This document shows, in pieces, positions 1 through 64,000 of a DNA stretch of 64,000 nucleotides (the first letter of the stretch is position 1; every line of letters begins with the position of its first letter). The DNA lies in the IMG/VR virus record IMGVR_UViG_3300025435_001056, positions 112,633-176,632 of that record; one strand, 5' to 3'. Under the pieces are notes generated by a model. The model was not told the origin of the DNA and ran no database searches. It saw nothing but the letters and a program-made list of their open reading frames with translations. This stretch comes from a virus. The position numbers and the translations under genes are program-made.

Positions 1-792
1 ATGTGCCATCCCGACGACTTTGATATCATTGTGGATCTCGACATACATAAGGGCATCAAGTACAAGGGCGAAGATCTAGAACTGCCCAAACTGGTCCTGG
101 TGCGGTTGGGTGCCGGCATACTGCCATTCCAACTGGCAGTGGTGCGTCATTTTGAACAGGCTGGGATTCCTTGTATCAACGGTAGTTTGCCTATAGAAAC
201 GGTCAAGGACAAGTTGCGTAGTAGCCAAATCTTAAGTCGATCAGGTATTCCTATTCCCAACACCATGATGGTGCGATTACCCATAGACGATGGACTAGTG
301 GAAACAAACATTGGCTTTCCCTGTGTGGTCAAGGTTGTAACCGGTTCGTACGGTGAAGGTGTTTATCTTTGCGAACGAAAACGCGACTACAAGAAGTTGA
401 TGGAGTTTGTGGACAACCTGGGCAACAAAAAAACCATGATAGTGCAGGAATACCTGGGTGAACGACCTGGTGAAGACCTGCGAGTCTTGGTCATAGGCGG
501 CAAGGTCATAGGTGCCATGCGCCGTACCGCACCCGAAGGTGATTTCCGTGCCAACATCACCAACGGCGGCACTGGCGAAAACTTTGAAGTCACAGAAGAA
601 ATCGACTACATTGCCAGAAAAACAGCTCGATCTCTAAATTTAGACATTGCTGGTGTTGATTTGTTGTTTGACAAGCGTGGATTCCGTGTGTGTGAAGCCA
701 ACTCAAATCCTGGTTTTATTGGCTTTGAAAGATTCTGTGGCGTAGATGTAGCAGATTTAATCACGGAATATATCAAGTTCCGCACACAGTAA
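1..792 (+). CDS. rimK: RimK-family ATP-grasp alpha-L-glutamate ligase (possibly 5'-truncated by window edge)
   Basis: ATP-grasp motifs: VVKVVTGSYGEGV, IVQEY, DLRVLVIGGKVIGAMRR, FRANITNGG, AGVDLL, VCEANSNPGF. Confidence 0.9.
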   Translation: MCHPDDFDIIVDLDIHKGIKYKGEDLELPKLVLVRLGAGILPFQLAVVRHFEQAGIPCINGSLPIETVKDKLRSSQILSRSGIPIPNTMMVRLPIDDGLVETNIGFPCVVKVVTGSYGEGVYLCERKRDYKKLMEFVDNLGNKKTMIVQEYLGERPGEDLRVLVIGGKVIGAMRRTAPEGDFRANITNGGTGENFEVTEEIDYIARKTARSLNLDIAGVDLLFDKRGFRVCEANSNPGFIGFERFCGVDVADLITEYIKFRTQ

Positions 793-813
793 ATCTATAA
801 ACAACATCAATTG

Positions 814-836
814 ACCCCGTTTAAACGGGGTTTTTG
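814..836 (+). terminator. Rho-independent terminator / stem-loop of early promoter cassette 1
   Basis: Perfect palindrome ACCCCGTTTAAACGGGGT (814-831) followed by a T tract. Confidence 0.75.
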
Positions 837-852
837 TCTATTAACTAAACGG

Positions 853-881
853 TTGACCCAAAATGATCAATTTTGTATAAT
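853..881 (+). promoter_or_regulatory. sigma70-type early promoter
   Basis: TTGACC-N17-TATAAT. Confidence 0.8.
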
Positions 882-906
882 ACAATATACAATCATCGGA
901 GTCATA

Positions 907-2631
907 ATGAGCAATACGGCCATAAAAAATATCTTGATTGATTTAAGGACCGATCCAACCAACACAGCAGATGTAAATGGCATTGCCATAAACTCACCTG
1001 CACAGATTAATCCCTTACTCGATCATCTCAAAACAGCGGGCTACAACACAGTAACCTTCAATGTGGATGTGGGTATCGACATGAACACCGGCAAGATCGA
1101 TCTGAATCCAAGTCCTGGGTTGAACACTTTGCCATCGGCACATCTTTGGCAAGACGTGGCCTACGCTCATAGCATTGGACTATCTGTCAATATTTTGACA
1201 GTGCCCACAGTGATCTATAATGCCAACGGAACTCCAAATTTTTCAGATACACCGATTTCATCAGCTACACCCTTGGCCGCAGGTGTTAGCATCGATACTG
1301 TATTTAAAAATATAGCCAGCTACGAAACTACCTTAGCTACTCTGGCTCAACAAAATCATGCGGAAACTTTTTATATAGGTAGCAACAATTTTGGATATGA
1401 TTCTGCAACCTACGCACCCGAGTGGCAACAAGTAATCAATGCAGTTCGATCTGTTTATTCTGGAACCATCGCCTATCAGGCCTGTTATGATAATGCAGTA
1501 TTTGGCATGGTTAATCAAATTGACTATTTGCCAAATCCTGTGGTTTCAACCACACCAATTTATAATTTGGCCCAGATTGTAGAAGGGTATTATCACACAC
1601 CGGTATGGACCAACGGGCCCACGTATTTTCAAGAAATTGCCGCAATGGTGCGAGAGTATGGCGCAACGCCAATTGTATTGGATGCTTTTCAGGCACAGGC
1701 TTCGAATACCGGTATAGGAAATCTGACCTATGCATTTTCCACATTGATGGACAACGGATCCAATGCATTGACCAGTCTTCCACAACCAAATCATGTTGAA
1801 CAGGCCCTGGCATATCAAGCATTTTTGTATGTGGCTCAACACTTAATGGCTTCCCAAGTGTCCGGAGTTGGCATAGACGGCTACATGCCCTGGGCACAGG
1901 CTGCATGGTTACAAAATCCTGGAACTAACACCAATGGACAACTTTGGAACTTAATGAATCAACTTGGCAATAATCTTTGGGGAGATTCCACAGTCGAAGC
2001 CGTCATTGCCCAATCTTTTGCAAACAATCCATTGCCCAATTATTTTTTTAGTACTCCAGCGAACGATACTGTCACAGGTAATCCCGGAGTAGTTAACACC
2101 GAAGTCTTCTATGCCAGTTCAACTGCAAGCACAGTTACCAAGACTTCTACAAGTCTCACAGTCACTACACCAATGGACGGTACAGATACACTTGCCAACA
2201 TCCAGCGACTTGAATTTAGTGACACCGTGATTGCGTTCGATTCGGCCCCGGGACAGATAGCCGGAGAAGCCTATCGTTTATACACCGCTGCCCTGGGTCG
2301 CACTCCTGATACCGGAGGACTGGGGTTTTGGATCAATGCCTTAGATAAAGGTGAATCATTACATGACGTGGCTGGCGGTTTTGTAAACAGTCCAGAGTTC
2401 CATAACAAATTCTACGGTGATGGCTCCAATGGTGTTTTTGTTACAGCATTGTACAATAATGTGTTGCATCGTGCTCCGGATGTGGATGGTTACAATTTTT
2501 GGGTTAACAGTCTAAATCACGGTGCTGATCGCGCAGATATATTGGTTGGATTTTCTGAGTCTCCAGAGAACGTAGCACAAACTGTTGGCCTTGTGGGGCA
2601 AGGCATACACTATGATCAATATTTGGGTTGA
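907..2631 (+). CDS. Glycoside hydrolase-like TIM barrel (GH113/GTA-like) with C-terminal DUF4214 repeats
   Basis: WQQVINAVRSVYSGTIAY resembles GH113/GTA TIM barrels; DGTDTLANIQRLEFSD, YRLYTAALGRTPDTGGLGFW and LYNNVLHRAPDVDGYNFW are DUF4214-type; start moved to ATG 907, downstream of the promoter and GGAG. Confidence 0.65.
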   Translation: MSNTAIKNILIDLRTDPTNTADVNGIAINSPAQINPLLDHLKTAGYNTVTFNVDVGIDMNTGKIDLNPSPGLNTLPSAHLWQDVAYAHSIGLSVNILTVPTVIYNANGTPNFSDTPISSATPLAAGVSIDTVFKNIASYETTLATLAQQNHAETFYIGSNNFGYDSATYAPEWQQVINAVRSVYSGTIAYQACYDNAVFGMVNQIDYLPNPVVSTTPIYNLAQIVEGYYHTPVWTNGPTYFQEIAAMVREYGATPIVLDAFQAQASNTGIGNLTYAFSTLMDNGSNALTSLPQPNHVEQALAYQAFLYVAQHLMASQVSGVGIDGYMPWAQAAWLQNPGTNTNGQLWNLMNQLGNNLWGDSTVEAVIAQSFANNPLPNYFFSTPANDTVTGNPGVVNTEVFYASSTASTVTKTSTSLTVTTPMDGTDTLANIQRLEFSDTVIAFDSAPGQIAGEAYRLYTAALGRTPDTGGLGFWINALDKGESLHDVAGGFVNSPEFHNKFYGDGSNGVFVTALYNNVLHRAPDVDGYNFWVNSLNHGADRADILVGFSESPENVAQTVGLVGQGIHYDQYLG

Positions 2632-2658
2632 TCTGTTGCCAAAAAACAACATCTTTTG

Positions 2659-2681
2659 ACCCCGTAAAAAGCGGGGTTTTT
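2659..2681 (+). terminator. Rho-independent terminator / stem-loop of early promoter cassette 2
   Basis: ACCCCGT-AAAAA-GCGGGGT followed by a T tract; near copy of 814-836. Confidence 0.75.
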
Positions 2682-2698
2682 ACGATTTTACCAAAAGG

Positions 2699-2727
2699 TT
2701 GACCAAAAATGCCCAATTTGTTATACT
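2699..2727 (+). promoter_or_regulatory. sigma70-type early promoter (extended -10)
   Basis: TTGACC-N17-TATACT with TG before the -10. Confidence 0.8.
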
Positions 2728-2757
2728 ATTATTATAGTGAACATAAAGGAGCAGAAC

Positions 2758-3030
2758 ATGTCAAAACTTACAGCATACACAGTAGAAATTTATAAAGCAG
2801 ATCGTCGTGTTACCGCGGGTCGTAGATTGGTTGAGAAGCGTGACTTTGATCCGGTTACCCGTGACTATATCGACACAGTGGTTGAAAAGCTTCAAACCAA
2901 AGGTATCACAGTTGAACTACACGAAACCTTTGTGACCAAAAAAAACCTAATGGGCGGTCGAGAGTTTACCGAGCGTTACGACACTCCGTATTTTTGCTCG
3001 CCTGCAAGTGAATCTTACTGGAGCATGTAA
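2758..3030 (+). CDS. Hypothetical early phage protein
   Basis: AAGGAG RBS before ATG 2758; C-terminus DTPYFCSPASESYWSM is a recurrent small phage-protein ending. Confidence 0.75.
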   Translation: MSKLTAYTVEIYKADRRVTAGRRLVEKRDFDPVTRDYIDTVVEKLQTKGITVELHETFVTKKNLMGGREFTERYDTPYFCSPASESYWSM

Positions 3031-3035
3031 TTCGA

Positions 3036-3064
3036 TTGACCAAAAATACCCAATTTGTTATAAT
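3036..3064 (+). promoter_or_regulatory. sigma70-type early promoter
   Basis: TTGACC-N17-TATAAT; spacer almost identical to the 2699 promoter. Confidence 0.8.
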
Positions 3065-3094
3065 ATTACATATAGTTAGAAATTAGGAGCAGAT

Positions 3095-3250
3095 ATGACC
3101 CGTAAACATTTCGTAGCAATGGCCCAAGAAATTGCCCAAATGCCAGATCGTGAATCAGCTCGTATTGCAGCCGAGGCCTTTGCGGCAGTGGCCAGAACTG
3201 TAAATTCTCGTTTTGATACCGAACGTTTCTTGACCGCGTGTGGAGTTTAA
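3095..3250 (+). CDS. Small early protein (MTRKHF...RFDTERFLTACGV), 51 aa; not in ORF track
   Basis: AGGAG RBS, ATG 3095 to TAA 3250, directly behind an early promoter. Confidence 0.8.
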   Translation: MTRKHFVAMAQEIAQMPDRESARIAAEAFAAVARTVNSRFDTERFLTACGV

Positions 3251-3251
3251 T

Positions 3252-3593
3252 ATGAACTATACTGTAGACCAAATTAAAACAATCGTAGCCGAAGCTCGCC
3301 ACGAAGCATACCTAGCCGCAGACAAGTTCTTTAAGGACAAGCTAGGTGGTCAAGACAAATATTCCTGTGGCTTTGCCTGGGTAGACATCTTTGGTATCAA
3401 AGGCAATACTCGGGTAGGTCGTGCCATGAAAGAAGCCGGCCTTCGCAAGAGCTATACCGGTAGTTACCAAATTTGGAATCCAGCCAGTTATGCATGTCAG
3501 AATATCGACACTCTTGAAGCAGGTGCTGAGGCAGCTGCAAAGGTATTTGAACGATATGGTTTCAAGGCCTACGCCGGATCGAGGTTAGACTAA
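3252..3593 (+). CDS. Hypothetical phage protein (CGFAWV ... SRLD family)
   Basis: GGAG RBS, ATG 3252; CGFAWV motif and C-terminal SRLD. Confidence 0.75.
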   Translation: MNYTVDQIKTIVAEARHEAYLAADKFFKDKLGGQDKYSCGFAWVDIFGIKGNTRVGRAMKEAGLRKSYTGSYQIWNPASYACQNIDTLEAGAEAAAKVFERYGFKAYAGSRLD

Positions 3594-3757
3594 TGACCTT
3601 AGATCAAGCCTGTGCTAGAATTGTTGCCTACAGTGTGGTCAACGGTATTGAAAGTCTAACAGCGGTAGAGCGTATGGTCAAATACTATCGACTCTTATCC
3701 ACCGAAGATCAACAAGCCGTTACAGTATTCATGGACAAAACAAAGGAGACAGCATGA
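3593..3757 (+). CDS. Small hypothetical protein, 54 aa; not in ORF track
   Basis: TAATG overlap with the previous stop and ATGA overlap with the next gene. Confidence 0.65.
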   Translation: MTLDQACARIVAYSVVNGIESLTAVERMVKYYRLLSTEDQQAVTVFMDKTKETA

Positions 3758-3882
3758 AAGCATTCGTATTAGGAACCGTTTTTGGTATTTTGATCTGTAC
3801 CGTTGGTCTATCCGGAATTGCCAAGATGCTAGACAACGGAGTAGCCAAGGTCCAGGAAGTATCCAAAGAAGCCGCCAAATAA
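3754..3882 (+). CDS. Small membrane peptide, 42 aa; not in ORF track
   Basis: AAGGAG RBS; MKAFVLGTVFGILICTVGLSGIAK hydrophobic N-terminus. Confidence 0.7.
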   Translation: MKAFVLGTVFGILICTVGLSGIAKMLDNGVAKVQEVSKEAAK

Positions 3883-3916
3883 GGCTCTTTTGGATAACCA
3901 AATATAGCAATTATGG

Positions 3917-3945
3917 TTGACTTCAAACCCGAATTCAAGTATAAT
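3917..3945 (+). promoter_or_regulatory. sigma70-type early promoter
   Basis: TTGACT-N17-TATAAT. Confidence 0.75.
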
Positions 3946-4011
3946 AGTTATTGTAGTGAGAAGTAAAGGCAGTTTAAATCAACTTAATAGGCAACTTAGA
4001 AAGGCAACACA

Positions 4012-4335
4012 ATGTCACAAGAAAAATTATTTACAGTAGCAGGTACAGCAACTAACGCCGATGGCACAGTTAAGGCACGTTTTGCAAACGACTTGGTAGC
4101 TCGGATCAAGATCCTAAACAAAGCAGGTTGCACCAATATCAACCTTATGGAATTGCCACAAGCAATGACCAAGCTCCAGGCTCTTCAGTACCTGACAGAG
4201 CAGGGTGTCACAGGTGATGCGGGTTACGCAGTAGCCAACAAACTTGCAGAAAAGACCAAGATCGCTAAAAAAGCCGAAATTAAGGTTGCAGGTAAGGCTA
4301 TTAAGTCTGTTAAAGTAGAAAAAGTAACAGCCTAA
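4012..4335 (+). CDS. Hypothetical protein with Lys/Ala-rich C-terminus (possible nucleic-acid binding)
   Basis: 107-aa ORF behind promoter; basic tail. Confidence 0.7.
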   Translation: MSQEKLFTVAGTATNADGTVKARFANDLVARIKILNKAGCTNINLMELPQAMTKLQALQYLTEQGVTGDAGYAVANKLAEKTKIAKKAEIKVAGKAIKSVKVEKVTA

Positions 4336-4380
4336 TAGGTAGTGGGGCAGGTGCAAACTATAAGTCCCCTAACTTATATC

Positions 4381-4674
4381 ATGACAAAGATACTGACCGT
4401 ATCTTTTCTCTTTTTATTATCCGGTTGCGCAGCGGCTCCGTTGGTATTAACCGGACTCGGAGTCACTGGTGTAGCAGTAAACGAAACCACAGGCAAAACC
4501 CTTACAGATCATACAGTAAGTTCAATCAGCGGGCAAGATTGCAGGATTGGTAGAGCATTTAAAGAACAATCGGTTTGCCAAGATTTGAATCAAGCTCAAA
4601 CTCAAATACAAATAATCAATACTGGCACCAAACCATCAACTGTAGAAGAAATTCAAGCTCGTTATCGCTGGTAA
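4381..4674 (+). CDS. Putative lipoprotein
   Basis: MTKILTVSFLFLLSG-C lipobox signal peptide from ATG 4381. Confidence 0.7.
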   Translation: MTKILTVSFLFLLSGCAAAPLVLTGLGVTGVAVNETTGKTLTDHTVSSISGQDCRIGRAFKEQSVCQDLNQAQTQIQIINTGTKPSTVEEIQARYRW

Positions 4675-4702
4675 CTTGGCCATTTTGGCTAAGTATTTTG
4701 AT

Positions 4703-4933
4703 ATGTTTGACGAACTTGATCTTACCATTAGAACTGCAATTCATAATCTCATGCTGGTCTTATACGATCAAGGCATCACCGAAATCCATACCGGCGGCCT
4801 CATGCGCCTGTTGGGTGTGTCCAATGATGTAGCCCAGGAGTATGATGATGAACGGGTGATCTTGGATGATAATTTTGTCAGATATGTGGAAGAAATCAAC
4901 ACACCAAGACCGCCTGATCAGCTCCTGCATTAA
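4703..4933 (+). CDS. Hypothetical protein
   Basis: Acidic ORF coupled by TAATG to the next gene; start uncertain (4676 or 4703). Confidence 0.6.
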   Translation: MFDELDLTIRTAIHNLMLVLYDQGITEIHTGGLMRLLGVSNDVAQEYDDERVILDDNFVRYVEEINTPRPPDQLLH

Positions 4934-5175
4934 TGACAGTACCTATTTTCAAAAACGGAGATGCCCTTTATACAGTAATTCTGCGAGAGTCTGATGCTCG
5001 AAATCGATTGGTTAAATGGTCCACTTCCAGTCGTAGTATCCAAGCTCGTGTTGACGAAAACAAGATGCATATCTATGATCACAATACCCTAAGCCTGTTT
5101 ATAGTGACCTGGACACACGGATGGGATAATGTAACAGTTTGGGATCCTTGGCTCAAACGGCATATTACAATTTGA
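4933..5175 (+). CDS. Hypothetical protein
   Basis: 80-aa ORF, TAATG-coupled. Confidence 0.65.
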   Translation: MTVPIFKNGDALYTVILRESDARNRLVKWSTSSRSIQARVDENKMHIYDHNTLSLFIVTWTHGWDNVTVWDPWLKRHITI

Positions 5176-5199
5176 CAAATGCAATTTACACTGTATAAT
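5172..5199 (+). promoter_or_regulatory. sigma70-type promoter
   Basis: TTGACA-N16-TATAAT, 6 nt before ATG 5206. Confidence 0.65.
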
Positions 5200-5205
5200 A
5201 ACAGT

Positions 5206-5718
5206 ATGGATCCTAAAGATTATACCACATTTGAAAAAATATTAGACAGTTCGATCGCAACTGATTGTATCACTATTCCTAATGGATACGGAGCCGAAAC
5301 GGTTACAGTAAACAATGCCATTGACACAATCACTTTGTCTGAGTTTGACTTCAATTTACAAAACACCATGTCTACTTATAGTAATGTTACTGTCACTAGC
5401 CCATACATTGTAAGTGGTGGCACTGGTCTTTATACTACAGGTACAACTGCTTCTCCGTGGGCTACTACACCCAGTTCAAAGATCCAACTGAACGGCGAAG
5501 ACGCCGATATCGAAGTTAATGGATTAAGTCTAATGGATGCGATACAAAAGATTGAAGAACGCTTAAACATACTACATCCAAATACTGAATTAGAAGCGGA
5601 ATGGGCAGAACTACGCGAATTGGGCGAGCAATACCGCAAACTTGAGCAACACATCAAGGACAAACAGGCTACATGGGACCGTTTGAAGGCCATGCCACCA
5701 CCGGTGACTGATCAATGA
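5206..5718 (+). CDS. Hypothetical protein with C-terminal coiled coil
   Basis: Thr/Ser-rich N-terminal half, IEERLNILHPN..LEAEWAELRELGEQY coil; start placed after the promoter. Confidence 0.65.
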   Translation: MDPKDYTTFEKILDSSIATDCITIPNGYGAETVTVNNAIDTITLSEFDFNLQNTMSTYSNVTVTSPYIVSGGTGLYTTGTTASPWATTPSSKIQLNGEDADIEVNGLSLMDAIQKIEERLNILHPNTELEAEWAELRELGEQYRKLEQHIKDKQATWDRLKAMPPPVTDQ

Positions 5719-7106
5719 CAACCTGGTCTGATTTTTACGATCAAATTAGAGATTCTTCCTGGCCCGACTGCACAACTGAAGATCAGTTTGCCTTGTTGCC
5801 TGAACACATACAACAAGAATGCCAAGAAAAATTTGGCTATGTGCCTGGTGCATTTTCCAAGATCTCCAAATTAAAAAATCAAGTTTTCCCAATAAAAACA
5901 GCCACGGCCTGCCAGCTGAAATGGAATTGGAGTACCGTATTTCTTACTACAGAGGAAACCGCCAGTTGCCATAGGACCAATCATCACAAGTTTGATACCG
6001 ATCTATTTGATTTTCATAATACTCCATCAAAATTAGATGATCGAAATCGCATGTTGGCTGGCAAATGGCCTCAGGAAGGATGTACATATTGTCACAACAT
6101 TGAACAAGCAGGGGGGCAGAGTGATCGTATGACCAACCTGAACTTTTCGGGTATACATGCTCCGCCTGAATTAGACAATAATCCTCAAGCCATACAAGTT
6201 ACCCCTAGAATTTTAGAAGTGTATTTTGATAATACCTGTAATTTGAAATGTCTCTACTGTGGTCCACATTTTAGCAGCCTATGGGATGCCGAAAATCGAC
6301 AGTTTGGACAACCGGCCTTTATCAAAAGCAAAAATATAGACAAAAACAAACAACAAATTTTTGCCTGGTTACGAGTCAACGGACAGTATTTGACCAATTT
6401 CAATATACTGGGCGGGGAACCCTTGTACCAGAGCGAATTGGAAGAGTGTTTAGATCTGTTTGAACAGTATCCTGCCTCAGAACTCAAGTTGCAAATTTTT
6501 ACTAATCTTAATACCAAACTTGATCATTTAAAAAAAATAGTTTCCAGAGTCAAACAGTTAGTCAATCAAAATAGTATTAGAGAATTTGAAGTTACAGCCA
6601 GCTTAGACTGCTGGGGTGCGGCACAGGAGTACGTTCGTTATCCTTTGAATTTGGAATCTTGGCAGAAAAATTTTGAATATCTACTGTCAGAATCCTGGAT
6701 CAATTTGATTATAGGCAGTACCGTGACACCGTTAACTATAAAAACTCTGCCAGATTTATTGGAAAGGATCAATCAATGGAATCAAGTTCGACCAGTTCAT
6801 CATTATCAAAACAGTGTTAATGGACCCAGTTACATGTTTATTGATATGTTTGGTGATATTTTTCAGTCAGATTTTGCTTGTGCATTGGAACTCAAACCCG
6901 ATGCTACCCCAGAACAACAGGCCAGCAAAAATTATCTATTGGGCATTGCCAAGCAATCGGTTGCCGGCGCTCCAAACTTGCCTGAAATAAAAAAACTGTT
7001 TGATTTTTTGAATGAAATAGATCGTCGTCGAAAGACCAGCTGGCCCAAAGTATTTCCTTGGTTAGTTTTGGAATTTAGCAAACATGGATTTAATATACCT
7101 ACTTAA
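5715..7106 (+). CDS. Radical SAM protein with N-terminal twitch-like Fe-S domain
   Basis: CNLKCLYC (CxxxCxxC), GGEP motif, SLD; extra Cys motif C..SCH..GCTYC upstream. Confidence 0.85.
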   Translation: MTTWSDFYDQIRDSSWPDCTTEDQFALLPEHIQQECQEKFGYVPGAFSKISKLKNQVFPIKTATACQLKWNWSTVFLTTEETASCHRTNHHKFDTDLFDFHNTPSKLDDRNRMLAGKWPQEGCTYCHNIEQAGGQSDRMTNLNFSGIHAPPELDNNPQAIQVTPRILEVYFDNTCNLKCLYCGPHFSSLWDAENRQFGQPAFIKSKNIDKNKQQIFAWLRVNGQYLTNFNILGGEPLYQSELEECLDLFEQYPASELKLQIFTNLNTKLDHLKKIVSRVKQLVNQNSIREFEVTASLDCWGAAQEYVRYPLNLESWQKNFEYLLSESWINLIIGSTVTPLTIKTLPDLLERINQWNQVRPVHHYQNSVNGPSYMFIDMFGDIFQSDFACALELKPDATPEQQASKNYLLGIAKQSVAGAPNLPEIKKLFDFLNEIDRRRKTSWPKVFPWLVLEFSKHGFNIPT

Positions 7107-7201
7107 TGGCAAAAAGTATCAAAAATTGTAGATTTTAAACCAGACAAGTTATATAATACTAAGTATTTTAGAGAGTAGAAAAAACAACCAGGCTAACATT
7201 G

Positions 7202-7449
7202 CGTTTAGCGGAGGATTACAAATCAAGATCTACTCCACAACGGACGGGTCAGTGCCGCAAAGCTGACCGGTATTAAAGAGGACTTCGGAAATCCTCTTCA
7301 TTGACAAATGGTATGGGCAAACTGGAAACAAAGGTTTGCTTAGAGAGTATGGCACTGAGGCCCGAGGTCTTGATCTGTCTAAATATCTACCCACCGCCAT
7401 TGTCTGTGCGCCCATTCCGGGCATCCGCTGAAACGGTCCAGTTGAACCG
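7202..7449 (+). ncRNA. Candidate large structured RNA / 5' leader of the cell wall hydrolase gene
   Basis: At least seven complementary segment pairs, including long-range and crossing ones (see findings). Confidence 0.55.
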
Positions 7450-7462
7450 AAGGAGGACGACA

Positions 7463-8149
7463 ATGAAGCGTATCTTATTATCGTTATTACTAGTAGTCAG
7501 CAGTTTGGCAACAGCAGCAGAAGTACGGCAGGATCAGGTAGTGTTGGCAGACAACACGACTTTCAGCGGTCAGATGGCGGAGCATGCCGCTAGTTTCGTT
7601 CGAAGCACTGCCAATACCTTAACAGCACCATTCTTGTCACAGCAGGATGTTGAGTGCTTGGCCCGTAACATATTTTACGAAGCCGGATCGGAACCCTTAG
7701 AGGGCAAGGTGGCCGTGGGCATGGTCACAATCAATAGAACCCAGGACGATCGATACCCACAAGATATCTGCGGAGTAGTAAAACAACGCACAGTGATCAC
7801 AGTACCACAACAGGTCACTCAAGTCAAGACAGTCAAAGAAGGTTGGCTACTACCACCCCGGCAGGTGGTGGAAACTCGAACTCAACGGGTAACTCGTGCC
7901 ATATATCAGTTTAGTTGGGTAGGACAACGCAATCTGCGCATACGCGAAGATGATCCGCGCTGGATCGAAAGCCGCGCTGTGGCCGAAGAACTGGCCCGCG
8001 GCGGCTACGAAACATGGCAAGAAAAGTATAGCGAAGCCATGAATTTCCATGCGGTGTATGTGAATCCGGGCTGGCGTTTAAAGCGCATTGGCCGGGTAGG
8101 AAATCACATATTTTATAAAGGAAACGCACCTGTTCAACAGGGTGGTTGA
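7463..8149 (+). CDS. SleB-like cell wall hydrolase (Hydrolase_2) with signal peptide
   Basis: CLARNIFYEAGSEPLEGKVAVGMVTINR, YPQDICGVVKQ, YQFSW, FHAVYVNPGW..VGNHIFY; AAGGAGG RBS before ATG 7463. Confidence 0.9.
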   Translation: MKRILLSLLLVVSSLATAAEVRQDQVVLADNTTFSGQMAEHAASFVRSTANTLTAPFLSQQDVECLARNIFYEAGSEPLEGKVAVGMVTINRTQDDRYPQDICGVVKQRTVITVPQQVTQVKTVKEGWLLPPRQVVETRTQRVTRAIYQFSWVGQRNLRIREDDPRWIESRAVAEELARGGYETWQEKYSEAMNFHAVYVNPGWRLKRIGRVGNHIFYKGNAPVQQGG

Positions 8150-8174
8150 CCAAAAACTCGCAAGGTGTTATAAT
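8146..8174 (+). promoter_or_regulatory. sigma70-type early promoter
   Basis: TTGACC-N17-TATAAT. Confidence 0.8.
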
Positions 8175-8206
8175 TGTAGTATGAATAACACTTGCGAGTC
8201 GAAATA

Positions 8207-8602
8207 ATGGCATTCCATCTTGAAGGACCGTGGTTAAGCACAACTGGCAAAAAGCGAGGCCCCCGTAAATGGGCCAGTTCCGAAGCCAAACAATTAGCTC
8301 AAAAACGGCAGGCTGAATGGGATCGTAAACTGATTCAGTTTGAAAAGATGGCGCCTAAATTTAGTACAGGACCTTATAATGCTCCAAGAAAAACAATACA
8401 CGACTTTATACCAAAAACTCCACCAGGGCGCGAAACAGTTGCTATCCCTAGTCAGGATACTGGTTGGGTTGCCTGCGTAAAAGCACAAGATACCGAATAT
8501 ACCGGTACCAAAGTAAAAGGTATTGGCACCATGCACAAATCCAATGCTGTGCCTATTTTCTCCGATGACGAAGCAAAAGATATAAGTAAAATGCGTCGCT
8601 GA
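8207..8602 (+). CDS. Conserved hypothetical phage protein (basic)
   Basis: YTGTKVKGIGTMHKSNAVPIF..AKDISKMRR C-terminal motif seen in T4-like phage proteins. Confidence 0.75.
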   Translation: MAFHLEGPWLSTTGKKRGPRKWASSEAKQLAQKRQAEWDRKLIQFEKMAPKFSTGPYNAPRKTIHDFIPKTPPGRETVAIPSQDTGWVACVKAQDTEYTGTKVKGIGTMHKSNAVPIFSDDEAKDISKMRR

Positions 8603-8618
8603 AAAAGGAGATAGTGTC

Positions 8619-8837
8619 ATAGCAAAAGAAGAAGTAATCAAAATGGACGGGTTAATAGCCGAAGTGCTACCCAATACCCAGTTCCGTGTGGAAATTGAAG
8701 GATTTGAACGAGCTATCTTGGCTACTTTAAGTGGACGCATGCGGCAAAACAATATCAAAGTGCTAGCCGGTGATACGGTAGAAATGGAATTTAGCCCTTA
8801 CGACCTAACTCGCGGTCGTATTACCCGACGCCGATAA
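8619..8837 (+). CDS. infA: Translation initiation factor IF-1, probable ATA start codon
   Basis: (M)AKEEVIKMDGLIAEVLPNTQFRVE..LSGRMRQNNIKVLAGDTVEMEFSPYDLTRGRITRR; AAGGAG lies 8 nt before ATA 8619. Confidence 0.9.
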   Translation: MAKEEVIKMDGLIAEVLPNTQFRVEIEGFERAILATLSGRMRQNNIKVLAGDTVEMEFSPYDLTRGRITRRR

Positions 8838-8840
8838 ATA
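8835..8840 (+). promoter_or_regulatory. T4-like late promoter (TAAATA)
   Basis: ATAAATA 5 nt upstream of the SOD ATG. Confidence 0.6.
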
Positions 8841-8845
8841 TCTGT

Positions 8846-9388
8846 ATGCGTGAAATAATTGACCTAGTAGAAGCTTCTACCCGACCAGCCAAGCTGGAAA
8901 CCACAACCTTGCCCTACACTCACAAGGCCTTGGAACCGGTTATGAGTGCAGATACCATTGAGTATCATTACGAACATTTGGCCAAGGGCTATGCAAAGAA
9001 ATACAATGCAGGCGAAGGCGACCCTGACTTTAATCGTGCTGGAAGTTTCCTGCACAACAAGTTCTTCCCACAGTTGCGTGAACCTCGCGGTGCCAATAGA
9101 CCCAAGGGTGCAGTATTGGAACTGATTGAAACCAAGTTCAAAACCTACGAAGACTTTAAAGCAGCAGTTAAAGAAGTGGCCATGAAGATCCAAGGAAGTG
9201 GTTGGATATATCTATCAACCGGTGGCGAAATCAAAACCATTCGCAATCATGCTGTTCGTACCGATATCTGTGTCTTGATTGACTGGTGGGAGCACTCGTG
9301 GAGTTTGGATTATCAATGGGACAAAGAGAAGTATTTGGATAACATCTGGAAGATTATCAACTGGGATGTTTGCAACGAACGGTTGTAG
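8846..9388 (+). CDS. sod: Fe/Mn superoxide dismutase
   Basis: LPYTHKALEPVMSADTIEYHY, FLHNKFF, IQGSGW, DWWEH metal-ligand motifs. Confidence 0.85.
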   Translation: MREIIDLVEASTRPAKLETTTLPYTHKALEPVMSADTIEYHYEHLAKGYAKKYNAGEGDPDFNRAGSFLHNKFFPQLREPRGANRPKGAVLELIETKFKTYEDFKAAVKEVAMKIQGSGWIYLSTGGEIKTIRNHAVRTDICVLIDWWEHSWSLDYQWDKEKYLDNIWKIINWDVCNERL

Positions 9389-9416
9389 TCATAAATACTC
9401 GTGGGAACACGCAACC

Positions 9417-9884
9417 ATGAGAACAACCAAAAAACACAGACGCATTTACGAAGATTATTATAATGTAAGATTGCCAAGCATTATTGAAATACATCATATT
9501 GATGGCAATCACGATAACAATGATATCACAAACTTAATGGCAGTTACTATCGAAGAGCACTTTGAAATTCATAGACAACAGGGCGATTACGCTGCGGCAT
9601 TTAGAATATCACAAAGAATGGAAGTTAGCAAAGAGGAAAAAAGTAGATTGGCATCCTTAGCCGCAACCAAAGCCAATGCAGAAGGAAAATGCGGGTTTAA
9701 ATTGGGTCATGCTTCGATCGCTGGAAAGGTAGGCGGCAAAAAAGGTGGCGCCTATGCTAAGGAAAACCGTACAGGAATATTTGCATTAACACCCGAACAG
9801 AATAAACAACGACATTTCAATTCTGTAGTAACCAAAATGATTAAAGCCGGCAAAGCAAGTGCTTGGCCAAGAGAGGAAATATGA
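9417..9884 (+). mobile_element. Free-standing HNH homing endonuclease
   Basis: HRRIYE..EIHHIDGNHDNNDITNL..EEHFEIH; own TAAATA at 9392; inserted between sod and erpA. Confidence 0.75.
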
Positions 9885-10207
9885 TTACAATTACAGATTC
9901 AGCAGTATCAAAACTCCAAGATATTCTGATAGAGGAAGCCAACCCTAATCTTAAACTTCGTGTGTTTGTACAAGGTGGTGGATGCAGTGGTATGCAATAT
10001 GGTTTTACTCTGGACGAAGAGCAGGCCGAAGATGACTGGGATCTGGATGTCAATGGTGTCCATGTGCTAGTTGACAGCATGAGTGGTGGGTATTTGCAAG
10101 GAGCCACCATAGACTATCGAGAAGATCAATACGGCAGCAGTTTCAGCATCAACAATCCCAACGCTCAAACCACCTGCGGTTGCGGTAGTAGCTTTAGCCC
10201 TTACTAA
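9881..10207 (+). CDS. erpA: A-type iron-sulfur cluster carrier (ErpA/IscA/HesB)
   Basis: [17 protein letters not shown] and [14 protein letters not shown]. Confidence 0.92.
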
Positions 10208-10234
10208 CCAGAATACTCTAGCTTAACCCTATGC

Positions 10235-10240
10235 TAAATA
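10235..10240 (+). promoter_or_regulatory. T4-like late promoter inside a 9-bp inverted repeat
   Basis: TAAATA within CCCTATGCT-AAATAC-AGTATAGGG (10227-10250), ahead of the structural block. Confidence 0.6.
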
Positions 10241-10261
10241 CAGTATAGGGGTCCTGAATCT

Positions 10262-12301
10262 ATGAGTCAAGTATACATCAATGTAGGAGCAACACCAAAC
10301 GACGGTGATGGCGATCCCATCCGCACGGCGTTTATTAAAACTAACACCAATTTTAGCACACTTTTTAGCATACCGCAAGCCAGTCCTCCTCCAACATTGG
10401 TAGGCAGCCCCGGTGATTTTGCTGGCATGTATGCCTATAGCGGTTCTTATTTTTACTATTGTTTTGCTAACTATACCGGCAATACAACAATTTGGGCACA
10501 AATTACACAAGCTGGTAATGTTTCAGTTTCGGCCATTAACAATGGAACCAGCAATATATCAATTGCAGGAGTCAATGCCAATGCCACAGTCAATATTAAT
10601 GGCACCAGCGATGTGGCAGTTTTTAGCAATGCCGGCATTTTTCTCAGTGGTGTAGTCAGTGCCACTGGTAATATACGCGGCGGCAACATTAATACAGCCG
10701 GAGTAGTCAGTGCCATTGGAAATATTTCTGGAAATTATATACTGGGAAATGGAAGTCAACTGACTGGATTACCGGCCACTTATTCAAATGCCAATGTGGC
10801 TAATTATTTGCCAGTATATTCGGGCAACATATCAAGCAACAATTTATCAGCTACGGGCAATATTGTTGGCAATAATATTTTTTCCAGCAGTATCATCAGT
10901 GCCACAGGCAATATTGTTACTGCTGGATATTTTGTTGGAAACTTTGCCGGCAATATCACTGGAAATTTGGTGGTACCTGGTTCAAACACTGAAGTGTTGT
11001 TCAATACCAATGGAAACTCTGATGCGGTAGCTGGCATGACCTACAACAAAGGAACCAATACTTTTGCAGTATTGGGAACTGTTAGCTCACAAGGTAATAT
11101 CATTGGCGGTAACATTGTCACTGTGGGACTAATCACTACCGCAGGAAATGTGTATGCTGCTAACATCACAGGTGGTAATCTATTAACCGGTGGACTGATT
11201 AGTGCGGCTGGATCACTCAATACCAACACTAGTGTCATTGCTCAAGGTAACATACGTGGTGGAAATTTGATCAGCAACGGATTGATCACATCCACCGGTA
11301 ATGTTACCGGTGGCAACTTGTTGACAGGCGGTCTGGTTTCAGCCACAGGCAACATAAGTGGTAACTATATTCGTGCTGGGCAAGATATCAATGCTGGCGG
11401 CAATGTCACGGCCGTCAATGTCAATGCCAATATAGCCAGTATCATTGGCAATGTCTACGGCGGCAATATTTCAACTGTTGGTCTAATAAGTGCTGTAGGA
11501 AATGTCTCTGGCAATTATTTTATTGGCAATGGAAGACAGCTTACTGGATTGCCAACTTCATACAGCAATACTGATGTGGCCTCCTTTTTATCTGCGTACG
11601 GTTCCAACACTGTCAGCACTACCGGCACTGTAACCGCAGGTAATATCACAGGTGGCAATGTGTTAACTGGTGGAGTTGTCTCTGCCATCGGCAATGTCAT
11701 TGGCAACTACATACTTGGTAACGGAAGTCAACTAACCGGATTGCCAGCCAATTACGGAAATTCAAATGTGACCACTTTGTTGGCGGCATTTGGAAGTAAT
11801 ACTATATCGACCACAGGAAACATTACAGTTGGCAATATTCTTAATGCCAACGCAAATGCCCAAGGCAATATTGGATCGCCTGGTGTATATTTCAACACAG
11901 TTTTTGCGCAGGCTACTTCGGCACAGTATGCTGACTTGGCTGAATGTTATCTAGCTGATGCCGACTATACCCCTGGAACTGTAGTTAGTTTTGGGGGTAC
12001 TGCAGAAGTTACCACTAGTGATATAGATGCAGATCCTAAGATTGCTGGTGTAGTAAGTACTCATCCGGCTCACCTAATGAATTCTAAGTTATCTGGAGAT
12101 CATGTGGTAGCTGTGGCTTTGGTAGGTCGTGTGCCATGTCACGTAATAGGACCTGTTACTGCAGGAGCCATGATGGTGTCGGCCGGTAATGGTCGTGCTA
12201 GAGCTGAAGTTGACCCAGCAATGGGCACAGTAATTGGCAAGGCTGTACGGGCATTTGATGGTGCAACAGGTACTATTGAAATAGTTGTTGGAAGAATTTA
12301 A
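10262..12301 (+). CDS. Tail fibre/baseplate protein with GN-rich repeats and C-terminal autoproteolytic chaperone-like domain
   Basis: N-terminus INVGATPNDGDGDPIRTAFIKTNTNF (T4 gp9/gp10-like), many SATGNI.GGN repeats, C-terminal [20 protein letters not shown]. Confidence 0.75.
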   Translation: MSQVYINVGATPNDGDGDPIRTAFIKTNTNFSTLFSIPQASPPPTLVGSPGDFAGMYAYSGSYFYYCFANYTGNTTIWAQITQAGNVSVSAINNGTSNISIAGVNANATVNINGTSDVAVFSNAGIFLSGVVSATGNIRGGNINTAGVVSAIGNISGNYILGNGSQLTGLPATYSNANVANYLPVYSGNISSNNLSATGNIVGNNIFSSSIISATGNIVTAGYFVGNFAGNITGNLVVPGSNTEVLFNTNGNSDAVAGMTYNKGTNTFAVLGTVSSQGNIIGGNIVTVGLITTAGNVYAANITGGNLLTGGLISAAGSLNTNTSVIAQGNIRGGNLISNGLITSTGNVTGGNLLTGGLVSATGNISGNYIRAGQDINAGGNVTAVNVNANIASIIGNVYGGNISTVGLISAVGNVSGNYFIGNGRQLTGLPTSYSNTDVASFLSAYGSNTVSTTGTVTAGNITGGNVLTGGVVSAIGNVIGNYILGNGSQLTGLPANYGNSNVTTLLAAFGSNTISTTGNITVGNILNANANAQGNIGSPGVYFNTVFAQATSAQYADLAECYLADADYTPGTVVSFGGTAEVTTSDIDADPKIAGVVSTHPAHLMNSKLSGDHVVAVALVGRVPCHVIGPVTAGAMMVSAGNGRARAEVDPAMGTVIGKAVRAFDGATGTIEIVVGRI

Positions 12302-12304
12302 ACA

Positions 12305-14767
12305 ATGTCTCGACCAGTTTGGATCACTCCTCCTGGCAGTTTAGGAACCATACCCGAGGGTGTTTTTTATTCGGTTCCTTTGGCTGCCGCAGCTGACACC
12401 ACGGTATACTATCAACTGATTGCTGGAAATTTGCCTGCAGGTATGTTCATTGACGAAACCGGTGTATTGTCTGGTAATCCTATGGCCAAGAGCACGGCTG
12501 CTGGTGTTCCGTTGCCGGTGGTTGCTGATACTACCAGCCGATTTGCTGTTAGAGCTTATACCAACACTCGACAATTAGCTGACCGTACTTTTACCATTAC
12601 GGTTACAGGACAAAACACAGTAAACTGGGTTACACCGCCCGGCAATATTGGTAACTATTATGATGGCAATCAAATCACCGCGTTGGCTGTTGATTATCAA
12701 GACACTGACATTTATGCCAAGCCCGTGGTAACTCTGATCAGTGGTGCTTTACCACCTGGACTTGCTATATCCTCTACAGGCGTGATTTCAGGCTATATAG
12801 AACCGGCCATACCGCCAGGGGCTACTCCAGGTTTTAGCTATGCCGGAACACAGGGCTATGATGTGTATGCTTTTGATTTTACTACAAGCAGTGTCACTAC
12901 CAATTATGAATTTACTTTAAAAGTTACCAACGGCCAGTCCACAGATACCCGTACTTTCAGTATCTTGGTGTATGCTCTGGAGACCATGACTGCAGACACT
13001 ACAAAGATAACTGCCGACAACACATTTATCACAGCTGATGTATCACCACCAATTCCGCCTATTATTACCACACCTATTGGCACAATTGGCTCTACACGCA
13101 GCGACAATTTCTTTGCATTTCAGTTTACAGGCATAGATTTCAACTACAATCAGTTTCAATTTGTAGCCAATACAACATTGCCACCGGGCTTGACTCTGGA
13201 TCCAAATTCAGGATGGCTGTATGGTTATATACCAGCTGGCGGCATTGTCTCGACGGTGTACCCTTTTAGTCTGTATGCACAAGAAGTCAACAATAGATCA
13301 GTAGTTAGCCCTGTTTACAACTACAGCTTGACTATTACCAGCCCAGTTGGGTCAGATGTAACTTGGCTTACACCCAGTTACCTAGGATCTATCTTTAATG
13401 GATCAACCAGCACTTTTTATGTGTCTGCAATTAGCTCAGGTGGACAAAGTCTCAGCTATCAGTTGTTATCAGGCAGCGACAGCAGATTGCCGCAGGGACT
13501 AGAACTGTTGCCCAATGGGTTGATTGCAGGTCGAGTCAGCTTTGACACTTTTGCTGTGGACGGTGGCGCCACCACATTTGATTCCACAACCAATGCCGAT
13601 ACTACCGTGGTTCCCAAACCCACTACGTTTGATCTAGTATGCTCATTCACAGTGCAGGCCACCAGTGTCAACGGTGTGGTCAATGCTACCCAGGTATTTT
13701 CAATACGGGTGATCCGTAAATACAACCAACCCTACGACAATCTCTACGTGCAGGCCATGCCGCCTGAATCAGACCGTGCTCTAGTAACCAGCCTGTTGCA
13801 GGACACACAAATATTCCCATCTAATTTGATTTATCGATTCAACGATCCTAATTTTGGAGTGGCCAATCGCGTGATCTATCGTCATGCCTACGGACTCACA
13901 GCGGCTACGTTGGATACCTATGTAGCTAGTTTAAATCTCAATCACTACTGGAAAAATTTGACCTTGGGCGAAATCAAAACAGCCAGAGCAGTCGATCCGG
14001 TTACTGGTGCGGTCATATATGAAGTAGTTTATAGTGAAGTTATAGATGACCTAGTCAATAATGAAGGCCAAAGTGTCGGTAAGTCGGTGAATTTGCCATA
14101 TGTAGTTGAGGGTGACGTGCAAACGGTATATCCTAATGCCTTGACTGACATGCGTACACAGGTAATCGATGTGGTTGGCCAGGAAAGCAATATTTTACCC
14201 TTGTGGATGTTAAGTAAACAGTCAGACGGATCGGTCCTGGGATTCACACCGGCCTGGGTCATAGCTTATACCAATCCAGGACAAAGCGGACAAATTGCCT
14301 ACAACATAAGAACACATTTCGGCCAACAGTTGAATCTGATTGACTTTGAAGTGGATCGTTACGAATTAGATGGCCTGTTGACTCGTAATTGGAACAGAGA
14401 ATTGCAACAATGGACACCAACACCTCCTCAGTTGACCACTTTTGATCTGAATCATCGTTTAGGAACCTGGGTGAACAATTATAGCGAAATAGTATCTTGG
14501 ACCAATAATACCGGAGGTTTAGTCTATTGGACTTATGGATTCCCGTCTGGTACTACTTTTGACGGCGGTAGCATGCAGTTTGAGGCACCGGTAGACATGT
14601 ACTCAAATACCACCGCCTATGATTCGTATCTGCTGTTCCCGCGCCGTAATATCCTGCAACGTGTGCCACAGATAAATCCTTTGTTGTTTGTCAACAGTTC
14701 TGGTTCTGCAATTGAATGGCACAGTACTGACGATCGCCCCTTAGTTTTTACCGGTACCAACGCATAA
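12305..14767 (+). CDS. Virion structural protein with repeated Ig-like (He_PIG-type) domains
   Basis: Four W.TP.G.LG..G.LP.GL....G.ISG repeats. Confidence 0.7.
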   Translation: MSRPVWITPPGSLGTIPEGVFYSVPLAAAADTTVYYQLIAGNLPAGMFIDETGVLSGNPMAKSTAAGVPLPVVADTTSRFAVRAYTNTRQLADRTFTITVTGQNTVNWVTPPGNIGNYYDGNQITALAVDYQDTDIYAKPVVTLISGALPPGLAISSTGVISGYIEPAIPPGATPGFSYAGTQGYDVYAFDFTTSSVTTNYEFTLKVTNGQSTDTRTFSILVYALETMTADTTKITADNTFITADVSPPIPPIITTPIGTIGSTRSDNFFAFQFTGIDFNYNQFQFVANTTLPPGLTLDPNSGWLYGYIPAGGIVSTVYPFSLYAQEVNNRSVVSPVYNYSLTITSPVGSDVTWLTPSYLGSIFNGSTSTFYVSAISSGGQSLSYQLLSGSDSRLPQGLELLPNGLIAGRVSFDTFAVDGGATTFDSTTNADTTVVPKPTTFDLVCSFTVQATSVNGVVNATQVFSIRVIRKYNQPYDNLYVQAMPPESDRALVTSLLQDTQIFPSNLIYRFNDPNFGVANRVIYRHAYGLTAATLDTYVASLNLNHYWKNLTLGEIKTARAVDPVTGAVIYEVVYSEVIDDLVNNEGQSVGKSVNLPYVVEGDVQTVYPNALTDMRTQVIDVVGQESNILPLWMLSKQSDGSVLGFTPAWVIAYTNPGQSGQIAYNIRTHFGQQLNLIDFEVDRYELDGLLTRNWNRELQQWTPTPPQLTTFDLNHRLGTWVNNYSEIVSWTNNTGGLVYWTYGFPSGTTFDGGSMQFEAPVDMYSNTTAYDSYLLFPRRNILQRVPQINPLLFVNSSGSAIEWHSTDDRPLVFTGTNA

Positions 14768-14796
14768 ATATTGCATAAACTACCAACAGGACCCAA

Positions 14797-15717
14797 ATGA
14801 CCGTTCCATACACTTTTGCTAACCAATCAGGCCCAGTGGCAGCAGCCGAACTTGATGCTAATTTTGCCGCTGTAAGCGGTGCCACTGGATCAACCGGTCC
14901 TACAGGCGCCACTGGTCCCAGTGGTGGTCCCACAGGTGCCACTGGTGCCACGGGTGCAGGAGCAACAGGTGCCACGGGCGTTGCAGGTGCAGATGGTGCA
15001 ACAGGCGCAACAGGCGTTACAGGATCAACAGGTCCACAAGGCGATCCTGGGGGTGCCACTGGTGCCACAGGTGTTGTTGGATCAACCGGCGCTACAGGTG
15101 CAGGAGCAACAGGTGCCACTGGAGTTGGAGCCACTGGAACAGCAGGTGCAAATGGGGCGACAGGTGCTACTGGAACATTTAGCGGCACATTGACTTCCAA
15201 CATTGCTGGTGCCGGTTACAGTATTAGTAACATTGGCACACTAACAGTTGGTAGTATTGTCAACAACAATGCCAACGGTGTGGGCAATATTGGCTCAAGC
15301 ACAACATATTTCAAAACTGTATTTGCCCTGGCTACCTCGGCACAGTATGCGGACTTGGCAGAAAACTATCTAGCCGATGCAACCTACAATCCCGGAACGA
15401 TAGTTATTTTTGGCGGAGATCAAGAAATAACAGTTACTTCAGAATTTGCCGATGAGCGTGTGGCTGGAGCAATATCAACTGAACCAGCACACTTAATGAA
15501 TTCAGGATTAGCTGGATTACCAGTGGCCTTACGTGGTCGTGTTCCTGTACAGGTCATAGGACCTGTGACCAAAGGTGACAGCTTGGTTACCAGTTCGATT
15601 GCAGGATTTGCACAAAGTATAGGCAGAGATAGGAGCTACTCACAGGCTGTATTTGCCAAGGCACTTGAGACCAACATTACAGATGACAAAAAAGTTATTA
15701 CGGCTGTGATACTTTAA
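14797..15717 (+). CDS. Collagen-like tail fibre with C-terminal chaperone-like domain
   Basis: G-A-T triplet repeats (about 14878-15180), AQYADLAE domain shared with the 10262 protein; TAAATA at 14765. Confidence 0.75.
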
Positions 15718-15736
15718 AACAATACTTTAGGAAAAT

Positions 15737-16705
15737 ATGACTTCGCTATACACATTCGGTTCACAAATAGGCCCAATACCATTGGGCGAGTTGGACTATA
15801 ATTTTGCTGTTGTGGCCAACAATGTGCTCACAGCCAACACTGTGATTTCTAATTCACAGCCCAATATTACTTTGTTAGGTACACTAACCGGACTCACAGT
15901 AAGCGGAAATCTACAGGTCAACAGGGCCACATTGACCAACCTATCAGTCACCGGCAATACATACGCTGGCAATACCAGCCTGGGAAATCTGGCGGTAAAT
16001 TCCGATACTATACTCTACGGAAATCTCACAGTTTATGGAAACACCACAACCATCAACAGTAATACTGTAGTCACCAATGATCTTCTGTTGGTATTGGGCA
16101 ACAATCAAAACAGCGGATTGGCCTTAAACGGCGCTGGGTTGGCGGTAGGCAACAACAGTCTTGCTACTTGGCGGTTTAACAATGCTACCAACAGTTGGCA
16201 AAGCAACATTGCTGTAATTCCAACTGGTAATGCCGTATTATCCTTGGGTGGTACAAACAACTATTGGGGAACGGCCTACATCAATACAATCAGTGCCCAT
16301 GGCAATGTTACTGGCAATTATTTTGTTGGCAATGGTAGCCTATTAACTGGTATAGGCACATATACCAATGCCAATGTGGCCGCTTACTTGCCCACGTATA
16401 CTGGCAATTTTACTGCTAATAATATTTCTGCCAGTGGAAACTTACTTGTAACCGGAAGCGCACAACTGTCAGGCGGTGCTACAGCTCCTACTGCTGCAAA
16501 CGGCACAGCCAATAGCCAGGTAGCTACTACAGCATTTGTTAGTAATCAAATGGCAAATTCAATTGGTAAATTAAGTACCAACTGGTCAGTTGCACAGATT
16601 GGTAATAATTTATATTTTCAATTTAATGGCGCCAATATTGCCAGATTAGATACATCGGGCAACTTTGTCACCATCGGAAATGTTACTGCGTTTGGAACAT
16701 TGTAA
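15737..16705 (+). CDS. Tail fibre protein
   Basis: N-terminus paralogous to the 14797 protein; TAPTAANGTANSQVATTAFV fibre motif. Confidence 0.7.
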   Translation: MTSLYTFGSQIGPIPLGELDYNFAVVANNVLTANTVISNSQPNITLLGTLTGLTVSGNLQVNRATLTNLSVTGNTYAGNTSLGNLAVNSDTILYGNLTVYGNTTTINSNTVVTNDLLLVLGNNQNSGLALNGAGLAVGNNSLATWRFNNATNSWQSNIAVIPTGNAVLSLGGTNNYWGTAYINTISAHGNVTGNYFVGNGSLLTGIGTYTNANVAAYLPTYTGNFTANNISASGNLLVTGSAQLSGGATAPTAANGTANSQVATTAFVSNQMANSIGKLSTNWSVAQIGNNLYFQFNGANIARLDTSGNFVTIGNVTAFGTL

Positions 16706-17775
16706 TGACTCTGCCAACAAGCGGTCCCATTTCTTTGGCCGATATTCAGCAGGAGTTCGGTGGCACTCATCCAGTTACACTTAGTAATTATTACAAAGGT
16801 GGCGCCTATGTGCATCCGTGGTCCACTGCCCCAAATGTTCCTGCAAGTGGAAAAATATCTATCAGTGATTTTTACGGTGCCAGCAATACCGCAGCACCAG
16901 CAGTGACCTGGGTTACTTCGGCTAGCCAATCAATGGAACAAACTGTTCCGTTTAGTCTACAATTAAATGCTACTAATGCCGTGACTTATGCAGTGACCAG
17001 TGGAACATTACCCAATAATCTTTCTATGACTACAGGAGGATTAATAACAGGCACACCCGGAACAGTACAGACAACTTATCCAACTATTACAGCAACTTCA
17101 ATTTACAATGTGTCTACTCCACAGGCATTTACATTTGACGTGTATTCTCCTCCACCTTCGTATAATGAAATTATTACTGGTCCAGCCAGCGGCAACGGTG
17201 GAACTCAACTGAATATGCAAATTACAGGGGCAGCACCAAATTCAACCTATAATGTTACCCAAACTAGCGGACCGCCTCTCTTTGTTAGTCCAAGTGTTAA
17301 TAATAACATAGGATCCGACGGTACCGCTATTTTTGTTGTGCTTCCGCAACAACCTGCATATTACAATTTTAGTTTTTATTTTACCGCAACTGGAGATACT
17401 AGAACATTTAGTTATGTTGTAAACTACACCTATACTAATGGTTTTACACAAGAATACGGTTGGACTGGTTCTAATTTAACTTTAGCTCAGCAGATTAACC
17501 AAACTTATTACGAATCTAACAACGCATTTACAGTCACTTACACTCCTACTCCGGAAACCAGATGGGGGTTGTACAGACGGGGCGAGTCTGGCGGTATAAG
17601 TTTTTGGGTACAGGCTTGTGTAAACAATGGGTGGTCGATATCATCTCAGGGGTTGATTAATGCTATCTTTACTGCGGCAAGCCAAGATGCCGATGCTGCA
17701 AGGGCGCTTACTCCAAATAAATCCTATGTTCCCGGACCTGGCTATGGTGATTTTAGTGATCGTCCAGTTCCTTAA
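16705..17775 (+). CDS. Tail fibre tip / adhesin-like protein with Ig-like domain
   Basis: MTLPTSGPISLADIQQEFGG..LSNYY..VPASGKISISDFYG N-terminus typical of fibre-associated proteins; coupled by TAATG to the fibre gene. Confidence 0.65.
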   Translation: MTLPTSGPISLADIQQEFGGTHPVTLSNYYKGGAYVHPWSTAPNVPASGKISISDFYGASNTAAPAVTWVTSASQSMEQTVPFSLQLNATNAVTYAVTSGTLPNNLSMTTGGLITGTPGTVQTTYPTITATSIYNVSTPQAFTFDVYSPPPSYNEIITGPASGNGGTQLNMQITGAAPNSTYNVTQTSGPPLFVSPSVNNNIGSDGTAIFVVLPQQPAYYNFSFYFTATGDTRTFSYVVNYTYTNGFTQEYGWTGSNLTLAQQINQTYYESNNAFTVTYTPTPETRWGLYRRGESGGISFWVQACVNNGWSISSQGLINAIFTAASQDADAARALTPNKSYVPGPGYGDFSDRPVP

Positions 17776-17847
17776 ATACGCCAAAGATTTTATCAATATT
17801 AACGTACACCCCGGCTAAATACAACTAATGATTAAGGAAAGACACAA

Positions 17848-18726
17848 ATGACCAGTAATATCAACCCAAATGACATTGACGGTAATTATCCAGTAGCCGG
17901 ACAAGACAACAACAGTCAGGGCTTCCGCGACAATTTTACCAATACTGCCACCAATTTTCAGTATGCCGCAGACGAAATTACCGATCTGCAGAACAAAGCC
18001 GTGCTCAAAGCCGCACTAAACGGAACGGCCTTAGACAACAACATGAACGGCAGCTTGCTATACAATGCACAGCTCCAACAGATGACTCAAACGGTGATAC
18101 CGTTGGGTACCTTGAATGGTTCTGTAGTGCTAAATTTTGCCACCGGATCTGTACAGACCTTGACCACAAATGGTCCTATCACATTGGGATTCAGCAACTT
18201 GCCAGCGGCCGGTGTTTCAGGAACCATAGCCCTGCAGGTCACAGTGGCCAGTACAGCACACACTATCACTTTCCCCACAGCAGTATCGGTCAACACCGCT
18301 GGTATCCAGGGATTTGATATCACTACCAATGTAATGGAGTTTGCTGCATCAGGCACCTACAACTTTGCGTTTACTACGGTAAATGGCGGGAGTACTGTGA
18401 CTATCAGCCAGGACAACAATTCACTTGTACCATTCAATAATTCCAGCGAATTGCTCAGCAGTGCTTCAGCTGCCAACTTGGCCGTGACCACCAGCTACTT
18501 TACTACAGTTTCTGCCAGCACTGCTACCTTGGCCGCTGGTGTTGCTGGACAAATCAAAGTGTTCAGCATGAATGCGGCTTCGGGCAACATGGTAATCACT
18601 GTAACCAACCATGCCTGGGCCGGATCCGGCACAATCACATTTTCGTCTGCTGGCCAAAGTTGCATCTTGCAATATACCAATAACAAATGGTTCTGCATTG
18701 GCAACAACGGCGTTGCTTTTGCCTAA
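17848..18726 (+). CDS. Virion structural protein
   Basis: YPVAGQDNNSQGFRDNF N-terminal motif, beta-rich; TAAATA at 17816 and AAGGA RBS. Confidence 0.65.
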   Translation: MTSNINPNDIDGNYPVAGQDNNSQGFRDNFTNTATNFQYAADEITDLQNKAVLKAALNGTALDNNMNGSLLYNAQLQQMTQTVIPLGTLNGSVVLNFATGSVQTLTTNGPITLGFSNLPAAGVSGTIALQVTVASTAHTITFPTAVSVNTAGIQGFDITTNVMEFAASGTYNFAFTTVNGGSTVTISQDNNSLVPFNNSSELLSSASAANLAVTTSYFTTVSASTATLAAGVAGQIKVFSMNAASGNMVITVTNHAWAGSGTITFSSAGQSCILQYTNNKWFCIGNNGVAFA

Positions 18727-18736
18727 ACCAAAACGG

Positions 18737-18765
18737 TTGACAATAATCAAAACTAGCTGTATACT
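18737..18765 (+). promoter_or_regulatory. sigma70-type promoter
   Basis: TTGACA-N17-TATACT, 6 nt before ATG 18772. Confidence 0.75.
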
Positions 18766-18771
18766 CAAGGA

Positions 18772-18993
18772 ATGGAACATCCATTAATTTCAAACCTTGA
18801 TGACTTGACCGAACAGCAACTTTTGGACAAAATAACCGAACTCAATAAAAAATTGGCCATCGCCTACAACACTGGCAACGGACATCTGTGCAATCAAGTG
18901 CGTATGGCTATTGAAACTTATCAAAACAAATACCAAGAAAAGCTCCGCAAAAAACCCGATGAGGGGTTTGACAACATCATAGACATATCATGA
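18772..18993 (+). CDS. Hypothetical protein
   Basis: 73-aa helical ORF, ATGA-coupled to the next gene. Confidence 0.7.
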   Translation: MEHPLISNLDDLTEQQLLDKITELNKKLAIAYNTGNGHLCNQVRMAIETYQNKYQEKLRKKPDEGFDNIIDIS

Positions 18994-19589
18994 ATGTAAG
19001 AATTGCACAACCGTTTTCAATTACAGCTGGCGGGTGGTATGATGACTACCTAGAGATGAATCAGTACAATATAAAACTGTGGATGATCACACAAAGCATG
19101 AGCGAATTAGAACAAAACATTGCATTTCGCAGGATAAAACATTTTGTTCACTACGAACTCAACAGTACAGTATTCATCGATTCGGCTGAGACAGAAAAAT
19201 GTGCCGAATTGTCACAAGCTGGACTCAATATTACTACCTTGCCTGGTGTTCCGGCGGATCAACTGATTGGTATCATGTTGTTCCACAAACTCAATGCTAT
19301 CATGGAAGGTCGTATCAGTGTAGTTGAGGTTGAAATTTCGGCTGGAGATGCTGTAATATATCTACACGGCGAGCATGAAACTTCAGATGATGTTAAACAA
19401 CCCGATTGGTGGTCCACCGCAGATCTGATACATTCAGATATTATAGAAAACACTGAAAATATTGTAAGTTTAAGATCTGTTACTCGTTGGAAAGATCTAG
19501 ATTTGGACTGGCCTGAAGATAGTACTCCAACAGACTCAGGTAATACCATAGTTTTTGCTGACTTTAAATCTAGTGATGATACAAAATAA
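18990..19589 (+). CDS. Hypothetical protein
   Basis: 199-aa acidic ORF in operon. Confidence 0.7.
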   Translation: MNVRIAQPFSITAGGWYDDYLEMNQYNIKLWMITQSMSELEQNIAFRRIKHFVHYELNSTVFIDSAETEKCAELSQAGLNITTLPGVPADQLIGIMLFHKLNAIMEGRISVVEVEISAGDAVIYLHGEHETSDDVKQPDWWSTADLIHSDIIENTENIVSLRSVTRWKDLDLDWPEDSTPTDSGNTIVFADFKSSDDTK

Positions 19590-20088
19590 ATTTGGTGAAA
19601 TGATTTTTAACGAATCTGACGTGTGTGACTTGATCATGCAAGGTTGCGCTGTGGCAGATCTTTCAGAAATGATTGTAGACGAAACGGTAGATTTGACTTG
19701 CTGGCCCGATACCTTAAATCCTGCGCCTAATTTCCTACAACAAAAATCTCACGACTGTACAGTGTCAGAATTTCACCAACAACAACAGTCACATTGGCAC
19801 ATGCCCACAGAATACAAGATATTAGACATAGCTGAACATGTTCTTGGATTGTGTATCACCGAAGAAGAATTACAACGCTGTGGGCAAGAGTTGTTGTTAT
19901 ATCAGGAACGCAATTTATTTGATCTGCTACGCTACTTAAAGTACCTAGTAGACGTCATGACCAAAAATCAAATCATTTGGGGTGTTGGGCGTGGATCAAG
20001 CGTGGCTAGTTATGTGCTGTTTAAGCTGGGTGTGCACCGCATTGACAGTCTTTATTACAAATTAAATATACACGAATTCTTGCGATAA
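19576..20088 (+). CDS. Short DNA polymerase III alpha (DnaE)-like fragment
   Basis: WGVGRGSSVASYVLFKLGVHRID..EFLR matches the DnaE GRGS region; lacks the downstream catalytic DxD. Confidence 0.75.
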   Translation: MIQNKFGEMIFNESDVCDLIMQGCAVADLSEMIVDETVDLTCWPDTLNPAPNFLQQKSHDCTVSEFHQQQQSHWHMPTEYKILDIAEHVLGLCITEEELQRCGQELLLYQERNLFDLLRYLKYLVDVMTKNQIIWGVGRGSSVASYVLFKLGVHRIDSLYYKLNIHEFLR

Positions 20089-20115
20089 GTATACACATAT
20101 CCTAAAGGAACTATT

Positions 20116-20688
20116 ATGACCAATCAAGTTTATAAATCAGCACAGGGTCAGAGTGTTGATCTGGGCACAATTAAATTGAAAAACGAGCATGTGCGTGCTG
20201 TGGGCAACATGAATGTAAATGCTCGGGGCGACGTAGTAGATAGTAATAATCAAGTGATTGAATCCAAAAGTCGCCAGATACAGAGGCAAAATGCTCAGTT
20301 AACCAACGTGGCCGATGCTGTGGTCCATACCAGTAGCGCAGCGGCACGACGAGCTCGCCAAGCGGCTGTTGCAAGTGCCCAGACCATGCCGGTAGATACA
20401 GTGTCGGATATTGTACCTGCAGACACTACGCCCGAAACAACATCAGTGTCTATGGTTCCAGTTGAACCACTGGTAGAAGTGCCAGACCCTGTTGAACCGC
20501 TCGTGACAGCGCCGTCTCCGGTCGAACCAACAAATATAGCAGATGCAATTGCACAGTCCACTCCAGCTACATCCGCTACAGGCGGCGGATTAGCAGCAGC
20601 TATTGCAAGATCCAAAACAATCAAACAAGAAAAAGAAAAAACTTTTAGACAACTACAACAAGATACACCAGGAGTAAGGAAGATTTAA
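20116..20688 (+). CDS. Hypothetical protein (conserved N-terminus, Pro/Ala/Thr-rich linker)
   Basis: AVGNMNVNARGD motif; AAGGA RBS; TAAGTA upstream. Confidence 0.7.
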   Translation: MTNQVYKSAQGQSVDLGTIKLKNEHVRAVGNMNVNARGDVVDSNNQVIESKSRQIQRQNAQLTNVADAVVHTSSAAARRARQAAVASAQTMPVDTVSDIVPADTTPETTSVSMVPVEPLVEVPDPVEPLVTAPSPVEPTNIADAIAQSTPATSATGGGLAAAIARSKTIKQEKEKTFRQLQQDTPGVRKI

Positions 20689-21086
20689 TGAAAAAACCAG
20701 CTTTTGCACCACACAAGTTAAACCGTCGGCAAATTAAAGCCTTGCATGATGATATCCTAGTACACGACATGGCATTTGATACACGTATTACCCAAGGCGG
20801 TATTTGGATACCAAATGACAACGGCAAGGGACACGGCATCCGCCCTAGATGGGGTCGTGTGTATGCCGTAGGTCCAGAACAACAGGAAGTAAGAGTTGGG
20901 CAATGGGTCATGGTCGAGCATGGTCGTTGGACCCGTGGGTTAGAAATTGAAGACGAATCTGGAGAAACCACCATCCGTAAGGTCGATCCTGATTGTATCA
21001 TGATGATATCCGATGAGGAAGAATGTCCCGATGCTGAAGGCATTAGCACCGCAGTACATATTGACAGCAAAACCATGCCAGCCTAG
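20688..21086 (+). CDS. groES: GroES-like co-chaperonin
   Basis: IKALHDDILV..TQGGIWIP..GRVYAVGP..VRVGQWV GroES fold pattern. Confidence 0.8.
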   Translation: MKKPAFAPHKLNRRQIKALHDDILVHDMAFDTRITQGGIWIPNDNGKGHGIRPRWGRVYAVGPEQQEVRVGQWVMVEHGRWTRGLEIEDESGETTIRKVDPDCIMMISDEEECPDAEGISTAVHIDSKTMPA

Positions 21087-21366
21087 TGAAATTTTGCAGA
21101 TGCAATCTACTATGATTAATCGCTTACTGTAGTCACGGTTGGAACGATAGTATCAACCTTTGCACCCTTTACAACAATGGGCATTGCCCGTTGGTGCAGA
21201 GATCATTTACATGACAAGAATTGTAAATAAAAACACCTAAATGGTTGCAAGAGTTCAAAGAAAAGCGTAAAATCAAAAAACAAGAGGAATTAATACGGGC
21301 GTTACGACGCCCCAAAAACAAACAACGCCGACCAGCGGCAAAGTTTGCAAACAAAATAGGATCAAA

Positions 21367-22287
21367 ATGAAAGAACTTTGGGTAGAAAAATATAGACCAC
21401 AAACCATGGACGGTTATGTGTTTGTGGATGCTGCACAGCGTGAACAGGTTGCCGCTTGGATACAAGATAAAACTATTCCACATCTCCTGTTCTCGGGCAG
21501 TCCCGGCACAGGCAAGACCACCTTGGCCAAGATGTTGGTTTCGGAACTGGGCATTGATGAATATGATGTCATGTGGGCTAACGGATCCAAAGAAGCTCGT
21601 AAGATTGAATGGGTAGACAAGTTGATCTCGTTTTGTCAGACCATGCCCTATGGTGATTTCAAAGTGGTCATGATCGACGAAGCTGACTACATGAATCCTG
21701 CTTCGGTACAGCCAGCCTTGCGTAACCTCATGGAAGACTACAGTGCCACAGTGCGTTTTATCCTGACTTGTAACTATCCTAACAAGATTATTCCACCTAT
21801 CCATAGTCGTTGTCAACAGCTACACATTGTCAAAACTGATCTAACAGAATTCACAGCCAGGGTAGCCACTGTCTTGGTCACCGAAGCGGTAGAATTTGAT
21901 TTGGATACCTTGGACAGCTATGTGCGTGCTACATATCCAGATCTGCGTAAATGTCTAAACCTAGTCCAACAAAACAGCCAATCTGGCACCTTGACAGCAC
22001 CCAATAGCACAGACAAGAGTGTAGGTGATTGGAAACTGGATTGTGTACAGTTATTCAAAGATGGCAAGATGCGAGAAGCCAGAACACTCATGTGTCAACA
22101 GAGCACTCCTGAGGAAGCCGATGACATATTCCGCTGGATGTATGACAATTTAGATCTTTGGTCAACTGATCCGCACAAGCAGGATCAAGCGATTGTAATT
22201 ATTCGCAACGGCCTGGTCAATGTGCCCATGGTAGTTGATCAAGAAATAAATCTAAGTGCTACACTCACGGAATTATGTCAACTGTAA
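21367..22287 (+). CDS. gp44: Clamp loader AAA+ subunit (T4 gp44 / RFC small subunit-like)
   Basis: LWVEKYRP, GSPGTGKTT, IDEADY, ILTCNY, SRC motif. Confidence 0.92.
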   Translation: MKELWVEKYRPQTMDGYVFVDAAQREQVAAWIQDKTIPHLLFSGSPGTGKTTLAKMLVSELGIDEYDVMWANGSKEARKIEWVDKLISFCQTMPYGDFKVVMIDEADYMNPASVQPALRNLMEDYSATVRFILTCNYPNKIIPPIHSRCQQLHIVKTDLTEFTARVATVLVTEAVEFDLDTLDSYVRATYPDLRKCLNLVQQNSQSGTLTAPNSTDKSVGDWKLDCVQLFKDGKMREARTLMCQQSTPEEADDIFRWMYDNLDLWSTDPHKQDQAIVIIRNGLVNVPMVVDQEINLSATLTELCQL

Positions 22288-23060
22288 ACAAAAATTTAAA
22301 TGTTTGTTTCGATGGATGTAGTCTTACTGTTGGAGAAGGGTTTCCTGAGCAACTGCGGGATGATTACATTTATGATAGACTACTAACTAAAAAATTTAAT
22401 TTCAACAGCACAAATATTGCCCAACCTGGGTCTGGCAATCATGTAATTTTTATGCGCACGGTACAGGCGTTAAAAGAAAAAAAATATGATATTGTGTTTG
22501 TGCAGTGGAGTGGGTTGAATAGACTGTGGTTGAGCCCTGGGCCGGAAGTATGGTATGTTGCCATGATCAACAAGAGCATCACCGAATTTAGATATCGCGA
22601 CATTTACCTGGGCAAAAAAGACAAATTAAAATTTGAAGAAACCGTGGCATTATTAAATCACAATTATCAAAACATATTTGATTTAATCACCTATTGCGAC
22701 ATTTTATCGAATCTGGCAATTATAAATTCTACTAAAATTGTTTTTATAAATGGACTGGTTCCTTGGCAAGATGATTTAATCAAGCCGTTTGATACCAATA
22801 ATCCTAGTGAGTCATTGAGTGACTATACAAAAAACATGTTAGAGTTTGATGATCGCAACGATGAAGAAATTATTTTATTTTTTTCTAAACTACAACAAAA
22901 ATTTACCGAACTAGATAAATCGTTATGGGTCAATCTATTTGATTCGTTTTATAAGAATAGTATCGACGTCGGTCCCGAAGGACATCATCCTGGTATAAAA
23001 AGTCATCAATGGATGGCAGAGCAAATAACTAATTACATTAACACTAAAAACTTTTTATGA
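22275..23060 (+). CDS. SGNH/GDSL hydrolase-like protein
   Basis: DGCSLTVG, NIAQPGSGN, VFVQWS, GHHPGIKSH. Confidence 0.65.
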   Translation: MSTVNKNLNVCFDGCSLTVGEGFPEQLRDDYIYDRLLTKKFNFNSTNIAQPGSGNHVIFMRTVQALKEKKYDIVFVQWSGLNRLWLSPGPEVWYVAMINKSITEFRYRDIYLGKKDKLKFEETVALLNHNYQNIFDLITYCDILSNLAIINSTKIVFINGLVPWQDDLIKPFDTNNPSESLSDYTKNMLEFDDRNDEEIILFFSKLQQKFTELDKSLWVNLFDSFYKNSIDVGPEGHHPGIKSHQWMAEQITNYINTKNFL

Positions 23061-23353
23061 GATACTTATTTTTAACCTACTATCAAAAACCCACTGGCAA
23101 GATCGATGAAGTCATGACTATCGCTAACCGGATACGTCGCAAAGATCTCCAGACCACTAATGTGATCTTAGACTTTGAAGAACAAAAGGTTGTACTGTGC
23201 AGTGTGTCGGGGATCACAGCCAAAAAGGATTGGGACACCATTGTGAGCTACTACTATCAACACTATCCGGCCACCATTGAGCGCCTGTTCCAGGAGAACG
23301 GGCATGAATTAGACATAAAAGCACCTGCTACGGCCGCCGCTACCGCCGGTTGA
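23057..23353 (+). CDS. Hypothetical protein
   Basis: 98-aa ORF with ATGA overlap. Confidence 0.7.
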   Translation: MRYLFLTYYQKPTGKIDEVMTIANRIRRKDLQTTNVILDFEEQKVVLCSVSGITAKKDWDTIVSYYYQHYPATIERLFQENGHELDIKAPATAAATAG

Positions 23354-23378
23354 CCAAAAAGTCATTTCGTAGTATAAT
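23350..23378 (+). promoter_or_regulatory. sigma70-type early promoter
   Basis: TTGACC-N17-TATAAT, 6 nt before ATG 23385. Confidence 0.8.
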
Positions 23379-23384
23379 AATACT

Positions 23385-23987
23385 ATGAAATCAAAATTTA
23401 AGAACCTAAAACGACTGATCCTGACCGACTGCGACGGCGTTTGTTTAGATTGGGAATGGGCATTCAATGTCTGGATGCAAGAACACGGGTTCGTTGAACA
23501 AGAGGGTTCAAAATTTGAATATGACATGAGTTTGCGGTATGGTATCACTAGAGAGCAGGTAATCAAACTGATCAAGGTATTTAACGAAAGTGCCGCGATT
23601 GGATTCCTTCCGGCACAGCGTGATGCCATGTTCTATATCAAACGTCTACACGAAGAACATGGATTCAGATTCCATGCCATTACTAGCGTAAGCCTAGATC
23701 CCAACGCAATCAAACTGCGTGAAATGAATATACACAAGCTGTTTGGTCCTACCGCATTTGAACGGATTGTATGTCTAGATACCGGAGCACACAAAGACGA
23801 AGTACTTGAAGAATACGAAGGCACTGGTTGCTGGTGGATTGAGGATAAGCCAGCTAATGCCGAAGCAGGCTATCGTGCAGGACTAAAATGTTTGTTAGTA
23901 GAACACGGGCACAACATGAACTATAATCACAAACATATACAGCTGGTCAAAAATTGGAAACATATTTACGAAATAGTTACTCAGTAA
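23385..23987 (+). CDS. HAD-superfamily phosphatase (5'(3')-nucleotidase-like)
   Basis: LTDCDGV motif I, ITS motif II, WIEDK motif IV. Confidence 0.8.
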   Translation: MKSKFKNLKRLILTDCDGVCLDWEWAFNVWMQEHGFVEQEGSKFEYDMSLRYGITREQVIKLIKVFNESAAIGFLPAQRDAMFYIKRLHEEHGFRFHAITSVSLDPNAIKLREMNIHKLFGPTAFERIVCLDTGAHKDEVLEEYEGTGCWWIEDKPANAEAGYRAGLKCLLVEHGHNMNYNHKHIQLVKNWKHIYEIVTQ

Positions 23988-24954
23988 CGCCGCAAACAGT
24001 ATTACAGTTGTAAATTTGACGATCAGTGCTCCAGGTTTTTTCGATACGATCAAACCAGGTCATAGCTTGTTCTATACCAACTTGGTTGGCATTGTTACAC
24101 TCAGGCAAGATTTGTTTAAGCCCAGGATTTCCTGTATGATTCATTTGTCTAGGATAGAATCCTAACCAACAACAGGGAGATACTTCTCCAGTAGCACTGA
24201 CATATAAAGATTTTGATTTTGCAACTTTGCAATCGATCCTCTTGGGGGTTGTTACAGGATCTATAAGATTATTTCTGCGAGATCCTTCCCACCACATGAT
24301 TTTGTCTTCCCAATTTTTTGGTTCAATGTTGTCGCCTATGTCGTGTGAAAATTCTCGATTGCGATTGAATACTGAAAAACGACTACGACCCTGATCAATT
24401 AATTCAAATTTTTCAAATCCCATTTGCTGGCTTAATTCACGACAAGCATCAATTTGATGTAAATTATGATCAAATTTAATCATTGACCAAATTGCATGCC
24501 CACCTGCTGCAATAAATTTACGAGCATTTTCTAATATAAAATGATAATCGGTGTATTGTCTATATAAGTGATGAGTATCTTCGAGTCCTTCTATTCTAAA
24601 ATGTACGGTAACGCCTAGTCGACCCAATGGTTCCCAAACCGATGGTTTGGCACTGCCATTGGTGGATATCACAATATGAAGAGCGGAATTTTTTTCTAAA
24701 AAATATCGTACAATTTCTAATCCATCACGACAAGTAATAAAATCTCCAAGGTTACCATTTATGTTAATGATTTTAAGTTGCTGTAAAAACTCTGGTTGAA
24801 AAATAGTTTTGGCCTCTGCAAGAGTCATATCGTGTATAGGATAGTCGTCAACTACGTCAACTCCGCCCATGTTCCTAGGACAACCAGGACAACCAGCATT
24901 GCATCGAGTGGAAATTTCTAAGTGTATTTCTTTGACTTCGGAATAGGAGTACAT
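23977..24954 (-). CDS. Radical SAM protein with SPASM/twitch domain
   Basis: CNAGCPGC, GNLGD, STNG; C-terminal C..GEVSPCC..CNTVC; TAAATA 5 nt upstream of ATG 24954. Confidence 0.85.
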   Translation of the reverse strand: MYSYSEVKEIHLEISTRCNAGCPGCPRNMGGVDVVDDYPIHDMTLAEAKTIFQPEFLQQLKIININGNLGDFITCRDGLEIVRYFLEKNSALHIVISTNGSAKPSVWEPLGRLGVTVHFRIEGLEDTHHLYRQYTDYHFILENARKFIAAGGHAIWSMIKFDHNLHQIDACRELSQQMGFEKFELIDQGRSRFSVFNRNREFSHDIGDNIEPKNWEDKIMWWEGSRRNNLIDPVTTPKRIDCKVAKSKSLYVSATGEVSPCCWLGFYPRQMNHTGNPGLKQILPECNNANQVGIEQAMTWFDRIEKTWSTDRQIYNCNTVCGVTE

Positions 24955-24962
24955 TTTTATAT

Positions 24963-25709
24963 TTATTGTAGTATAGATTCGCACATGGTTTTAGACCAAT
25001 GCTGACCAAACAAATCTATAGAGTCGGGCGATTTTGCCATTTCCAAATTTGTTTGCCATAGTTTATGATAACATGGAGCGATATCAATATTGAGTAACTC
25101 AGACAAACGTTTGCTACCATCGGGCGATATCACATCTTTATAAGGTATAGTCACGTGCGGAAAATTTACAAAAGGAGTTGAATTATTTCTCACAGATAGT
25201 TGTTTTTTGAAAATCTTGCATCGATCTTGGTTTGTTATTATTTGATTTTTGAATTGGTAATCTATGTGATATTTTGGTAAATTGTATTCGATAGCATGCC
25301 GACGGGTGTCATAAAATCCAAAAGTTTTGACACAAAATTCCCAACATAAAGTTGCAAAGTCAACTCCGGTGGTATCGATCACAATAATTTTTATAGCCGG
25401 TAAATCGTCTGTGCATATTTGATTGTTAATATGCCATCCGTGGCAAGCGCCCGAATAAACATATTCAGCATTGGAATCTAAATGCCAATTTTGTTTTTGT
25501 AAATAGTCACGGAGATTATTAGGGCCAATATCCGGCAACTTGTCAAGATTTCTCATTGCCTGTTGAACACCGTGACTACGGCCAGTTAGGGGGTCTATAA
25601 TCCACTCATTGTTGATTGATCCTGGCAAACTACCAAGCCACCCAGCAACAAAGTCGGTTCTAGAACCACCACAACCTAAGGTTAAGTAAAGAGATATAGG
25701 GTAGGTCAT
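24963..25709 (-). CDS. Hypothetical protein (possibly sulfotransferase/P-loop-like)
   Basis: 248-aa ORF; N-terminal GCGGSRTDFVAGWL. Confidence 0.6.
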   Translation of the reverse strand: MTYPISLYLTLGCGGSRTDFVAGWLGSLPGSINNEWIIDPLTGRSHGVQQAMRNLDKLPDIGPNNLRDYLQKQNWHLDSNAEYVYSGACHGWHINNQICTDDLPAIKIIVIDTTGVDFATLCWEFCVKTFGFYDTRRHAIEYNLPKYHIDYQFKNQIITNQDRCKIFKKQLSVRNNSTPFVNFPHVTIPYKDVISPDGSKRLSELLNIDIAPCYHKLWQTNLEMAKSPDSIDLFGQHWSKTMCESILQ

Positions 25710-25729
25710 ACCCTATATTTACTATTTGA

Positions 25730-26470
25730 TTACTCGGCATAAAGATTTAGCACGCTATCGATGATAGCATGCCGCTGTATGTCGCGATTATCTAAATTAC
25801 ATACAGCTATTCCTTTTACACCCCCTTTCTGCAATCTTTGGCACAGGTCTATCAGACCATTATTGCCGCGGCTGCGATCCGCCTGTTCTACGTCGCCCGT
25901 GATTACAATCTTACTGTCTTGGCCGATACGGGTCATCAGCATTTTGCATTGTGCTGGCGTGGCATTTTGCATTTCGTCAGCTACAATATATGCATTTTTT
26001 AACGTTCTGCCCCTCATAAAAGCCAGCGGAGCAATCTCTATAGTTTGCTCTTCTATCATAGCGGCTATATCGGGTTGACGATAGTACTCGCGAAGAATAT
26101 CTGTCAATGGTCGTACCCAAGGATCCATTTTTTGATTGAGGTCGCCGGGTAAGAAACCATGTTTTTCGTCTTCTACACCCACTGCTGGGCGTGTTAACAC
26201 TATACGATCTACTGCTCCTTCTCTAAATGCTTTTACTGCTGCCAGCATGGCCAAATAGGTTTTTCCTGTTCCTGCTGGACCTGCTGTAACCACAATCGAC
26301 TGATTTTTGTCCTGCAAGGCCAAAACCAACCGCTCTTGATTTCTTGTACGTGGTACAATATCAATAGGCCGTTGTTTTTGTGGTTTTGGTTGATCAAAAC
26401 GGATTGTGTTTTCTTGTAATGTCATTTTCTGACGCTTTTGTGATTTGCTAACTACTTTTTGTCTACTCAT
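25730..26470 (-). CDS. phoH: PhoH-family ATPase
   Basis: GPAGTGKT, IVLTRPAV, GFLPGD, PLAFMRGRT, DEMQN, ITGDVEQAD. Confidence 0.95.
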   Translation of the reverse strand: MSRQKVVSKSQKRQKMTLQENTIRFDQPKPQKQRPIDIVPRTRNQERLVLALQDKNQSIVVTAGPAGTGKTYLAMLAAVKAFREGAVDRIVLTRPAVGVEDEKHGFLPGDLNQKMDPWVRPLTDILREYYRQPDIAAMIEEQTIEIAPLAFMRGRTLKNAYIVADEMQNATPAQCKMLMTRIGQDSKIVITGDVEQADRSRGNNGLIDLCQRLQKGGVKGIAVCNLDNRDIQRHAIIDSVLNLYAE

Positions 26471-26530
26471 GATACTCCGTGTAGTGGGTTAGATTACTTC
26501 CAACAGCACCGTGCTGTCTTAATTATTTAG

Positions 26531-26561
26531 GTACCCATACTCAAAAGTTTAGTATGGGTAC
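26531..26561. repeat. Perfect 11-bp inverted repeat between divergent late promoters
   Basis: GTACCCATACT-N9-AGTATGGGTAC. Confidence 0.8.
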
Positions 26562-26648
26562 TAAATGATTTAAATCTAGTATAAGTATTAGACTGTACAC
26601 TCAACTCTCCAAACTGTTCATAGTTGTAAATTAACCATAAATAATCAT

Positions 26649-27227
26649 ATGGATCAAGAAATTTTTAAAAATCATCAAGACTACTGGCAAGTTGCCAAAA
26701 ACATTCGTGACATCTACATGAGCGAAGGTAGTCTGCTTACTCTGTTGGATTTTGAACGAGTGCTAGATGAACTAGATATCTATGCGTTCAAAAACTGGAG
26801 CATAGGCGAACTGGTACAGGGCCCCACAGTTAGCAAGTATCGTGTAAGTTGCATATTCATGTGGCCTGAAAAACTCATGCCAGATCCGCGTGGTGCTTGT
26901 AGACTCTTGCCATTTGACTGCAAGGTCGAATACAAAAAAACCACAATGAAAATTCCAGTCAAGATTATGGATCCGTCGGACTATCGCCCAGGCACACACA
27001 AGGCCAAGATTACCGAAAAGAAAATATGGCTGGTAGAGATAACCATGCCCAAGAGTCTCATGAGCGACATACGCACCGGTTCTGTAGAACTAGAAGACCA
27101 AGACATTGACTTGGCTGACCTAGATGATGCTTACGAACAGGATCTAGATAAAGACGAATTACAAAATCAACAACAAGCCCAAAATGCACAACAATCACTT
27201 AGCCAACCTCAAACGCCTGGTTTCTGA
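26649..27227 (+). CDS. Conserved hypothetical phage protein
   Basis: DFERVLDELDIYAFKNW..GELV.GP..MPDP.G; TAAATA 5 nt upstream. Confidence 0.75.
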   Translation: MDQEIFKNHQDYWQVAKNIRDIYMSEGSLLTLLDFERVLDELDIYAFKNWSIGELVQGPTVSKYRVSCIFMWPEKLMPDPRGACRLLPFDCKVEYKKTTMKIPVKIMDPSDYRPGTHKAKITEKKIWLVEITMPKSLMSDIRTGSVELEDQDIDLADLDDAYEQDLDKDELQNQQQAQNAQQSLSQPQTPGF

Positions 27228-27753
27228 AAGCCTAGACTATAAAGAAATGGAAGGCTTGATGAAGCCTACAATTCATGTGGATGAATTTTCAAGTAAGATG
27301 GGCGACGACGATGACATCATTGTGGTCAGTTTTTTTGTGCGTGATGCTCAGGCCGCAAAGGATCTAATGACCTGGTTTGAAAAAGGTTATGATTTTGTGT
27401 TGGATGCAGATCGTAGTCCAGGCGAAATCAAACCCAATCGTTATCTAGTGTATGTAGAAATTCGGCGTCGTAGCACAGCCGGGGCACATGTGGAACAACT
27501 CTTAAACGACCTCAATACTTTGACCGAACACCAAGGCAGTTCGGCCTGGACCATGCACTACAAGGGCGAATCAATTCCATTTACAATGGAAACTTTTGAA
27601 CAGTTGGTACCATTAAGTCCTAGAGCTTACCGTGAGCGTTACGAGCAAGATCTCAACGAAATGCGCACAGCTGCCGGAGTCCCGGTGGTCACCCACTACG
27701 ATCGAAAAGACCCGGCCTTGCAATCTATTCAATCAGCCGCTGGCCTACTATAA
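27184..27753 (+). CDS. Hypothetical protein
   Basis: 189-aa ORF overlapping the previous gene. Confidence 0.7.
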   Translation: MHNNHLANLKRLVSESLDYKEMEGLMKPTIHVDEFSSKMGDDDDIIVVSFFVRDAQAAKDLMTWFEKGYDFVLDADRSPGEIKPNRYLVYVEIRRRSTAGAHVEQLLNDLNTLTEHQGSSAWTMHYKGESIPFTMETFEQLVPLSPRAYRERYEQDLNEMRTAAGVPVVTHYDRKDPALQSIQSAAGLL

Positions 27754-27791
27754 AATCATAGTGTTATCGTAATCTAGGTATATAATTGCCT

Positions 27792-28475
27792 ATGAAACTA
27801 AAAAGTTTTGGATGTAGTTTTATCTTTGGTTCAGAACTGGCCGATGATGGGCATGGTGGACCGTATGCTACGCCTAGTCAGTTGACTTGGCCTGCACATT
27901 TAGCTAGTTATTTAAATCGTCAATACGAATGCTATGCTCGTCCAGGGTCTGGGAATCTACAGATATTAGAAAGTATCTTAAATCAAGCAGCCACCAGTAC
28001 CAGTTCGGATTTATTTGTTATTGGATGGACCTGGATCGATCGATTTGATTACTACCCAACAAATCCCAACACGCCTAGTCGCAGTCCTTGGCGTACTATT
28101 ATGCCGGTAGATACCGATACAGTAGCTCAAGTTTACTATAGAAATCTACATTCAGAATATCGTGACAAACTTGTTTCTTTGGCCAATATCAAATTGGCCA
28201 TTGATACATTACAACAACGACAAATTCCCTTTGTGATGACCTACATGGATCAACTGTTGTTTGATCAGCAGTGGCATATTACCCCGGCTGTGATCGAACT
28301 ACAAACCTATGTGCAACCTTTTATGAAAAATTTTGATGGACAAACATTTTTAGAATGGAGCAGGGCCAATGATTATCCAGAAACTGCGGCTTGGCATCCT
28401 TTAGAAGAAGCACACCGAGCCGCATCTGATTTTATGATTAAAGTTTTTGATAAACAAAATACAGGCGATTGTTAG
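27792..28475 (+). CDS. SGNH/GDSL hydrolase-like protein
   Basis: FGCSFIFG, ARPGSGN, IGWTWIDR, WHPLEEAH; paralogous to the 22275 protein. Confidence 0.65.
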   Translation: MKLKSFGCSFIFGSELADDGHGGPYATPSQLTWPAHLASYLNRQYECYARPGSGNLQILESILNQAATSTSSDLFVIGWTWIDRFDYYPTNPNTPSRSPWRTIMPVDTDTVAQVYYRNLHSEYRDKLVSLANIKLAIDTLQQRQIPFVMTYMDQLLFDQQWHITPAVIELQTYVQPFMKNFDGQTFLEWSRANDYPETAAWHPLEEAHRAASDFMIKVFDKQNTGDC

Positions 28476-29166
28476 CATCCTTCTTGAATTCCAATAGTTT
28501 GAGATTAAACAGTTCGGCAAACTCATTTACTAGCTCAAACGACCAGGGAAAAATATCCACATACGGTCCTGTTTTATGGGTCACTCCGGGGTTAGCACGC
28601 AGATAAAAACGTCCACCCGTTTTAAGCAGATCCACGCAGTGTCCAAAACGAGCTTCGATTTCATCTTGGCTGTTAAAATTGATAGATCCCAAGGCCATGA
28701 TCACATCGTACTTGTGCTTTACACGGTATTCGAGAATATCTACCTGATAGTCAGCTGCGTCATTGTAAGGATCAATGCCCACTAAATTTTGAATACGGCC
28801 TTTGAATGGATGATACCCACAGCCCACATCCAGTACAGCTTCGGGATTGAGTTTGTTGATTTCTTCTGCTAGTTGCCAACCAGTGTGATTGTAATCATCC
28901 GTACGCGGTTTCCAAATTTCCCCAAAAAAGCGCAGAATGTAGCGTTCGCTGATGGTGTCTACAATTTTGAGCAACGGGCCGTTGAAGCCGCAGTCTTCCA
29001 ACATGAGTTCAGCTTCTATCGTATCCTTGAACTTGCGATAACGAGCCGGCGTCCAAGGCAGTTGATCTACCTCAGTGTCGACGTCAATAGAAATATTCTT
29101 ATACTTGGGTAAATTAAAAGTATCTTGTAAATTTTTTGTAATTAGGTTAAAAATTTTGGTATTCAT
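28438..29166 (-). CDS. Class I SAM-dependent methyltransferase
   Basis: VLDVGCG, GIDP, YDVIMALGSINF, LLKTGG. Confidence 0.8.
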   Translation of the reverse strand: MNTKIFNLITKNLQDTFNLPKYKNISIDVDTEVDQLPWTPARYRKFKDTIEAELMLEDCGFNGPLLKIVDTISERYILRFFGEIWKPRTDDYNHTGWQLAEEINKLNPEAVLDVGCGYHPFKGRIQNLVGIDPYNDAADYQVDILEYRVKHKYDVIMALGSINFNSQDEIEARFGHCVDLLKTGGRFYLRANPGVTHKTGPYVDIFPWSFELVNEFAELFNLKLLEFKKDANNRLYFVYQKL

Positions 29167-29257
29167 TAAAAATTTTCCGTTTTAGGTAAATAATTTTACA
29201 AAGAGCTTAAAAATTTTAGGCCACTTGTAAATTCATATAACTATTTAAGGAGATTTT

Positions 29258-29953
29258 ATGAACTCAAAAGAATTTGTTGCCAAGATCGTGGCCGATAACC
29301 AAGCCCTGTTTCAAGCAAGCCAGCACAATGTTCGGGCTTACTTTGACAGTAAGCCAGCTCAAGAAGAACTGGTAGAGCACTTTATTGGCCGTATGGTCAA
29401 TGAGCGTATGAACATGGTTGAGATCAGCCAAGCTATTGCTACCATGCCTGCCGATGCAGATCCTGTAGAATTACAGTTGTTGACACAACAGGCTGCCGAC
29501 GAAGCTGTTCATTTCCGTCTTGTTAAAGAAGTTATTGAACACATTCAAGGTGCACCAGTTGATGTAGAAGCCGCCATTGCTCGCGAAGCCGCTAAACCAA
29601 CTGCCAAAGGTGCTGGTTTATTGGCCAAGTACGGTGCAGAGAATGATCGAGTGGCTCTTGCCGCTTATCAGTTGGTTGCCGAAGGTCGCGCCGAAGCTGT
29701 TTGGAACACTATGGCCGAGTGCATTGAAGATGAATTTATTAGTAAAAGTTATGCCAAAATTGCCCGGGATGAAGGTTTCCACAGCAAGATTGGTGCTCGT
29801 AAGCTAGAGCAGTTAGTTACAGATGCAGAAGTTGCTGCTCGAGTTGAAACATTGGTTGCCGCTATGCGTAAAGACTTGTATGAAATTTCATGCCGGAACA
29901 CTGTAGCAGCTGAAGCTGGCAAAGAGCTAGTGGCAGACGCATACGGTTGGTAA
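29258..29953 (+). CDS. Ferritin-like diiron-carboxylate protein
   Basis: E...DEAVH...E...DEGFH paired ExxH motifs; AAGGAG RBS; TAAATA at 29187. Confidence 0.85.
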   Translation: MNSKEFVAKIVADNQALFQASQHNVRAYFDSKPAQEELVEHFIGRMVNERMNMVEISQAIATMPADADPVELQLLTQQAADEAVHFRLVKEVIEHIQGAPVDVEAAIAREAAKPTAKGAGLLAKYGAENDRVALAAYQLVAEGRAEAVWNTMAECIEDEFISKSYAKIARDEGFHSKIGARKLEQLVTDAEVAARVETLVAAMRKDLYEISCRNTVAAEAGKELVADAYGW

Positions 29954-29954
29954 T

Positions 29955-30515
29955 TTGAAAATAGGACTCACTCAGCGGATCCTAAACTTCAGAGGGCGGG
30001 CGTATGACTCAATTGAGCATGGTTGGTATTCCTACTTGAAAGAGCATACGCTTGTTTTTGTTCCCAATCGATTAGATCAGGATTTTGAATCAGTAGCACA
30101 AGAAGTAGATTGTCTTATTATCACCGGTGGCGATGATCGTTTGATCAGACGCACCACAGAATTACAATTAGCCACAGCAGTAATAAAACAACAAAAACCT
30201 ATTTTGGGTGTATGTCATGGAGCATTTTTGCTGACTGATGTGTTTGGCGGTATAGTCGGTCGTAAAGACGGACATAGAGATGGAATTGAACATGTGGTCC
30301 GGTATTGTGAGCAGGATTATGTGGTCAACAGTTTTCACGGACTTGCAATTGAATCGGCACCACCCACAGCACAAGTACTGGCTCGAGACCCCGATGGCAC
30401 TTGCGAATCCTGGATTGATGGGTTGGTAGCAGCAGTAGTATGGCATCCAGAACGTATGGCAAACCCCTGGTTGCCAACAGAAATACAAAATTTAATATTC
30501 AAGGACAACAAATGA
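29955..30515 (+). CDS. Class I glutamine amidotransferase / peptidase C26 (PuuD-like)
   Basis: LIITGGDD, ILGVCHG nucleophile elbow, VNSFH, WHPE triad. Confidence 0.85.
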   Translation: MKIGLTQRILNFRGRAYDSIEHGWYSYLKEHTLVFVPNRLDQDFESVAQEVDCLIITGGDDRLIRRTTELQLATAVIKQQKPILGVCHGAFLLTDVFGGIVGRKDGHRDGIEHVVRYCEQDYVVNSFHGLAIESAPPTAQVLARDPDGTCESWIDGLVAAVVWHPERMANPWLPTEIQNLIFKDNK

Positions 30516-31486
30516 AAAAATTATTAGCGGTATTATTATTAATCCCAACCCTGGCCATGGCCTGGGAACCTATATATCCAGTTTCTGTAATTGTGGGCAA
30601 CACTCCCGGAGCTGGCAACGAAATTGCCTTTAGAGCCCTGGCAGCTGTTGTGCAAAAAAACAATCCCAAGTTTGTGTATGTGGTCGAAAACAAACCCGGT
30701 GCTGATTCAGTAGTGGCTCAAAATTATTTCCTACAGCAACCAGCCGATGGATACACCATCAATCTACCCAGCCATATGAGTACCTATGTGACTAATGACA
30801 TCTGGGAAGCCAAGATCAAAAAGTTTAACTACGATTCATTCATTGATGTCATGACCATGGGCAAGAGTCCATTGGTCCTGGTTGCCAATGCAAAAAGCAA
30901 GATCAATACTCCGGTTGAATTTATTAGATTAATTGCTACAACTACCCGTCCTATTAATGTTGCGGTAGGCGGTGGTGCTCATAGAACTGCCTACGAATAT
31001 CTTATGATGAAGGCCCATGGCAACGCTGACCTGGTCAAACCTATCAAGTTCAATGGTCCTTTACCGGCAGTGACCAGTGTTGCATCATTTGATACCGCCG
31101 GAGGAACAGAATTTGGTATTATGCCCATTGCTGTGGCTCGGCCATTGGTTGAGGCTGGCAAGGTCAAGCCCATTGGATTTACAGGCACACACCGCATGCC
31201 ACAATATCCCAATGTTCCCTTGTTAAATGAATGGGTTCCCGGTATCAATGTATATGCCGCTTGGTCAATAGAATTACCCAAAGGCACGCCTCAAGAAGTA
31301 GTCGATTGGTATCAGCAGAAGTTTAGTGCGGCTGTACATAGTGCGGAGTATAAAAAGTGGTGCGAACAAAATGTGGTCTTTGTGGATGAGTCTGAACTAA
31401 AGCCAGCTGGACTACGCCGGCACATGGAGGAACTGCGTGCTACATTCTTGCCTGTGTTGAAAACTATTGATTTAAGCAAAGAATGA
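30512..31486 (+). CDS. Bug/TctC-family periplasmic solute-binding protein
   Basis: Signal peptide MKKLLAVLLLIPTLAMA; VENKPGA, PADGYT, GKVKPIG, YPNVP, LPKGTPQEVV. Confidence 0.85.
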   Translation: MKKLLAVLLLIPTLAMAWEPIYPVSVIVGNTPGAGNEIAFRALAAVVQKNNPKFVYVVENKPGADSVVAQNYFLQQPADGYTINLPSHMSTYVTNDIWEAKIKKFNYDSFIDVMTMGKSPLVLVANAKSKINTPVEFIRLIATTTRPINVAVGGGAHRTAYEYLMMKAHGNADLVKPIKFNGPLPAVTSVASFDTAGGTEFGIMPIAVARPLVEAGKVKPIGFTGTHRMPQYPNVPLLNEWVPGINVYAAWSIELPKGTPQEVVDWYQQKFSAAVHSAEYKKWCEQNVVFVDESELKPAGLRRHMEELRATFLPVLKTIDLSKE

Positions 31487-32103
31487 AATATATCTTTTGT
31501 GCAGGTGCACCTGGCTCAAAATGGAGCAGTCTAATCAAAAACATCTACTACAGCCCCGATGTGGATCGTTCGGACTATTCGGATGACAGAACCTACTGGC
31601 ACGATGCTCCGGGACAGTTGGAACTCATGCACCTAGGTGCTTATTTTGATCCTGGCATGGAGTTTGGCGACTGGTTTGATCGTTTGGACCAATATACTCG
31701 GGCCGAATGTGAAGCTGAATTTGACCGCCCGTTTTCGGGCACAGGTATTCGTATCATCAAAAGCCATGTGTTTGCACATCACATAGATTTTATCAAACAG
31801 ACCTGGCCTGATTGCCCTGTTATCCTGGCACATCGCAACAATGATGCCGCACTGGGCTGGTGGGTCAAGTGTGGACACTTTAATATTACCTACCCGCTAT
31901 ATGATAAGTACTATCGAGATCTGCGAACCATGGCTGGCATAATTGCCAATCAAAATCAGGATATACAAAAAGCATGGGATCATCACAAGGGTAAAATACC
32001 TCCAAATAATCTTGCGTTGGCAGATATTTTAGGAATCAAATTGCCGCCTGATAATTATTTTCAAGACTACAGACAATCGGACCTAGGAGTAAAGGTAATA
32101 TGA
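31483..32103 (+). CDS. Sulfotransferase-like / P-loop-like protein
   Basis: N-terminal AGAPGSKWS loop, IIKSH, WPDCPVILAHR resemble sulfotransferase motifs. Confidence 0.55.
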   Translation: MKYIFCAGAPGSKWSSLIKNIYYSPDVDRSDYSDDRTYWHDAPGQLELMHLGAYFDPGMEFGDWFDRLDQYTRAECEAEFDRPFSGTGIRIIKSHVFAHHIDFIKQTWPDCPVILAHRNNDAALGWWVKCGHFNITYPLYDKYYRDLRTMAGIIANQNQDIQKAWDHHKGKIPPNNLALADILGIKLPPDNYFQDYRQSDLGVKVI

Positions 32104-32786
32104 AAAATCAAGCAGATTACGACAGCAGTTGGCAATGGTGTGTGGATCACAGTTGTTATCATTTTGATAACACTCGCATTGACCAGCCTGGTGAATGGTT
32201 TCGGGTCTTGGGTCGTTTTGAAGGCAACTGGACCGACGAAGTGACACAGGCTCAAGGAAAACCCATAACTTGGGCTACCCGTAAATTTTACGGCAATGAC
32301 GATGATACCGTAAGTCCCATGTTAGCTCAAGAAGAAAACGATCTTAGAACTACAGGTGCTCCGGTAGATCTTGAACTGACCGACGCAGTATTTGATATCA
32401 CGCCTTATCCTACCTTGATACGCATGAGTGAATACTTTGGTATAGCAGATGCCAAGATTCGCATGCATTATCAAAGACCAGGGCAGATGTTCAACCTGCA
32501 CATAGACAAATTGCAGGATCGTTGTCCTGAAGATCCTGAACAAGTGATCAGAATGACCATCATGCTAGCCGACTGGGCACCTGGACAATTTTACTCTTAC
32601 GGTACCTGTAACTACTCACACTGGCGTGCCGGAGATGTTCATATCTTTGATTGGGCCAATGTGCCACATGCCACGGCCAATGCCAGTCGCCACATGCGCC
32701 CGGTGCTACAGATCACTGGACTCAAAACCGAACACACTAGAAAATTATTAGAATACGCAGGACCCGAAGCCAGATATCAGGTATGA
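32100..32786 (+). CDS. Cupin-fold Fe(II)/2OG-type oxygenase (Asp/Asn beta-hydroxylase-like)
   Basis: PGQMFNLHID (HxD), WRAGDVHIFD, VPHATAN..R. Confidence 0.7.
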   Translation: MKNQADYDSSWQWCVDHSCYHFDNTRIDQPGEWFRVLGRFEGNWTDEVTQAQGKPITWATRKFYGNDDDTVSPMLAQEENDLRTTGAPVDLELTDAVFDITPYPTLIRMSEYFGIADAKIRMHYQRPGQMFNLHIDKLQDRCPEDPEQVIRMTIMLADWAPGQFYSYGTCNYSHWRAGDVHIFDWANVPHATANASRHMRPVLQITGLKTEHTRKLLEYAGPEARYQV

Positions 32787-33418
32787 CACAAACAAAAAAA
32801 CTGTTGATCCTGACCGGTCCACAGGGTGCAGGCAATCACATGTGGTCAAAAATCTTTGCTCTGTATCCAAGGACCTTTGGCTGGCAGGCTCTGCTGGACA
32901 AATACTGGATTGGGCATGATCAAGAACCCTTTGCTGAATACTGGGAAGATCCTGAAAAATTAAAAGACTTTGATTGGTCTGGTCACGATTACTTTGTGAC
33001 CAGTATCAGCGTGCCTTACATGCTGAATGGTGAACGTACCATACCTCGTTTTGGTCCATTCATACAGGCAGTTCGGGCAGCCGGAGTACAGATCCAATTT
33101 GCCATTCTAGGCCGAGATGCCAACATACTTGAAATGCAAGAAACTCGTGTGCGTGGAGAGCCTACCTTGCATCTAGCTGTTAACGAGCTGGCCAAACTAT
33201 CTGGGCAGATGCCACAATTTCTCAGTTACGAATTGTTGCATTTATATGGCCGTGACTATCTACAACAATTAAATACCATACTCGAGTTTCCTGTGGTTCA
33301 TACAGATCCCAGGATTAACGAAATCATAAAGGAAGACGCAAATACCAAATATTTTCAACCTGTAGAACATCATTGGGTAGACGATTTGGCCAAACATACT
33401 TCAAGGAAATGGCGATGA
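32783..33418 (+). CDS. Sulfotransferase-like / P-loop-like protein
   Basis: LILTGPQGAGNHMWSK N-terminal loop; FLSYELL late motif. Confidence 0.55.
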   Translation: MTQTKKLLILTGPQGAGNHMWSKIFALYPRTFGWQALLDKYWIGHDQEPFAEYWEDPEKLKDFDWSGHDYFVTSISVPYMLNGERTIPRFGPFIQAVRAAGVQIQFAILGRDANILEMQETRVRGEPTLHLAVNELAKLSGQMPQFLSYELLHLYGRDYLQQLNTILEFPVVHTDPRINEIIKEDANTKYFQPVEHHWVDDLAKHTSRKWR

Positions 33419-34251
33419 CACAACGAATTTTAATCATGGGTTTACCAGGATCGGGCAAAACAACTCTAGCAGGTGTTTTAAAAAAATACTTAGAAGAGCA
33501 TGGCGATATCAACTATACTCGAGCATTAAACGAATGCATCGGACCCGGAGTCATGGTTAATTGGTTCAATGCTGATGATGTCCGTCGCAAGTACAACGAC
33601 TGGGACTTTAGTCAGGATGGTCGCATTCGTCAGAGCCTGCGCATGTTTCAGTTCAGCATGGAGTCCGGAGGCGACTATGTGATCTGTGACTTTGTTGCAC
33701 CCTTAGTAGAACAGCGTAACAACTTTAAGGCTGATTGGACCATCTGGGTAGACACTATCCGTGAAGGACGTTATGCTGATACCAATCGAGCCTTTGTGGA
33801 ACCTGAACAGTACGACTTCCGCATTATCGAGCAGAATGCAGAAAAATGGGCTGAATTTATTGGTGAACACATTGTAGCCAATCGTCGTCGTCCGGTCTTT
33901 GATTGGCAGAAGGAAACTGTACAGATGCTGGGCCGTTGGCAACCCTGGCATGACGGACATCGTGCCCTGTTTGAACGCTTGATTGCTCGCACCGGGCAGG
34001 TAGTAATTCAAATTCGTGATTGCCAGGGCTGGCAAGGTTCGAACCCATTTGAAATAAAAAAAGTTAAAGAATTTATTCGACGCGACCTGGATCCAATCTA
34101 TCAAGGACAATACGAAATACAAGTAGTTCCTAACATTGTACATATTGGATGGGGCCGTGGAGTTGGTTATACGTCGGGCAAAGAAACGTTTGACGAAAGC
34201 ATTACTGACATAAGTGCTACCAAAATTCGTCGAGAAATGGGCCTTGAGTGA
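33415..34251 (+). CDS. cysC: Adenylylsulfate kinase fused to HxGH nucleotidyltransferase (PAPS synthase-like)
   Basis: GLPGSGKTT, NADDVR, DFSQDGRIRQ, DFVAP, FVEP; second domain GRWQPWHDGH..ISATKIR. Confidence 0.8.
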   Translation: MTQRILIMGLPGSGKTTLAGVLKKYLEEHGDINYTRALNECIGPGVMVNWFNADDVRRKYNDWDFSQDGRIRQSLRMFQFSMESGGDYVICDFVAPLVEQRNNFKADWTIWVDTIREGRYADTNRAFVEPEQYDFRIIEQNAEKWAEFIGEHIVANRRRPVFDWQKETVQMLGRWQPWHDGHRALFERLIARTGQVVIQIRDCQGWQGSNPFEIKKVKEFIRRDLDPIYQGQYEIQVVPNIVHIGWGRGVGYTSGKETFDESITDISATKIRREMGLE

Positions 34252-34462
34252 TACCGCTTTACAAAGTTTGGTTAAAGCCATCAGTTGGCAAGTAACTGGA
34301 TCCATTGACACTTTTGTTATCAGCTGGTTGATTACTGGTCAGGTGTTACTGGCCAGTGGTATAGCCTTTACTGAAATTATAACCAAGGTCTTTTTGTTTT
34401 GGGCCCACGAGCGAGTATGGAATAAGATTGCGTGGGGTATTGACTTGGTTGACAAAAAATAG
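34244..34462 (+). CDS. DUF2061-like small membrane protein
   Basis: SLVKAISWQVTGSIDT..HERVWNKIAWG; TTG start overlapping the cysC end. Confidence 0.8.
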   Translation: MSDTALQSLVKAISWQVTGSIDTFVISWLITGQVLLASGIAFTEIITKVFLFWAHERVWNKIAWGIDLVDKK

Positions 34463-34468
34463 TATAAT
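34440..34468 (+). promoter_or_regulatory. sigma70-type promoter
   Basis: TTGACT-N17-TATAAT. Confidence 0.7.
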
Positions 34469-34479
34469 TAGTATAGTAC

Positions 34480-35271
34480 ATGAAAAATTATTACGAAGCC
34501 TTAGGAGTCGATCGCACGGCCAGCCCAGATGAAATCAAACTGGCCTATCGACGATTAGCCAGCCAACATCATCCTGACAAGGGCGGAGACAAGCATCGAT
34601 TCCAAGAAGTTGAAGAAGCCTACAGGACTCTAAGTGATCCCAATGCACGAGCTCAATATGACAATCCTATAAGTGCTCGTGGCCCTGGATTTGGTTTTCA
34701 ACCCAATGGTTTTGATTTTGAATCAATATTTGATATTTTTGGTGCCAGATTTCAGCATCCGCATCAACAACAACGCCGAGCACAACATGCCATTATGACC
34801 TTGTGGATTACCTTGAAAGATGTGGCCCTGGGTGGTCGCAAAACAGTCAGCGTAGGTACTCCTCAGGGAAACTCCACAATTGAAATAGAAATACCCAAAG
34901 GAATCAATGATGGCGATAATGTACAATATGGTGGTGTTGGTCCCAATGGTATGGATCTAGTGATTACCTACAGAATACATCAGGATCCTAAGTGGAATCG
35001 CAACGGCCTTACCTTACATGCAAAAGAAAACATATCTGTTTGGGATTTGATACTAGGTACAGAATTACCTGTTCGTGACATATTGGGAAATAGCCTAACT
35101 TTAACTGTGCCGCCTAGATCACAACCTGACACAATACTGCGCCTGCGCGGTCGCGGACTAACCGATCGGGCAGGCAACACCGGTGATATGTTGGTCAAAC
35201 TACAAGTACAAATTCCTGATATTATTCCGCAAGAATTATTGGACCACATTACTCAAATCCGTGGTCAATAA
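34480..35271 (+). CDS. dnaJ: DnaJ/CbpA-like co-chaperone without zinc finger
   Basis: J domain with HPD motif, G/F region, C-terminal LRLRGRGL..GDMLV. Confidence 0.9.
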   Translation: MKNYYEALGVDRTASPDEIKLAYRRLASQHHPDKGGDKHRFQEVEEAYRTLSDPNARAQYDNPISARGPGFGFQPNGFDFESIFDIFGARFQHPHQQQRRAQHAIMTLWITLKDVALGGRKTVSVGTPQGNSTIEIEIPKGINDGDNVQYGGVGPNGMDLVITYRIHQDPKWNRNGLTLHAKENISVWDLILGTELPVRDILGNSLTLTVPPRSQPDTILRLRGRGLTDRAGNTGDMLVKLQVQIPDIIPQELLDHITQIRGQ

Positions 35272-35284
35272 ATAATCCTATAGC

Positions 35285-35313
35285 TTGCATTTTGTATTAA
35301 AATACAGTATAAT
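35285..35313 (+). promoter_or_regulatory. sigma70-type promoter with palindromic spacer
   Basis: TTGCAT-N17-TATAAT; TGTATT-AA-AATACA in the spacer. Confidence 0.65.
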
Positions 35314-35346
35314 AAACATTCGGTTAACATATTAAAAAAGGAACAC

Positions 35347-37623
35347 ATGCAAACTAGCCCCGAAATTGAACAGATCCTAGAAAACGCAGTTGGTCTGGCC
35401 CGCGAATACAAACACGAATATGTCTTAACCGAACATGTGTTGTTGGCTCTGATACGTTACAACCCCTTCCGTAAATGTTTAGAAAAATACGGTACCAATG
35501 CGGATCTTATGGATCAAGAGATTCAGGCCTATCTGCTCAGCCTAACCAATCTGGTTACTGACAAAGATGCTCCACCTAAAAAAACTAATGCACTAGAACG
35601 TTGTTTTAACCGAGCTTTGACCCAGGTGTTGTTTACCGGACGCCGTCAGGTGGCCACAGCTGATCTTTATCAGGCCATGATGGCCGAGACCAATAGTCAT
35701 GCACACTATTTTCTGCTCAAGTATGGCGTGCAGAAAAAAGACTTTATGGAGTTTTGGCAACAACACTACAATCATGCCGATGTAACTTTGAGTGATCAGC
35801 AGGCCTCTGAAATACTTACACAACACTGTTTGGATTTGACCAAGCTGGCTAAAGAAGATCGATTAGAGCCCATGATCGGACGATCCGCTGAAGTAGAAGA
35901 AATGATCACAGTTCTGGCACGCAAGTTTAAAGCCAATGTGCTCATGGTTGGTGATCCTGGGGTGGGCAAAACTGCTATTATTGAAGGCCTAGCACAAGAA
36001 ATTAGTACAGGTCGTGTACCAGAGTTCTTGAAAGATCATGAAGTGTGGAGCCTAGAAATAGCTAGTTTGTTAGCCGGAAGCAAATATCGTGGCGAGTTTG
36101 AAGAAAAATTCAAACAGGTCATTGCCGCACTTGAAACCAAGAAAAAATGTATTTTGTTCATTGACGAAGCACATACCATGATGGGTGCTGGAAGTTCTAG
36201 CAACAGTACCTTGGATTTTGCCAACATGTTAAAACCAGCCATTACTAAAGGTAATTTAAAAGTAGTAGCAAGCACTACCTGGGAAGAATACTACGAGTCA
36301 TTTGAAAAAGATCGCGCACTTATGCGTCGTTTTCATCGTGTAGCCATCGACGAGCCCACACCCGAAGTAACAGAGCAAATTCTTATTGGACTTAGCCCAA
36401 GATTAGAGTCATTTCACAATGTGTTAATTGGTACTGATGCTATCACTTCTGCTGTAGAATTAAGTGGTCGATATATACATGATCGTAAAAATCCCGACAA
36501 GAGTATTGATCTAATTGACGGTGCCTGTGCTCGAGAGCGTGTAAAAGACAAAGGTACAGTCACAGTTAATCAAGACATGATCATGGCACAGCTGAGTCGT
36601 GTGACCTCAGTACCGTTAGATCGTTTGCAAAATGAGAGCAGTCAAAATATTGTCGAACTAGAAAGCAATATTAAACAAAAGCTCTATGGACAAGATACTG
36701 CCGTAGATGCAGTACTAGAACGCATTTATATTAATTTTAGTGGTATTGGGAATGGCCGTCGTCCTATTGCCAGCTACCTATTCCTGGGACCCACAGGTAC
36801 TGGTAAAACAGAACTAGCCAAGTTGTTGGCTGAAAATCTAGATATGAAATTGCTCAAGTATGATATGTCAGAATATCAAGAACGACACACGGTTAGCAGT
36901 CTAATTGGTGCACCTCCGGGTTATGTAGGATTCGAAGATGGCAATATCGGCGGCGGCAAGTTGATTAGTGATATTAGTAAAAATCCATTTAGTATTTTGT
37001 TGTTCGATGAAATCGAAAAAGCTCACCCCGATGTAATCAATATCATGTTGCAAATGTTAGATGAAGCCCGTATTACTAGCAGTAATGGTAAAGTGGTAGA
37101 TCTTAAAAATTGCATCATTATCATGACATCGAACTTGGGTGCTAGAGACAACGAAACAAACAACATTGGTTTTGGACAAAGTTTAGAAAAAACCGGCAGT
37201 GAAGATAAGGCCATGAAAGAATTCTTTAAGCCTGAACTACGTAATCGCATTGATCAAGTCTGTAAGTTTATTAAACTGGACAACTTGGCTATCAAGAAGG
37301 TAGTAGTCAAATTTGTAGATGAACTAAAGGCTACGCTTGCAGATCGTCATGTTGATTTGACCTTGACTGAACCCGTAATTGATCTTTTGGTCGAAAAGGG
37401 CTATGACAGCCGGATGGGTGCCAGACCTCTAAGTCGCAAGATTGATGAACTAATTCGTGTACCATTAAGTAAACGTATCTTGTTTGATCGTTTAGAAAAT
37501 TGCGCTATCCGTGCGGTTTTAAATGGCGATCAAATTGAATTTGTTACCAATAATGCCAACACCGGGTCCGTTGTCGATGACCAAGGATATATTGTAATTG
37601 ACCAAATCGATCCTCCCGTTTAA
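35347..37623 (+). CDS. clpA: ClpA-like AAA+ unfoldase
   Basis: Clp N domain, two Walker A motifs (GDPGVGKT, GPTGTGKT), KYRGEFEE, GAPPGYVG, IGF ClpP-docking loop, no M domain. Confidence 0.92.
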   Translation: MQTSPEIEQILENAVGLAREYKHEYVLTEHVLLALIRYNPFRKCLEKYGTNADLMDQEIQAYLLSLTNLVTDKDAPPKKTNALERCFNRALTQVLFTGRRQVATADLYQAMMAETNSHAHYFLLKYGVQKKDFMEFWQQHYNHADVTLSDQQASEILTQHCLDLTKLAKEDRLEPMIGRSAEVEEMITVLARKFKANVLMVGDPGVGKTAIIEGLAQEISTGRVPEFLKDHEVWSLEIASLLAGSKYRGEFEEKFKQVIAALETKKKCILFIDEAHTMMGAGSSSNSTLDFANMLKPAITKGNLKVVASTTWEEYYESFEKDRALMRRFHRVAIDEPTPEVTEQILIGLSPRLESFHNVLIGTDAITSAVELSGRYIHDRKNPDKSIDLIDGACARERVKDKGTVTVNQDMIMAQLSRVTSVPLDRLQNESSQNIVELESNIKQKLYGQDTAVDAVLERIYINFSGIGNGRRPIASYLFLGPTGTGKTELAKLLAENLDMKLLKYDMSEYQERHTVSSLIGAPPGYVGFEDGNIGGGKLISDISKNPFSILLFDEIEKAHPDVINIMLQMLDEARITSSNGKVVDLKNCIIIMTSNLGARDNETNNIGFGQSLEKTGSEDKAMKEFFKPELRNRIDQVCKFIKLDNLAIKKVVVKFVDELKATLADRHVDLTLTEPVIDLLVEKGYDSRMGARPLSRKIDELIRVPLSKRILFDRLENCAIRAVLNGDQIEFVTNNANTGSVVDDQGYIVIDQIDPPV

Positions 37624-38302
37624 AATAGTCTTTAAAGATCGACTGTTTTACAGTCGATTTGAGTACACCATTGGATTTCAACTAGACGAAGCCAGTTGCC
37701 TGCGTGAGCTAGATCATACCTATATCGACACCATGATAGAGCGGCGCAAGGTTTGGCGTGAAGTAGCGCATCAGCGTTGGCAAAAGACCAACAACACATT
37801 TGGCAATATACTGACTCGTCGTACCAAAGAAATCACTGGCCAAACAGTCAACGACCTACACGAATTTGCTCGACATCTATTGACCACTACAGCAGATTTC
37901 AAATTGATTGTGAGTTCCAATTACGGTCATGTATATACCAATGATTGCAAGTTAATAGATCAATTAAGTGACCTAGGATCGTTGAAACAAAAAATTTATC
38001 GTCGTGCTGTGATAACTCGGGCCAAAGATACAATCAGTTTGAGAAATCCACAGCATCAGTTTCGTAGTTATTTTAAATCGACCAAAATTACTGCCGAACA
38101 AAAAGACCATCTAGTGGCATTTTTAACCATGCAAACAGAAATCAGGGTCAGTCCAGCCTTGAGCGGTTGGATGCTGACACCGTTTCATAGGACCCAGGAT
38201 TATTTTTTTGTAGATCACAATGAAATGACCTGGTTAACCATGTTGAGCCTAGTGCGTACAGGACTTGTAAGAAAAACTATGCAGATAATTGCAACTAAAT
38301 AG
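37598..38302 (+). CDS. Hypothetical protein
   Basis: 234-aa ORF; start uncertain. Confidence 0.65.
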   Translation: MTKSILPFKIVFKDRLFYSRFEYTIGFQLDEASCLRELDHTYIDTMIERRKVWREVAHQRWQKTNNTFGNILTRRTKEITGQTVNDLHEFARHLLTTTADFKLIVSSNYGHVYTNDCKLIDQLSDLGSLKQKIYRRAVITRAKDTISLRNPQHQFRSYFKSTKITAEQKDHLVAFLTMQTEIRVSPALSGWMLTPFHRTQDYFFVDHNEMTWLTMLSLVRTGLVRKTMQIIATK

Positions 38303-38308
38303 TTAGCT

Positions 38309-38677
38309 ATGACACAGTACACCACTTTAACTCTACTACCCTCGACCGTTTATGGCACACCTTCGGGCAACTATAACGGATCCAACACCACATTTATAGG
38401 TAATGTAGTTCCGGCCGCTAATTACTATGCTGGTCAAGGAGTAGTACAAACCTTAACCTATACTACCAATGGTTTTGTTGGAGTAATTACCATACAAGCC
38501 ACTCTGAACGATAACAATCCGCAGGCTGCCTGGTTTGACATAGATTCGTATGGTAATGCCACGGTGCCCACTACTGGAACACATGCCAATTCTGTTATGG
38601 GCAATTTTAGCTATCTCAGAGCTGCGGTAACAGATTTTACAGCCGGCAATATCACCGTTGTGACTGCTTCTTATTGA
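38309..38677 (+). CDS. Putative virion structural protein
   Basis: Thr/Gly-rich beta protein; TAAATA 7 nt upstream. Confidence 0.65.
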   Translation: MTQYTTLTLLPSTVYGTPSGNYNGSNTTFIGNVVPAANYYAGQGVVQTLTYTTNGFVGVITIQATLNDNNPQAAWFDIDSYGNATVPTTGTHANSVMGNFSYLRAAVTDFTAGNITVVTASY

Positions 38678-38690
38678 TTAGAAAGATTCT

Positions 38691-39125
38691 ATGACTACCT
38701 ATCAAATTTCATGTACTATCGGAACTACAGACCCTATTGCTAAATTGGCATTAGAAATTTGGCTTGATAATCAACAGTTATGGCATGCAGAACAAATCGC
38801 AGAACTGACATCGTTGACTTTTGATCTAGAAGAAGACGAAGACGAACACGAACTAAAATTTGTGATGAAAAATAAAGACTTGTCACATACCACGGTCGAT
38901 AGCGACGGCAATATACTGAGTGATGCTAGATTGACCGTTTCGGATCTGGCCTTTGACGAAATAAAATTGGGGCAAATTTTTATTGATCAGTCCACTTACA
39001 CTCATGATTTTAATGGTACCCAGAACAAAATTGTTGAACAATTCTACGGAGAGATGGGGTGCAACGGTACAGTAAGCCTTAAATTTACCACTCCGATCTA
39101 CCTGTGGCTGCTAGAAAAGATGTAA
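38691..39125 (+). CDS. Hypothetical protein
   Basis: 144-aa ORF ending FTTPIYLWLLEKM. Confidence 0.7.
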   Translation: MTTYQISCTIGTTDPIAKLALEIWLDNQQLWHAEQIAELTSLTFDLEEDEDEHELKFVMKNKDLSHTTVDSDGNILSDARLTVSDLAFDEIKLGQIFIDQSTYTHDFNGTQNKIVEQFYGEMGCNGTVSLKFTTPIYLWLLEKM

Positions 39126-39141
39126 TACTAAATATGTTACA

Positions 39142-39909
39142 ATGAACTATCTTGTAATCTATCCCGGACGATTTCATCCATTTCATCGAGGACATCTAGC
39201 CAGCTATGAATATTTAACCCGCAAATACGGGGCTGATAATGTGTACATTGCTACCAGTGAATTAACTGCGCCTATAACCAGCCCTTTTAGTTATAGCGAC
39301 AAGGTTTCCATGATGACCAAATTGGGTATTCCGTCTAGTCATATCGTCAAAGTGACCAATCCCTATCAGGCTACTGAAATAATCAAAGGCCTGCCCGAAG
39401 AAGAAAAGTCCAATACTGTATTGATATTTGCGGTCAGTGCCAAAGACCAAGAAGGTAAGAAACCTAGATTTACCTTTGGCACCAAGCGTAATGGCAATCC
39501 CAGCTATATGCAACCCATGCCAGACAACACCAAACAGCTTGAGCCATTAACAAAACATGCTTATGTAACTGTGGTACCAACGGTCAATTTTAAAGTACGC
39601 GGTGCCGATGCCAACAGTGCCACTGAGATTAGACAGCAGTATATCAAGGGCAATCAAGCTGATCGTGAACAAATTATACACGATCTATATGGAACTGTAG
39701 ATCCCGAGCTTAAAAATATATTTGATAAAAAATTGGGTGTTGCGGAACGAGCACAGGAATTTGTCAAAGAAGCTCGTAATATACGTACAGAAAGAAGTAT
39801 AGCTTGGCTCAAACAAGTATTGATCTTAGAACAAAAAGCGCATCCAGATCCAATGATAGAAGATCTTCGCATTGATTATATTGAAGAAAAACGGCCTAGG
39901 AAAATTTAA
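39142..39909 (+). CDS. Cytidyltransferase-like (HxGH) protein
   Basis: YPGRFHPFHRGH, SPFS, SATEIR; TAAATA 7 nt upstream. Confidence 0.8.
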   Translation: MNYLVIYPGRFHPFHRGHLASYEYLTRKYGADNVYIATSELTAPITSPFSYSDKVSMMTKLGIPSSHIVKVTNPYQATEIIKGLPEEEKSNTVLIFAVSAKDQEGKKPRFTFGTKRNGNPSYMQPMPDNTKQLEPLTKHAYVTVVPTVNFKVRGADANSATEIRQQYIKGNQADREQIIHDLYGTVDPELKNIFDKKLGVAERAQEFVKEARNIRTERSIAWLKQVLILEQKAHPDPMIEDLRIDYIEEKRPRKI

Positions 39910-39961
39910 CCTGGTGTGCTAAACTAGTGTAAATATTCGACTATTTTACACAAAGGAAATC

Positions 39962-40885
39962 ATGGCTGATCAAGACGCAGTACCTACTACACAACTACCT
40001 GAGGTGCCTCAACCACAGATTAATCAAATAACTGAAAATCCACAACCGGGTGCCAATCAAATCCAGGTCAATGTTGATTTCCTAAAGACCACTCGAGTAC
40101 ACATCTGTATGCCTTGCTATGGCGGCATGTTGACCGAAAGTTGCTTTATGAGCTACATCAAGTGGGCCAATGTTTGTCGTCAGTTGGGCATTGACTGGAC
40201 CATGGAAACCATGACCAATGAAAGCCTGATCAGCCGTGCTCGTAACACACTCACAGCCAAGTTCTTGTACAACAAAGAGTCAACACACTTGATGTTTATC
40301 GACGCCGACATCGGCTGGGAGCCATGGCATTTATTGGTCATGTTGAACCGTGATGTGGATGTTATTGGTGGACTTTACCCAATGAAATCCTTACCAGTCA
40401 AATGGTGTGTCAACGGCTTTGAAGGTGCTGAAGAAGGTCCAGATGGTCTGCAAGAAGTATCAAAAACCGGCACAGGATTCTTGTTGATCAAGCGTGGTGT
40501 ATTTGAAAAGTTGGATGCTCACCCTGCTACCAAGCCGTTCATGAACGACATTGGTTTACCTGTAGAATTAAATCCCTACATGAAGACCTACTTTGATACA
40601 GCAGTACGTGAAAATCGTTACTACTCAGAGGACTGGACATTCTGTGAAAACTGGCGTGATCTAGGCGGTAAAGTCTGGATTGACAAGCGTGTGTTACTCA
40701 AACATACCGGCACCTATGTGTTTGACTTCCAAACACAGGATCAGCTGTACAAGGATCTGCACAACTTGGCCTTGCAAAACGGTGCTGCCCTGGGTGGTGC
40801 TGTGGGAGTTGCTGCTCCGGTTGATACTGCGAAACCAGTGGAAGCTAAAGTTTTGGCATCCAGTAAAAAAAGCAAGAAAAAGTAA
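39962..40885 (+). CDS. GT-A fold glycosyltransferase-like protein
   Basis: MPCYGG, ESLISRARN, LMFIDADI (DxD), GTGFLLIKR, SEDWTFC. Confidence 0.8.
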   Translation: MADQDAVPTTQLPEVPQPQINQITENPQPGANQIQVNVDFLKTTRVHICMPCYGGMLTESCFMSYIKWANVCRQLGIDWTMETMTNESLISRARNTLTAKFLYNKESTHLMFIDADIGWEPWHLLVMLNRDVDVIGGLYPMKSLPVKWCVNGFEGAEEGPDGLQEVSKTGTGFLLIKRGVFEKLDAHPATKPFMNDIGLPVELNPYMKTYFDTAVRENRYYSEDWTFCENWRDLGGKVWIDKRVLLKHTGTYVFDFQTQDQLYKDLHNLALQNGAALGGAVGVAAPVDTAKPVEAKVLASSKKSKKK

Positions 40886-40908
40886 CAGTCACCTGACCTA
40901 AACTACAC

Positions 40909-40935
40909 AAGCCGCTATCTCAGCGGCTTTTGTTT
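40909..40935 (+). terminator. Rho-independent terminator
   Basis: AAGCCGCT-ATCTC-AGCGGCTT followed by TTGTTT. Confidence 0.75.
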
Positions 40936-40952
40936 GCCCGGTAAATACATCT

Positions 40953-43900
40953 ATGAACATTCAAGAGCTGGATTCCTACAACCTCGCAGATGCTGTCAAG
41001 TTTAATGATCATCTAAATCCTCGTTTGTGGACTGCCGACGAGCACCTACGCCCCGAAGTGCGTGAGCAACTGCTACGCATAGCTGAAGATTTTCGCGAAA
41101 GCCTGGGCATATCAGATCTAGATCTACGGGACATAACCATCAGCGGAAGCAATGCGGCCTATACCTACACACCCAATTCAGACATTGATCTACACCTGGT
41201 GGTCGATGTGCCCGACGATAAAGTTTATCGTGAACTGTTCAATGCCAAAAAGTTTCAGTACAATGAACAGCATGACATCACTATTGGCGGTGCCGATGTG
41301 GAACTGTATGTGCAAGACGACAAAGAACCACACATCAGTCAAGGGGTATATTCGGTACTCAACAACAAGTGGTTGTCAGTGCCACGCCGTGTAAAGAGTG
41401 TGGTGGATGATACCAGCACCAGAAATAAATTTGAAACAGTGGGTCATCAGATTGAACGAGCCATCCGGTCGGGCAACATAAAAAGAATGTCCCGCCTGAT
41501 TGACAAGATCAAGAAAATGCGTCAAACTGGCCTGGAAGCACACGGAGAATTTGGTCCTGAAAACCTGGTATTCAAAATGCTACGCACACAGGGCAAGATC
41601 AAACAACTGTATGATGCTCGTACAGCGGCCAAGGATCGTGAGCTGAGTCTTAAGGAAAAAGCTCCGGTTAAGTTGCCAAAACTGACCTGGGGATTCAAGA
41701 CACCTAGAGTCATGGAAACAGCACCGGCTACAGAACTTGAGCAACCAAAACTGTCTGAAGAAGATATCTTGCGAGACTTTATACACTTCTGTGTCAAAGA
41801 ATTAAAAATTGATCGTTTGCCTACCATCAAGTTGCGTAAAGATCCACAGTGGCCTGTGGTGAACAAGACCTTTGGCCGTTACACCAATGATCGACATCTA
41901 CTGGAAGTGGCCTGGGGTGGTCGCCACATCATGGATGTGCTACGCACAGTGGCACATGAACTCACACACAAACATCAGCACGAGCGCGATGGTGCCCGTA
42001 TGGGAGCCACAGCCGGCGAAACCGGCAGTCCTTGGGAAAATGAAGCCAATGCTAGAGCCGGCATACTCATGCGTGACTATGCTAGACTGCACCCTGACTA
42101 TTTTGCCATAGGGCAAGCACATGACTTGACCGAAGCCACCGGATACATACCCACAGCGGCCGAAGCTGATGATCCACGCTTTAAGATGGCCTTGACTCGG
42201 GATGTGCGTCCGGGTGCTATAGGTCGTGCGGCCAATGCTTTCTTGTTGGACACAGATGCACAGGGTCATCCGCAGGAACTGAGACCCGATGGACTGGTAC
42301 ACCGTATGATGGCCGAATACCATCAGTTCAAAAAGAAAAATCGTCTGAGTGAAACAGTAGAGCTGGACGAAGTCAAAATGAGTCCCAGCAGTTTGATGAA
42401 GTGGGCCGGTAGTCCTGAAGCTCAGGGTATCCGTGCCGGCTTTGAAGCCGAGTTGATATTCCGTGACACAGCCAGTGAAGATTCAGATTACGATCAAGAA
42501 CCCGATTATGATCAGGACGAGCGTTGCCGTAGCATAGATCAAGTGGTGGACTTTTTCCAAACGGATGATTATGGTTATGGTATCAGTGATCGCCAGGCTG
42601 AACGCTTGCGTGAGGGCCTAGACGAACAATACTACGAGTGGCACGATGAGCGAATGTACGCCGCTTGGAAAGACGAGCAGGACGAGCTGATTAAAGAAGC
42701 CTGGTTAGAAGACAAGCCCATGACGGAACGCATACATGCGGCCTTAGTTGATGGGTTGGAATTGACCGATGAAGAAGCCGATGCGGTTGAAGCCTTGCAT
42801 GCCCAGCGTGAAAAGGGTGAAATCAAAGGTTCAGACATGTCAGAAGAACAGTTGGACATGGTTGCAAAGTATAGCGAAGCTCGTAGCATTGCCGAAGATG
42901 TGTTAGAAGAAGATGTGGAACAAACCATAGCCAAGCAAGATGGTTTCTATGACAGTGTGTTGGACAGCTTCCGTGATAACTTTTACATAGATGACGACCG
43001 CGGATTTTTTGACGATGTAGGACTACGCTGGATGAGCGATGTGTCAAACGAATATGATTTGGGCTGGCCCTACATGTCCGGTGGTGGCAACGGCGGATCG
43101 AGAGATCCTGAAGAAATTGGCGACAGTTTGAGCAAGGCCGTTGGCATGCAGGTCAAAGTAAGTAGCGGGTATCATCAGGCCACTCGTAAGCCAGACCTGT
43201 GGATCCTAGAACCTGACTCGAGTCTGGAACCCGACGATCGTGAAGACTATGGACTCGAAATAGTAAGTCCACCCCTGCCCTTGTTGACTACACTAGAAAA
43301 ACTACAACAAGTGGTTGACTGGGCCAACAGCGGTACAGGTGATGCCTATACCAACAGTTCAACTGGCCTACACATGGGCGTAAGCGTGCCTCACAAGGGC
43401 GGTGATGTAGACTATGTTAAACTGATCCTGTTCATGGGTGACGAACATGTGTTGCAACAGTTTGGTCGTGAAAGCAGTGTGTACTGCAAGAGTGCCCTGG
43501 CCAAGTTCCGAGAGAATATCAAGGGTGGCCGTGCGGATCCCATGGGCGTGATCAAATACATGCAATCGGGCTTGCTAGAACTGGCACACAAGGACATACA
43601 AAAAGGTGTAGGCACCGGCAAGTATACAAGTGCGCACATACAGGATGGTTATATAGAATTCAGATCACCCGGTGGTGATTGGTTGTCCGAAGCTAGAGCC
43701 CTGTCAGAAGATGCCAACAGCGCCAACATATTACAAAATACCATGTTGCGTTTTGCTCGTGCCATGCAGATTGCCTCTGACCCTAGTGCCGAACGCCAGG
43801 AGTATGCCAAAAAGCTGTACAAGCTAGTTGCTCCCGAAGGTGATGATCCTAGCCTGGCTCTGTTTGCTCGATACTCCGCAGGCGATATCGACAAAGAACA

Positions 43901-45308
43901 ACTAAAGAAACAGTGGGCTGAAAAGACCTTGGGCACTGAAAAGAAAATTAATCAGCGTTGGAAACTGTATCAAAACGTCAACGGACGTTGGGAACCGGTT
44001 CCGGCAGCTGAGTGGAACGGCTACACTGAAGATCAGGTAAAAAATGCTGTGTGGAGCCGTTATGGTCGTGAAGCTCTTGACACTGGTGAATACCAATTGG
44101 TCAACATGGGCGAACAAGACTGGGAAGTGTATGATGTCAAGACCGGCAAGACCTTGGAAATAGTCAAGGGCAAGAGCAAGGGCGAAGTGGCCGATGCGGT
44201 GTATGACAAGTATGTGGATCAGGGTATTGGCTTTCAGGTGCGTCCGTGGGAAGATCCTGCCAAGATGTCACCCCGAGCAAAACTGGCTAAACGAATAGTT
44301 AAACCCGCGGACAAAAAAGACTGGGACGTTGTTTACAAACCAACTGGTCGTGTAATTGATAGTATACTACGTGTTGACAAAGATGAAGCCAAAAGATTAT
44401 TGGGACACGTGGCCGCGTTACACGACTTTGAAAATGCCGACGATTTAGAAATTCGTCCGCAAGATGTAAAACGGGCCGCTGACAATCGCCAAGACAGCAA
44501 AAGATTAGGGGCTACCTTGGGCGTCAATAATGTGGAACCCGATGTGGCACAAAACTTTGATCAACCTCAGGATGCTACCAACAGGGTAGGTTCTTGGAGC
44601 ATATACGATGTTACCCTAGGACGTGAGCTCAGCAGAATGGACAATGTTCCTTGGTCTCAGGCTGATGCTCGTGCTAACGAAATTGAACGCGGCACTGGAC
44701 ACAACATATCAGTGCGTGGTTTGTCAGAAACGATGGTAGAAAGCCTACCTGCCAAAAATCTCAATCAGTTATACAAGATCAAACAGCAGTTGGCCAATCC
44801 GGCCATGACCACGGCAGAGCCTGAGCCAACGGCCAAACCAGCCGTTGCCAAACCAGCCCAACCCAGACTACATGCCGCTCTAACAGATCTACAGCGCCAG
44901 CGTGAAAAGATACAACGCATCCTGGATCTCAAACAGGAGATAGAAACACTTACAGCCCGTGCTGGTCGCACACGCTACGGAATCACTCCAGGCCTGGCCG
45001 CTGATATCGAAGACATATACCCCAATCCTGCCACCGAAAAGGACATGGATGCGGCCATATCCGGTTATCAAACCCAGTTGAAAAAACTGCAGGATTATAT
45101 TGCTCGTCAACGTAGAGTATTTCCCAAGGAAGATGTTGCGGAAAACTTTGCCGATGGTCGAGGTCCAGGTCGCCCAGGAGACAGCGTTCGTCATGGAATA
45201 CCCAAAGGTGCTACCATGGCTGAATTAGAAAAGGCCAGTCATGCCAAGGGTAGAAAAGGGCAATTGGCCCGTTGGCAGTTAAATATGCGTAGAGGAAAAA
45301 AGAAATGA
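40953..45308 (+). CDS. Large multidomain polyprotein: Pol-beta-type nucleotidyltransferase, HExxH metallopeptidase, amidoligase-like domain, short repeats
   Basis: ISGSNA..SDIDLH..VELY; VAHELTH..WENEANA; GFEAE..EIVSPP..STGLHMGVS..IEFRSPG; W.VYD..TG repeats; TAAATA 5 nt upstream. Confidence 0.8.
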   Translation: MNIQELDSYNLADAVKFNDHLNPRLWTADEHLRPEVREQLLRIAEDFRESLGISDLDLRDITISGSNAAYTYTPNSDIDLHLVVDVPDDKVYRELFNAKKFQYNEQHDITIGGADVELYVQDDKEPHISQGVYSVLNNKWLSVPRRVKSVVDDTSTRNKFETVGHQIERAIRSGNIKRMSRLIDKIKKMRQTGLEAHGEFGPENLVFKMLRTQGKIKQLYDARTAAKDRELSLKEKAPVKLPKLTWGFKTPRVMETAPATELEQPKLSEEDILRDFIHFCVKELKIDRLPTIKLRKDPQWPVVNKTFGRYTNDRHLLEVAWGGRHIMDVLRTVAHELTHKHQHERDGARMGATAGETGSPWENEANARAGILMRDYARLHPDYFAIGQAHDLTEATGYIPTAAEADDPRFKMALTRDVRPGAIGRAANAFLLDTDAQGHPQELRPDGLVHRMMAEYHQFKKKNRLSETVELDEVKMSPSSLMKWAGSPEAQGIRAGFEAELIFRDTASEDSDYDQEPDYDQDERCRSIDQVVDFFQTDDYGYGISDRQAERLREGLDEQYYEWHDERMYAAWKDEQDELIKEAWLEDKPMTERIHAALVDGLELTDEEADAVEALHAQREKGEIKGSDMSEEQLDMVAKYSEARSIAEDVLEEDVEQTIAKQDGFYDSVLDSFRDNFYIDDDRGFFDDVGLRWMSDVSNEYDLGWPYMSGGGNGGSRDPEEIGDSLSKAVGMQVKVSSGYHQATRKPDLWILEPDSSLEPDDREDYGLEIVSPPLPLLTTLEKLQQVVDWANSGTGDAYTNSSTGLHMGVSVPHKGGDVDYVKLILFMGDEHVLQQFGRESSVYCKSALAKFRENIKGGRADPMGVIKYMQSGLLELAHKDIQKGVGTGKYTSAHIQDGYIEFRSPGGDWLSEARALSEDANSANILQNTMLRFARAMQIASDPSAERQEYAKKLYKLVAPEGDDPSLALFARYSAGDIDKEQLKKQWAEKTLGTEKKINQRWKLYQNVNGRWEPVPAAEWNGYTEDQVKNAVWSRYGREALDTGEYQLVNMGEQDWEVYDVKTGKTLEIVKGKSKGEVADAVYDKYVDQGIGFQVRPWEDPAKMSPRAKLAKRIVKPADKKDWDVVYKPTGRVIDSILRVDKDEAKRLLGHVAALHDFENADDLEIRPQDVKRAADNRQDSKRLGATLGVNNVEPDVAQNFDQPQDATNRVGSWSIYDVTLGRELSRMDNVPWSQADARANEIERGTGHNISVRGLSETMVESLPAKNLNQLYKIKQQLANPAMTTAEPEPTAKPAVAKPAQPRLHAALTDLQRQREKIQRILDLKQEIETLTARAGRTRYGITPGLAADIEDIYPNPATEKDMDAAISGYQTQLKKLQDYIARQRRVFPKEDVAENFADGRGPGRPGDSVRHGIPKGATMAELEKASHAKGRKGQLARWQLNMRRGKKK

Positions 45309-46267
45309 AAGCTAACGAATTTGTCACTGAAAAGTGGAGTCAAAAATACAAGAACAGTATCAACTGTAGCCACCCTAAGGGGTTTAGCCAACGTGCTCAT
45401 TGTGCTGGCAAGAAGAAGCACAACGAAAGCCATGAGTTAATGGAAATGACATGCCCAGACTGTGGCATGTGCCAAACACACGGCAACTTAAATGAAATCA
45501 AAAAAGGTCAAAAAGATGCCAACGGTTACACTCGTTGCTGGCCTGGTCGACATGCCGAAGGTACCAAGCGTGGTAAAAACGGCGGACAAGTTCGCAACTG
45601 TGTGCCCAACGAAAGTGTGGCAGAAGGCGAAGGTCGCGTAGATCCTATCCTGATCAAAGCACTCAACCGCATGCCCGACGGTTTGGCAACTCATCGTGAA
45701 GTGCTGGATGCCGCCTATGACGCTTATGCCATGGAACTGGGCAAGATGGCCATGCGAAGCGAGTATGGTGTAACCAACCGTTATATTCCACAACTCTTGA
45801 GCCTTTACAAAGACAAACACGGTTTAACTTTTAACGAAGAACAAGAAGAACTTGCAGAAGAGTTTGATCTGATCGAGTCAATCATTGAAGACTTGGCCGC
45901 AAGCAATGGAGTTGATAGTGAAGTGATCTGGGAAGATTTAGAGAGCTTGGACGATGATGAGCTGTATGTGTTTGCTACCACCAGCACCATTATGGAAACT
46001 GAAGCCTGGCAAAAGGCCAATAATCGAGATAGAACCAACGGCATGAGTCGTAAGGCAGTAAAAGCCTATCGCAGAGAACATCCTGGGTCAAAACTACAAA
46101 CAGCAGTGACTACTAAACCTTCAAAATTGAAAAAAGGTAGCAAGGCCTCCAAGCGTCGTAAGAGCTACTGCTCAAGATCAAAAGGCCAAATGAAAATGCA
46201 CAATATCTCGTGTGCCAAAACTCCAGATAAAGCTATCTGTAAAGCACGTCGTCGCTGGAATTGCTGA
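45305..46267 (+). CDS. Modular basic/Cys-rich protein (putative internal head protein)
   Basis: MKANEFVTE followed by KWSQKYKNSINCSHPKGFSQRAHC, CWPG..NCVP and YCSRSKGQM..ARRRWNC modules. Confidence 0.7.
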   Translation: MKANEFVTEKWSQKYKNSINCSHPKGFSQRAHCAGKKKHNESHELMEMTCPDCGMCQTHGNLNEIKKGQKDANGYTRCWPGRHAEGTKRGKNGGQVRNCVPNESVAEGEGRVDPILIKALNRMPDGLATHREVLDAAYDAYAMELGKMAMRSEYGVTNRYIPQLLSLYKDKHGLTFNEEQEELAEEFDLIESIIEDLAASNGVDSEVIWEDLESLDDDELYVFATTSTIMETEAWQKANNRDRTNGMSRKAVKAYRREHPGSKLQTAVTTKPSKLKKGSKASKRRKSYCSRSKGQMKMHNISCAKTPDKAICKARRRWNC

Positions 46268-46521
46268 TGCGTTTGAGAGAGTTTGCTCCTGGAGCCGGTG
46301 ACGGCCGTAACGAGCCCAACGAAGAAGAAGTGCTTCGCAAGTTGGCCGCACAGTGGTGGCACGGCGATGAAGATCCGCGTGCTGAACGTGCCTTGTCCGC
46401 CCTGGGTTGGACCATAGGACAAAACGAAAGCGATGACGAAGACGGTGTGTTTGTTGTGCGTATTGGCGACATCAACGGCGACAGTTACATATCCTTTCCA
46501 GAAAGCGAATTGGATTTATGA
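46267..46521 (+). CDS. Small protein paralogous to the N-terminal module of the 46518 protein
   Basis: MRLREF..LAAQWW..LSALGWTIGQ; TGATG overlap. Confidence 0.7.
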   Translation: MRLREFAPGAGDGRNEPNEEEVLRKLAAQWWHGDEDPRAERALSALGWTIGQNESDDEDGVFVVRIGDINGDSYISFPESELDL

Positions 46522-48380
46522 GATTAAGAGAGTTTGTAACTAACCCAGATCCGTGGAATGGTGGCGAGGATGATGAAGTACCAGATCATCTGTATCGTTT
46601 GGCCAATCTATGGTGGAACTCTGCTGATCCGCAAGAACAACAAGCCTATGCTCGTGAATTGGCCGCACTTGGCTGGACTATTCAACAGGTAGATTATGAT
46701 TATGTCCAGCTCAAGAATCGCGCAGGTCAAGAGTATACTATCAGTGACAGCGGCTTTGATCCCGATCTAGATGAAGTTGTAAATCCTAACCTGCGACCCG
46801 GCTGGGAACGCCGGGAACACCGCGGTGGATTGGATCTCTTGGCTTCTTACAATGAACCCAACGGTCAGCGGGTGCTCAGCATCTTGGCCTATGATCGCGG
46901 CGGTAGAGAAATAGGCAATGCACACTTTGAAGTCATAAACGATCATTTGGAAAGTTTTGACACCTATGTGCGGCCCGACATGCGCCATCAGGGCATAGCC
47001 ACTGTGATGTATGACTATGCGCAAGAGCTGGGCAATGATCTCAAGCCCAGCGGCTATCAAACTCGTGCTGGCAAGCGGTTCTGGCGAGCCCGTCAGCAAC
47101 CACAACAGGTGGCCGAAATCAGTGACGAACTACGCCGTAGCTATTTAGATCGTGCTGGTCGTCATGTGGATCGTCGTATGGATCACATGGCTCGTGTGCG
47201 TGATAAACTCAATAAAGGTTATGAAATCTACCATGCAGATCGTCCTGCAGGAAGCTCACAGATAGTGGATCGCTTTGAAGCTGATACTCCTGCGGAAGCC
47301 AGACGCTATTATGAACAGTATATTCAGAACTATGAAAGTGATCGAGACTTTGATCTACGCCTACGCCGTGCTACAGGTATCATGGAATTATTTGATCGTC
47401 CTGTTAAACATGAGCCTACTACTAGCCGCACACGCCAGCGTTTTAAGACTGATGTTGATGGACATGAAATTCAAGTACACTTTAATCCCAAAGGTGATCA
47501 ACTTGAAGTCGACTTCTATGTAGATGGTCGTGGCTTTGCTGTACAAAACACAGTTAAAAATCCACGCGAAGTGTTCAGTGCCGCGGTACGCACAATCATG
47601 GATAGATTGCCCGAAGCCATTGCATATTACAAACCCAAAACAGTTTGGTACAAGTCCGTAGGCCTTGATAAATCTCGTGTCAGCCTGTATAAAAAGTTGT
47701 TAGATGTATTTCAACAATCTCTAGGCCCAGACTGGACAGCAAAAACATTTCCAAAAGAGGGCTGGCAATTTTACACTTTGACTCGCAATAAGCTAGATGA
47801 AATAGCCCGCATACCACAGGGTGACTACGGAGACGAAGGAACCTTGGCCGGCGATGTGCCTAGAGTCAAGCGAAAACCCTTGCCCGGCGGAAGCGGATAC
47901 ACTTACGGGGTAAACAAAAAAGATCCTGAATACATGGAAATCATGATATTCGATGAGGATAAACTGGTAGCCGAAATGGATCTGTCTCATACCAGAGATC
48001 CACTCAAAACCTGGCAAGTAGAAAATGTGGCCACCGATCCAGCTTATCGTGGTCAGGGCTTGGGCAAAGCACTCTACGGTATCGCTCTTAGTATTTTAAA
48101 ACTCACAGTAGAAGCCGGCGAAACACAAACTAAACACGGACAGAGAATGTGGATTATGTTAAACTCAATCCCTGGAGTTGAAGTACAAGGCTATGCCATG
48201 GAACCCACAGCGGAATATCGTGCTAGACCCGGGGATGAAGTTGTAGATCAAAACAAAACTTGGACTCGTTATACATTTCCTGTAGAACCCGGACAGCGCA
48301 GCATGCGTAGCACCCGTCGTGGAACAGGCATTTATAGTAGCCACTATGTGAGCATGATAGCTAGGTGGACCGGCGCATGA
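46518..48380 (+). CDS. Multidomain protein with two GNAT acetyltransferase domains
   Basis: VRPDMRHQGIATVMY and TDPAYRGQGLGKALY acetyl-CoA binding motifs. Confidence 0.8.
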   Translation: MRLREFVTNPDPWNGGEDDEVPDHLYRLANLWWNSADPQEQQAYARELAALGWTIQQVDYDYVQLKNRAGQEYTISDSGFDPDLDEVVNPNLRPGWERREHRGGLDLLASYNEPNGQRVLSILAYDRGGREIGNAHFEVINDHLESFDTYVRPDMRHQGIATVMYDYAQELGNDLKPSGYQTRAGKRFWRARQQPQQVAEISDELRRSYLDRAGRHVDRRMDHMARVRDKLNKGYEIYHADRPAGSSQIVDRFEADTPAEARRYYEQYIQNYESDRDFDLRLRRATGIMELFDRPVKHEPTTSRTRQRFKTDVDGHEIQVHFNPKGDQLEVDFYVDGRGFAVQNTVKNPREVFSAAVRTIMDRLPEAIAYYKPKTVWYKSVGLDKSRVSLYKKLLDVFQQSLGPDWTAKTFPKEGWQFYTLTRNKLDEIARIPQGDYGDEGTLAGDVPRVKRKPLPGGSGYTYGVNKKDPEYMEIMIFDEDKLVAEMDLSHTRDPLKTWQVENVATDPAYRGQGLGKALYGIALSILKLTVEAGETQTKHGQRMWIMLNSIPGVEVQGYAMEPTAEYRARPGDEVVDQNKTWTRYTFPVEPGQRSMRSTRRGTGIYSSHYVSMIARWTGA

Positions 48381-48736
48381 AGGCTGAAGAACTAGATACG
48401 GTACCAGCTGAAGATGTCCTAGTGTATGTGCAGAGCATACATCACGATTTTAATCTTCCCGATACAATTTTAACTCATCCGCGCTGGCGCAAGACTCGTG
48501 TGCCTTTGAATCGCCTGCATATTCCAGATCCAGAATCGGGCGAAGATCTAGCGGATCCTTACAATCGTGTACAAATGATCGACATGCATCATGTAGCCGA
48601 AATAACTCGACGCGATATAGAACGACGTCCTATTGTAGTCGATGACAATCGACACATAATTGACGGCAATCATCGTGCTTTAGCCGCTAGACTAGGCGGT
48701 CTTTTTGATATTCCAGCCTATATACCTGTAAAATAA
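48377..48736 (+). CDS. ParB/Srx-like N-terminal domain protein
   Basis: PIVVD..IIDGNHRALAA..IPAY. Confidence 0.75.
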   Translation: MKAEELDTVPAEDVLVYVQSIHHDFNLPDTILTHPRWRKTRVPLNRLHIPDPESGEDLADPYNRVQMIDMHHVAEITRRDIERRPIVVDDNRHIIDGNHRALAARLGGLFDIPAYIPVK

Positions 48737-48754
48737 ATGGCCGCTAAATACAGT

Positions 48755-49048
48755 ATGGCCCGACAATTTATTCGTTTACTATGCGACGTAACCTGCGACT
48801 GGGAAGGACTTAGTCCTATCTATCGGGCCTATGTCAACGACGAATTGTTTGCTGAACGTACCTGGATTTGGACCGATTGTTACCTGGAAGAACTGTTCCA
48901 GATTGAAGCCAAATCTGGAGAATACCGTGTGCGCTATGAACTAGTACCGCCACACCTGGCCAACTTGACTGTGAGCAATTGGCGGGTAGAATACGGACCA
49001 GCTACTGTAGAAAACGGCGTTTTAAGGATACACAATGAGACTGTATGA
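48755..49048 (+). CDS. Hypothetical protein
   Basis: YRAYVNDELFAERTWIW; TAAATA 4 nt before ATG 48755. Confidence 0.7.
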   Translation: MARQFIRLLCDVTCDWEGLSPIYRAYVNDELFAERTWIWTDCYLEELFQIEAKSGEYRVRYELVPPHLANLTVSNWRVEYGPATVENGVLRIHNETV

Positions 49049-49238
49049 AATTGTAAATTTGGATGAAACTGCGTCAGCAGGAGCCACCGGTTCAGGTAGC
49101 GTAGCCACTGTAGCCATGCCCTTGGGCGGCACCATCAGCAGAAATGGCGGCAGTTTCTTTACCGGAACTAAATACATTACCGGCGATGCAACACCAAATA
49201 CGCCGGCTGAATACAAGAAGTACAAACGGAAAAAGTGA
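49035..49238 (+). CDS. Small putative internal head protein
   Basis: MRLYEIVNLDE followed by TASAGATGSGSVA; basic C-terminus. Confidence 0.7.
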   Translation: MRLYEIVNLDETASAGATGSGSVATVAMPLGGTISRNGGSFFTGTKYITGDATPNTPAEYKKYKRKK

Positions 49239-49678
49239 TGCTGGCTGATTTATTAAAAACTCTATTGGGAACACAGGCTGCCTACTATGTCAAGGCCCAC
49301 GGTTTCCATTGGAATGTAGAAACTCTTGATTTTTATCAGTATCATAAGTTTTTCCAAAAGATCTATGAAGATGCCTACAGCGCCATAGATCCCATAGCCG
49401 AATATATCAGAAGCCTAGACGAATATGCTCCAGGCAGCCTAGAGCGTTTTTTAGAACTAAGCATAATTACCGGGCAGACCAAAGTGCCCCGTGCCCGATT
49501 AATGATTGAAGAACTGTTGGCCAACAGTGAAGAAATGGTTGCCCTATTGAACCAGTGTTTTGCTGCTGCCACCAAAGAAAACAAACAAGACATAGCGAAC
49601 TTTATCGCTGAACGTTTGAGCCAGACCAACAAGTTTGCCTGGCAACTACGTTCTACCTTAAAGGAAGCAAGGGCATGA
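49238..49678 (+). CDS. dps: Dps-family ferritin-like protein
   Basis: KAHGFHWNV, YHKFF..IYE, IDPIAEYIR, AWQLRS. Confidence 0.88.
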   Translation: MLADLLKTLLGTQAAYYVKAHGFHWNVETLDFYQYHKFFQKIYEDAYSAIDPIAEYIRSLDEYAPGSLERFLELSIITGQTKVPRARLMIEELLANSEEMVALLNQCFAAATKENKQDIANFIAERLSQTNKFAWQLRSTLKEARA

Positions 49679-49681
49679 TCC

Positions 49682-50338
49682 ATGGCACACGACCATAACG
49701 ATATCTATTCAATAGTTGAACGTCTCCGTGTCTTGGAAGAAGGACTGGACAAGAACCAACGGTCGGTAAACCAACTCAGTGCCACATTCAAACCCAAGAC
49801 TGTGGCTGTGCTGACTGCCAAGACTGATCCTAAAAATCCCATGGCAGGCAAGCTAGTAGGCGGCAGTGAAAGTGTGGAACCCGATGAAGACATGCTGGAA
49901 GATGCTGGCATGTCCTGGGATGGAGTAAGCCCCGACACCAAAGAATTTGCCAGCGAGGACGTGTTGGAAAAGGTCAAAAGATCATTTACTGATTTTGTCA
50001 AGTCGGTAGAAGAAGAAATTAAAGATTCGGATATCAAAGAGAAAAAGTCAGAAGATACGGATCTCAAAGACAAAGATCAAAAGGATCGTGCTCTCATAGC
50101 CAAACAGGTCAAAGAACACGGTACCAACTTACCTGAATCAGATCCAGTAAAAACCATCACCAATGAGTCAGGCACTTGGGCAATACACGAGGCCGCCGGC
50201 AGTTTTGAAATACGACACGGTAATGGCCGACTGCCTACTAGATTTAAAAACATGGATGAAGCCGCCTTGGCTGTGGAAATGTTTAACCTGCGTCGTAAAA
50301 GAAACGATGTCACACAAGATTATATAGATGAAGCTTAA
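49682..50338 (+). CDS. Acidic hypothetical protein (putative head-associated)
   Basis: 218-aa ORF ending DYIDEA. Confidence 0.7.
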   Translation: MAHDHNDIYSIVERLRVLEEGLDKNQRSVNQLSATFKPKTVAVLTAKTDPKNPMAGKLVGGSESVEPDEDMLEDAGMSWDGVSPDTKEFASEDVLEKVKRSFTDFVKSVEEEIKDSDIKEKKSEDTDLKDKDQKDRALIAKQVKEHGTNLPESDPVKTITNESGTWAIHEAAGSFEIRHGNGRLPTRFKNMDEAALAVEMFNLRRKRNDVTQDYIDEA

Positions 50339-50350
50339 GGAAGAAAATAA

Positions 50351-53300
50351 ATGTTAGCATTAGACCTATTCAATACCCGGTTCGAAAAGAATTTACAAGA
50401 AGGCGCCTTAGACGACACCATAACTCGTACACAGGCACACTTGATGGAGCCCTTGAGCAAGCGTGCTGCCGAAATCCGCACCCAGTTGCGCAGTGGCAAA
50501 TTACGACCCATGCAGATTCAACAGTTGGAACGCGAGTATGAAGATCTAGTTGACAAGCGCATGAAGATTCTCAAAGGTGAAATCACTTCACAAGAAGAAT
50601 GCATGGGCTACGGCGGTCTTGGTGAAGATGTTTATGACACTTACACCAATACTTACAGTCCCGAAGCTATTGCATTAGGTAAACGATTTTGCGAACACTA
50701 TAATATCACAGATGATGACGATATTCAATTTGCAGTGGAAATTATTGATAACGAACTCGAAGGGTTTAAACACGCTAATCAACCTGTAGATTTAAAGCGT
50801 ATAAAAAGCAGTGTAGCTGACGCATTCCGCCAGGCGTTCCGTGGTATTAGAACTGATGGGCCAAACTTCCGTAAACACTTTAAAGAAGCAGGTCTTCCTG
50901 ATATTGCAGACAAGCAGGCCAAGATGTCTCAACTCAATCAACCCGGTCGAGCAGGCACAGATACTGTCAAGCCACAACAGCGTGTGAACCCTAACCCCAA
51001 CAAGGGCGTAGTAGGTCATGCTGCAGATTGGTTGCGTGGCAAGGGCGGTCCTGGCAAAGAAGGTCCTACCTACGAAGACCTAGATGAACAAGCCACTCCT
51101 GGATCTACAGCACAAGGTGTTTACAATGAAATGATTCAAGCCTGGACCGACGAAAAAGATCATCTGGTCATACCATTTCCCAACAGCCCCAATGCCACAC
51201 TTACAAGACCTCAGTTATGGAACGCACTTGTGACTCTAGGACAAGTAGCGCCAAATCGTCGAGCAAAATATATAGAATCAAAATTTAATGATTTTGAAAC
51301 ATTCATGCACTGGCTCAACCAGATAAAACGCTACAAGGTTCCGGCCAAGAAAAAGAAAAATGTACAGCAGGCCATGGATTTACAACCACAAGTGGTAGCA
51401 CCGCCATCAGTTACACAGGCCGCTGAACCACAAGTTCCAATGGCCGAAACCCGCGGTCAAAAAAAAAATTCTGAAGACCCAGATCTAACAGGGTCCACAG
51501 CTCGTGATGCTACAGTGCAACGCGAACTTCAAAAGGTCCGTGCTCGTCACCCTTCGGCCCGCACTGATATTGAAGCATTGGTCAAGGATGAAATAGTCAA
51601 TCAAGAACGGGTAAATCAAGAAATTGAGCATTTAGAAACCGTTGACAGTCAACAAGATGCCCAGCTGAAACAGGCACTGACCTTGAATCGCCAGCAAGAA
51701 CAAGAAATTACCAATCTTAATCAGGAGTTGTCAAGACTTGACAGCAGGTTGAATCAGATCATGTCTACCACGGCTGCAAAACCCACAACACAACCAACTA
51801 AATCCGCAACAACTACAAAGGCAACTCCTGCTACCGCAACACCATTGTCGGTAACTCCTGCAACAACTGAACCTATCAAGCCGGCCGAACCAGTAGCAGA
51901 TAAATCTGCGGCTGAAATTGTACGCCTGGAAAAACAGATACAGCAGTTGGAGCTGATGATGACTCTCAAGACTCCAGCACAACAAGATGATCTCCGTGAT
52001 CGTATTGACGCATTGGAAAAAGAGCGCGATGCCAAGGTAGAAAAACAAAAGGCCGCTACAGCCAAGGGCGCCGCCACTAGAAAAGCCAATAAGGACAAGG
52101 CCGCGGCCGCGGCCGCAAGTGAAAAACCATCAAGCGCACCAACTACAGTTGAGCCTGAAAAAACACAAAAACCTTACTATCCTGATACTGCCGGTATAGC
52201 AGGCATGGGAGGATCTACCAAAACTAAACCCAATAAACCCAATAAACCAACCGGCATGGATTTTTTAGATGATCTTCTTAAAGGTCACAAAATTGAAATG
52301 GACCCGGGCGAAACAGCCGAGCTTGATCCGGAAGAATTACGACAAACTGCCGAAGTTGATGAAGGTACCGACAATCCTGCAGATATCGGTTCAGGCAAAC
52401 AGTTAAGACGTACTCCAGAGATTCGCAGACTCAAGCAGGTTCGAGACTACGAACTCATGTTGAAAAAAGAGCTGGCCAATCGCATACAGGATCGTAATGC
52501 CGAGGATGATGAGCAAGATTTTCAAGATGTAACAGAAAGTAACATGAAACGCATGCTCGGTGATCTTGACGACATGACCGATGCCGAATTCCTGCAACTC
52601 TACAAGCGTCCCAAACAGTATTGGCGCAATCAGTTAGCGGTCAAATCTACACCGGCTAGCAATATCAATGACTTAGAATCCGATATTGATACTGCTGTGG
52701 CCAAACCCACATTTGATCGTACAGGTCGCATGGTTCGCACCAAGCCGGCCAATACACAACAGGGCATGCGTCGCATGTTGGGCCGACCTAAAACAACACG
52801 CCTGGCTCCAGCTTTAGAGCCAGTGGAAGTGACCATGCAGGTACCCAACAGAAAAACTGATCAGTATGATCTGTTACCAGCTCGCATATTCAACAGCGAA
52901 GCCGAAGCCCGTGAATTTGCTCGTAGAGTAAACGGTTATATTACCAGCATCAAGCCGGTCATGCACGAAGCTACTGTAGGCGGATCAGGTCTAACTGGGT
53001 TACAAGACCACTATGCTGTGTATAAGAAAGAAAACGGCCGAGTCACCAAAGTTAAGGATACCAACAAGGCTGGCGGACCAATGAACAGTCTGCAAGCTCA
53101 GGCCTATGTCAATACTATGATCAAGAATAATCCTCAACGCTACAATCACGAAACAGTCTGGCATGCTCCGGCCGATATAGATCTGGACGAAGGACAAGTA
53201 GTTCCATTCGCTATACCCGATGATCGTGCCCAAGGTAATTACGAGCAGATGAATTATCGCAAGAATCCAAGTGACCGATATGGTGTTATTGATCACACAT

Positions 53301-54022
53301 TTAACAAATTAATAGTAACTGCTAACAATTTAAAACAGGCCAAGATGGAAGCTATTGAGTGGGCCGACTACGACGACATTAAAACCAGCGTGGTCAATCA
53401 AAAAACTGGAAAAACTGTGTTCGTGGTCAATGGATCGCATGATGCTGAACAGTACATGTATGAGGCTGCCAATCCAGCACAACAGTCTGCCATTGCCATC
53501 AACATGAAGAAGCATCATAAGAAGCCCAAACACGTGGAAGAAGATGCCATCCCTGGCAAGATGGTTACCCAGGGCTTTGTGGTTGAATATGATCCTACAA
53601 CACAGACTGTGGTGATCAGCAAGCGTGGTCAAGAATTGGATCGCTTTGCTTTCAAAGGCAAACCCAACCTGATCGGCTTCCAGAAAATCATAGCCAGGCG
53701 AGTCAAGGCCCTGGAAGATGATCTCTACGGAGCCGATGATGAAGCCGGCGCAGTAAGTCTCAGTCGCGTAAAAGTACCAGGACGTGGCTACGGATTCCAA
53801 GAACTGGGTGAAGAATCCAGTACCAGCAGTGACGAAGCCGAGAGTGCCATCCTAAAACGAATTATGACGGCACATTTGGATCTGCTAAAAGAATTTGGTC
53901 CACAAAAGGTCATGCAGGCTGTAGAAGAAGTGGCTTACAATGTAGGCGACTTGGACGAAATTGGATCCAGCGATGTCAGTGCCTGGGTACACGAAGTCAA
54001 ACAAATCCTCGGTGCTGAATGA
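50351..54022 (+). CDS. Large modular low-complexity/coiled-coil protein (putative internal head polyprotein)
   Basis: 1223 aa; many modules bounded by hydrophobic-x-E; includes EAANPAQQSAIAINMKK module. Confidence 0.75.
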   Translation: MLALDLFNTRFEKNLQEGALDDTITRTQAHLMEPLSKRAAEIRTQLRSGKLRPMQIQQLEREYEDLVDKRMKILKGEITSQEECMGYGGLGEDVYDTYTNTYSPEAIALGKRFCEHYNITDDDDIQFAVEIIDNELEGFKHANQPVDLKRIKSSVADAFRQAFRGIRTDGPNFRKHFKEAGLPDIADKQAKMSQLNQPGRAGTDTVKPQQRVNPNPNKGVVGHAADWLRGKGGPGKEGPTYEDLDEQATPGSTAQGVYNEMIQAWTDEKDHLVIPFPNSPNATLTRPQLWNALVTLGQVAPNRRAKYIESKFNDFETFMHWLNQIKRYKVPAKKKKNVQQAMDLQPQVVAPPSVTQAAEPQVPMAETRGQKKNSEDPDLTGSTARDATVQRELQKVRARHPSARTDIEALVKDEIVNQERVNQEIEHLETVDSQQDAQLKQALTLNRQQEQEITNLNQELSRLDSRLNQIMSTTAAKPTTQPTKSATTTKATPATATPLSVTPATTEPIKPAEPVADKSAAEIVRLEKQIQQLELMMTLKTPAQQDDLRDRIDALEKERDAKVEKQKAATAKGAATRKANKDKAAAAAASEKPSSAPTTVEPEKTQKPYYPDTAGIAGMGGSTKTKPNKPNKPTGMDFLDDLLKGHKIEMDPGETAELDPEELRQTAEVDEGTDNPADIGSGKQLRRTPEIRRLKQVRDYELMLKKELANRIQDRNAEDDEQDFQDVTESNMKRMLGDLDDMTDAEFLQLYKRPKQYWRNQLAVKSTPASNINDLESDIDTAVAKPTFDRTGRMVRTKPANTQQGMRRMLGRPKTTRLAPALEPVEVTMQVPNRKTDQYDLLPARIFNSEAEAREFARRVNGYITSIKPVMHEATVGGSGLTGLQDHYAVYKKENGRVTKVKDTNKAGGPMNSLQAQAYVNTMIKNNPQRYNHETVWHAPADIDLDEGQVVPFAIPDDRAQGNYEQMNYRKNPSDRYGVIDHTFNKLIVTANNLKQAKMEAIEWADYDDIKTSVVNQKTGKTVFVVNGSHDAEQYMYEAANPAQQSAIAINMKKHHKKPKHVEEDAIPGKMVTQGFVVEYDPTTQTVVISKRGQELDRFAFKGKPNLIGFQKIIARRVKALEDDLYGADDEAGAVSLSRVKVPGRGYGFQELGEESSTSSDEAESAILKRIMTAHLDLLKEFGPQKVMQAVEEVAYNVGDLDEIGSSDVSAWVHEVKQILGAE

Positions 54023-54657
54023 AAATATCAGATTTCAAAATAAAAAACTACAACAAACTGGACAGTATCCTGGTGCGTCTGTGTGAGTTGGTCATAGACG
54101 GTCAACGCAAGAATCCTGATCTATACGGCATGGTAGCTGCCGCTGTGCTGGATCCTGATAACCGCTGTGTAGCTGCACTAAACTATCAAACTGATGCTGG
54201 CGATGTACATGGTGAACGTGCCGCAATAGATGCCTATCATGAACGCTTTGGTTCTATACCCGAAGGCAGCATTATACTCACTACCTGTAGTCCTTGCACT
54301 GAGCCTATGCCTGAACGGTATGGCGACAGTTGCAAAGACCTGATCAGCTCAACCGCAGTGCATAAAGTCTATGCTGGCTACAGAGACCCCAGTCAACAAA
54401 CTTTTGGCGGTAACAAGACCTATCATTTGGAAATCACTCGTAACAAGAAGATACAGGAGCTGTGCGGGGCTTTTGCTGCAACTTGGCTCAAGGATGAATT
54501 GAATGAACTCAGTTTCCTAGGAAGCCCTTGTACCAAGGACTGTAGCGGCCATAGAGCCGGTTATGCCTGGAGTCAAAGCAAGGGTGGCCAGGTAGCACAA
54601 AGCCCTTGGAGCCCCAGCTTCAACAAGGGCAGTCAACTACATGTGGATGGCAAATGA
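54019..54657 (+). CDS. Zn-dependent cytidine/dCMP deaminase-fold protein with C-terminal Cys module
   Basis: VAAAVL, VHGERAAI (HxE), TTCSPC (PC motif); tail FLGSPCTKDCSGHRAGYAW. Confidence 0.8.
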   Translation: MKISDFKIKNYNKLDSILVRLCELVIDGQRKNPDLYGMVAAAVLDPDNRCVAALNYQTDAGDVHGERAAIDAYHERFGSIPEGSIILTTCSPCTEPMPERYGDSCKDLISSTAVHKVYAGYRDPSQQTFGGNKTYHLEITRNKKIQELCGAFAATWLKDELNELSFLGSPCTKDCSGHRAGYAWSQSKGGQVAQSPWSPSFNKGSQLHVDGK

Positions 54658-54725
54658 ACGATTACCCAGTATGGCCCGAAGACAACGGCGATGATAGTCC
54701 AAGAAATCCTTACGCACCAGTCTGA
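54654..54725 (+). CDS. Putative 23-aa peptide MNDYPVWPEDNGDDSPRNPYAPV
   Basis: ATGA overlap with the deaminase stop; overlaps the start of the next gene. Confidence 0.4.
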   Translation: MNDYPVWPEDNGDDSPRNPYAPV

Positions 54726-55281
54726 GATCACTGAATCCAGTGGCTACAGCCTGGCTGGTAGTTTTACCAGAGATCTTATTGCCAGCAAGGTCTGGTTGTT
54801 ACAAGAACTAGAAAAGATTCAACGTCATTACACCACCATATATGTATTGGGATCCTGGTATGGTAACATGGCCCTGTTCATGAGTCTACAGCCTGTCATT
54901 ATAGCAGACACTATTATCAATGTGGAAGTCAATCCTGAAATGTTGCAGACCAGTGAACGGTTATTAGATATGGCCGGCGTAGATAACGTGGAGTTCATGC
55001 TGAAAGATGCCAACAAGCTAGACTATCAGCAGTTAGGTGATGCCGGTGTGGTAGTCAATACTAGCCTGACCGAAATGTCAGAACGGGCCTGGTTTGATCA
55101 CCTACCGGACGGCACCTTGGTTGTGATGCAGGCCAGAGATCAAGATCCTGGAGTCGAATATCACAGTATATCAGATATACAACGAAGGTATCCCTTAAGC
55201 CAAATACTATATCACGGCTCCATGCAGTTGCGCGATCCCGAAACCCAATATACTCGTTATATGGTTATCGGTATCAAATAG
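54691..55281 (+). CDS. SAM-dependent methyltransferase-like protein
   Basis: YVLGSWYG, INVEVN, KDAN, VVNTS Rossmann-like motifs. Confidence 0.65.
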   Translation: MIVQEILTHQSEITESSGYSLAGSFTRDLIASKVWLLQELEKIQRHYTTIYVLGSWYGNMALFMSLQPVIIADTIINVEVNPEMLQTSERLLDMAGVDNVEFMLKDANKLDYQQLGDAGVVVNTSLTEMSERAWFDHLPDGTLVVMQARDQDPGVEYHSISDIQRRYPLSQILYHGSMQLRDPETQYTRYMVIGIK

Positions 55282-55282
55282 A

Positions 55283-55375
55283 ATACCCTTAGGACCGCAC
55301 TAGTTGCGAGGGTGGCCGGGTGCTGGCCTAGTTGAACGATTCGCTACCGTGAAACTTAAAGTGACCAACCATTAG
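55283..55375 (+). ncRNA. Candidate small structured RNA with three hairpins and a pseudoknot
   Basis: GC-rich intergenic island; ACCCT/AGGGT, CGCA/TGCG, GGCCGG/CTGGCC, AGTT..ACG/CGT..AACT, loop TCGCT pairing with AGTGA. Confidence 0.5.
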
Positions 55376-55390
55376 CAGATAACTACAATA

Positions 55391-56101
55391 ATGAAACCAT
55401 ATGTAAAAGAATTCCTTGATACTTACAACGATAAGAATATCTTTGAGTATGCGCCATTGCCCGATGGCGATGTGTGGGCTCAGGCCAATTGGATACTATT
55501 TGAATCCAAAATGCCATGGTTAGAATTGACAGGTATTGATGCACCTTATGCAGAAATGTTGGCCGAAGCACAGGCTCTTAAAGACCTATTTGTGTATCAC
55601 CGTGATGGTGAAGAAGGACACAGTGGGTGGCGTAGTTTGTCTGTACATGGTATCAGTGCTGACAAGACCAATGTGCCTGAAACTTACGGTTTAGATCCTA
55701 ACCAGGTCACTTATCAGTGGACTGAAATACAAGATCGTTGCCCAGTTACAGTTGAATTTTTCAAACAAGTATTTCCTTACAGTCGATATCAAAGATTAAG
55801 ATACATGTTGCTGGAACCCGGCGGATACATTGCACCACACAGTGACAATGTTAAAAATATTCCTGGGGCCGCTGTAAATATTTCATTAAACAATCCTGAG
55901 AATTGTCGGCTGACCAGCACGTTTGGAACCATGCCATTTAGAGATTCAGGTAGTATATTTTTGTTTAACAATCATTATCAACATGCCGTGCATAATGCCA
56001 GCAATACCGATAGATTTCATATGATTGTACATGGAGAATGGCGCAGTCCAGATTGGCAACAACTAGTAGTCAACAGTTATAAAAAGGCCCTAAATGGTTG
56101 A
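55391..56101 (+). CDS. Aspartyl/asparaginyl beta-hydroxylase-like Fe(II)/2OG oxygenase
   Basis: RLRYMLLEPGGYIAPHSD, HAVHNASNTDRFHMIVH. Confidence 0.8.
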   Translation: MKPYVKEFLDTYNDKNIFEYAPLPDGDVWAQANWILFESKMPWLELTGIDAPYAEMLAEAQALKDLFVYHRDGEEGHSGWRSLSVHGISADKTNVPETYGLDPNQVTYQWTEIQDRCPVTVEFFKQVFPYSRYQRLRYMLLEPGGYIAPHSDNVKNIPGAAVNISLNNPENCRLTSTFGTMPFRDSGSIFLFNNHYQHAVHNASNTDRFHMIVHGEWRSPDWQQLVVNSYKKALNG

Positions 56102-56759
56102 AACTTTTGATAATTTAATTTCTTCTGAACAGTTGTCTTGGTTCCGCAATGACTTTGAACGCATGATTGACGTTGATCCGGTCATGCGTCCATACGATCC
56201 TGCAGATGCCAAACGCATATATGGTGTAGACGATTGCTCGGTGCTGGATCAACGGCACTTGGTACAGGCTGGTACTGAGGCCTATAACATTATGATTGAT
56301 ATTCTTGCACCAGTAATACCTGCTGGCACATTTTTTTACATGGCCTATCAGCGACAATTTTTACCACATCAATTGCATGTGGACGAAGTGTACGAGCATA
56401 CCAATTTAGACTATGCCAAAAGTGCGGTAATTCCCTTGTACGAAAACACCAATAACATTTTTAAAACCATTATTTGGAACAAGGTATTTTTGACCAATAG
56501 CGATCTACACAGTTTTTTCAAAGAGTACATTGCAGATTCTTCAAAATTCCCAACAGTCAGTGATGTCAGTGCCACACAAGATGTTGACCATTGCTGGGGA
56601 TTGCCCAGCATAGTGGATGTCATGTCATTAGATGGCGTATATGATTATCAATTGGGATCTATCGGTATGTTCGATCGTACTCATGTACATTGTTCATCCA
56701 ACTGGCGAAAATATCGTCAGATTGATTACAAAGATATCATTATACTTCACATTGGCTGA
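56094..56759 (+). CDS. Putative Fe(II)/2OG oxygenase-like protein
   Basis: PHQLHVD (HxD), FDRTHVHCSS, K..I. Confidence 0.6.
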   Translation: MVETFDNLISSEQLSWFRNDFERMIDVDPVMRPYDPADAKRIYGVDDCSVLDQRHLVQAGTEAYNIMIDILAPVIPAGTFFYMAYQRQFLPHQLHVDEVYEHTNLDYAKSAVIPLYENTNNIFKTIIWNKVFLTNSDLHSFFKEYIADSSKFPTVSDVSATQDVDHCWGLPSIVDVMSLDGVYDYQLGSIGMFDRTHVHCSSNWRKYRQIDYKDIIILHIG

Positions 56760-58114
56760 AAAAAGTCTAGGCCGCCGCAGTTTTCTAAAAACATAGGCAC
56801 AGGTGTTTTAGATCTTAACGTATTTTTAAAATCGTTGCTGTGATTCTGACACCAGGCGTTGGTACGATAGAACATCAAGTAATCCATCTTAAATGCATTG
56901 CTGGTCCACACATAGACACCCTGTTTGCTGTCAACAACCAGTTGTAAAATTTGATCTGCAGCCGTGTTATCGAGCAAATTTAGATTCACGTAATGGTGAT
57001 CCATATTTCTGTATCGTTGCCACAGGGCAGTAAATTCTTCTCGGGTCATGCCGGCATTGCTCAGGAACCAGGTCAAATTATTGTCAATTGAATTATATGT
57101 AAAATAGATAGGAGCATAGTCAGGATGTTGATTTCTAAAATCAGCAAATACCGATTCAAAACTGTCAAAATCTCCTGACCAGTTGTCAATCAAATGCCGT
57201 TGCCAATCCAAAGCAGCCTGACTGATATCAAACAGATAAATTTTAGAGTCGGCGGCAAAGTTTGTCTGTCCAGCAATGCAGGCTGGTTTCAAACCACCAC
57301 ACACACCTACAAAACAATCCATCGGCACAGTTCGGGCATTTTCATTGGCTTGCAAGTGCTCGGTATTCAGCACATAATAACCAACCTGCAGATTTTTAGT
57401 CAAATAGTCCAGTGCTTGTTTAAACCACCACAACGGACCATTGGTATCTTCAGGTACATGAGTGGGATCATTTATTATTTGTACCAGACCATCGTGACAG
57501 AATTCTGGATAACAGTGATTTTTCTTGTTTCTCACTTCGTTAGGAATATTAGTTATACTGTGACCGTTGCGTACAAATCCAGCTATGACTTCTAGTCCAA
57601 AGTAACCAAGATCACTAGTATATGTGGTCAAGTCTTCTGAGGACGGTCTCACCCACCAAGGAGTATAGTCATCATGCACATTGTCTGGGCATCGTTCTGT
57701 AGTCCTGGTAACAATTTCAACCGGACCAGGAGTCCACTCAAACGGCGGACTACCAATGGCTGTATAGGCCGCCAGATCAATAGCAAACCATTGCGGATGC
57801 AGGTGATAGTAGCCGCCGCGATCTAATATATGGCAGGCCAAGGGACTGTTTTCATTCTTGGCATGTTCAATAGTTTTGAACAACAAGGTTTGATCTTGTA
57901 AAAAGTTACCGGCGGTGACCACAACTGCCCAGGCAAAATTGCCGGCTAGTTGTTGCAAAGTTGCGGTAATGGTTTTGGTATGAAATATGTTCAGACGATA
58001 CTTTCCATTTAATTTAAAATCAGTAAAGTCAATTAAATTTTGTGCAATATCATCACATTCAGGTTTTAAATCATTGTACAACACCACGGCAATTTCTGGG
58101 TAATCGTTATTCAT
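56747..58114 (-). CDS. Hypothetical protein
   Basis: 455-aa ORF; minus-strand TAAATA at 58155-58160. Confidence 0.7.
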   Translation of the reverse strand: MNNDYPEIAVVLYNDLKPECDDIAQNLIDFTDFKLNGKYRLNIFHTKTITATLQQLAGNFAWAVVVTAGNFLQDQTLLFKTIEHAKNENSPLACHILDRGGYYHLHPQWFAIDLAAYTAIGSPPFEWTPGPVEIVTRTTERCPDNVHDDYTPWWVRPSSEDLTTYTSDLGYFGLEVIAGFVRNGHSITNIPNEVRNKKNHCYPEFCHDGLVQIINDPTHVPEDTNGPLWWFKQALDYLTKNLQVGYYVLNTEHLQANENARTVPMDCFVGVCGGLKPACIAGQTNFAADSKIYLFDISQAALDWQRHLIDNWSGDFDSFESVFADFRNQHPDYAPIYFTYNSIDNNLTWFLSNAGMTREEFTALWQRYRNMDHHYVNLNLLDNTAADQILQLVVDSKQGVYVWTSNAFKMDYLMFYRTNAWCQNHSNDFKNTLRSKTPVPMFLENCGGLDFFQPM

Positions 58115-58193
58115 ATCAAATTCTAAGTTATTAATTGGTAATCAGTGATCTGAATATTTATTTTGATTGGATTTACCAAAAATAAAAAATCTC

Positions 58194-58221
58194 TTGCTTT
58201 CTTTAAAAAATGTTGTATAAT
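58194..58221 (+). promoter_or_regulatory. sigma70-type promoter
   Basis: TTGCTT-N16-TATAAT. Confidence 0.6.
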
Positions 58222-58246
58222 AGTACAACTTACTTAGGAGAACCAA

Positions 58247-58510
58247 ATGTCTAACAACAGAACTTTTAACACAGCGGAACAGGCCAAACTTACCCAAATT
58301 ATCAACGAAGGTATGCAAGTCACCATGGAGATTGAAACACTCACAGGTGGACTTAATGATACTATCAAAGCCGTAGCAGAAGAATTAGACATCAAACCCA
58401 ATATTCTTAAGAAGGCTATCAAGTTGGCACACAAGAGCGAATTTGGTCGTGAACAACAGGATCACGAATTATTAGAAACAATTTTGACCACAGTGGGGAA
58501 AACACTCTAA
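58247..58510 (+). CDS. Small dsDNA-binding protein (T4 DsbA/GapR-like)
   Basis: Helical pattern DTIKAVAEELDIKPNILKKAIKLAHK; AGGAG RBS; located upstream of the polymerase. Confidence 0.65.
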   Translation: MSNNRTFNTAEQAKLTQIINEGMQVTMEIETLTGGLNDTIKAVAEELDIKPNILKKAIKLAHKSEFGREQQDHELLETILTTVGKTL

Positions 58511-58513
58511 TTA

Positions 58514-59290
58514 ATGCCAGCAGATATCCTTGTCAAATATTGCGGGTTTCCAGCTCTAGAGATTGAACTAGATGCCAGTTCTGTGCGTGATAGCTACAAG
58601 GAACTGGTTAGGAAAAACAGCCAACAGCCGGCCATCAGCAGAGATCCTTGTCGTTACACCGTGGACTATCTGCAACAGCTGGCTCTAGAAGCTCGCACAG
58701 TGCTGGGATGGGATTGGATCGAAGATTCGTACGATCTTAATACCACAACTAAACTGCACAAGGACATAGAAACTTATCTAGCTCGTGGGTTTGAAAATAT
58801 ACCCGAAGAGCATGATCACTTATGTCATGAACTGCACTACGCGATACATGCTGTGCAGGCCGGCAACACTAGAGGCGAGTGGATACAGGTCGAATGGTTC
58901 AATGATGATTCGATCGCTATGCCGGACGATCTTGGGTTCTCGTGCAATCTAAAGTTTGGCGATGTAAAACTGCAAAATCCTTACGTGGGACATGATCCGG
59001 CTTTTCTTACCATGCAGAATGATTTTGACAATGTAGCACAGACCTGCAGGTTTCACGACATTATAAAACCCGGTATCAATATCATGATACGACCATATGC
59101 ATTTAACCCTGATAAAAATTACCTGCCTCGATTGAAAAGCCATGCACCAGAGTGGTTTGAACAACACGGAGCCGAACGCATAATGAGATATACCGGTTGG
59201 CCTTGTGTGGGATCTGTGTTAAACTTAGATGTGTTACAAGACATAGCCAACAGCCCGGTATTTGAGTTGAAAAATGTTACAGTGGTATAA
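58514..59290 (+). CDS. Hypothetical protein (His-rich, possibly metal-binding)
   Basis: LHKDIE..HELHYAIH. Confidence 0.65.
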   Translation: MPADILVKYCGFPALEIELDASSVRDSYKELVRKNSQQPAISRDPCRYTVDYLQQLALEARTVLGWDWIEDSYDLNTTTKLHKDIETYLARGFENIPEEHDHLCHELHYAIHAVQAGNTRGEWIQVEWFNDDSIAMPDDLGFSCNLKFGDVKLQNPYVGHDPAFLTMQNDFDNVAQTCRFHDIIKPGINIMIRPYAFNPDKNYLPRLKSHAPEWFEQHGAERIMRYTGWPCVGSVLNLDVLQDIANSPVFELKNVTVV

Positions 59291-59370
59291 CACTATGATA
59301 ATTACAGTATGAGTCGCTCACATCACGAGCATGAATCAAGGTCAGTGGGCCATAAGCCACAAGGAGAACG

Positions 59371-62025
59371 ATGTATATTGACGCCTTATTTGATCGTGAA
59401 CACGATCGCATACATGTAGTTGAGCGCAGAGATAGCGAGCGAAAATATTGCGAGTATCCGGCCAACTATGTTTTTTATTATCAAGATCCTCGTGGTAAAT
59501 TTCAAAGTATATTTGGGACACCAGTCAGTAGATTTTCAACTCGCAACAACAAAGAGTTTCGCAAAGAACTCAAAATGCAGTCCAGCAAACGATTGTTTGA
59601 AAGCGATATCAACCCAGTGTTCCGTTGTCTTGAAGACAACTACAAAGGTCAAGATGCACCCAAACTAAATGTAGCGTTCTTTGACATTGAGGTTGACTTT
59701 GATCCTGATCGTGGATTTAGTCGACCCGAAGATCCATTCAACCCTATCACAGCTATTAGTGTCTACTTACAATGGTTGGAACAACTAGTGACTCTGGTAA
59801 TTCCGCCCAAACATATGAGTGCCGAAACTGCCAAAGAAATTGCCGGGCAGTTTGAGAATACTGTTGTATTCACCGACGAAGGTGAAATGTTAAAAACATT
59901 CCTGGATCTCATTGAAGATGCTGATGCATTGTCTGGGTGGAATAGCGAAGGCTTTGATATACCGTACACTATTAATCGTGTCACCCGTGTGCTCAGCCGA
60001 GATGACACACGAAGATTTTGTTTATGGAATCAATATCCTAAAAAGCGTACCTTTGAACGTTTTGGTGCGGAAAACGAAACATACGATTTGATTGGTCGTG
60101 TACACATGGACTATATGCAACTGTATAGAAAATATACCTATGAAGAACGGCACAGTTATAGTTTAGATGCCATTGGCGAATACGAGTTAGAAGAATCAAA
60201 AACTGCTTTTGAAGGTACCCTAGATCAGCTGTATAATCAAAACTTCAAAACATTTATTGAATATAACAGACAAGATACATTACTGTTAGCCAAGCTGGAC
60301 AAAAAGTTAAAGTTCTTGGATCTTGCCAACACACTGGCACATGAAAATACAGTGCTGTTGCAAACCACCATGGGTGCTGTAGCTGTAACTGAACAGGCCA
60401 TCATCAATGAAGCACACGAACGTGGTATGGTAGTGCCCAACAGGAAAGAGCGGTATAGTGACGAAGATACACAGGCTGCAGGTGCTTATGTTGCTTACCC
60501 AAGAAAAGGAATCCACGAATATGTTGGATCAATAGATATCAATAGTCTGTACCCATCTGCAATTCGCGCACTCAACATGGGACCCGAAACCATTGTTGGG
60601 CAACTGCGCCCTGTCATGACAGATCGATATATTGCTGATAAGATGCGTGCAGGATCAAGTTTTGCTGCCGCATGGGAAGGTTTATTTGCCACGCTAGAAT
60701 ATACAGCAGTAATGGAAATGCAGACCGGTACAGAAGTCACGGTGGATTGGCAAGATGGTGAAGAAAGCGTACACAGTGCTGCAGAAGTATGGAAGATTGT
60801 GTTTGACTCGAATCGACCCTGGATGATCAGTGCCAATGGCACGATCTTCACCTATGAACGAGAAGCAGTAATTCCCGGACTACTTAAACGCTGGTATGCT
60901 GAACGTAAAGAGATGCAGGCCAGACTCAAGGAGGCAAAAAATGCAGAAGACGAGGAATACTGGGACAAGCGACAGTTGGTTAAAAAAATCAATCTTAACA
61001 GTCTCTATGGTGCTATCCTTAATCCTGGTTGTAGATTTTTTGATAAACGCATCGGACAAAGTACCACACTAACCGGACGCAGCATTGCCAAACACATGGA
61101 CGCCTATGTGAACGAATGTATCACCGGTCAGTATGACCATGTAGGAGAAGCAATCATTTACGGTGACACTGACTCTTGTTATTTCACTGCCTATCCTGTA
61201 CTCAAAGATGATATAGAAAAGGGTAACATGACCTGGAGTCGTGAAACCGCAGTTCAGTTATATAATTCAATTGCTGACCAAGTCAATGACAGTTTTCCAG
61301 GATTCATGGAGACTGCATTCCATGTGCCTAGAGAAATGGGATCAGTGATTCGTGGCGGTCGAGAGATTGTAGCTTCAAAAGGCCTGTTTATCACCAAGAA
61401 GCGATATGCTGTCTTGTACTATGATAAAGAAAATAAACGGGTAGATACCCACGGTTTACCTGGCAAGGTCAAGGCCATGGGTTTAGATTTAAAAAGATCA
61501 GACACCCCCAAAGTAATTCAAGATTTTTTAAGCGAGATTTTAAATGATGTCCTGATCGGCAGTACTCGAGATCAAATTATTCAAAAAATTCGAGAGTTTA
61601 AATATAAATTCAAAGAGCGTCCGGGTTGGGAAAAAGGCAGTCCCAAACGTGTCAACAATTTGACCAAGTACGCCAAAGAAGAAGAACGCCTAGGCAAAGC
61701 CAACATGCCAGGACATGTACGTGCGGCCATTAACTGGAACAATCTACGCCGAATGAACAGTGACAAATATAGTCTACAAATTGTTGACGGTATGAAAACC
61801 ATTGTATGCAAACTAAAACAAAATCCTCTGGGTTGGACCAGTATCGGATATCCCACAGATGAATTGCACCTACCACAGTGGTTTAAAGATTTGCCGTTTG
61901 ATGATTCAGAAATGGAAGCCACAGTGGTAGATCAAAAATTGGATAATTTGCTAAGTGTGCTAGAATGGGATCTAGCAAGTGCTACCAATACCGAAAATAC
62001 TTTTCAAGCATTATTTGAGTGGTGA
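59371..62025 (+). CDS. gp43: Family B DNA polymerase (T4 gp43-like)
   Basis: Exonuclease FFDIE, GWNSEGFDIPY, YNRQD; polymerase DINSLYPS, KINLNSLYG, YGDTDS, KKRY. Confidence 0.97.
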   Translation: MYIDALFDREHDRIHVVERRDSERKYCEYPANYVFYYQDPRGKFQSIFGTPVSRFSTRNNKEFRKELKMQSSKRLFESDINPVFRCLEDNYKGQDAPKLNVAFFDIEVDFDPDRGFSRPEDPFNPITAISVYLQWLEQLVTLVIPPKHMSAETAKEIAGQFENTVVFTDEGEMLKTFLDLIEDADALSGWNSEGFDIPYTINRVTRVLSRDDTRRFCLWNQYPKKRTFERFGAENETYDLIGRVHMDYMQLYRKYTYEERHSYSLDAIGEYELEESKTAFEGTLDQLYNQNFKTFIEYNRQDTLLLAKLDKKLKFLDLANTLAHENTVLLQTTMGAVAVTEQAIINEAHERGMVVPNRKERYSDEDTQAAGAYVAYPRKGIHEYVGSIDINSLYPSAIRALNMGPETIVGQLRPVMTDRYIADKMRAGSSFAAAWEGLFATLEYTAVMEMQTGTEVTVDWQDGEESVHSAAEVWKIVFDSNRPWMISANGTIFTYEREAVIPGLLKRWYAERKEMQARLKEAKNAEDEEYWDKRQLVKKINLNSLYGAILNPGCRFFDKRIGQSTTLTGRSIAKHMDAYVNECITGQYDHVGEAIIYGDTDSCYFTAYPVLKDDIEKGNMTWSRETAVQLYNSIADQVNDSFPGFMETAFHVPREMGSVIRGGREIVASKGLFITKKRYAVLYYDKENKRVDTHGLPGKVKAMGLDLKRSDTPKVIQDFLSEILNDVLIGSTRDQIIQKIREFKYKFKERPGWEKGSPKRVNNLTKYAKEEERLGKANMPGHVRAAINWNNLRRMNSDKYSLQIVDGMKTIVCKLKQNPLGWTSIGYPTDELHLPQWFKDLPFDDSEMEATVVDQKLDNLLSVLEWDLASATNTENTFQALFEW

Positions 62026-62026
62026 T

Positions 62027-63091
62027 ATGAAAAAACTCAGTGAACTTGTTGCTTACAAAAACGAACTAGATCGTTTATCTACAGAATCTGCACGGACCAC
62101 TACCAACACAGAACTGAGTAAAATTACTCATGTGACACAGTCAGATCAACTAACAAAACAACTGGCCCAACTTGATAGTGATTTTGTAAAATTTCAGGAC
62201 ACATTTAATCAAATCAGACAAGATCTGCAGGATCAAATTTCTGAGGCAGAACGACCTTGGATTGTGGATGCTTATCGTCGTTACGACCAGGGCGAAGCCG
62301 ATCATGCCGAGGATATTCTTAATTTGCGACAAGCCAACTCGATTGATTCTACACCATTTCGTACCAAACTAACACAGTATGCTGATTGGAAATATCCAGC
62401 CATGATCATTCGACCCGGTTTAGAATCATTTATTGACGACATGGTGGCCTATGATCCGCTTTATTTGATAGATCTGTCCTATGATTTTCTACGTCCAGCA
62501 ATGGACAAGTTTAATGAACGCTATCAAAATCGTCTTAGACCCTACGTGGTTCGAGAGGACCCGGATGCAGAAATATTAAAACAATTGCCCGATTCACAGT
62601 TTGGATTGTGTTTGGCCTTTAACTATTTTAATTTTAGACCGTTTGCAATAATCAAAAAATATCTAGAAGAAGTTTACCAAAAGCTCAAACCTGGTGGCAC
62701 TTTTGTGTTTACTTTCAACGACTGTGATCGACGCAGCGCTGTAGAACTGGTCGAAAATTATTATTGTTGTTACACCCCGGGTCACCTAGTACGTGAATTG
62801 GTTACTACAGTGGGCTACAACATTGTGTATTCTTGGAACGATAGTGGACCTACCACTTGGCTCGAAGTACAACGGCCCGGCACCTTAAATTCTTTAAAAG
62901 GTGGACAAACTCTGGCTAAGATATTACCAATACCCGAACCAGAACCAGAGCCATCAGCGGATATCACAACTCTAAACAATCTTAGATTGCAAGTATTGGC
63001 ATTGAATCTATACAACCCCGATCATGTCAAATACGGCTTTGGAGAAGCCAAACTAAGAGCAATATTGGCCGAACAGGACAAGGAAAATTAA
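62027..63091 (+). CDS. Coiled coil plus class I methyltransferase-like domain protein
   Basis: LPDSQFGLCLAFNYFNF..VYQKLKPGGTFVFT; start at ATG 62027. Confidence 0.6.
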   Translation: MKKLSELVAYKNELDRLSTESARTTTNTELSKITHVTQSDQLTKQLAQLDSDFVKFQDTFNQIRQDLQDQISEAERPWIVDAYRRYDQGEADHAEDILNLRQANSIDSTPFRTKLTQYADWKYPAMIIRPGLESFIDDMVAYDPLYLIDLSYDFLRPAMDKFNERYQNRLRPYVVREDPDAEILKQLPDSQFGLCLAFNYFNFRPFAIIKKYLEEVYQKLKPGGTFVFTFNDCDRRSAVELVENYYCCYTPGHLVRELVTTVGYNIVYSWNDSGPTTWLEVQRPGTLNSLKGGQTLAKILPIPEPEPEPSADITTLNNLRLQVLALNLYNPDHVKYGFGEAKLRAILAEQDKEN

Positions 63092-63151
63092 CCATAACAG
63101 TTGTAAAATCTAAATAACCCCTGTACAATAAACAAATAAGGAGAATTACCC

Positions 63152-63874
63152 ATGAGAGATCATTTATTGGATTTAGTAGAACACACATACGATCTAGGTT
63201 GCATTGACCTGGTCAAAATTACCGGCGACGACAAGGCCACATCTATTGCAGGACTGGCTGAGGACAAGAGCCTTATTGTAAACGGTGAGTTTGCAGGACC
63301 TGTTGCTGATTTCATTGGCACTTTTGGCATGCCAAATCTAAACAAGTTGAAGATTTTATTGAACTTGGAACCCTACAGAGAAAAAGCCAAGTTGACTATT
63401 ACTCGCAAGGATACCGGTGCACTGGATCAGTTGACTTTTGAAAATGCCGAAGGCGACTTTAAGAACAGTTATCGTTTTATGGCCACAGAAATTATCAATG
63501 GCAAACTCAAAGATGTCAAAATGAAACCAGTTACTTGGAATGTGGAATTTGTACCCACAGTGGCCTCTATTCAACGACTCAAGATGCAGGCCAGTGCCAA
63601 TGCCGAAGAAACCAATTTCAAAGCCCGCACCGATGGAACAGATTTAAAATTTTATTTTGGTGATCACTCAACTCATGCCGGTAATTTTGTGTTTCAGGCC
63701 AATGTGGGCGGACAACTCAAGCGTGAGTGGTCTTGGCCAGTAAAAGTTGTGATCAGCATTTTGGATTTGACCGGTGACAAGACCATGCGCATCAGCGACG
63801 AAGGCGTGGCTGAGATTACCGTCAACAGCGGTGTTGGTGTTTATACTTACAAAATTCCAGCACAATCTAAGTAA
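63152..63874 (+). CDS. gp45: Putative sliding clamp (T4 gp45-like)
   Basis: 240 aa, two-domain beta/alpha pattern, MRISDEG..ITV..YTYKIPA ending; near polymerase; AGGAG RBS. Confidence 0.65.
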   Translation: MRDHLLDLVEHTYDLGCIDLVKITGDDKATSIAGLAEDKSLIVNGEFAGPVADFIGTFGMPNLNKLKILLNLEPYREKAKLTITRKDTGALDQLTFENAEGDFKNSYRFMATEIINGKLKDVKMKPVTWNVEFVPTVASIQRLKMQASANAEETNFKARTDGTDLKFYFGDHSTHAGNFVFQANVGGQLKREWSWPVKVVISILDLTGDKTMRISDEGVAEITVNSGVGVYTYKIPAQSK

Positions 63875-63877
63875 CCA

Positions 63878-64000
63878 ATGTCTCAGGATAATTTAACTGT
63901 CAAACAGTCAGACTACGCCGTCTTCCTTCCAGCCATTTCGGGCTTTTATGCTACCTTTGTAGGCAAACAGCGTGATCCGGTCAATGGACCTTATGTAGAT
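63878..64000 (+). CDS. Partial CDS running off the window end (MSQDNLTVKQSDYAVFLPAISGFY...)
   Basis: Open frame from ATG 63878 to the window edge. Confidence 0.65.
   Translation, partial: MSQDNLTVKQSDYAVFLPAISGFYATFVGKQRDPVNGPYVD

Follow-up and report, generated by a model that had tools for sequence, protein, structure and literature searches.

The window analyzed here comprises the final 64,000 nucleotides of an IMG/VR virus record (IMGVR_UViG_3300025435_001056) that is 176.6 kb long and judged ~51% complete. Since a record of this length represents only about half of the genome, its source is a jumbo phage. Within the window, a gene for a SleB-type cell-wall hydrolase follows a radical-SAM gene that ends at 7106, leaving 356 non-coding bases (7107-7462) before the hydrolase start. 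An earlier note on this DNA had proposed a large non-coding RNA in the gap; the analysis agrees that the gap does not encode protein, and it finds a conserved folded RNA on the + strand. The features that frame the RNA are:

7463-8149, + strand: SleB-type cell-wall hydrolase gene (Pfam PF07486, SleB/Hydrolase_2, E = 5.9e-17)
7450-7456, + strand: Shine-Dalgarno (SD) sequence AAGGAGG, followed by the hydrolase ATG at 7463-7465 (read from the sequence)
7068-7096, + strand: weak sigma-70-like promoter, TTGGAA-17 nt-TAATAT, with the -10 at 7091-7096 (read from the sequence, below the scan threshold)
7104-7135, + strand: upstream box TTAATGGCAAAAAGTATCAAAAA..., sequence-conserved across relatives

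The product of 7463-8149 scored 62.6 bits against PF07486, above the curated cut-off of 27, and PHROG endolysin families also matched it. Its homologues in cultured phages (~30% identity) carry an endolysin annotation, and its N-terminus, judged by eye, resembles a cleavable Sec-type signal peptide. By sequence, the hydrolase is a probable endolysin.

Several observations concern the neighborhood. The radical-SAM gene (5715-7106) is missing at the corresponding site of the closest relative, L002 (2046-3001 compared), where a homologue of 5179-5718 directly precedes the leader; in the window, the presumed promoter of the leader sits within the 3' end of the inserted radical-SAM gene. Downstream, the region comprising 8643-8837, 8846-9388, and 9863-10207 encodes a homologue of translation initiation factor IF-1 (PF01176), an Fe/Mn superoxide dismutase (PF02777, PF00081), and, as judged by eye, an IscA/ErpA-like iron-sulfur carrier. 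Counted from the structured leader, the IF-1 gene lies two genes downstream, an order that L002 shares. A near-consensus sigma-70-like promoter at 8146-8174 (TTGACC-17-TATAAT with an upstream TG, 11/12 matches) overlaps the hydrolase stop codon and precedes a conserved gene of PHROG 27048, a family without known function.

A protein-guided search led to L002, whose hydrolase is 68% identical to that of the window and whose upstream region is 79% identical, with compensatory changes. Exact-pattern scans recovered the P4 hairpin (see below) in 29 virus contigs, a P4-independent pattern in 46, and a third pattern in at least 119 stretches of metagenome contigs. Deduplication left at least 119 distinct full-length elements, which form 69 clusters at 90% identity. 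Most of them belong to group A, as does the window; the others divide into groups B and C and several singletons.

With a covariance model we found exactly one significant copy (E < 1e-20) in the record of the window and one copy in each of five other records of 300-349 kb, three of which are at least 97% complete. The element is thus single-copy per complete ~340-kb phage genome. Wherever the downstream gene was readable, the element was tied to a SleB-type ORF: the ORF downstream of the 119 elements carried the SleB motif in 107 cases and a variant motif in 7, and was cut by a contig end in the remaining 5. Among 80 virus loci with the nearest SleB homologues, 7 carry the element and 73 do not, and in the latter the upstream regions are short and different. 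The leader is therefore not required for such an enzyme in general.

A search of bacterial and archaeal genomes (one per species, 185,579) returned one true copy, the other eight hits being due to chance. The true copy (L057; CAITCX010000170.1, 2370 bp) consists of a full leader and a SleB gene binned in an uncultured Dehalococcoidia MAG, and it is most likely a mis-binned phage fragment. No DNA match to the element was found in cultured phages, and the contig names suggest lake metagenomes as its source. Four further loci from other phage lineages (L192, L193, L197, and L200) have another motif ~100 nt before SleB, composed of GGTTATATAAACTTA, a short hairpin, and AAGGAGGAC; the GGTTATATAAACTTA/AAGGAGGAC motif is nearer to a T4-type late promoter (TATAAATA) than to the folded leader.

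Helices were proposed from alignments and tested on 41 group-A representatives that are mutually <91% identical. This comparison identifies the + strand leader at 7159-7449 as a conserved folded non-coding RNA, whose predicted parts are:

7159-7171, + strand: box CUAAGUAUUUUAG, the 5' edge of the folded RNA
7173-7179/7229-7235, + strand: helix H0, 3 pairs with changes on both sides
7192-7198/7202-7209, + strand: hairpin P1 with one bulge, 4 pairs with changes on both sides
7241-7243/7255-7257, + strand: pseudoknot PKb between CGG and CCG of the P3 loop (covariation)
7248-7253/7262-7267, + strand: hairpin P3 with conserved loop UGCCGCAAAG, 4 pairs with changes on both sides
7276-7282/7292-7298, + strand: hairpin P4, whose 9-nt loop contains an invariant UCGG; the universal core starts here
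7299-7306/7401-7408, + strand: long-range helix PL, which closes the central domain
7314-7322/7334-7342, + strand: hairpin P5 with conserved loop GGAAACAAAG
7343-7370, + strand: ultra-conserved joining strand ...AGUAUGGCA...GGCCCGAGGUCU (sequence conservation)
7283-7288/7362-7367, + strand: putative pseudoknot PKa between the P4 loop and CCGAGG of the joining strand (complementarity)
7371-7400, + strand: variable linker, 5-35 nt in relatives
7410-7413/7419-7422, + strand: hairpin P6, CG 26/UA 11/UG 4 and CG 39/UA 2, covarying across groups as well
7424-7449, + strand: conserved UCCG (7424-7427), then an H-type pseudoknot (covariation)
7427-7430/7439-7442, + strand: pseudoknot stem S1 (covariation)
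7434-7438/7445-7449, + strand: pseudoknot stem S2, 5/5 pairs covary

At the 5' edge, TAAGTATTT is invariant in 41/41 group-A representatives, and UAAGUA is retained in all groups. H0 encloses P1 and a conserved GGAGGAUUACA strand, and these together make up a peripheral 5' domain (7173-7235). This domain is missing or replaced in L010, L021, L069, L124, and L136 and in groups B and C; some members lack H0, P1, and P3, while groups B and C have other hairpins there. The 5' domain is thus exchangeable, while the core, from P4 to the SD, is universal. P3 with its loop pseudoknot is likewise assigned to the periphery. The short PKb pseudoknot is 100% paired, with compensatory change in 2/3 pairs (CG to GC and GC to AU).

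P4 opens the core. Its lack of variation within group A follows from the search pattern, which selected for it; between groups it covaries (GC 23/AU 19 and AU 21/CG 12/UA 7). The stability of a UNCG tetraloop was considered as the reason for its loop and rejected, as the variants AUCG, GUCG, and CUCG occur while UCGG is fixed. In PL, the pair 7300-7407 changes across groups (AU 16/GC 15/GU 10, 97% of cells paired) and shows no variation inside group A, and P5 has both-sided changes in 8/9 pairs within group A and in 9/9 across groups. The joining strand that follows is conserved in sequence: CCGAGGTCT was present in 29/29 loci recovered by a pattern that did not demand it.

Invariant CCGAGGUCU of the joining strand can pair with the invariant UCGG of the P4 loop. 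This UCGG/CCGA pairing is always complementary, but as only one-sided changes were seen we keep PKa as putative and unproven. The alternatives are a local hairpin (7358-62/7366-70) and a pairing of CGGA in the P4 loop with UCCG at 7424-27; for the latter, group C alters both sides (CGGC/GCCG), and mismatches were noted by eye in at least two other lineages. The UCGG loop, CCGAGGUCU, and UCCG thus have several mutually exclusive candidate partners that are indistinguishable in the alignments.

At the 3' end, S1 and S2 interleave and each shows compensatory change, and they are therefore predicted to form an H-type pseudoknot. The S1 pair 7428-7441 is CG in 51 and GC in 26 of 77 relatives with zero exceptions, and outliers have CCG/CGG, CGG/CCG, or CAG/CUG in this stem. 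The pseudoknot ends 2 nt before the GGAGG of the SD, a spacing that is fixed at 1-3 nt in relatives. Pairing of the 5' GGAGG strand or of the variable linker with other segments was inspected by eye and discarded for want of consistent compensation.

The statistical support for this fold is comparative. In group A, 95.5% of the cells in the proposed helices were paired, as compared to 31-41% after the 3' partners had been slid by 1-3 columns. Both-sided change occurred in 30/66 pairs, and 0/500 shuffles reached any of the five measures used. Across all groups, compensatory change was seen in 40/53 pairs and in all eight nested helices, in an alignment that was fitted to the model and leans towards it. 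On these alignments, the eight nested helices and two of the pseudoknots (S1/S2 and PKb) are backed by covariation. In contrast, folding energy did not go beyond chance: the minimum free energy of 7190-7465 on the + strand was -83.8 kcal/mol, compared to -77.1 +/- 4.9 for shuffled sequences (z = -1.37), and 19/200 shuffles folded as well as the native sequence. The evidence for structure therefore comes from comparison of sequences and not from energy. Invariant G.U pairs (7253-7262, 7427-7442, and 7284-7366), which would be A.C on the opposite strand, indicate that the RNA strand is the + strand.

These results bear on the earlier note, which had placed a large RNA at 7202-7449 and had staked it on covariation among homologous leaders and on a fold better than that of shuffled controls. 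The covariation was found, while the advantage in energy failed to appear. An RNA does exist at the position given, but it is larger (the folded part covers 7159-7449) and is partly folded otherwise. Six of the nine proposed pairings hold in whole or in part. Covariation supports 7247-52/7263-68 (P3), 7315-22/7334-41 (P5), 7410-13/7419-22 (P6), and 7434-37/7446-49 (S2), as does covariation between groups for 7276-82/7292-98 (P4). The sixth, 7303-11/7397-04, had been offered as a crossing pseudoknot; only its inner half stands, within the nested helix PL.

The other three pairings are unsupported. The closing stem, 7202-12/7424-35, is complementary in its right register (7206-12/7424-30) in 51/77 relatives, but in the other 26 a G.G clash arises between 7208 and 7428, and the covarying partner of 7428 is 7441, in S1. 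A perfect 8-bp helix, 7249-56/7351-58, had been seen as a competitor of the P3 hairpin; it conflicts with both P3 and PKb and shows zero compensatory change. In 7222-31/7365-74 only 6 bp are conserved, without covariation, and they overlap H0. The closing stem and the 8-bp helix are the pairings on which the idea of a conformational switch had rested. H0, P1, and both covarying pseudoknots are absent from the pairings listed then.

We next consider whether the leader could be a known RNA or a coding sequence. A cmscan of the whole window with Rfam 15 at gathering thresholds gave no match, and a permissive scan (E up to 10) of 6900-7700 gave two chance-level hits only (E ~9). Scans of 12 diverse relatives (E up to 1) found nothing on the leaders; in L033, positions 332-414, off the leader, weakly matched the isrK Hfq-binding sRNA (27.1 bits against a gathering threshold of 50, E = 0.041). 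No tRNA or tmRNA genes were found, no convincing hammerhead-like or T-box-like motif was seen in the leader by eye, and a limited full-text search of the literature did not turn up any description of the element. Phage Melnitz has a glutamine riboswitch, which was considered and is unrelated to the element. The lack of an Rfam match, the at least 119 homologues, and the compensatory pairs counted in group A all support the earlier proposal of a large structured RNA of no known family located 5' of a lytic enzyme.

An in-frame N-terminal extension of the hydrolase (7301-7462), which had been named as a coding alternative, is peculiar to the window. The median upstream open stretch is 10 codons in 119 leaders, 94 of which have fewer than 20 codons open in frame upstream of the hydrolase start; the extension is not conserved coding sequence, and a small ORF elsewhere in the leader was rejected as well. 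Length differences among relatives, both in the variable linker and in the P5 region, are not multiples of three. On the minus strand, the leader of L002 contains no ORF of 60 aa or more. Further upstream, the box at 7106-7138 is readable as a mini-frame, M-(V/A/T)-K-x-Y-Q-N. The frame ends at codon 9-11 in some relatives, mostly with TAG but with TAA in the window, and its stop is read through in others. Its AUG is not conserved, being ACG in several relatives, and the position of the stop varies. The mini-frame may be the remnant of a leader peptide or merely a conserved start-of-transcript sequence.

Transcription of the leader most plausibly begins upstream of the whole fold. In 71/120 distinct upstream regions of relatives, a near-consensus TTGACW-17-TATAAT promoter occurs at the place that corresponds to the weak promoter of the window, and in 64 of those 71 the -10 ends 65-69 nt before the UAAGUA box. 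This conserved position places the transcript start near 7103, probably giving a leader of ~360 nt. The box at 7104-7135 would then probably be the initial transcribed, unfolded part; the first ~55 nt of the leader are conserved in sequence, and no partner or run covarying with the fold was found for them. Inside the leader there is no conserved promoter-like motif. Two candidates had been named earlier, TATAAT at 7152 and TAAATA at 7380, and neither is conserved: the former is found in one subgroup only and the latter lies in the variable linker. The CTAAGTATTTT box was also considered as a general phage promoter and dismissed, as it is not enriched in the 176-kb record; CTAAGTAT occurs at 6 sites genome-wide against 5.4 expected and is therefore not a general promoter motif. 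No terminator-like site was found in the leader.

On balance we favor, with somewhat better than even confidence, the explanation that the leader is a cis-acting gate on translation of the endolysin, that it belongs to an undescribed RNA family, and that its trigger is a ligand or a protein. Four features point to translational control in cis: a spacing fixed at 1-3 nt, a partner gene that is always the same, the absence of a terminator, and the signal for export of the enzyme. As there is no terminator, control would be exerted at translation or mRNA stability and not by transcription attenuation, and the abundance of unpaired but invariant bases hints at the binding of a ligand or a protein. 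In the proposed mechanism, the core fold would be set by a small molecule or by a phage or host protein acting at the invariant loops and the joining strand. Depending on the core, the 3' pseudoknot and the UCC(G) beside it would or would not allow use of the ribosome-binding site. In this way, synthesis of the lysis enzyme, which is dangerous because it is exported, would be restrained or timed during translation.

How the ribosome-binding site might be closed is less easily stated. In a nested partition-function model the pairing probability of the SD was 0.60 for native leaders, compared to 0.62 after shuffling of the upstream sequence, and about half of the modeled pairing involved UCC(G) immediately 5' of S1. 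This nested thermodynamic model, in which native leaders did no better than shuffled controls, gives no support to simple SD sequestration. The UCC/GGA anti-SD pairing shows no covariation, and the candidate competing pairing 7206-12/7424-30, which would exclude P1 and S1, is not selected. By the geometry of H-type pseudoknots, the two ends of S1/S2 are located at opposite ends of the stack. With this geometry, UCC-GGA pairing and formation of the pseudoknot may exclude each other.

The trigger could be of two kinds. One is a metabolite or an ion, in which case the leader would be a riboswitch, a special case of the gate, with the core (P4, PL, P5, the joining strand, and P6) as aptamer and S1/S2 with UCCG as expression platform. 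A conserved covarying fold of the aptamer kind is indeed present: many invariant unpaired nucleotides lie amid covarying helices, there are two or three pseudoknots of which one abuts the SD, the core is fixed while the peripheral domain is dispensable or exchangeable, and the tie to one gene family is strict. However, the leader resembles no riboswitch in Rfam, a tie to one gene alone does not hint at a ligand, covariation backs no alternative pairing, and the leader is absent from bacterial genomes apart from one fragment among 185,579 species genomes. We therefore regard a strict riboswitch as possible but unlikely. The other kind of trigger is a phage- or host-encoded RNA-binding protein that uses the leader as operator for translational repression or activation. 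The conserved loops CUUCGGAAA, GGAAACAAAG, and UGCCGCAAAG and the invariant strand are typical protein-contact elements, and the one phage clade to which the leader is restricted could carry the cognate protein. Com of phage Mu, which opens the mom leader, is an example of a phage protein with such a role. T4 gp32 binds a pseudoknot in its own leader (PMC3014915). On the other hand, known phage operators are much smaller and simpler than the element, and no candidate protein was identified, the conserved neighbor of PHROG 27048 having no known function; a protein operator is accordingly a reading that we entertain only tentatively.

Two further explanations were weighed. The leader could be an independent RNA that happens to lie beside the gene, either trans-acting, self-cleaving or processing, or a non-switching 5' structure that stabilizes the mRNA. 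Large non-coding RNAs are known in phages, and the element is like them in size and complexity; its folding is also uncoupled from masking of the SD in the simple model. We nevertheless think this improbable, as the distance to the SD (1-3 nt), the orientation, and the gene partner are constant in 119 elements, no terminator separates the element from the gene, and it does not resemble any ribozyme family in Rfam. Least probable of all, in our view, is a passive role of the kind documented for T4 e, soc, 49, and I-TevI (PMC3014915), where structure blocks long early transcripts only and late transcripts that start inside it are translated. The gene controlled would be of the same kind, a lysis enzyme, but the leader has no conserved internal promoter motif, and the only conserved promoter position precedes the entire fold by 65-69 nt. 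Sequestration of the SD does not exceed chance, and a simple hairpin would do for such a role, in place of ten helices and pseudoknots with invariant loops.

The element is tied to one critical decision, the production of an exported cell-wall hydrolase by giant phages known only from uncultured material. Large RNAs with multiple pseudoknots and well over 100 natural variants are rare, and such classes have tended to yield new RNA biochemistry. It could be speculated that the leader is a riboswitch of a new class, or a ribozyme that depends on a ligand, with which a jumbo phage senses a metabolite of its own or of the host and so times synthesis of its exported endolysin, although we give this rather low credence. 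If it were a sensor, it would show that a dedicated RNA structure can determine when lysis occurs, and it would supply a new pair of an RNA and its ligand or protein; to our knowledge, no dedicated RNA sensor has previously been found to control phage lysis, and this would be the first. Even as a constitutive translational brake, the leader would be a well-defined family supported by covariation and fit for Rfam. The leader also marks one clade of ~340-kb jumbo phages, apparently from freshwater.

Among the closest known systems is the T4 lysozyme gene e, one of several T4 genes (e, soc, 49, and I-TevI) whose mRNAs have an inhibitory leader structure (Uzan and Miller 2010, PMC3014915; McPheeters et al. 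1986 as cited there). In both cases an RNA structure thought to restrain translation lies in the leader of a phage lysis-enzyme mRNA. In T4, however, one hairpin holds the SD or AUG and the late promoters lie inside, whereas the leader described here has a multi-domain, pseudoknotted fold of ~300 nt, no covarying helix includes the SD, and the conserved promoter position is upstream of the fold. The leader of gene 32 in T4 and T2 contains a pseudoknot 67 nt upstream of the start codon that nucleates binding along an unstructured A+U-rich stretch (PMC3014915). Our pseudoknot stops 2 nt short of the SD and makes up only the final module of a far more extensive fold; gene 32 encodes an autoregulating protein, while none is known for the present leader.

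Bacterial regulatory RNAs offer two further comparisons. In translational riboswitches such as preQ1-II and SAM-II, the pseudoknot includes or abuts the SD. Like our leader, they have a covarying pseudoknot by the SD and a conserved core in which unpaired bases are invariant, and they lack a terminator. In contrast, the present element is 3-5 times larger, leaves the SD outside the pseudoknot, is found only in phages, and has no match to them in sequence or model. The ydaO/c-di-AMP riboswitch is associated with cell-wall hydrolase genes in bacteria, and it too is a pseudoknotted leader upstream of genes for peptidoglycan hydrolases; its Rfam model, however, gave no hit even at E up to 10, its architecture is another, and the element described here is confined to phages.

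Follow-up and report, generated by a model that had tools for sequence, protein, structure and literature searches.

A freshwater jumbo phage is the source of the DNA analyzed here, a 64-kb window that forms the 3' part of a 176.6-kb IMG/VR record estimated to be 51% complete. Within it lies a run of co-directional genes, divergent from a methyltransferase gene, that encodes a diiron protein, an amidotransferase, a TctC-type binding protein, two predicted sulfotransferases (ST1 and ST2), an oxygenase, a kinase-nucleotidyltransferase fusion and a DUF2061 protein (Table 1). An earlier, sequence-only reading of the window had described these genes as mostly ATGA-coupled; all nine were recovered where that reading had placed them, with three small corrections. 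The likeliest start of the TctC gene is 30512 rather than 30440, the signal peptide there being kept in 12 of 12 orthologs; the amidotransferase gene begins with TTG, 1 nt past the stop codon of the diiron gene; and DUF2061 may start at TTG 34244 instead of GTG 34214. Five ATGA overlaps join the amidotransferase gene to TctC, TctC to ST1, ST1 to the oxygenase, the oxygenase to ST2 and ST2 to the kinase. The genes are real, and constitute a single, tightly coupled operon.

Table 1. Features of the operon and its divergent neighbor (window coordinates).
Feature	Position	Strand	Basis
Class I SAM-dependent methyltransferase	28438..29166	-	Divergent from operon; SAM motif I
TAAATA promoter-like element	29187..29192	+	Conserved; divergent intergenic region; promoter activity predicted only
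Ferritin-like diiron-carboxylate protein (accessory)	29258..29953	+	Conserved Glu/His residues
Stand-alone class I glutamine amidotransferase / peptidase C26-type gamma-glutamyl hydrolase (accessory)	29955..30515	+	Pfam
Secreted TctC/Bug-family solute-binding protein	30512..31486	+	Pfam TctC, signal peptide
Sulfotransferase ST1 (small bacterial natural-product type)	31483..32103	+	Predicted fold, family Pfam matches
2-oxoglutarate/Fe(II) oxygenase-like protein	32100..32786	+	Invariant His/Asp/Arg residues; constant ST1 partner
Second sulfotransferase-fold protein ST2	32783..33418	+	Predicted fold
APS-kinase-family domain of fusion protein	33415..33864	+	Pfam APS_kinase
Compact HxGH nucleotidyltransferase domain (~110 residues) of fusion	33907..34251	+	Motifs, profile matches
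DUF2061 small membrane protein	34214..34462	+	Pfam DUF2061, 71.5 bits

The TAAATA hexamer previously noticed upstream of the operon lies 71 nt 5' of the first ATG, and is kept in 41 of 42 distinct orthologous methyltransferase-operon intergenic regions regardless of which gene comes first, whereas shuffles yield 11 on average and 19 at most. An extended consensus, G-A/G-TAAATA-A/T, surrounds the element. Across the whole window, which holds 25 copies on the + strand, the hexamer is not enriched. Its description as a 'late' promoter is only an analogy, drawn from likeness to T4.

Sulfotransferase-fold proteins and their partner enzymes

Structure prediction gives both ST1 and ST2 a sulfotransferase fold, in agreement with their original description as sulfotransferase-like. 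For the ST1 AlphaFold model (pLDDT 97), sulfotransferases fill the first nine places among the structural matches, led by TPST1 (Z 11.4, rmsd 3.8, 168 residues), versus a Z of 8.2 at best for generic P-loop kinases. For the ST2 model (pLDDT 83.6), the top eight are sulfotransferases, including an olefin-synthase sulfotransferase (Z 11.4, rmsd 3.1, 166 residues) and TPST2 (Z 10.5), and the first match outside this group appears at Z 8.9. Within the ST1 family, 15 of 64 members match Pfam Sulfotransfer_3; G8, G11, H95 and W127 are invariant, and the P-loop and K93-x-H95 are conserved at 90% or above. The atlas feature neighbors of ST2 include viral sulfotransferase clusters (0.94), and the ST1 and ST2 sequences show no detectable relation to each other.

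The oxygenase adjoins ST1 in 79 of 80 loci, and its H134-x-D136, H190 and R200 are invariant in 28 homologs; family matches are weak (AtsK alkylsulfatase, E 0.05; Asp_Arg_Hydrox in 2 and PhyH in 1 of the 28 members). In several lineages ST1 is fused to a methyltransferase (ST1::MT). The separate methyltransferase of the window is 40% identical to the corresponding half of these fusion proteins, which match Pfam Methyltransf_23 (E 1e-7); its SAM motif I (VLDVGCG) is invariant in 21 orthologs, and its PDB profile matches to class I methyltransferases are weak. The diiron protein has no sequence match in Pfam or PDB; its E49, E82xxH85, E142 and E172xxH175 are invariant in 18 orthologs, and its atlas feature neighbors carry the names R2-like, AurF, DUF455 or rubrerythrin. 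The amidotransferase, which retains an invariant C87, H164, E166 triad, exceeds the Pfam cut-offs for both Peptidase_C26 (59.8 bits) and GATase (45.3 bits).

The kinase fusion, DUF2061 and the sulfate donor

The APS kinase assignment made at the outset holds: the domain scores 28.9 bits against a Pfam cut-off of 21.1, its best PDB profile matches are APS kinases save for one designed P-loop protein, and about 50 aligned residues past the P-loop contain D-x-D-x-x-R, F-S and R positions common to human PAPSS1. Sister modules hold kinase-only forms of ~145 residues, which fit a need for APS phosphorylation as such. The HxGH domain had been termed 'ATP-sulfurylase-type', a label that should be dropped. 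Although its H-x-G-H (WHDGH) and ISATKIR motifs are invariant, the domain finds no match in the ATP-sulfurylase family at E<=1; its nearest relatives are archaeal-type NMN adenylyltransferases (NCBIfam E 2.5e-5, below cut-off; PDB 2qjt, E 2e-4), with all NMNAT model scores far under their cut-offs. Given its resemblance to NMN adenylyltransferases and the lack of any recognisable likeness to ATP sulfurylases, the idea that the domain makes APS is guesswork. Stand-alone forms of 108-126 residues adjoin an APS kinase gene, and are annotated at source as NMN or phosphopantetheine adenylyltransferases.

DUF2061 adjoins the kinase fusion in 34 of 80 loci. Its suggested tie to sulfate genes is strengthened by its occurrence in a Mesorhizobium nodH-nodP-nodQ locus and by its fusion to APS kinase in another locus (L181). 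Whether fused or split, the kinase, nucleotidyltransferase and DUF2061 remain associated in all arrangements observed: as the fused kinase-nucleotidyltransferase plus DUF2061 here, as three separate overlapping genes with DUF2061 upstream of the other two (L180), and as a kinase::DUF2061 fusion plus nucleotidyltransferase (L181). Unrelated sulfotransferase families lie near the fusion in different lineages, namely ST1, ST2 and a protein of 590 residues bearing a canonical Sulfotransfer_3 domain (70 bits), which together occur at 29 of 80 loci; a complete 162-kb genome with the fusion and without ST1 and ST2 has a Sulfotransfer_1 match, a fourth family, elsewhere. The persistence of the trio and its association with at least three unrelated sulfotransferase families nearby, plus the fourth at a distance, argue that PAPS is the product. 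In other lineages the trio neighbors genes for UDP-galactopyranose mutase, GT1, a carbamoyltransferase and a DegT aminotransferase, which points to glycan acceptors there.

Module co-occurrence and the transporter link

Among 34 non-redundant, full-flank loci anchored on ST1, the methyltransferase (on the opposite strand every time) and the oxygenase are each found in 34, the solute-binding protein in 26, ST2 in 22, the amidotransferase-type hydrolase in 18, the diiron protein in 16 and the kinase in 12, arranged in 24 different gene orders. Module genes co-occur in hundreds of phage contigs though their order is reshuffled, which supports the earlier view of the genes as one unit. That view had taken in all eight operon genes; the diiron and amidotransferase genes are instead accessory, occurring in about half of loci, and the kinase often lies elsewhere in the genome (3 of 5 loci without an adjacent kinase carry it farther away on the same contig). 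The module is widely conserved among phages and uncharacterised; we found no published description of it, its parts appearing only as isolated "cysC" or "sulfotransferase" auxiliary genes.

The binding protein scores 71.7 bits against a Pfam TctC cut-off of 27, and its profile matches solved TTT binding proteins, Bug27, AdpC and terephthalate-binding proteins (E 2.5e-24 to 1.7e-15). Most gene orders place it between the methyltransferase and ST1; 8 of the 34 modules have no binding protein within reach. TctA had been reported as absent from the window, and no permease adjoins the operon in this genome, but sister phages encode TctA inside the module (15 of 80 ST1 loci), with no recognisable TctB. 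ST1::MT fusions adjoin TctA and a divergent TctC-like protein in two loci (L089 and L090), and a more distant relative (L174) neighbors a TRAP DctP binding protein, a 2OG oxygenase and TctA. Since the ST1::MT relatives, though distant, come with a TctA permease or with a binding protein of the TRAP type, the transporter link is judged functional, as the proposal that the binding protein is part of the operon's function had implied.

Proposed function and alternatives

Most likely, the phage produces activated sulfate (PAPS) for itself and employs it, along with the oxygenase and methyltransferase, on an imported organic acid. We give about an even chance to the full reading, in which an accessory-metabolism module acts within the infected cell to sulfate, oxidise and methylate an organic acid of low molecular weight. 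The secreted TctC-type protein would capture a carboxylate (or sulfonate) ligand in the periplasm and hand it to a TctA-type permease, supplied by the host for this phage and by the phages themselves in sister lineages. The fusion and the membrane protein DUF2061 would supply the sulfate donor, the APS-kinase domain converting APS to PAPS and the small HxGH domain possibly forming APS from ATP and sulfate. ST1, plus ST2 where present, would then move sulfate onto the imported compound, which the oxygenase and methyltransferase would also modify, the order of steps being presumed; the diiron protein and the gamma-glutamyl-hydrolase-type amidotransferase may provide optional extra tailoring or unmasking. 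The initial observation of the locus is thus confirmed, and its interpretation partly supported. This reading gives no reason for a phage to use up PAPS on an acid taken in from outside, and any benefit to the phage is presumptive; the protein-tyrosine sulfotransferases that head the ST1 structural matches, the glycan-type neighbors of the kinase trio elsewhere and the modules without a binding protein were also counted against it.

Several of these observations would suit a module that decorates a macromolecule (a virion or cell-envelope glycan, a protein or a peptide), with the binding protein as a separate, co-travelling nutrient-uptake gene. Besides the sugar-type genes beside the trio, tyrosylprotein and heparan sulfotransferases are among the best structural matches of ST1 and ST2, two oxygenase homologs weakly match the Asp/Asn hydroxylase family, and radical SAM/SPASM genes occur near ST1::MT relatives. 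We nonetheless regard this alternative as rather unlikely: in 26 of 34 loci, across 24 gene orders, a binding protein lies no more than 6 kb from ST1, TctA and two further unrelated binding-protein types (divergent TctC-like and DctP) recur beside distant ST1::MT fusions, and the operon in the window has no glycosyltransferase or precursor-peptide gene. It is very improbable that the locus loosely gathers independent auxiliary genes with no pathway in common: cysC serving sulfur assimilation by the host, a binding protein for nutrients and various oxygenases. Published surveys do treat cysC and sulfotransferase as separate phage auxiliary genes, and the kinase fusion is seen in many unrelated contexts; against this stand the joint presence of methyltransferase, ST1 and oxygenase in every full-flank locus despite reshuffling, the fusion of ST1 to the methyltransferase, the ATGA coupling and the failure to find a PAPS reductase in this half-genome.

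The remaining alternatives concern the chemistry of the fusion. As a nucleotide-cofactor salvage enzyme unrelated to the sulfotransferases next to it, it could be NadR-like (nicotinamide riboside to NAD, or NAD to NADP) or CoA-synthase-like, in keeping with the affinities of the HxGH domain, the annotation of its stand-alone forms and the lack of ST1 or ST2 at most of 80 kinase-anchored loci. The kinase half, however, matches APS kinases rather than ribosylnicotinamide or dephospho-CoA kinases, the NMNAT scores are low, and the company of DUF2061 and of several sulfotransferase families speaks for sulfate, making salvage very improbable. Phosphoramidate might instead be made and transferred, as in the Campylobacter O-methyl phosphoramidate pathway, whose parts are a nucleotidyltransferase, a gamma-glutamyl-CDP-amidate hydrolase, an APS-kinase-like 3'-kinase and methyltransferases; the sulfotransferase-fold proteins would then use a PAPS-like donor. 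The locus does hold an APS-kinase-like domain, a nucleotidyltransferase and a methyltransferase, and the best NCBIfam match of the amidotransferase, over its full length, is gamma-glutamyl-CDP-amidate hydrolase (E 1.1e-14), but at 55 bits against a cut-off of 250, and the hydrolase is missing from 16 of 34 modules. Moreover, PPDK_N and PEP-utilizer, domains of the glutamine kinase that starts that pathway, are absent from four genomes of 98% or higher completeness in which ST1 and its neighbors occur. Together with the nodHPQ tie of DUF2061 and the canonical Pfam sulfotransferases beside the kinase in other lineages, these results leave phosphoramidate a far-fetched prospect.

The preferred reading, sulfation of an imported acid, has partial counterparts in known systems. 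Natural-product tailoring sets for cylindrospermopsin (CyrJ/CyrN/CyrI), saxitoxin (SxtN/SxtO) and sulfazecin (SulN/SulO/SulP) likewise combine a PAPS-dependent sulfotransferase, a dedicated APS kinase, a 2-oxoglutarate oxygenase and a methyltransferase; unlike them, the phage module has no NRPS or PKS scaffold-building enzymes, and its kinase is fused to an NMNAT-like domain. The presence of a solute-binding protein in the module, and at times of a permease, suggests that the scaffold is imported. The rhizobial nodH/nodP/nodQ genes (with nodS and nodU) also pair a sulfotransferase with its own PAPS supply and, in Mesorhizobium, have a DUF2061 gene in their locus. Methyl and carbamoyl transferases are likewise part of the Nod-factor toolkit, and a carbamoyltransferase abuts the kinase in two loci (L002 and L180). 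NodPQ, however, is a CysDN-type sulfurylase plus APS kinase, whereas no CysD, CysN or Sat homolog was found here, and the Nod acceptor is a lipo-chitooligosaccharide from nodABC, also absent here. Animal PAPSS1/2 share the order of an N-terminal APS kinase, alignable with the phage kinase half, and a C-terminal nucleotidyltransferase-superfamily domain; the phage C-terminal domain is ~110 residues, NMNAT-like and without ATP-sulfurylase family homology, as compared with ~390 residues for a Sat-type sulfurylase.

The binding protein, a clear member of its family with a signal peptide and no adjacent permease, resembles the TctABC and orphan Bug proteins of Betaproteobacteria, most Bug proteins having no permease beside them; unlike these, it is phage-encoded and embedded in an enzyme operon, and sister phages supply their own TctA. 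As with cyanophage pstS and similar genes, whose periplasmic products plug into a host transporter, the phage supplies a binding protein for host uptake, but here that protein is coupled to enzymes that would modify, not simply assimilate, the imported compound.

Organization of the operon and its phage setting

ORF calling and translation recovered one minus-strand gene, encoding the methyltransferase (MT), and eight plus-strand genes, so that the gene set proposed by a sequence-only reading of this DNA is real. ATGA overlaps occur at five of the operon junctions; the diiron and amidotransferase genes are separated by 1 nt, and the start of the DUF2061 gene overlaps the end of the kinase gene. 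TctC should be annotated from 30512, the first position of a signal peptide that every orthologue retains.

Coordinates of the operon and of related features, with their occurrence in loci anchored on ST1
Feature	Sequence	Coordinates (strand)	ST1 loci (of 80)	Full-flank loci (of 34)
SGNH/GDSL-like gene	window	27786-28475
MT	window	28438-29166 (-)	63	34, always divergent
TAAATA element	window	29187
Diiron protein	window	29258-29953 (+)	30	16
Amidotransferase	window	29955-30515 (+)	31	18
TctC (canonical)	window	30512-31486 (+)	40	19
ST1	window	31483-32103 (+)
Oxygenase	window	32100-32786 (+)	79	34
ST2	window	32783-33418 (+)	45	22
Kinase (a fusion in the window)	window	33415-34251 (+)	25	12
DUF2061	window	34214-34462 (+)
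DnaJ and protease	window	34480-37623
Divergent TctC-like protein			16	7
Any binding protein				26
TctA			15	7
Porin, 378-residue protein, TctA	L093 (G002:C1, about 112-116 kb)	4187-7768
Radical SAM genes	L090	180-5766
Radical SAM genes	L175	3521-4380, 9360-10676
590-residue protein	L076	2720-4480
590-residue protein	L050	2948-4726
798-residue ST1 relative	L091	91-2487
CTP_transf_like gene	L070	7217-7699
CTP_transf_like gene	L074	7507-7992
TauD/TfdA-family dioxygenase	L055	6969-7997
SGNH/GDSL-like genes	L014	3885-6021
SGNH/GDSL-like gene	L180	2806-3351
SGNH/GDSL-like genes	L181	1695-2270, 3705-4364

The hexamer TAAATA, which had been read as a late promoter, is not over-represented across the window; it is present in 41 of 42 distinct orthologous MT-operon intergenic regions, irrespective of which gene comes next (shuffled controls: mean 11, maximum 19). 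We accept it as a conserved promoter-like element, with "late" being only an analogy. The canonical T4 late promoter, TATAAATA, does not occur in the window. Scans for sigma-70 promoters and terminators were uninformative.

The window forms the final 64 kb of a 176.6-kb IMG/VR record that was judged 51% complete and whose source is therefore a jumbo phage; among its other products are a DNA polymerase of the T4 type and a Lon-like protease. A search of sequencing runs located near-identical DNA in 24 runs, all of freshwater or lake DNA and with no RNA run among those listed, and blastn of the operon region against 50,697 GenBank phage records returned no nucleotide match. Directly 3' of the operon lie genes for a full DnaJ (J domain and C-terminal domain) and for a 758-residue ATP-dependent protease (phrog_4871), both of which are syntenic in jumbo-phage relatives.

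Predicted activities of the encoded proteins

The two P-loop proteins of the operon, ST1 and ST2, had been proposed to form a sulfotransferase-like pair, a claim that would fall if they lacked a PAPS-binding fold. Sequence and profile searches of PDB sequences with ST1, ST2 and the diiron protein returned nothing usable. The predicted structure of ST1 (pLDDT 97, built with a 64-sequence alignment) gave only weak sulfotransferase matches with Foldseek (E about 0.01), making an exhaustive structural aligner necessary. Among 48,161 chains compared in this way, ranks 1-9 are all sulfotransferases (Z 11.4-8.2), with tyrosylprotein sulfotransferase 1 in first place (Z 11.4, rmsd 3.8, 168 residues); the best non-sulfotransferase match, uridylate kinase, also scores Z 8.2, the maximum for ordinary P-loop kinases. 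Pfam Sulfotransfer_3 is matched by 15 of the 64 family members. Conservation in ST1 is highest in an N-terminal G-x-P-G-S-K-W-S loop (residues 8-15), which sits between a strand (3-8) and a helix (14-22), and in a K93-x-H95 motif that follows strand 89-93 and is 90-100% conserved; the loop is a candidate 5'-phosphosulfate-binding loop, and K93 and H95, candidates for the catalytic base, may be the equivalents of the Lys/His of cytosolic sulfotransferases.

For ST2 (pLDDT 83.6), ranks 1-8 are likewise all sulfotransferases (Z 11.4-8.9), the best being an olefin-synthase sulfotransferase (Z 11.4, rmsd 3.1, 166 residues), and the first other protein also reaches Z 8.9, a small margin over other P-loop proteins. 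ST2 has no Pfam match, and hhalign detected no relation between ST1 and ST2. Since sulfotransferases top both comparisons, the models point to a sulfotransferase alpha/beta fold for each protein, by a small margin in the case of ST2, and the proposed pair stands: ST1 and ST2 are putative members of the PAPS-dependent sulfotransferase superfamily, with a predicted activity to match. Database entry P0140 is a 798-residue ST1 fusion in which no extra domain is recognisable, and a 798-residue ST1 relative in locus L091 has no Pfam match over its C-terminal 600 residues. Entries P0160 and P0263 were traced to short contigs only.

The kinase half of the fusion passes the Pfam APS kinase cut-off (PF01583, 28.9 bits against 21.1), falls below the cut-offs of the NCBIfam equivalog models, and can be aligned, over the P-loop and a D-x-D-x-x-R ... 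F-S ... R ... S/A-P block after it, to human PAPSS1 and to an APS kinase from an archaeon. It thus appears to be an APS-kinase family member, and its predicted phosphorylation of the APS 3'-OH is backed only indirectly, by the recurrent sulfotransferase neighbourhood. The C-terminal ~110 residues carry H-x-G-H and I-S-x-T-x-x-R motifs that are invariant in 15 homologues, which place this nucleotidyltransferase (NT) domain in the HxGH superfamily (NMNAT, PPAT, cytidylyltransferase); Pfam CTP_transf_like is found in some stand-alone NT forms. The label "ATP-sulfurylase-type" that the sequence-only reading had given it is not upheld by homology, because the domain has no similarity to ATP sulfurylases: Sat-type PF01747 gave no match at E<=1 in the phage record, nor did the PAPS_reduct/CysD type match, and we do not file it there. 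Its nearest relatives are archaeal-type (NadM) NMN adenylyltransferases, yet it lies far under the curated cut-offs (23.9 bits against 127; 23.4 against 181), and we do not assign it to that family either.

The kinase fusion belongs to an enormous family, which clusters into at least 7,900 groups of proteins when 90% identity is applied, is present on at least 595 IMG/VR contigs and is in essence restricted to phage DNA; a scan of genome collections gave six matches only, each of them on a MAG contig from freshwater that probably represents binned phage DNA. Lake surveys list cysC as a phage auxiliary gene, and this cysC probably includes the fusion family. Public annotations of the fusion conflict, naming it adenylylsulfate kinase, DNA polymerase III delta prime subunit or EcfA2 transporter ATPase (entries P0010, P0011 and P0016).

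The remaining enzymes are assigned largely from invariant motifs. The oxygenase is predicted to be a 2-oxoglutarate/Fe(II) enzyme by its iron triad (H134, D136, H190) and distal R200, all invariant in 28 homologues; family matches are uniformly weak (AtsK, E 0.05; Asp_Arg_Hydrox, 2 of 28 members; PhyH, 1 of 28), and hhalign found no relation between its family and a phage TauD-family protein. MT is a candidate class I SAM methyltransferase: SAM motif I is invariant in its orthologues, and although MT itself has no Pfam match, it shares 40% identity with the methyltransferase portion of ST1::MT fusion proteins, which do match Pfam. The amidotransferase exceeds the Pfam cut-offs for both Peptidase_C26 (59.8 bits) and GATase (45.3 bits) and retains an invariant Cys-His-Glu triad (C87, H164, E166), securely predicting a class I glutamine amidotransferase/peptidase C26 protein. 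The diiron protein has no family match; its full, invariant six-ligand pattern (E49, E82xxH85, E142, E172xxH175) suggests a ferritin-like diiron-carboxylate protein, for which Atlas neighbours offer R2-, AurF- or DUF455-like proteins as leads only.

Conservation of the module and its link to uptake

The module looked rare when anchored on the kinase, because the kinase is so widespread, and anchoring on ST1 changed this picture. The deep ST1 alignment proved too diverse to be used for scanning loci; the ST1-anchored counts cover 80 ST1 loci and, among non-redundant loci with full flanks, 34. The sequence-only reading had made its operon depend on co-occurrence in other genomes, and this was borne out: MT and the oxygenase accompany ST1 in every full-flank locus, across 24 different gene orders. 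Of five cases without an adjacent kinase, three have it at another site of the same contig, and the remaining two involve contigs that are small fragments. The families are large, with about 4,100 clusters for ST2 and at least 550 contigs for ST1. We conclude that the module is real, conserved and very common in phages, and that its sulfation logic is coherent but unproven.

TctC scores 71.7 bits against Pfam (cut-off 27), and its profile matches solved binding proteins of tripartite tricarboxylate transporters (TTT) with E values down to 2.5e-24, which, together with the conserved signal peptide, securely identifies it as a TTT solute-binding protein (TctC/Bug). Its description as an orphan holds for this genome, TctA being absent from the window's record (51% complete) as well as from a 99%-complete relative, but not for the module overall, as TctA lies inside it in 15 of 80 sister loci. 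TctB was recognised nowhere among the genomes and loci examined. A 98%-complete, 340-kb relative (locus L093) has a single TctA next to a porin gene, some 70 kb away from its sulfation module; there, a Gram-negative porin (Porin_4, 93 bits), a 378-residue protein and TctA follow one another, a set that looks like a phage-borne uptake route from outer to inner membrane.

In distant relatives of ST1, the protein is fused to an MT homologue, and its neighbours are TctA (297 bits) and a binding protein of the divergent TctC-like type; an even more distant ST1::MT relative is accompanied by TctA, a 2-oxoglutarate oxygenase and a DctP binding protein of the TRAP type. That three types of binding protein adjoin the same enzymes indicates that these enzymes act on something imported. 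Organic acids are ligands of both TTT and TRAP proteins, and some members carry sulfonates. Radical SAM genes, some with B12-binding or SPASM domains, cluster beside ST1::MT fusions in a further two lineages (L090 and L175), of which one is marine.

A candidate sulfation pathway and its alternatives

Kinase, NT and DUF2061 act as a unit in all arrangements seen: as the window's form, fusion plus DUF2061, in 34 of 80 kinase-anchored loci; as three separate overlapping genes, DUF2061-NT-kinase, in L180; and as a kinase::DUF2061 fusion plus NT in L181. DUF2061 also occurs within a Mesorhizobium nod locus alongside nodH, nodP and nodQ. Three unrelated sulfotransferase families, namely ST1, ST2 and that of a 590-residue protein in which a canonical Sulfotransfer_3 domain scores 70 bits, lie near the kinase unit in different lineages, together in 29 of the 80 kinase-anchored loci, and a complete 162-kb genome that has neither ST1 nor ST2 still yields a Sulfotransfer_1 match. 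Some sister modules encode a kinase-only protein of ~145 residues, which fits a need for APS phosphorylation where APS comes from the host. Because the trio stays together, DUF2061 is linked to nod genes, several sulfotransferase families lie nearby and kinase-only forms exist, we still think, from these sequence relationships, that the kinase unit makes PAPS. In 13 of 80 loci, the gene for the ~590-residue protein (L076, L050) precedes the kinase fusion at a distance of 3-4 kb; the protein has its canonical domain at the N-terminus, and several RCC1-repeat proteins flank it.

We tentatively entertain, as a possibility that falls well short of probable, that freshwater phages encode a complete import-and-conjugate pathway by which infected cells, and only these, would form an organic acid bearing sulfate and methyl groups, with PAPS coming from a new three-part synthase composed of an APS kinase, a 110-residue NMNAT-like ATP sulfurylase of a new kind and a DUF2061 membrane partner; that the NT domain would work like an ATP sulfurylase is our inference. 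The products might instead decorate glycans or proteins, a reading favoured by the presence of the kinase unit among sugar genes in other lineages and one that we consider doubtful. The top NCBIfam match of the amidotransferase, gamma-glutamyl-CDP-amidate hydrolase (the Cj1417 equivalog), would suit an O-methyl phosphoramidate pathway, which was our initial idea; this match reaches only 55 bits against a cut-off of 250, and four near-complete genomes contain no PPDK_N or PEP-utilizer (glutamine-kinase-type) domain, so that the idea was dropped and such a pathway is unlikely. NAD or CoA salvage by the kinase fusion seems to us highly improbable. Equally little credence goes to a loose island of unrelated auxiliary genes; gene content that survives so many rearrangements is a strong argument for a shared function.

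A literature search found no publication describing the module, and the sole return for phage TctC was a primer-string match. Surveys to date list its genes singly, as "cysC" or "sulfotransferase" auxiliary genes or as hypothetical, and all of its core gene families abound in data from freshwater phages. Were these genes to form one pathway with its own uptake and donor supply, the ecological reading would shift from "sulfur assimilation" to phage-directed sulfation of a specific compound. The module would then supply testable candidates both for a minimal ATP sulfurylase of a new type and for what DUF2061 does, which would be the first function of that family if the three-part synthase is true, as well as small soluble sulfotransferases with a matched PAPS supply as possible biocatalysts.

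Other genes also lie near the kinase unit. In one lineage (8 of 80 loci, including L070 and L074), the kinase fusion is immediately preceded by a separate CTP_transf_like gene of 160 residues and immediately followed by a PTPS (QueD-like) gene, and in a complete 162-kb phage genome (L055) a TauD/TfdA-family dioxygenase gene stops 4 nt ahead of the fusion's start. An SGNH/GDSL-like family with no Pfam match, represented in the window, is found again close to the kinase unit of a second lineage, with up to three tandem copies beside a carbamoyltransferase.

Follow-up and report, generated by a model that had tools for sequence, protein, structure and literature searches.

Why should a phage join unrelated enzymes end to end in very long chains, and begin so many of the genes concerned with a similar short peptide? 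The question is raised by 12 genes at positions 40953-55281 of the window (the whole 64,000-nucleotide stretch of DNA analyzed), which comes from an uncultured giant (jumbo) T4-like lake phage. The original prediction was that these genes encode strings of cargo modules that are packaged, cut apart during head maturation, and injected as separate enzymes. That interpretation is, overall, partly supported. The block proteins are probably capsid-delivered cargo, and we lean modestly toward reading the block as the locus in which a jumbo T4-like phage encodes its internal (cargo) proteins, which would be addressed, packaged, and cut at their joints by the prohead protease.

The contig, at 176.6 kb, is a genome fragment without head genes (CheckV completeness, about 51%). 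Polymerase comparison places the phage in a freshwater jumbo lineage with the Atu_ph07/Phosso/Rak2-like phages as its nearest group, and a megablast search with the block as query found zero matches among 50,697 phage records. The equivalent locus is found in 15 related IMG/VR loci, where it is flanked by ClpA/DnaJ/NMNAT-like genes on one hand and DNA polymerase on the other. These flanks are conserved and the gene content between them differs, making the locus hypervariable. The block has replication and chaperone genes around it rather than genes for the head, and its own genes are tightly packed and overlapping. Its description as late fits a promoter-like TAAATA element that sits downstream of a terminator-like hairpin. 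The element is found no more than 45 nucleotides upstream of 34 of 212 genes, fiber genes included, versus about 4 expected, while an exact search of the window for the T4 late promoter TATAAATA gave 0 matches. The features of the locus are as follows; two gene starts, at 46267 (MRLREF) and 48377 (MKAEEL), were reset.

40909..40929, no strand assigned: bidirectional terminator-like hairpin that closes the upstream conserved genes
40944..40949, + strand: TAAATA late-promoter-like element, ending 3 nucleotides before the polyprotein ATG; no Shine-Dalgarno sequence
40953..45308, + strand: 1451-aa polyprotein, a chain of modules according to comparative and predicted-structure mapping
45305..46267, + strand: 320-aa protein; leader MKANEFVTE, Cys-rich module, LNE64 joint followed by an IKKGQKD module, C-terminal DUF6321 basic tail
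46267..46521, + strand: 84-aa protein; leader MRLREF; paralogous to the opening module of the 620-aa protein
46518..48380, + strand: 620-aa protein; leader MRLREFVTN; joints LDE86, VAE200, IME290, and LDE428; two GNAT domains, at residues about 100-190 (borderline) and 469-527
48377..48736, + strand: 119-aa protein starting MKAEEL; weakly ParB/Srx-like (DGNHR)
48737..49048, + strand: 103-aa conserved protein without a leader, present in nearly all related loci
49035..49238, + strand: 67-aa conserved small protein; leader MRLYEIVNLDE, Ser/Gly/Ala stretch, basic tail
49235..49678, + strand: Dps/ferritin-like DNA-binding protein, conserved in the locus
49682..50338, + strand: 218-aa acidic conserved protein without the strict leader
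50351..54022, + strand: 1223-aa mosaic protein; leader MLALDLF...LQE17; supported joint FQE1151
54019..54657, + strand: deaminase protein; deaminase at residues 33-120 (9.5e-8), LNE163 joint, Cys-rich C-terminal module CTKDCSGH
54691..55281, + strand: 196-aa protein, last in the block; leader MIVQEIL...ITE15; weak methyltransferase similarity

The Dps/ferritin gene at 49235 and the DUF6321 tail had both been missed earlier. The 84-aa protein terminates where the 620-aa protein has its joint LDE86, and the Ser/Gly/Ala stretch of the 67-aa protein resembles the predicted mature N-terminal end of a relative's major capsid protein. Pfam searches on single modules mostly came back empty, and the 1223-aa protein, whose orthologues range from 422 to 1427 aa with a highly variable module set, had no match in Pfam or PHROG searches.

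A shared short leader on most of these genes was part of the original prediction, and the genes and leaders are as it described. A loose form, M-x-x-x-[ED]-hydrophobic, opens 10 of the 12 block genes versus 7 of 200 elsewhere on the contig (p 3e-11), and the strict form, M-[RK]-x-x-E-[FIL], opens 5 of 12 versus 2 of 200 (Fisher p 4.6e-6). Across the 15 related loci, the strict leader begins 44 of 172 genes on the variable side and 0 of 125 in the conserved upstream flank. Leaders are 9 to 17 aa long, and the exact leader is found on at least 120 IMG/VR contigs, with 122 of 127 matches opening real open reading frames. Copies of the leader differ in synonymous codons but encode the same peptide, so conservation is at the peptide level; a DNA-level recombination repeat as the source of the shared leader is thereby ruled out. 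What does the leader resemble? The strict form is similar to the IPII/IPIII tag MKTYQEFIAE in the T4 reference sequences. With Asp at position 10 of the T4 capsid targeting sequence (CTS), processing is blocked and targeting is kept. Within the T4 CTS, targeting is the task of residues 4 and 7 and processing that of residues 8 and 10; the T4 protease gp21 cleaves after L/I-X-E (PMC9026906). A genuine common leader resembling the T4 CTS is strongly supported by these comparisons. It is optional in one enzyme family, being present in phage DLP_6 and absent in cyanophage P-HM2. A common 112-aa leader protein from IMG/VR had no cultured relative that we could find.

The longest chain is the 1451-aa polyprotein, in which the following can be mapped (residue numbers are those of the protein, on the + strand).

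Residues about 20-236: Pol-beta nucleotidyltransferase (NTase; Pfam 2.8e-4; PHROG 4e-41; Foldseek ANT/CD-NTase)
Residues 269-385: zincin with HExxH and ExxA (Foldseek minigluzincin)
Residues 395-466: small module starting ATGYIP
Residues 474 to about 985: amidoligase/GS-like (Amidoligase_2, 1.1e-7)
Residues about 1000-1256: repeated small beta-beta-alpha domains
Residues 1264-1397: helical insert
Residues 1398-1451: basic tail starting NFADG
Residues 235, 255, 394, 467, 473, 1259, 1263, and 1397: Glu of the comparative junctions
Positions 42132-42134, 42369-42371, and 45141-45143 of the window: example junction codons

The list of domains first proposed for the block stands for the NTase, Amidoligase_2, deaminase, and zincin fold; the first GNAT is borderline, and the ParB-like and methyltransferase assignments are weak. 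The zincin is a weak match to Pfam by sequence, and a sequence search of its segment against the PDB gave only noise, but its fold matches the minigluzincins 4jix and 4jiu with a Foldseek probability of 0.98 to 0.99, and HExxH and the downstream ExxA are invariant in 11 orthologues. It is apparently active, which makes it a candidate alternative processing enzyme that had been overlooked. Residues 474-1451 yielded weak glutamine-synthetase-like Foldseek matches only. The N terminus of the polyprotein, MNIQEL, is atypical, with no basic residue and no Phe; it belongs partly to the NTase domain, and the sequence with which it aligns in Maribacter phage Molly is internal to a domain.

Are the domains really joined at hydrophobic-x-Glu sites? 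The original prediction named six such joints in the 1451-aa protein, and all six lie in linkers with an AlphaFold pLDDT below 50. This list was selective, however, in that the protein holds 31 [LIVMF]xE sites, 22 of them in ordered regions, and motif density is near-ordinary (2.0% in the block versus 1.4% in the rest of the contig). Enrichment in linkers judged from AlphaFold alone was not significant, either for the whole protein (9 of 31 sites versus 19.6% of residues, p 0.14) or for residues 1-473 (p 0.28), and it is therefore left out of the support. It was the comparison among relatives that proved decisive. At homology breakpoints backed by at least three HSPs, with a motif counted if no more than 4 residues away, (L/I/V/M/F)-x-E was found at 55 of 94 starts (14.1 expected) and 45 of 110 ends (17.1 expected), counts that include orthologous joints more than once. 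The enrichment was fourfold, and hxD, hxK, and hxQ controls at the same breakpoints (h, hydrophobic) were flat. The window-only subset, a small sample, has the motif at 6 of 6 breakpoints. Among 44 unique internal junctions in nine module families, P1 is Glu in 43 and P3 is hydrophobic (L/I/V/M/F) in 39; in the NFADG, VKMSPS, and IKKGQKD families, P1 Glu is never replaced by Asp.

Module order among the relatives points the same way. A given module may sit behind the final Glu of a leader in one phage and behind an internal hxE in a different one, as seen for NFADG, IKKGQKD, (S/T)A(S/T)GYIP, ACWKGY, LNYPDE, NLKxWFK, and CTKDCSGH, the last of which occurs elsewhere alone behind a leader or as the end of other proteins. 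Insertions of 87 to 724 aa in orthologous polyproteins have hxE on both flanks. Where leaders have been fused into chains, the upstream part has decayed and the hxE is kept, and fossil leaders can still be recognized, with one internal stretch aligning with MRLREFAPSP and RLSETVELDE aligning with MRLSEFVELKE. The modular, exchangeable architecture claimed for the block is thus borne out across the 15 related loci, and exchange at hydrophobic-x-Glu joints is strongly supported.

Which protease might cut these joints? Profile searches with PF03420 and PF07068 found no match on the window's own contig, although absence of protease and capsid genes there is uninformative, given that the contig is about half a genome. 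A 228-kb contig whose polyprotein is 63% identical does carry a gp21-type prohead protease (PF03420 at 1.4e-25), encoded beside portal, scaffold, and major capsid genes, and its major capsid protein has a fitting predicted maturation site, LRE|N. Of 5 other large contigs bearing the leader, 3 have Peptidase_S77 as well. Presence of a gp21-type protease in this phage group is strongly supported. Packaging of the block proteins is indirectly supported. Two other leader-bearing genes of the contig match PHROGs annotated "virion structural protein," and gp196 of the cultured phage Atu_ph07, a stand-alone homologue of the amidoligase, was detected in the virion proteome (14 peptides, 30% coverage); these virions were PEG purified, so co-purifying proteins are possible. 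Its gene lies two genes from the portal gene, and the protein has a 13-aa leader ending in LTE before a conserved LKM.

How, then, would the chains become separate enzymes? In the reading we favor, the block genes would be transcribed from the late-type promoter, and most products would dock onto the prohead scaffolding core through an N-terminal address, M-(R/K)-x-x-E-F-(I/V)-x-E, whose form is homologous to that of the T4 CTS. A T4 gp21-type serine prohead protease, cutting after (L/I)-x-Glu, would take the address off and would also cleave between modules, at exposed hydrophobic-x-Glu joints. A single long chain would thereby give rise to separate NTase, zincin, amidoligase, GNATs, and deaminase plus small basic DNA-binding tails, and the released modules would remain in the head and exit with the DNA. 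With its own joint, each module could be inserted, deleted, or moved from gene to gene without harm to its neighbors, and such free exchange would explain the hypervariability. We infer that the proteins are targeted, cleaved, and ejected and that they act in host takeover or counter-defense.

Could the proteins be cargo that loses, at most, its N-terminal tag? The internal hxE sites would then be leftovers of leaders from gene fusions, or preferred recombination joints, and the chains would act intact. The fossil leaders fit this idea, as do the packed, overlapping genes, which make fusions easy. So does Atu_ph07 gp196, which ran mostly in a high-mass band and gives no sign of internal cutting in its stand-alone form, and a virion protein of phage N4 that contains an MPTase is packaged unprocessed (PMC5512222). 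Yet old joints keep hxE alone while the rest of the leader decays, and this, together with the near-invariant P1 Glu, the insertions that bring hxE at both ends, and the flat controls, points to selection on a cleavage determinant; we consider intact chains rather unlikely. A protease other than that of the prohead is harder to accommodate. For phage polyvalent proteins such as P1 DdrB, Iyer et al. propose that the MPTase carries out autoprocessing (PMC5512222), and the zincin of the 1451-aa protein, with its invariant motifs and minigluzincin fold, might cut the chains; this could happen ahead of encapsidation, in its absence, or once the host has been entered. But the 320-, 620-, and 1223-aa chains and the deaminase protein share the joints and have no peptidase, the motif is that of the gp21 rule and of the predicted capsid-protein maturation site, and leaders on many single-domain proteins of S77-carrying phages end in it as well, which leaves self-processing improbable.

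It is also conceivable that the leader is no address at all and the proteins are ordinary intracellular enzymes. Many leader-bearing genes lack a Shine-Dalgarno sequence, so the leader might aid translation start on leaderless or SD-less late mRNAs, or it might be a recognition tag for ClpA or DnaJ, whose genes stay in synteny with the locus in every relative; it is found, moreover, on ligase-like and NMNAT-like enzymes usually thought to be cytoplasmic. Against this, the peptide is conserved despite synonymous codon differences, its end is interchangeable with internal joints, it is like the experimentally defined T4 CTS, and homologues have virion evidence (Atu_ph07 gp196 and the PHROG matches). 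We regard this explanation as quite improbable. Chance and selective reading of a short degenerate motif in long Glu-rich proteins would suit the near-background density and the nonsignificant structure-only test, but it is already contradicted by the leader and breakpoint statistics with their controls, by independent module families, and by the number of contigs with the exact leader before real open reading frames, and we find it hardly credible.

If the joints are true cut sites, the consequences are 3-fold. (i) Capsid-delivered proteins, almost none of which has a known function today in these very abundant aquatic and soil phages, would be predictable from sequence alone. (ii) The quick variation of the injected arsenal in such phages would be accounted for. 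(iii) Address plus cleavable joints would be a natural design rule for loading multiple foreign proteins into T4-type capsids. We would also suggest, tentatively and at somewhat less than even confidence, that this plug-and-play grammar is general to environmental T4-like phages: hxE-bounded modules behind a CTS-type address would enter the prohead as one chain, the head protease would set them free as separate proteins, and a changing cocktail from a single hypervariable locus, injected with the DNA, would serve as a first-minute counter-defense and takeover kit. It might comprise a CD-NTase/ANT-like nucleotidyltransferase, zincin, amidoligase, acetyltransferases, deaminase, Dps, ligase-like and NMNAT-like enzymes, and basic DNA-binding tails. 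The cultured relatives Atu_ph07, Phosso, and Stenotrophomonas phage DLP_6 are open to cheap tests.

How does the block compare with known systems? A limited literature search found no description of prohead-protease-jointed cargo polyproteins or of the leader in metagenomic T4-like phages. In phiKZ, 201phi2-1, and SPN3US, a lineage unrelated to that of the block, a gp21-related protease likewise cleaves many of the internal head proteins after Glu, with more than one cut in some of them, and a CTS-like role is attributed to the propeptides (PMC5694885). However, their motif is S/A/G-x-E or A-x-E, unlike the L/I/V/M/F at P3 in the block joints, their propeptides exceed 100 aa, and their multiple cuts fall mainly inside the propeptides and are taken to remove these rather than to part enzyme modules. 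Polyvalent proteins (Iyer, Burroughs, Anand, de Souza, and Aravind 2017; PMC5512222) resemble the block in architecture: two to fifteen unrelated effector-type domains share one polypeptide, as they do in the block, a zincin-like peptidase is embedded among them, domains are shuffled rapidly, and the proteins are proposed to be delivered along with the DNA. Their processing is proposed to be carried out by embedded peptidases, whereas the block joints have the prohead-protease motif, and the block chains begin with or contain CTS-like leaders and mostly lack a peptidase. That work places polyvalent proteins beside portal/MuF genes; a portal/terminase/MuF neighborhood was not found at the block, with only the Atu_ph07 homologue adjoining a portal gene, and the word amidoligase has 0 occurrences in that paper's text. 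The T4 internal proteins IPI, IPII, and IPIII (and Alt) have a tag of the same form, about 10 residues long and ending in an L/I-x-Glu cut site, as the sole common part of otherwise unrelated proteins. They too come from a hypervariable locus with small basic products, and the block's phage group has, on relatives' contigs, a head module and S77 protease of the T4 type. The block tag is one residue shorter, and where T4 internal proteins are single and small, the block has multienzyme chains of up to 1451 aa (2135 aa in relatives) whose repeated internal cut-type joints are also points of module exchange. The block is thus best filed as a variant of the T4 CTS/internal-protein system that overlaps the polyvalent-protein concept.

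The original prediction had pictured the putative cargo block as strings of exchangeable modules, and comparison across related phages upheld the exchange: modules move between genes and between chains at hydrophobic-x-Glu motifs. Relatives of the 1451-aa polyprotein (40953-45308) occur in 15 IMG/VR loci (33-64% identity), and all 15 have conserved flanks around a hypervariable gene set in which nearly all genes open with the leader, a short N-terminal peptide. Its strict form, M-(R/K)-x-x-E-(F/I/L), begins 44 of 172 genes in the variable region versus 0 of 125 in the flank. In an alignment of 11 orthologous polyproteins, all large insertions (87-724 aa) have hydrophobic-x-Glu at both edges; for example, the window reads GLSE, 138 aa and then VAE/NFADG, where the related locus L004 reads GLQE/NFADG. 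The basic NFADG tail stands alone behind MLIKELTE in locus L013 and ends 12 different chains, after VAE, LEE, VDE, LQE or LNE. Placement behind a leader or a joint is also found for the modules that open with IKKGQKD, (S/T)A(S/T)GYIP, ACWKGY, LNYPDE and NLKxWFK, as it is for the Cys-rich tail that ends the deaminase (54019-54657). The 84-aa gene at 46267 is paralogous to the module that opens the 620-aa protein (46518-48380), and its end corresponds to LDE86 there.

How closely does the motif follow the edges of homology? Two hundred locus proteins were compared all against all by BLAST; breakpoints needed at least three supporting HSPs, and a motif was counted if no more than 4 residues away. 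(L/I/V/M/F)-x-E was present at 55 of 94 starts (14.1 expected) and 45 of 110 ends (17.1 expected), with p-values that are inflated by the repeated counting of orthologous joints. Control motifs in which Asp, Lys or Gln replaces the P1 Glu gave no excess at breakpoints. In the window alone, the motif lies beside all six well-supported breakpoints. Nine module families yield 44 unique internal joints; Glu occupies P1 at 43 of them (background, 7%), and P3 is hydrophobic at 39 (background, 24%).

AlphaFold models of the 1451-aa polyprotein, built from shallow alignments (pLDDT 64.5 for residues 1-473 and 71.4 for residues 474-1451), contain the following domains.

Residues ~20-236: NTase domain (AlphaFold; Foldseek matches to ANT/AAD(9) and CD-NTases)
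Residues 269-385: small zincin (AlphaFold; Foldseek matches to minigluzincins, probability 0.98-0.99)

An amidoligase that is weakly glutamine-synthetase-like, a set of four small beta-beta-alpha repeats, an inserted helical segment and a tail complete the model. The repeats (43950-44730; residues ~1000-1256) are tandem domains of ~45-60 aa each with W-x-(V/I)-Y-D-x-x-T-G, assigned to no family; units like them apparently recur within the 1223-aa protein (50351-54022). The expected enrichment of [LIVM]-x-E at domain boundaries, which held at homology breakpoints, was not significant in the predicted linkers: 9 of 31 motif sites fall where pLDDT is <50 (p = 0.14). The six joints named beforehand (255, 394, 467, 473, 1263 and 1397) do all lie in such linkers, but they are a selective list from those 31. 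The joint effect would not have emerged from structure alone.

What might cut at these joints? No head genes were found on the 176.6-kb IMG/VR contig, rated ~51% complete, whose final 64 kb are the window. A 228-kb contig with a 63% identical polyprotein carries a T4-like head module of portal, Peptidase_S77 protease (1.4e-25), scaffold and major capsid protein, the last with several hydrophobic-x-Glu sites in its N-terminal region, including LRE/NASSG at the position of the T4 gp23 maturation site. The block's conserved 67-aa leader protein (49035-49238) resembles this region; its leader is followed by a Ser/Gly/Ala stretch, and a Lys/Arg tail closes it, the stretch being similar to the sequence after the predicted maturation site (LRE/NASSGSTVSG; locus L017, 7712-8908, minus strand). 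The cultured phage Atu_ph07 encodes a homologue of the amidoligase module as a protein of its own (32% identity, 1e-16). Its gene lies two genes away from the portal, and its N-terminal 13-residue leader ends in LTE, ahead of a conserved LKM. Gene order, gene lengths and mass match it to gp196, detected in the virion proteome by 14 peptides (30% coverage; PMC6102473, Table S5). Several large virion proteins in the same table peak in low-mass gel bands (gp108, 98 kDa, band 13; gp44, 86 kDa, band 10; gp53, 87 kDa, band 9), which would fit extensive proteolytic processing of Atu_ph07 head proteins.

The main rival, that these proteins are capsid cargo without internal cutting, is unlikely: old joints retain hydrophobic-x-Glu alone, the upstream half of the leader being gone, and this pattern argues for selection on a putative cut site rather than for inert scars of fusion. 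Alternatively, the embedded zincin may do the cutting. Its HELTH and downstream ENEANA are invariant in all 11 orthologues (41955-42050; residues 335-365), so the peptidase is probably active, and a like proposal exists for polyvalent proteins (PMC5512222); even so, we consider this quite improbable.

The shared leader noticed originally is real: the loose form, M-x-x-x-(E/D)-hydrophobic, starts 10 of the 12 block genes versus 7 of 200 others on the contig, and the strict form 5 of 12 versus 2 of 200. Its copies differ in codons; therefore, the peptide is the conserved thing. Leader genes outside the block include the following (contig positions).

1676: MKKFQQYLAE
4485 and 4856: MRAREF(V/I)TE
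31540: leader gene

Genes 1676 and 36015 match PHROGs annotated as virion structural protein. At the beginning of the contig, outside the window, a second small leader-gene cluster (contig 1676-5254; MKKFQQYLAE, MRAREFVTE, MRAREFITE) adjoins a head-closure (gp4-like) gene. Exact matches to the leader M-K-x-x-E-F-(V/I)-T-E are present on at least 120 IMG/VR contigs; among the matches listed, 122 of 127 open ORFs of ≥60 aa with very diverse products, and large contigs with true matches carry the S77 protease. In the DUF6267 ligase-like family, the leader is present in Stenotrophomonas phage DLP_6 and many uncultured phages but absent in cyanophage P-HM2, and is therefore an add-on. It precedes DUF6267 ligase-like (~405 aa) and NMNAT-like (728-801 aa) proteins in L042, L047-L049, L063, L081, L110 and other loci; these enzymes, usually thought cytoplasmic, may be capsid cargo in those uncultured phages.

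The block and its transcription signals are arranged as follows.

40953-55281, plus strand: block of 12 genes, overlapping or tightly packed
40909-40929: terminator hairpin, upstream of TAAATA
40944-40949: TAAATA, ending 3 nt before ATG 40953
38309, 39142 and 26649 (window); 8775, 37303 and 52805 (contig): examples of further TAAATA-preceded genes

TAAATA occurs in the 45 nt preceding 34 of 212 genes (~4 expected), fibre genes included, and fits a putative T4-late-like promoter. Because its distance to the ATG is commonly just 3-7 nt, in genes lacking a Shine-Dalgarno, leaderless or near-leaderless late transcripts are suggested. Upstream of the block are genes for DnaJ, a ClpA/B-type ATPase, an NMNAT-like protein and a 307-aa product; downstream are an 87-aa gene and the polymerase, a family-B enzyme closest to those of jumbo phages (Phosso, 51%; Atu_ph07, 47%; 121Q/CBB/Rak2-like, 43%). 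Between block and polymerase region, 55391-58114 holds three genes, one 2OG-oxygenase-like (Asp/Arg hydroxylase family), one of 221 aa and one of 455 aa on the minus strand; it looks like a lineage-specific insertion, since related loci (e.g., L010 and L007) do not have these genes there. A Dps/ferritin-like DNA-binding protein (49235-49678; Pfam, 1.4e-19), kept in the cargo locus of nearly all related phages, could be DNA-protecting and packed or made with the cargo.

The best reading, which we hold to be somewhat more probable than its negation, is that the block represents an internal-protein system of T4 type, expanded into polyproteins with protease joints; injection and anti-defence roles of the cargo we only infer. 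A limited literature search found no paper describing protease-jointed cargo polyproteins of this kind. In the T4 record, IPII and IPIII both begin MKTYQEFIAE, a capsid targeting sequence in which residues 4 and 7 direct targeting and residues 8 and 10 processing (PMC9026906). The local consensus, M-(R/K)-(A/L/I)-x-E-F-(V/I)-(T/x)-E, retains the Phe, the next Ile/Val and the final Glu, equivalent to T4 positions 7, 8 and 10.
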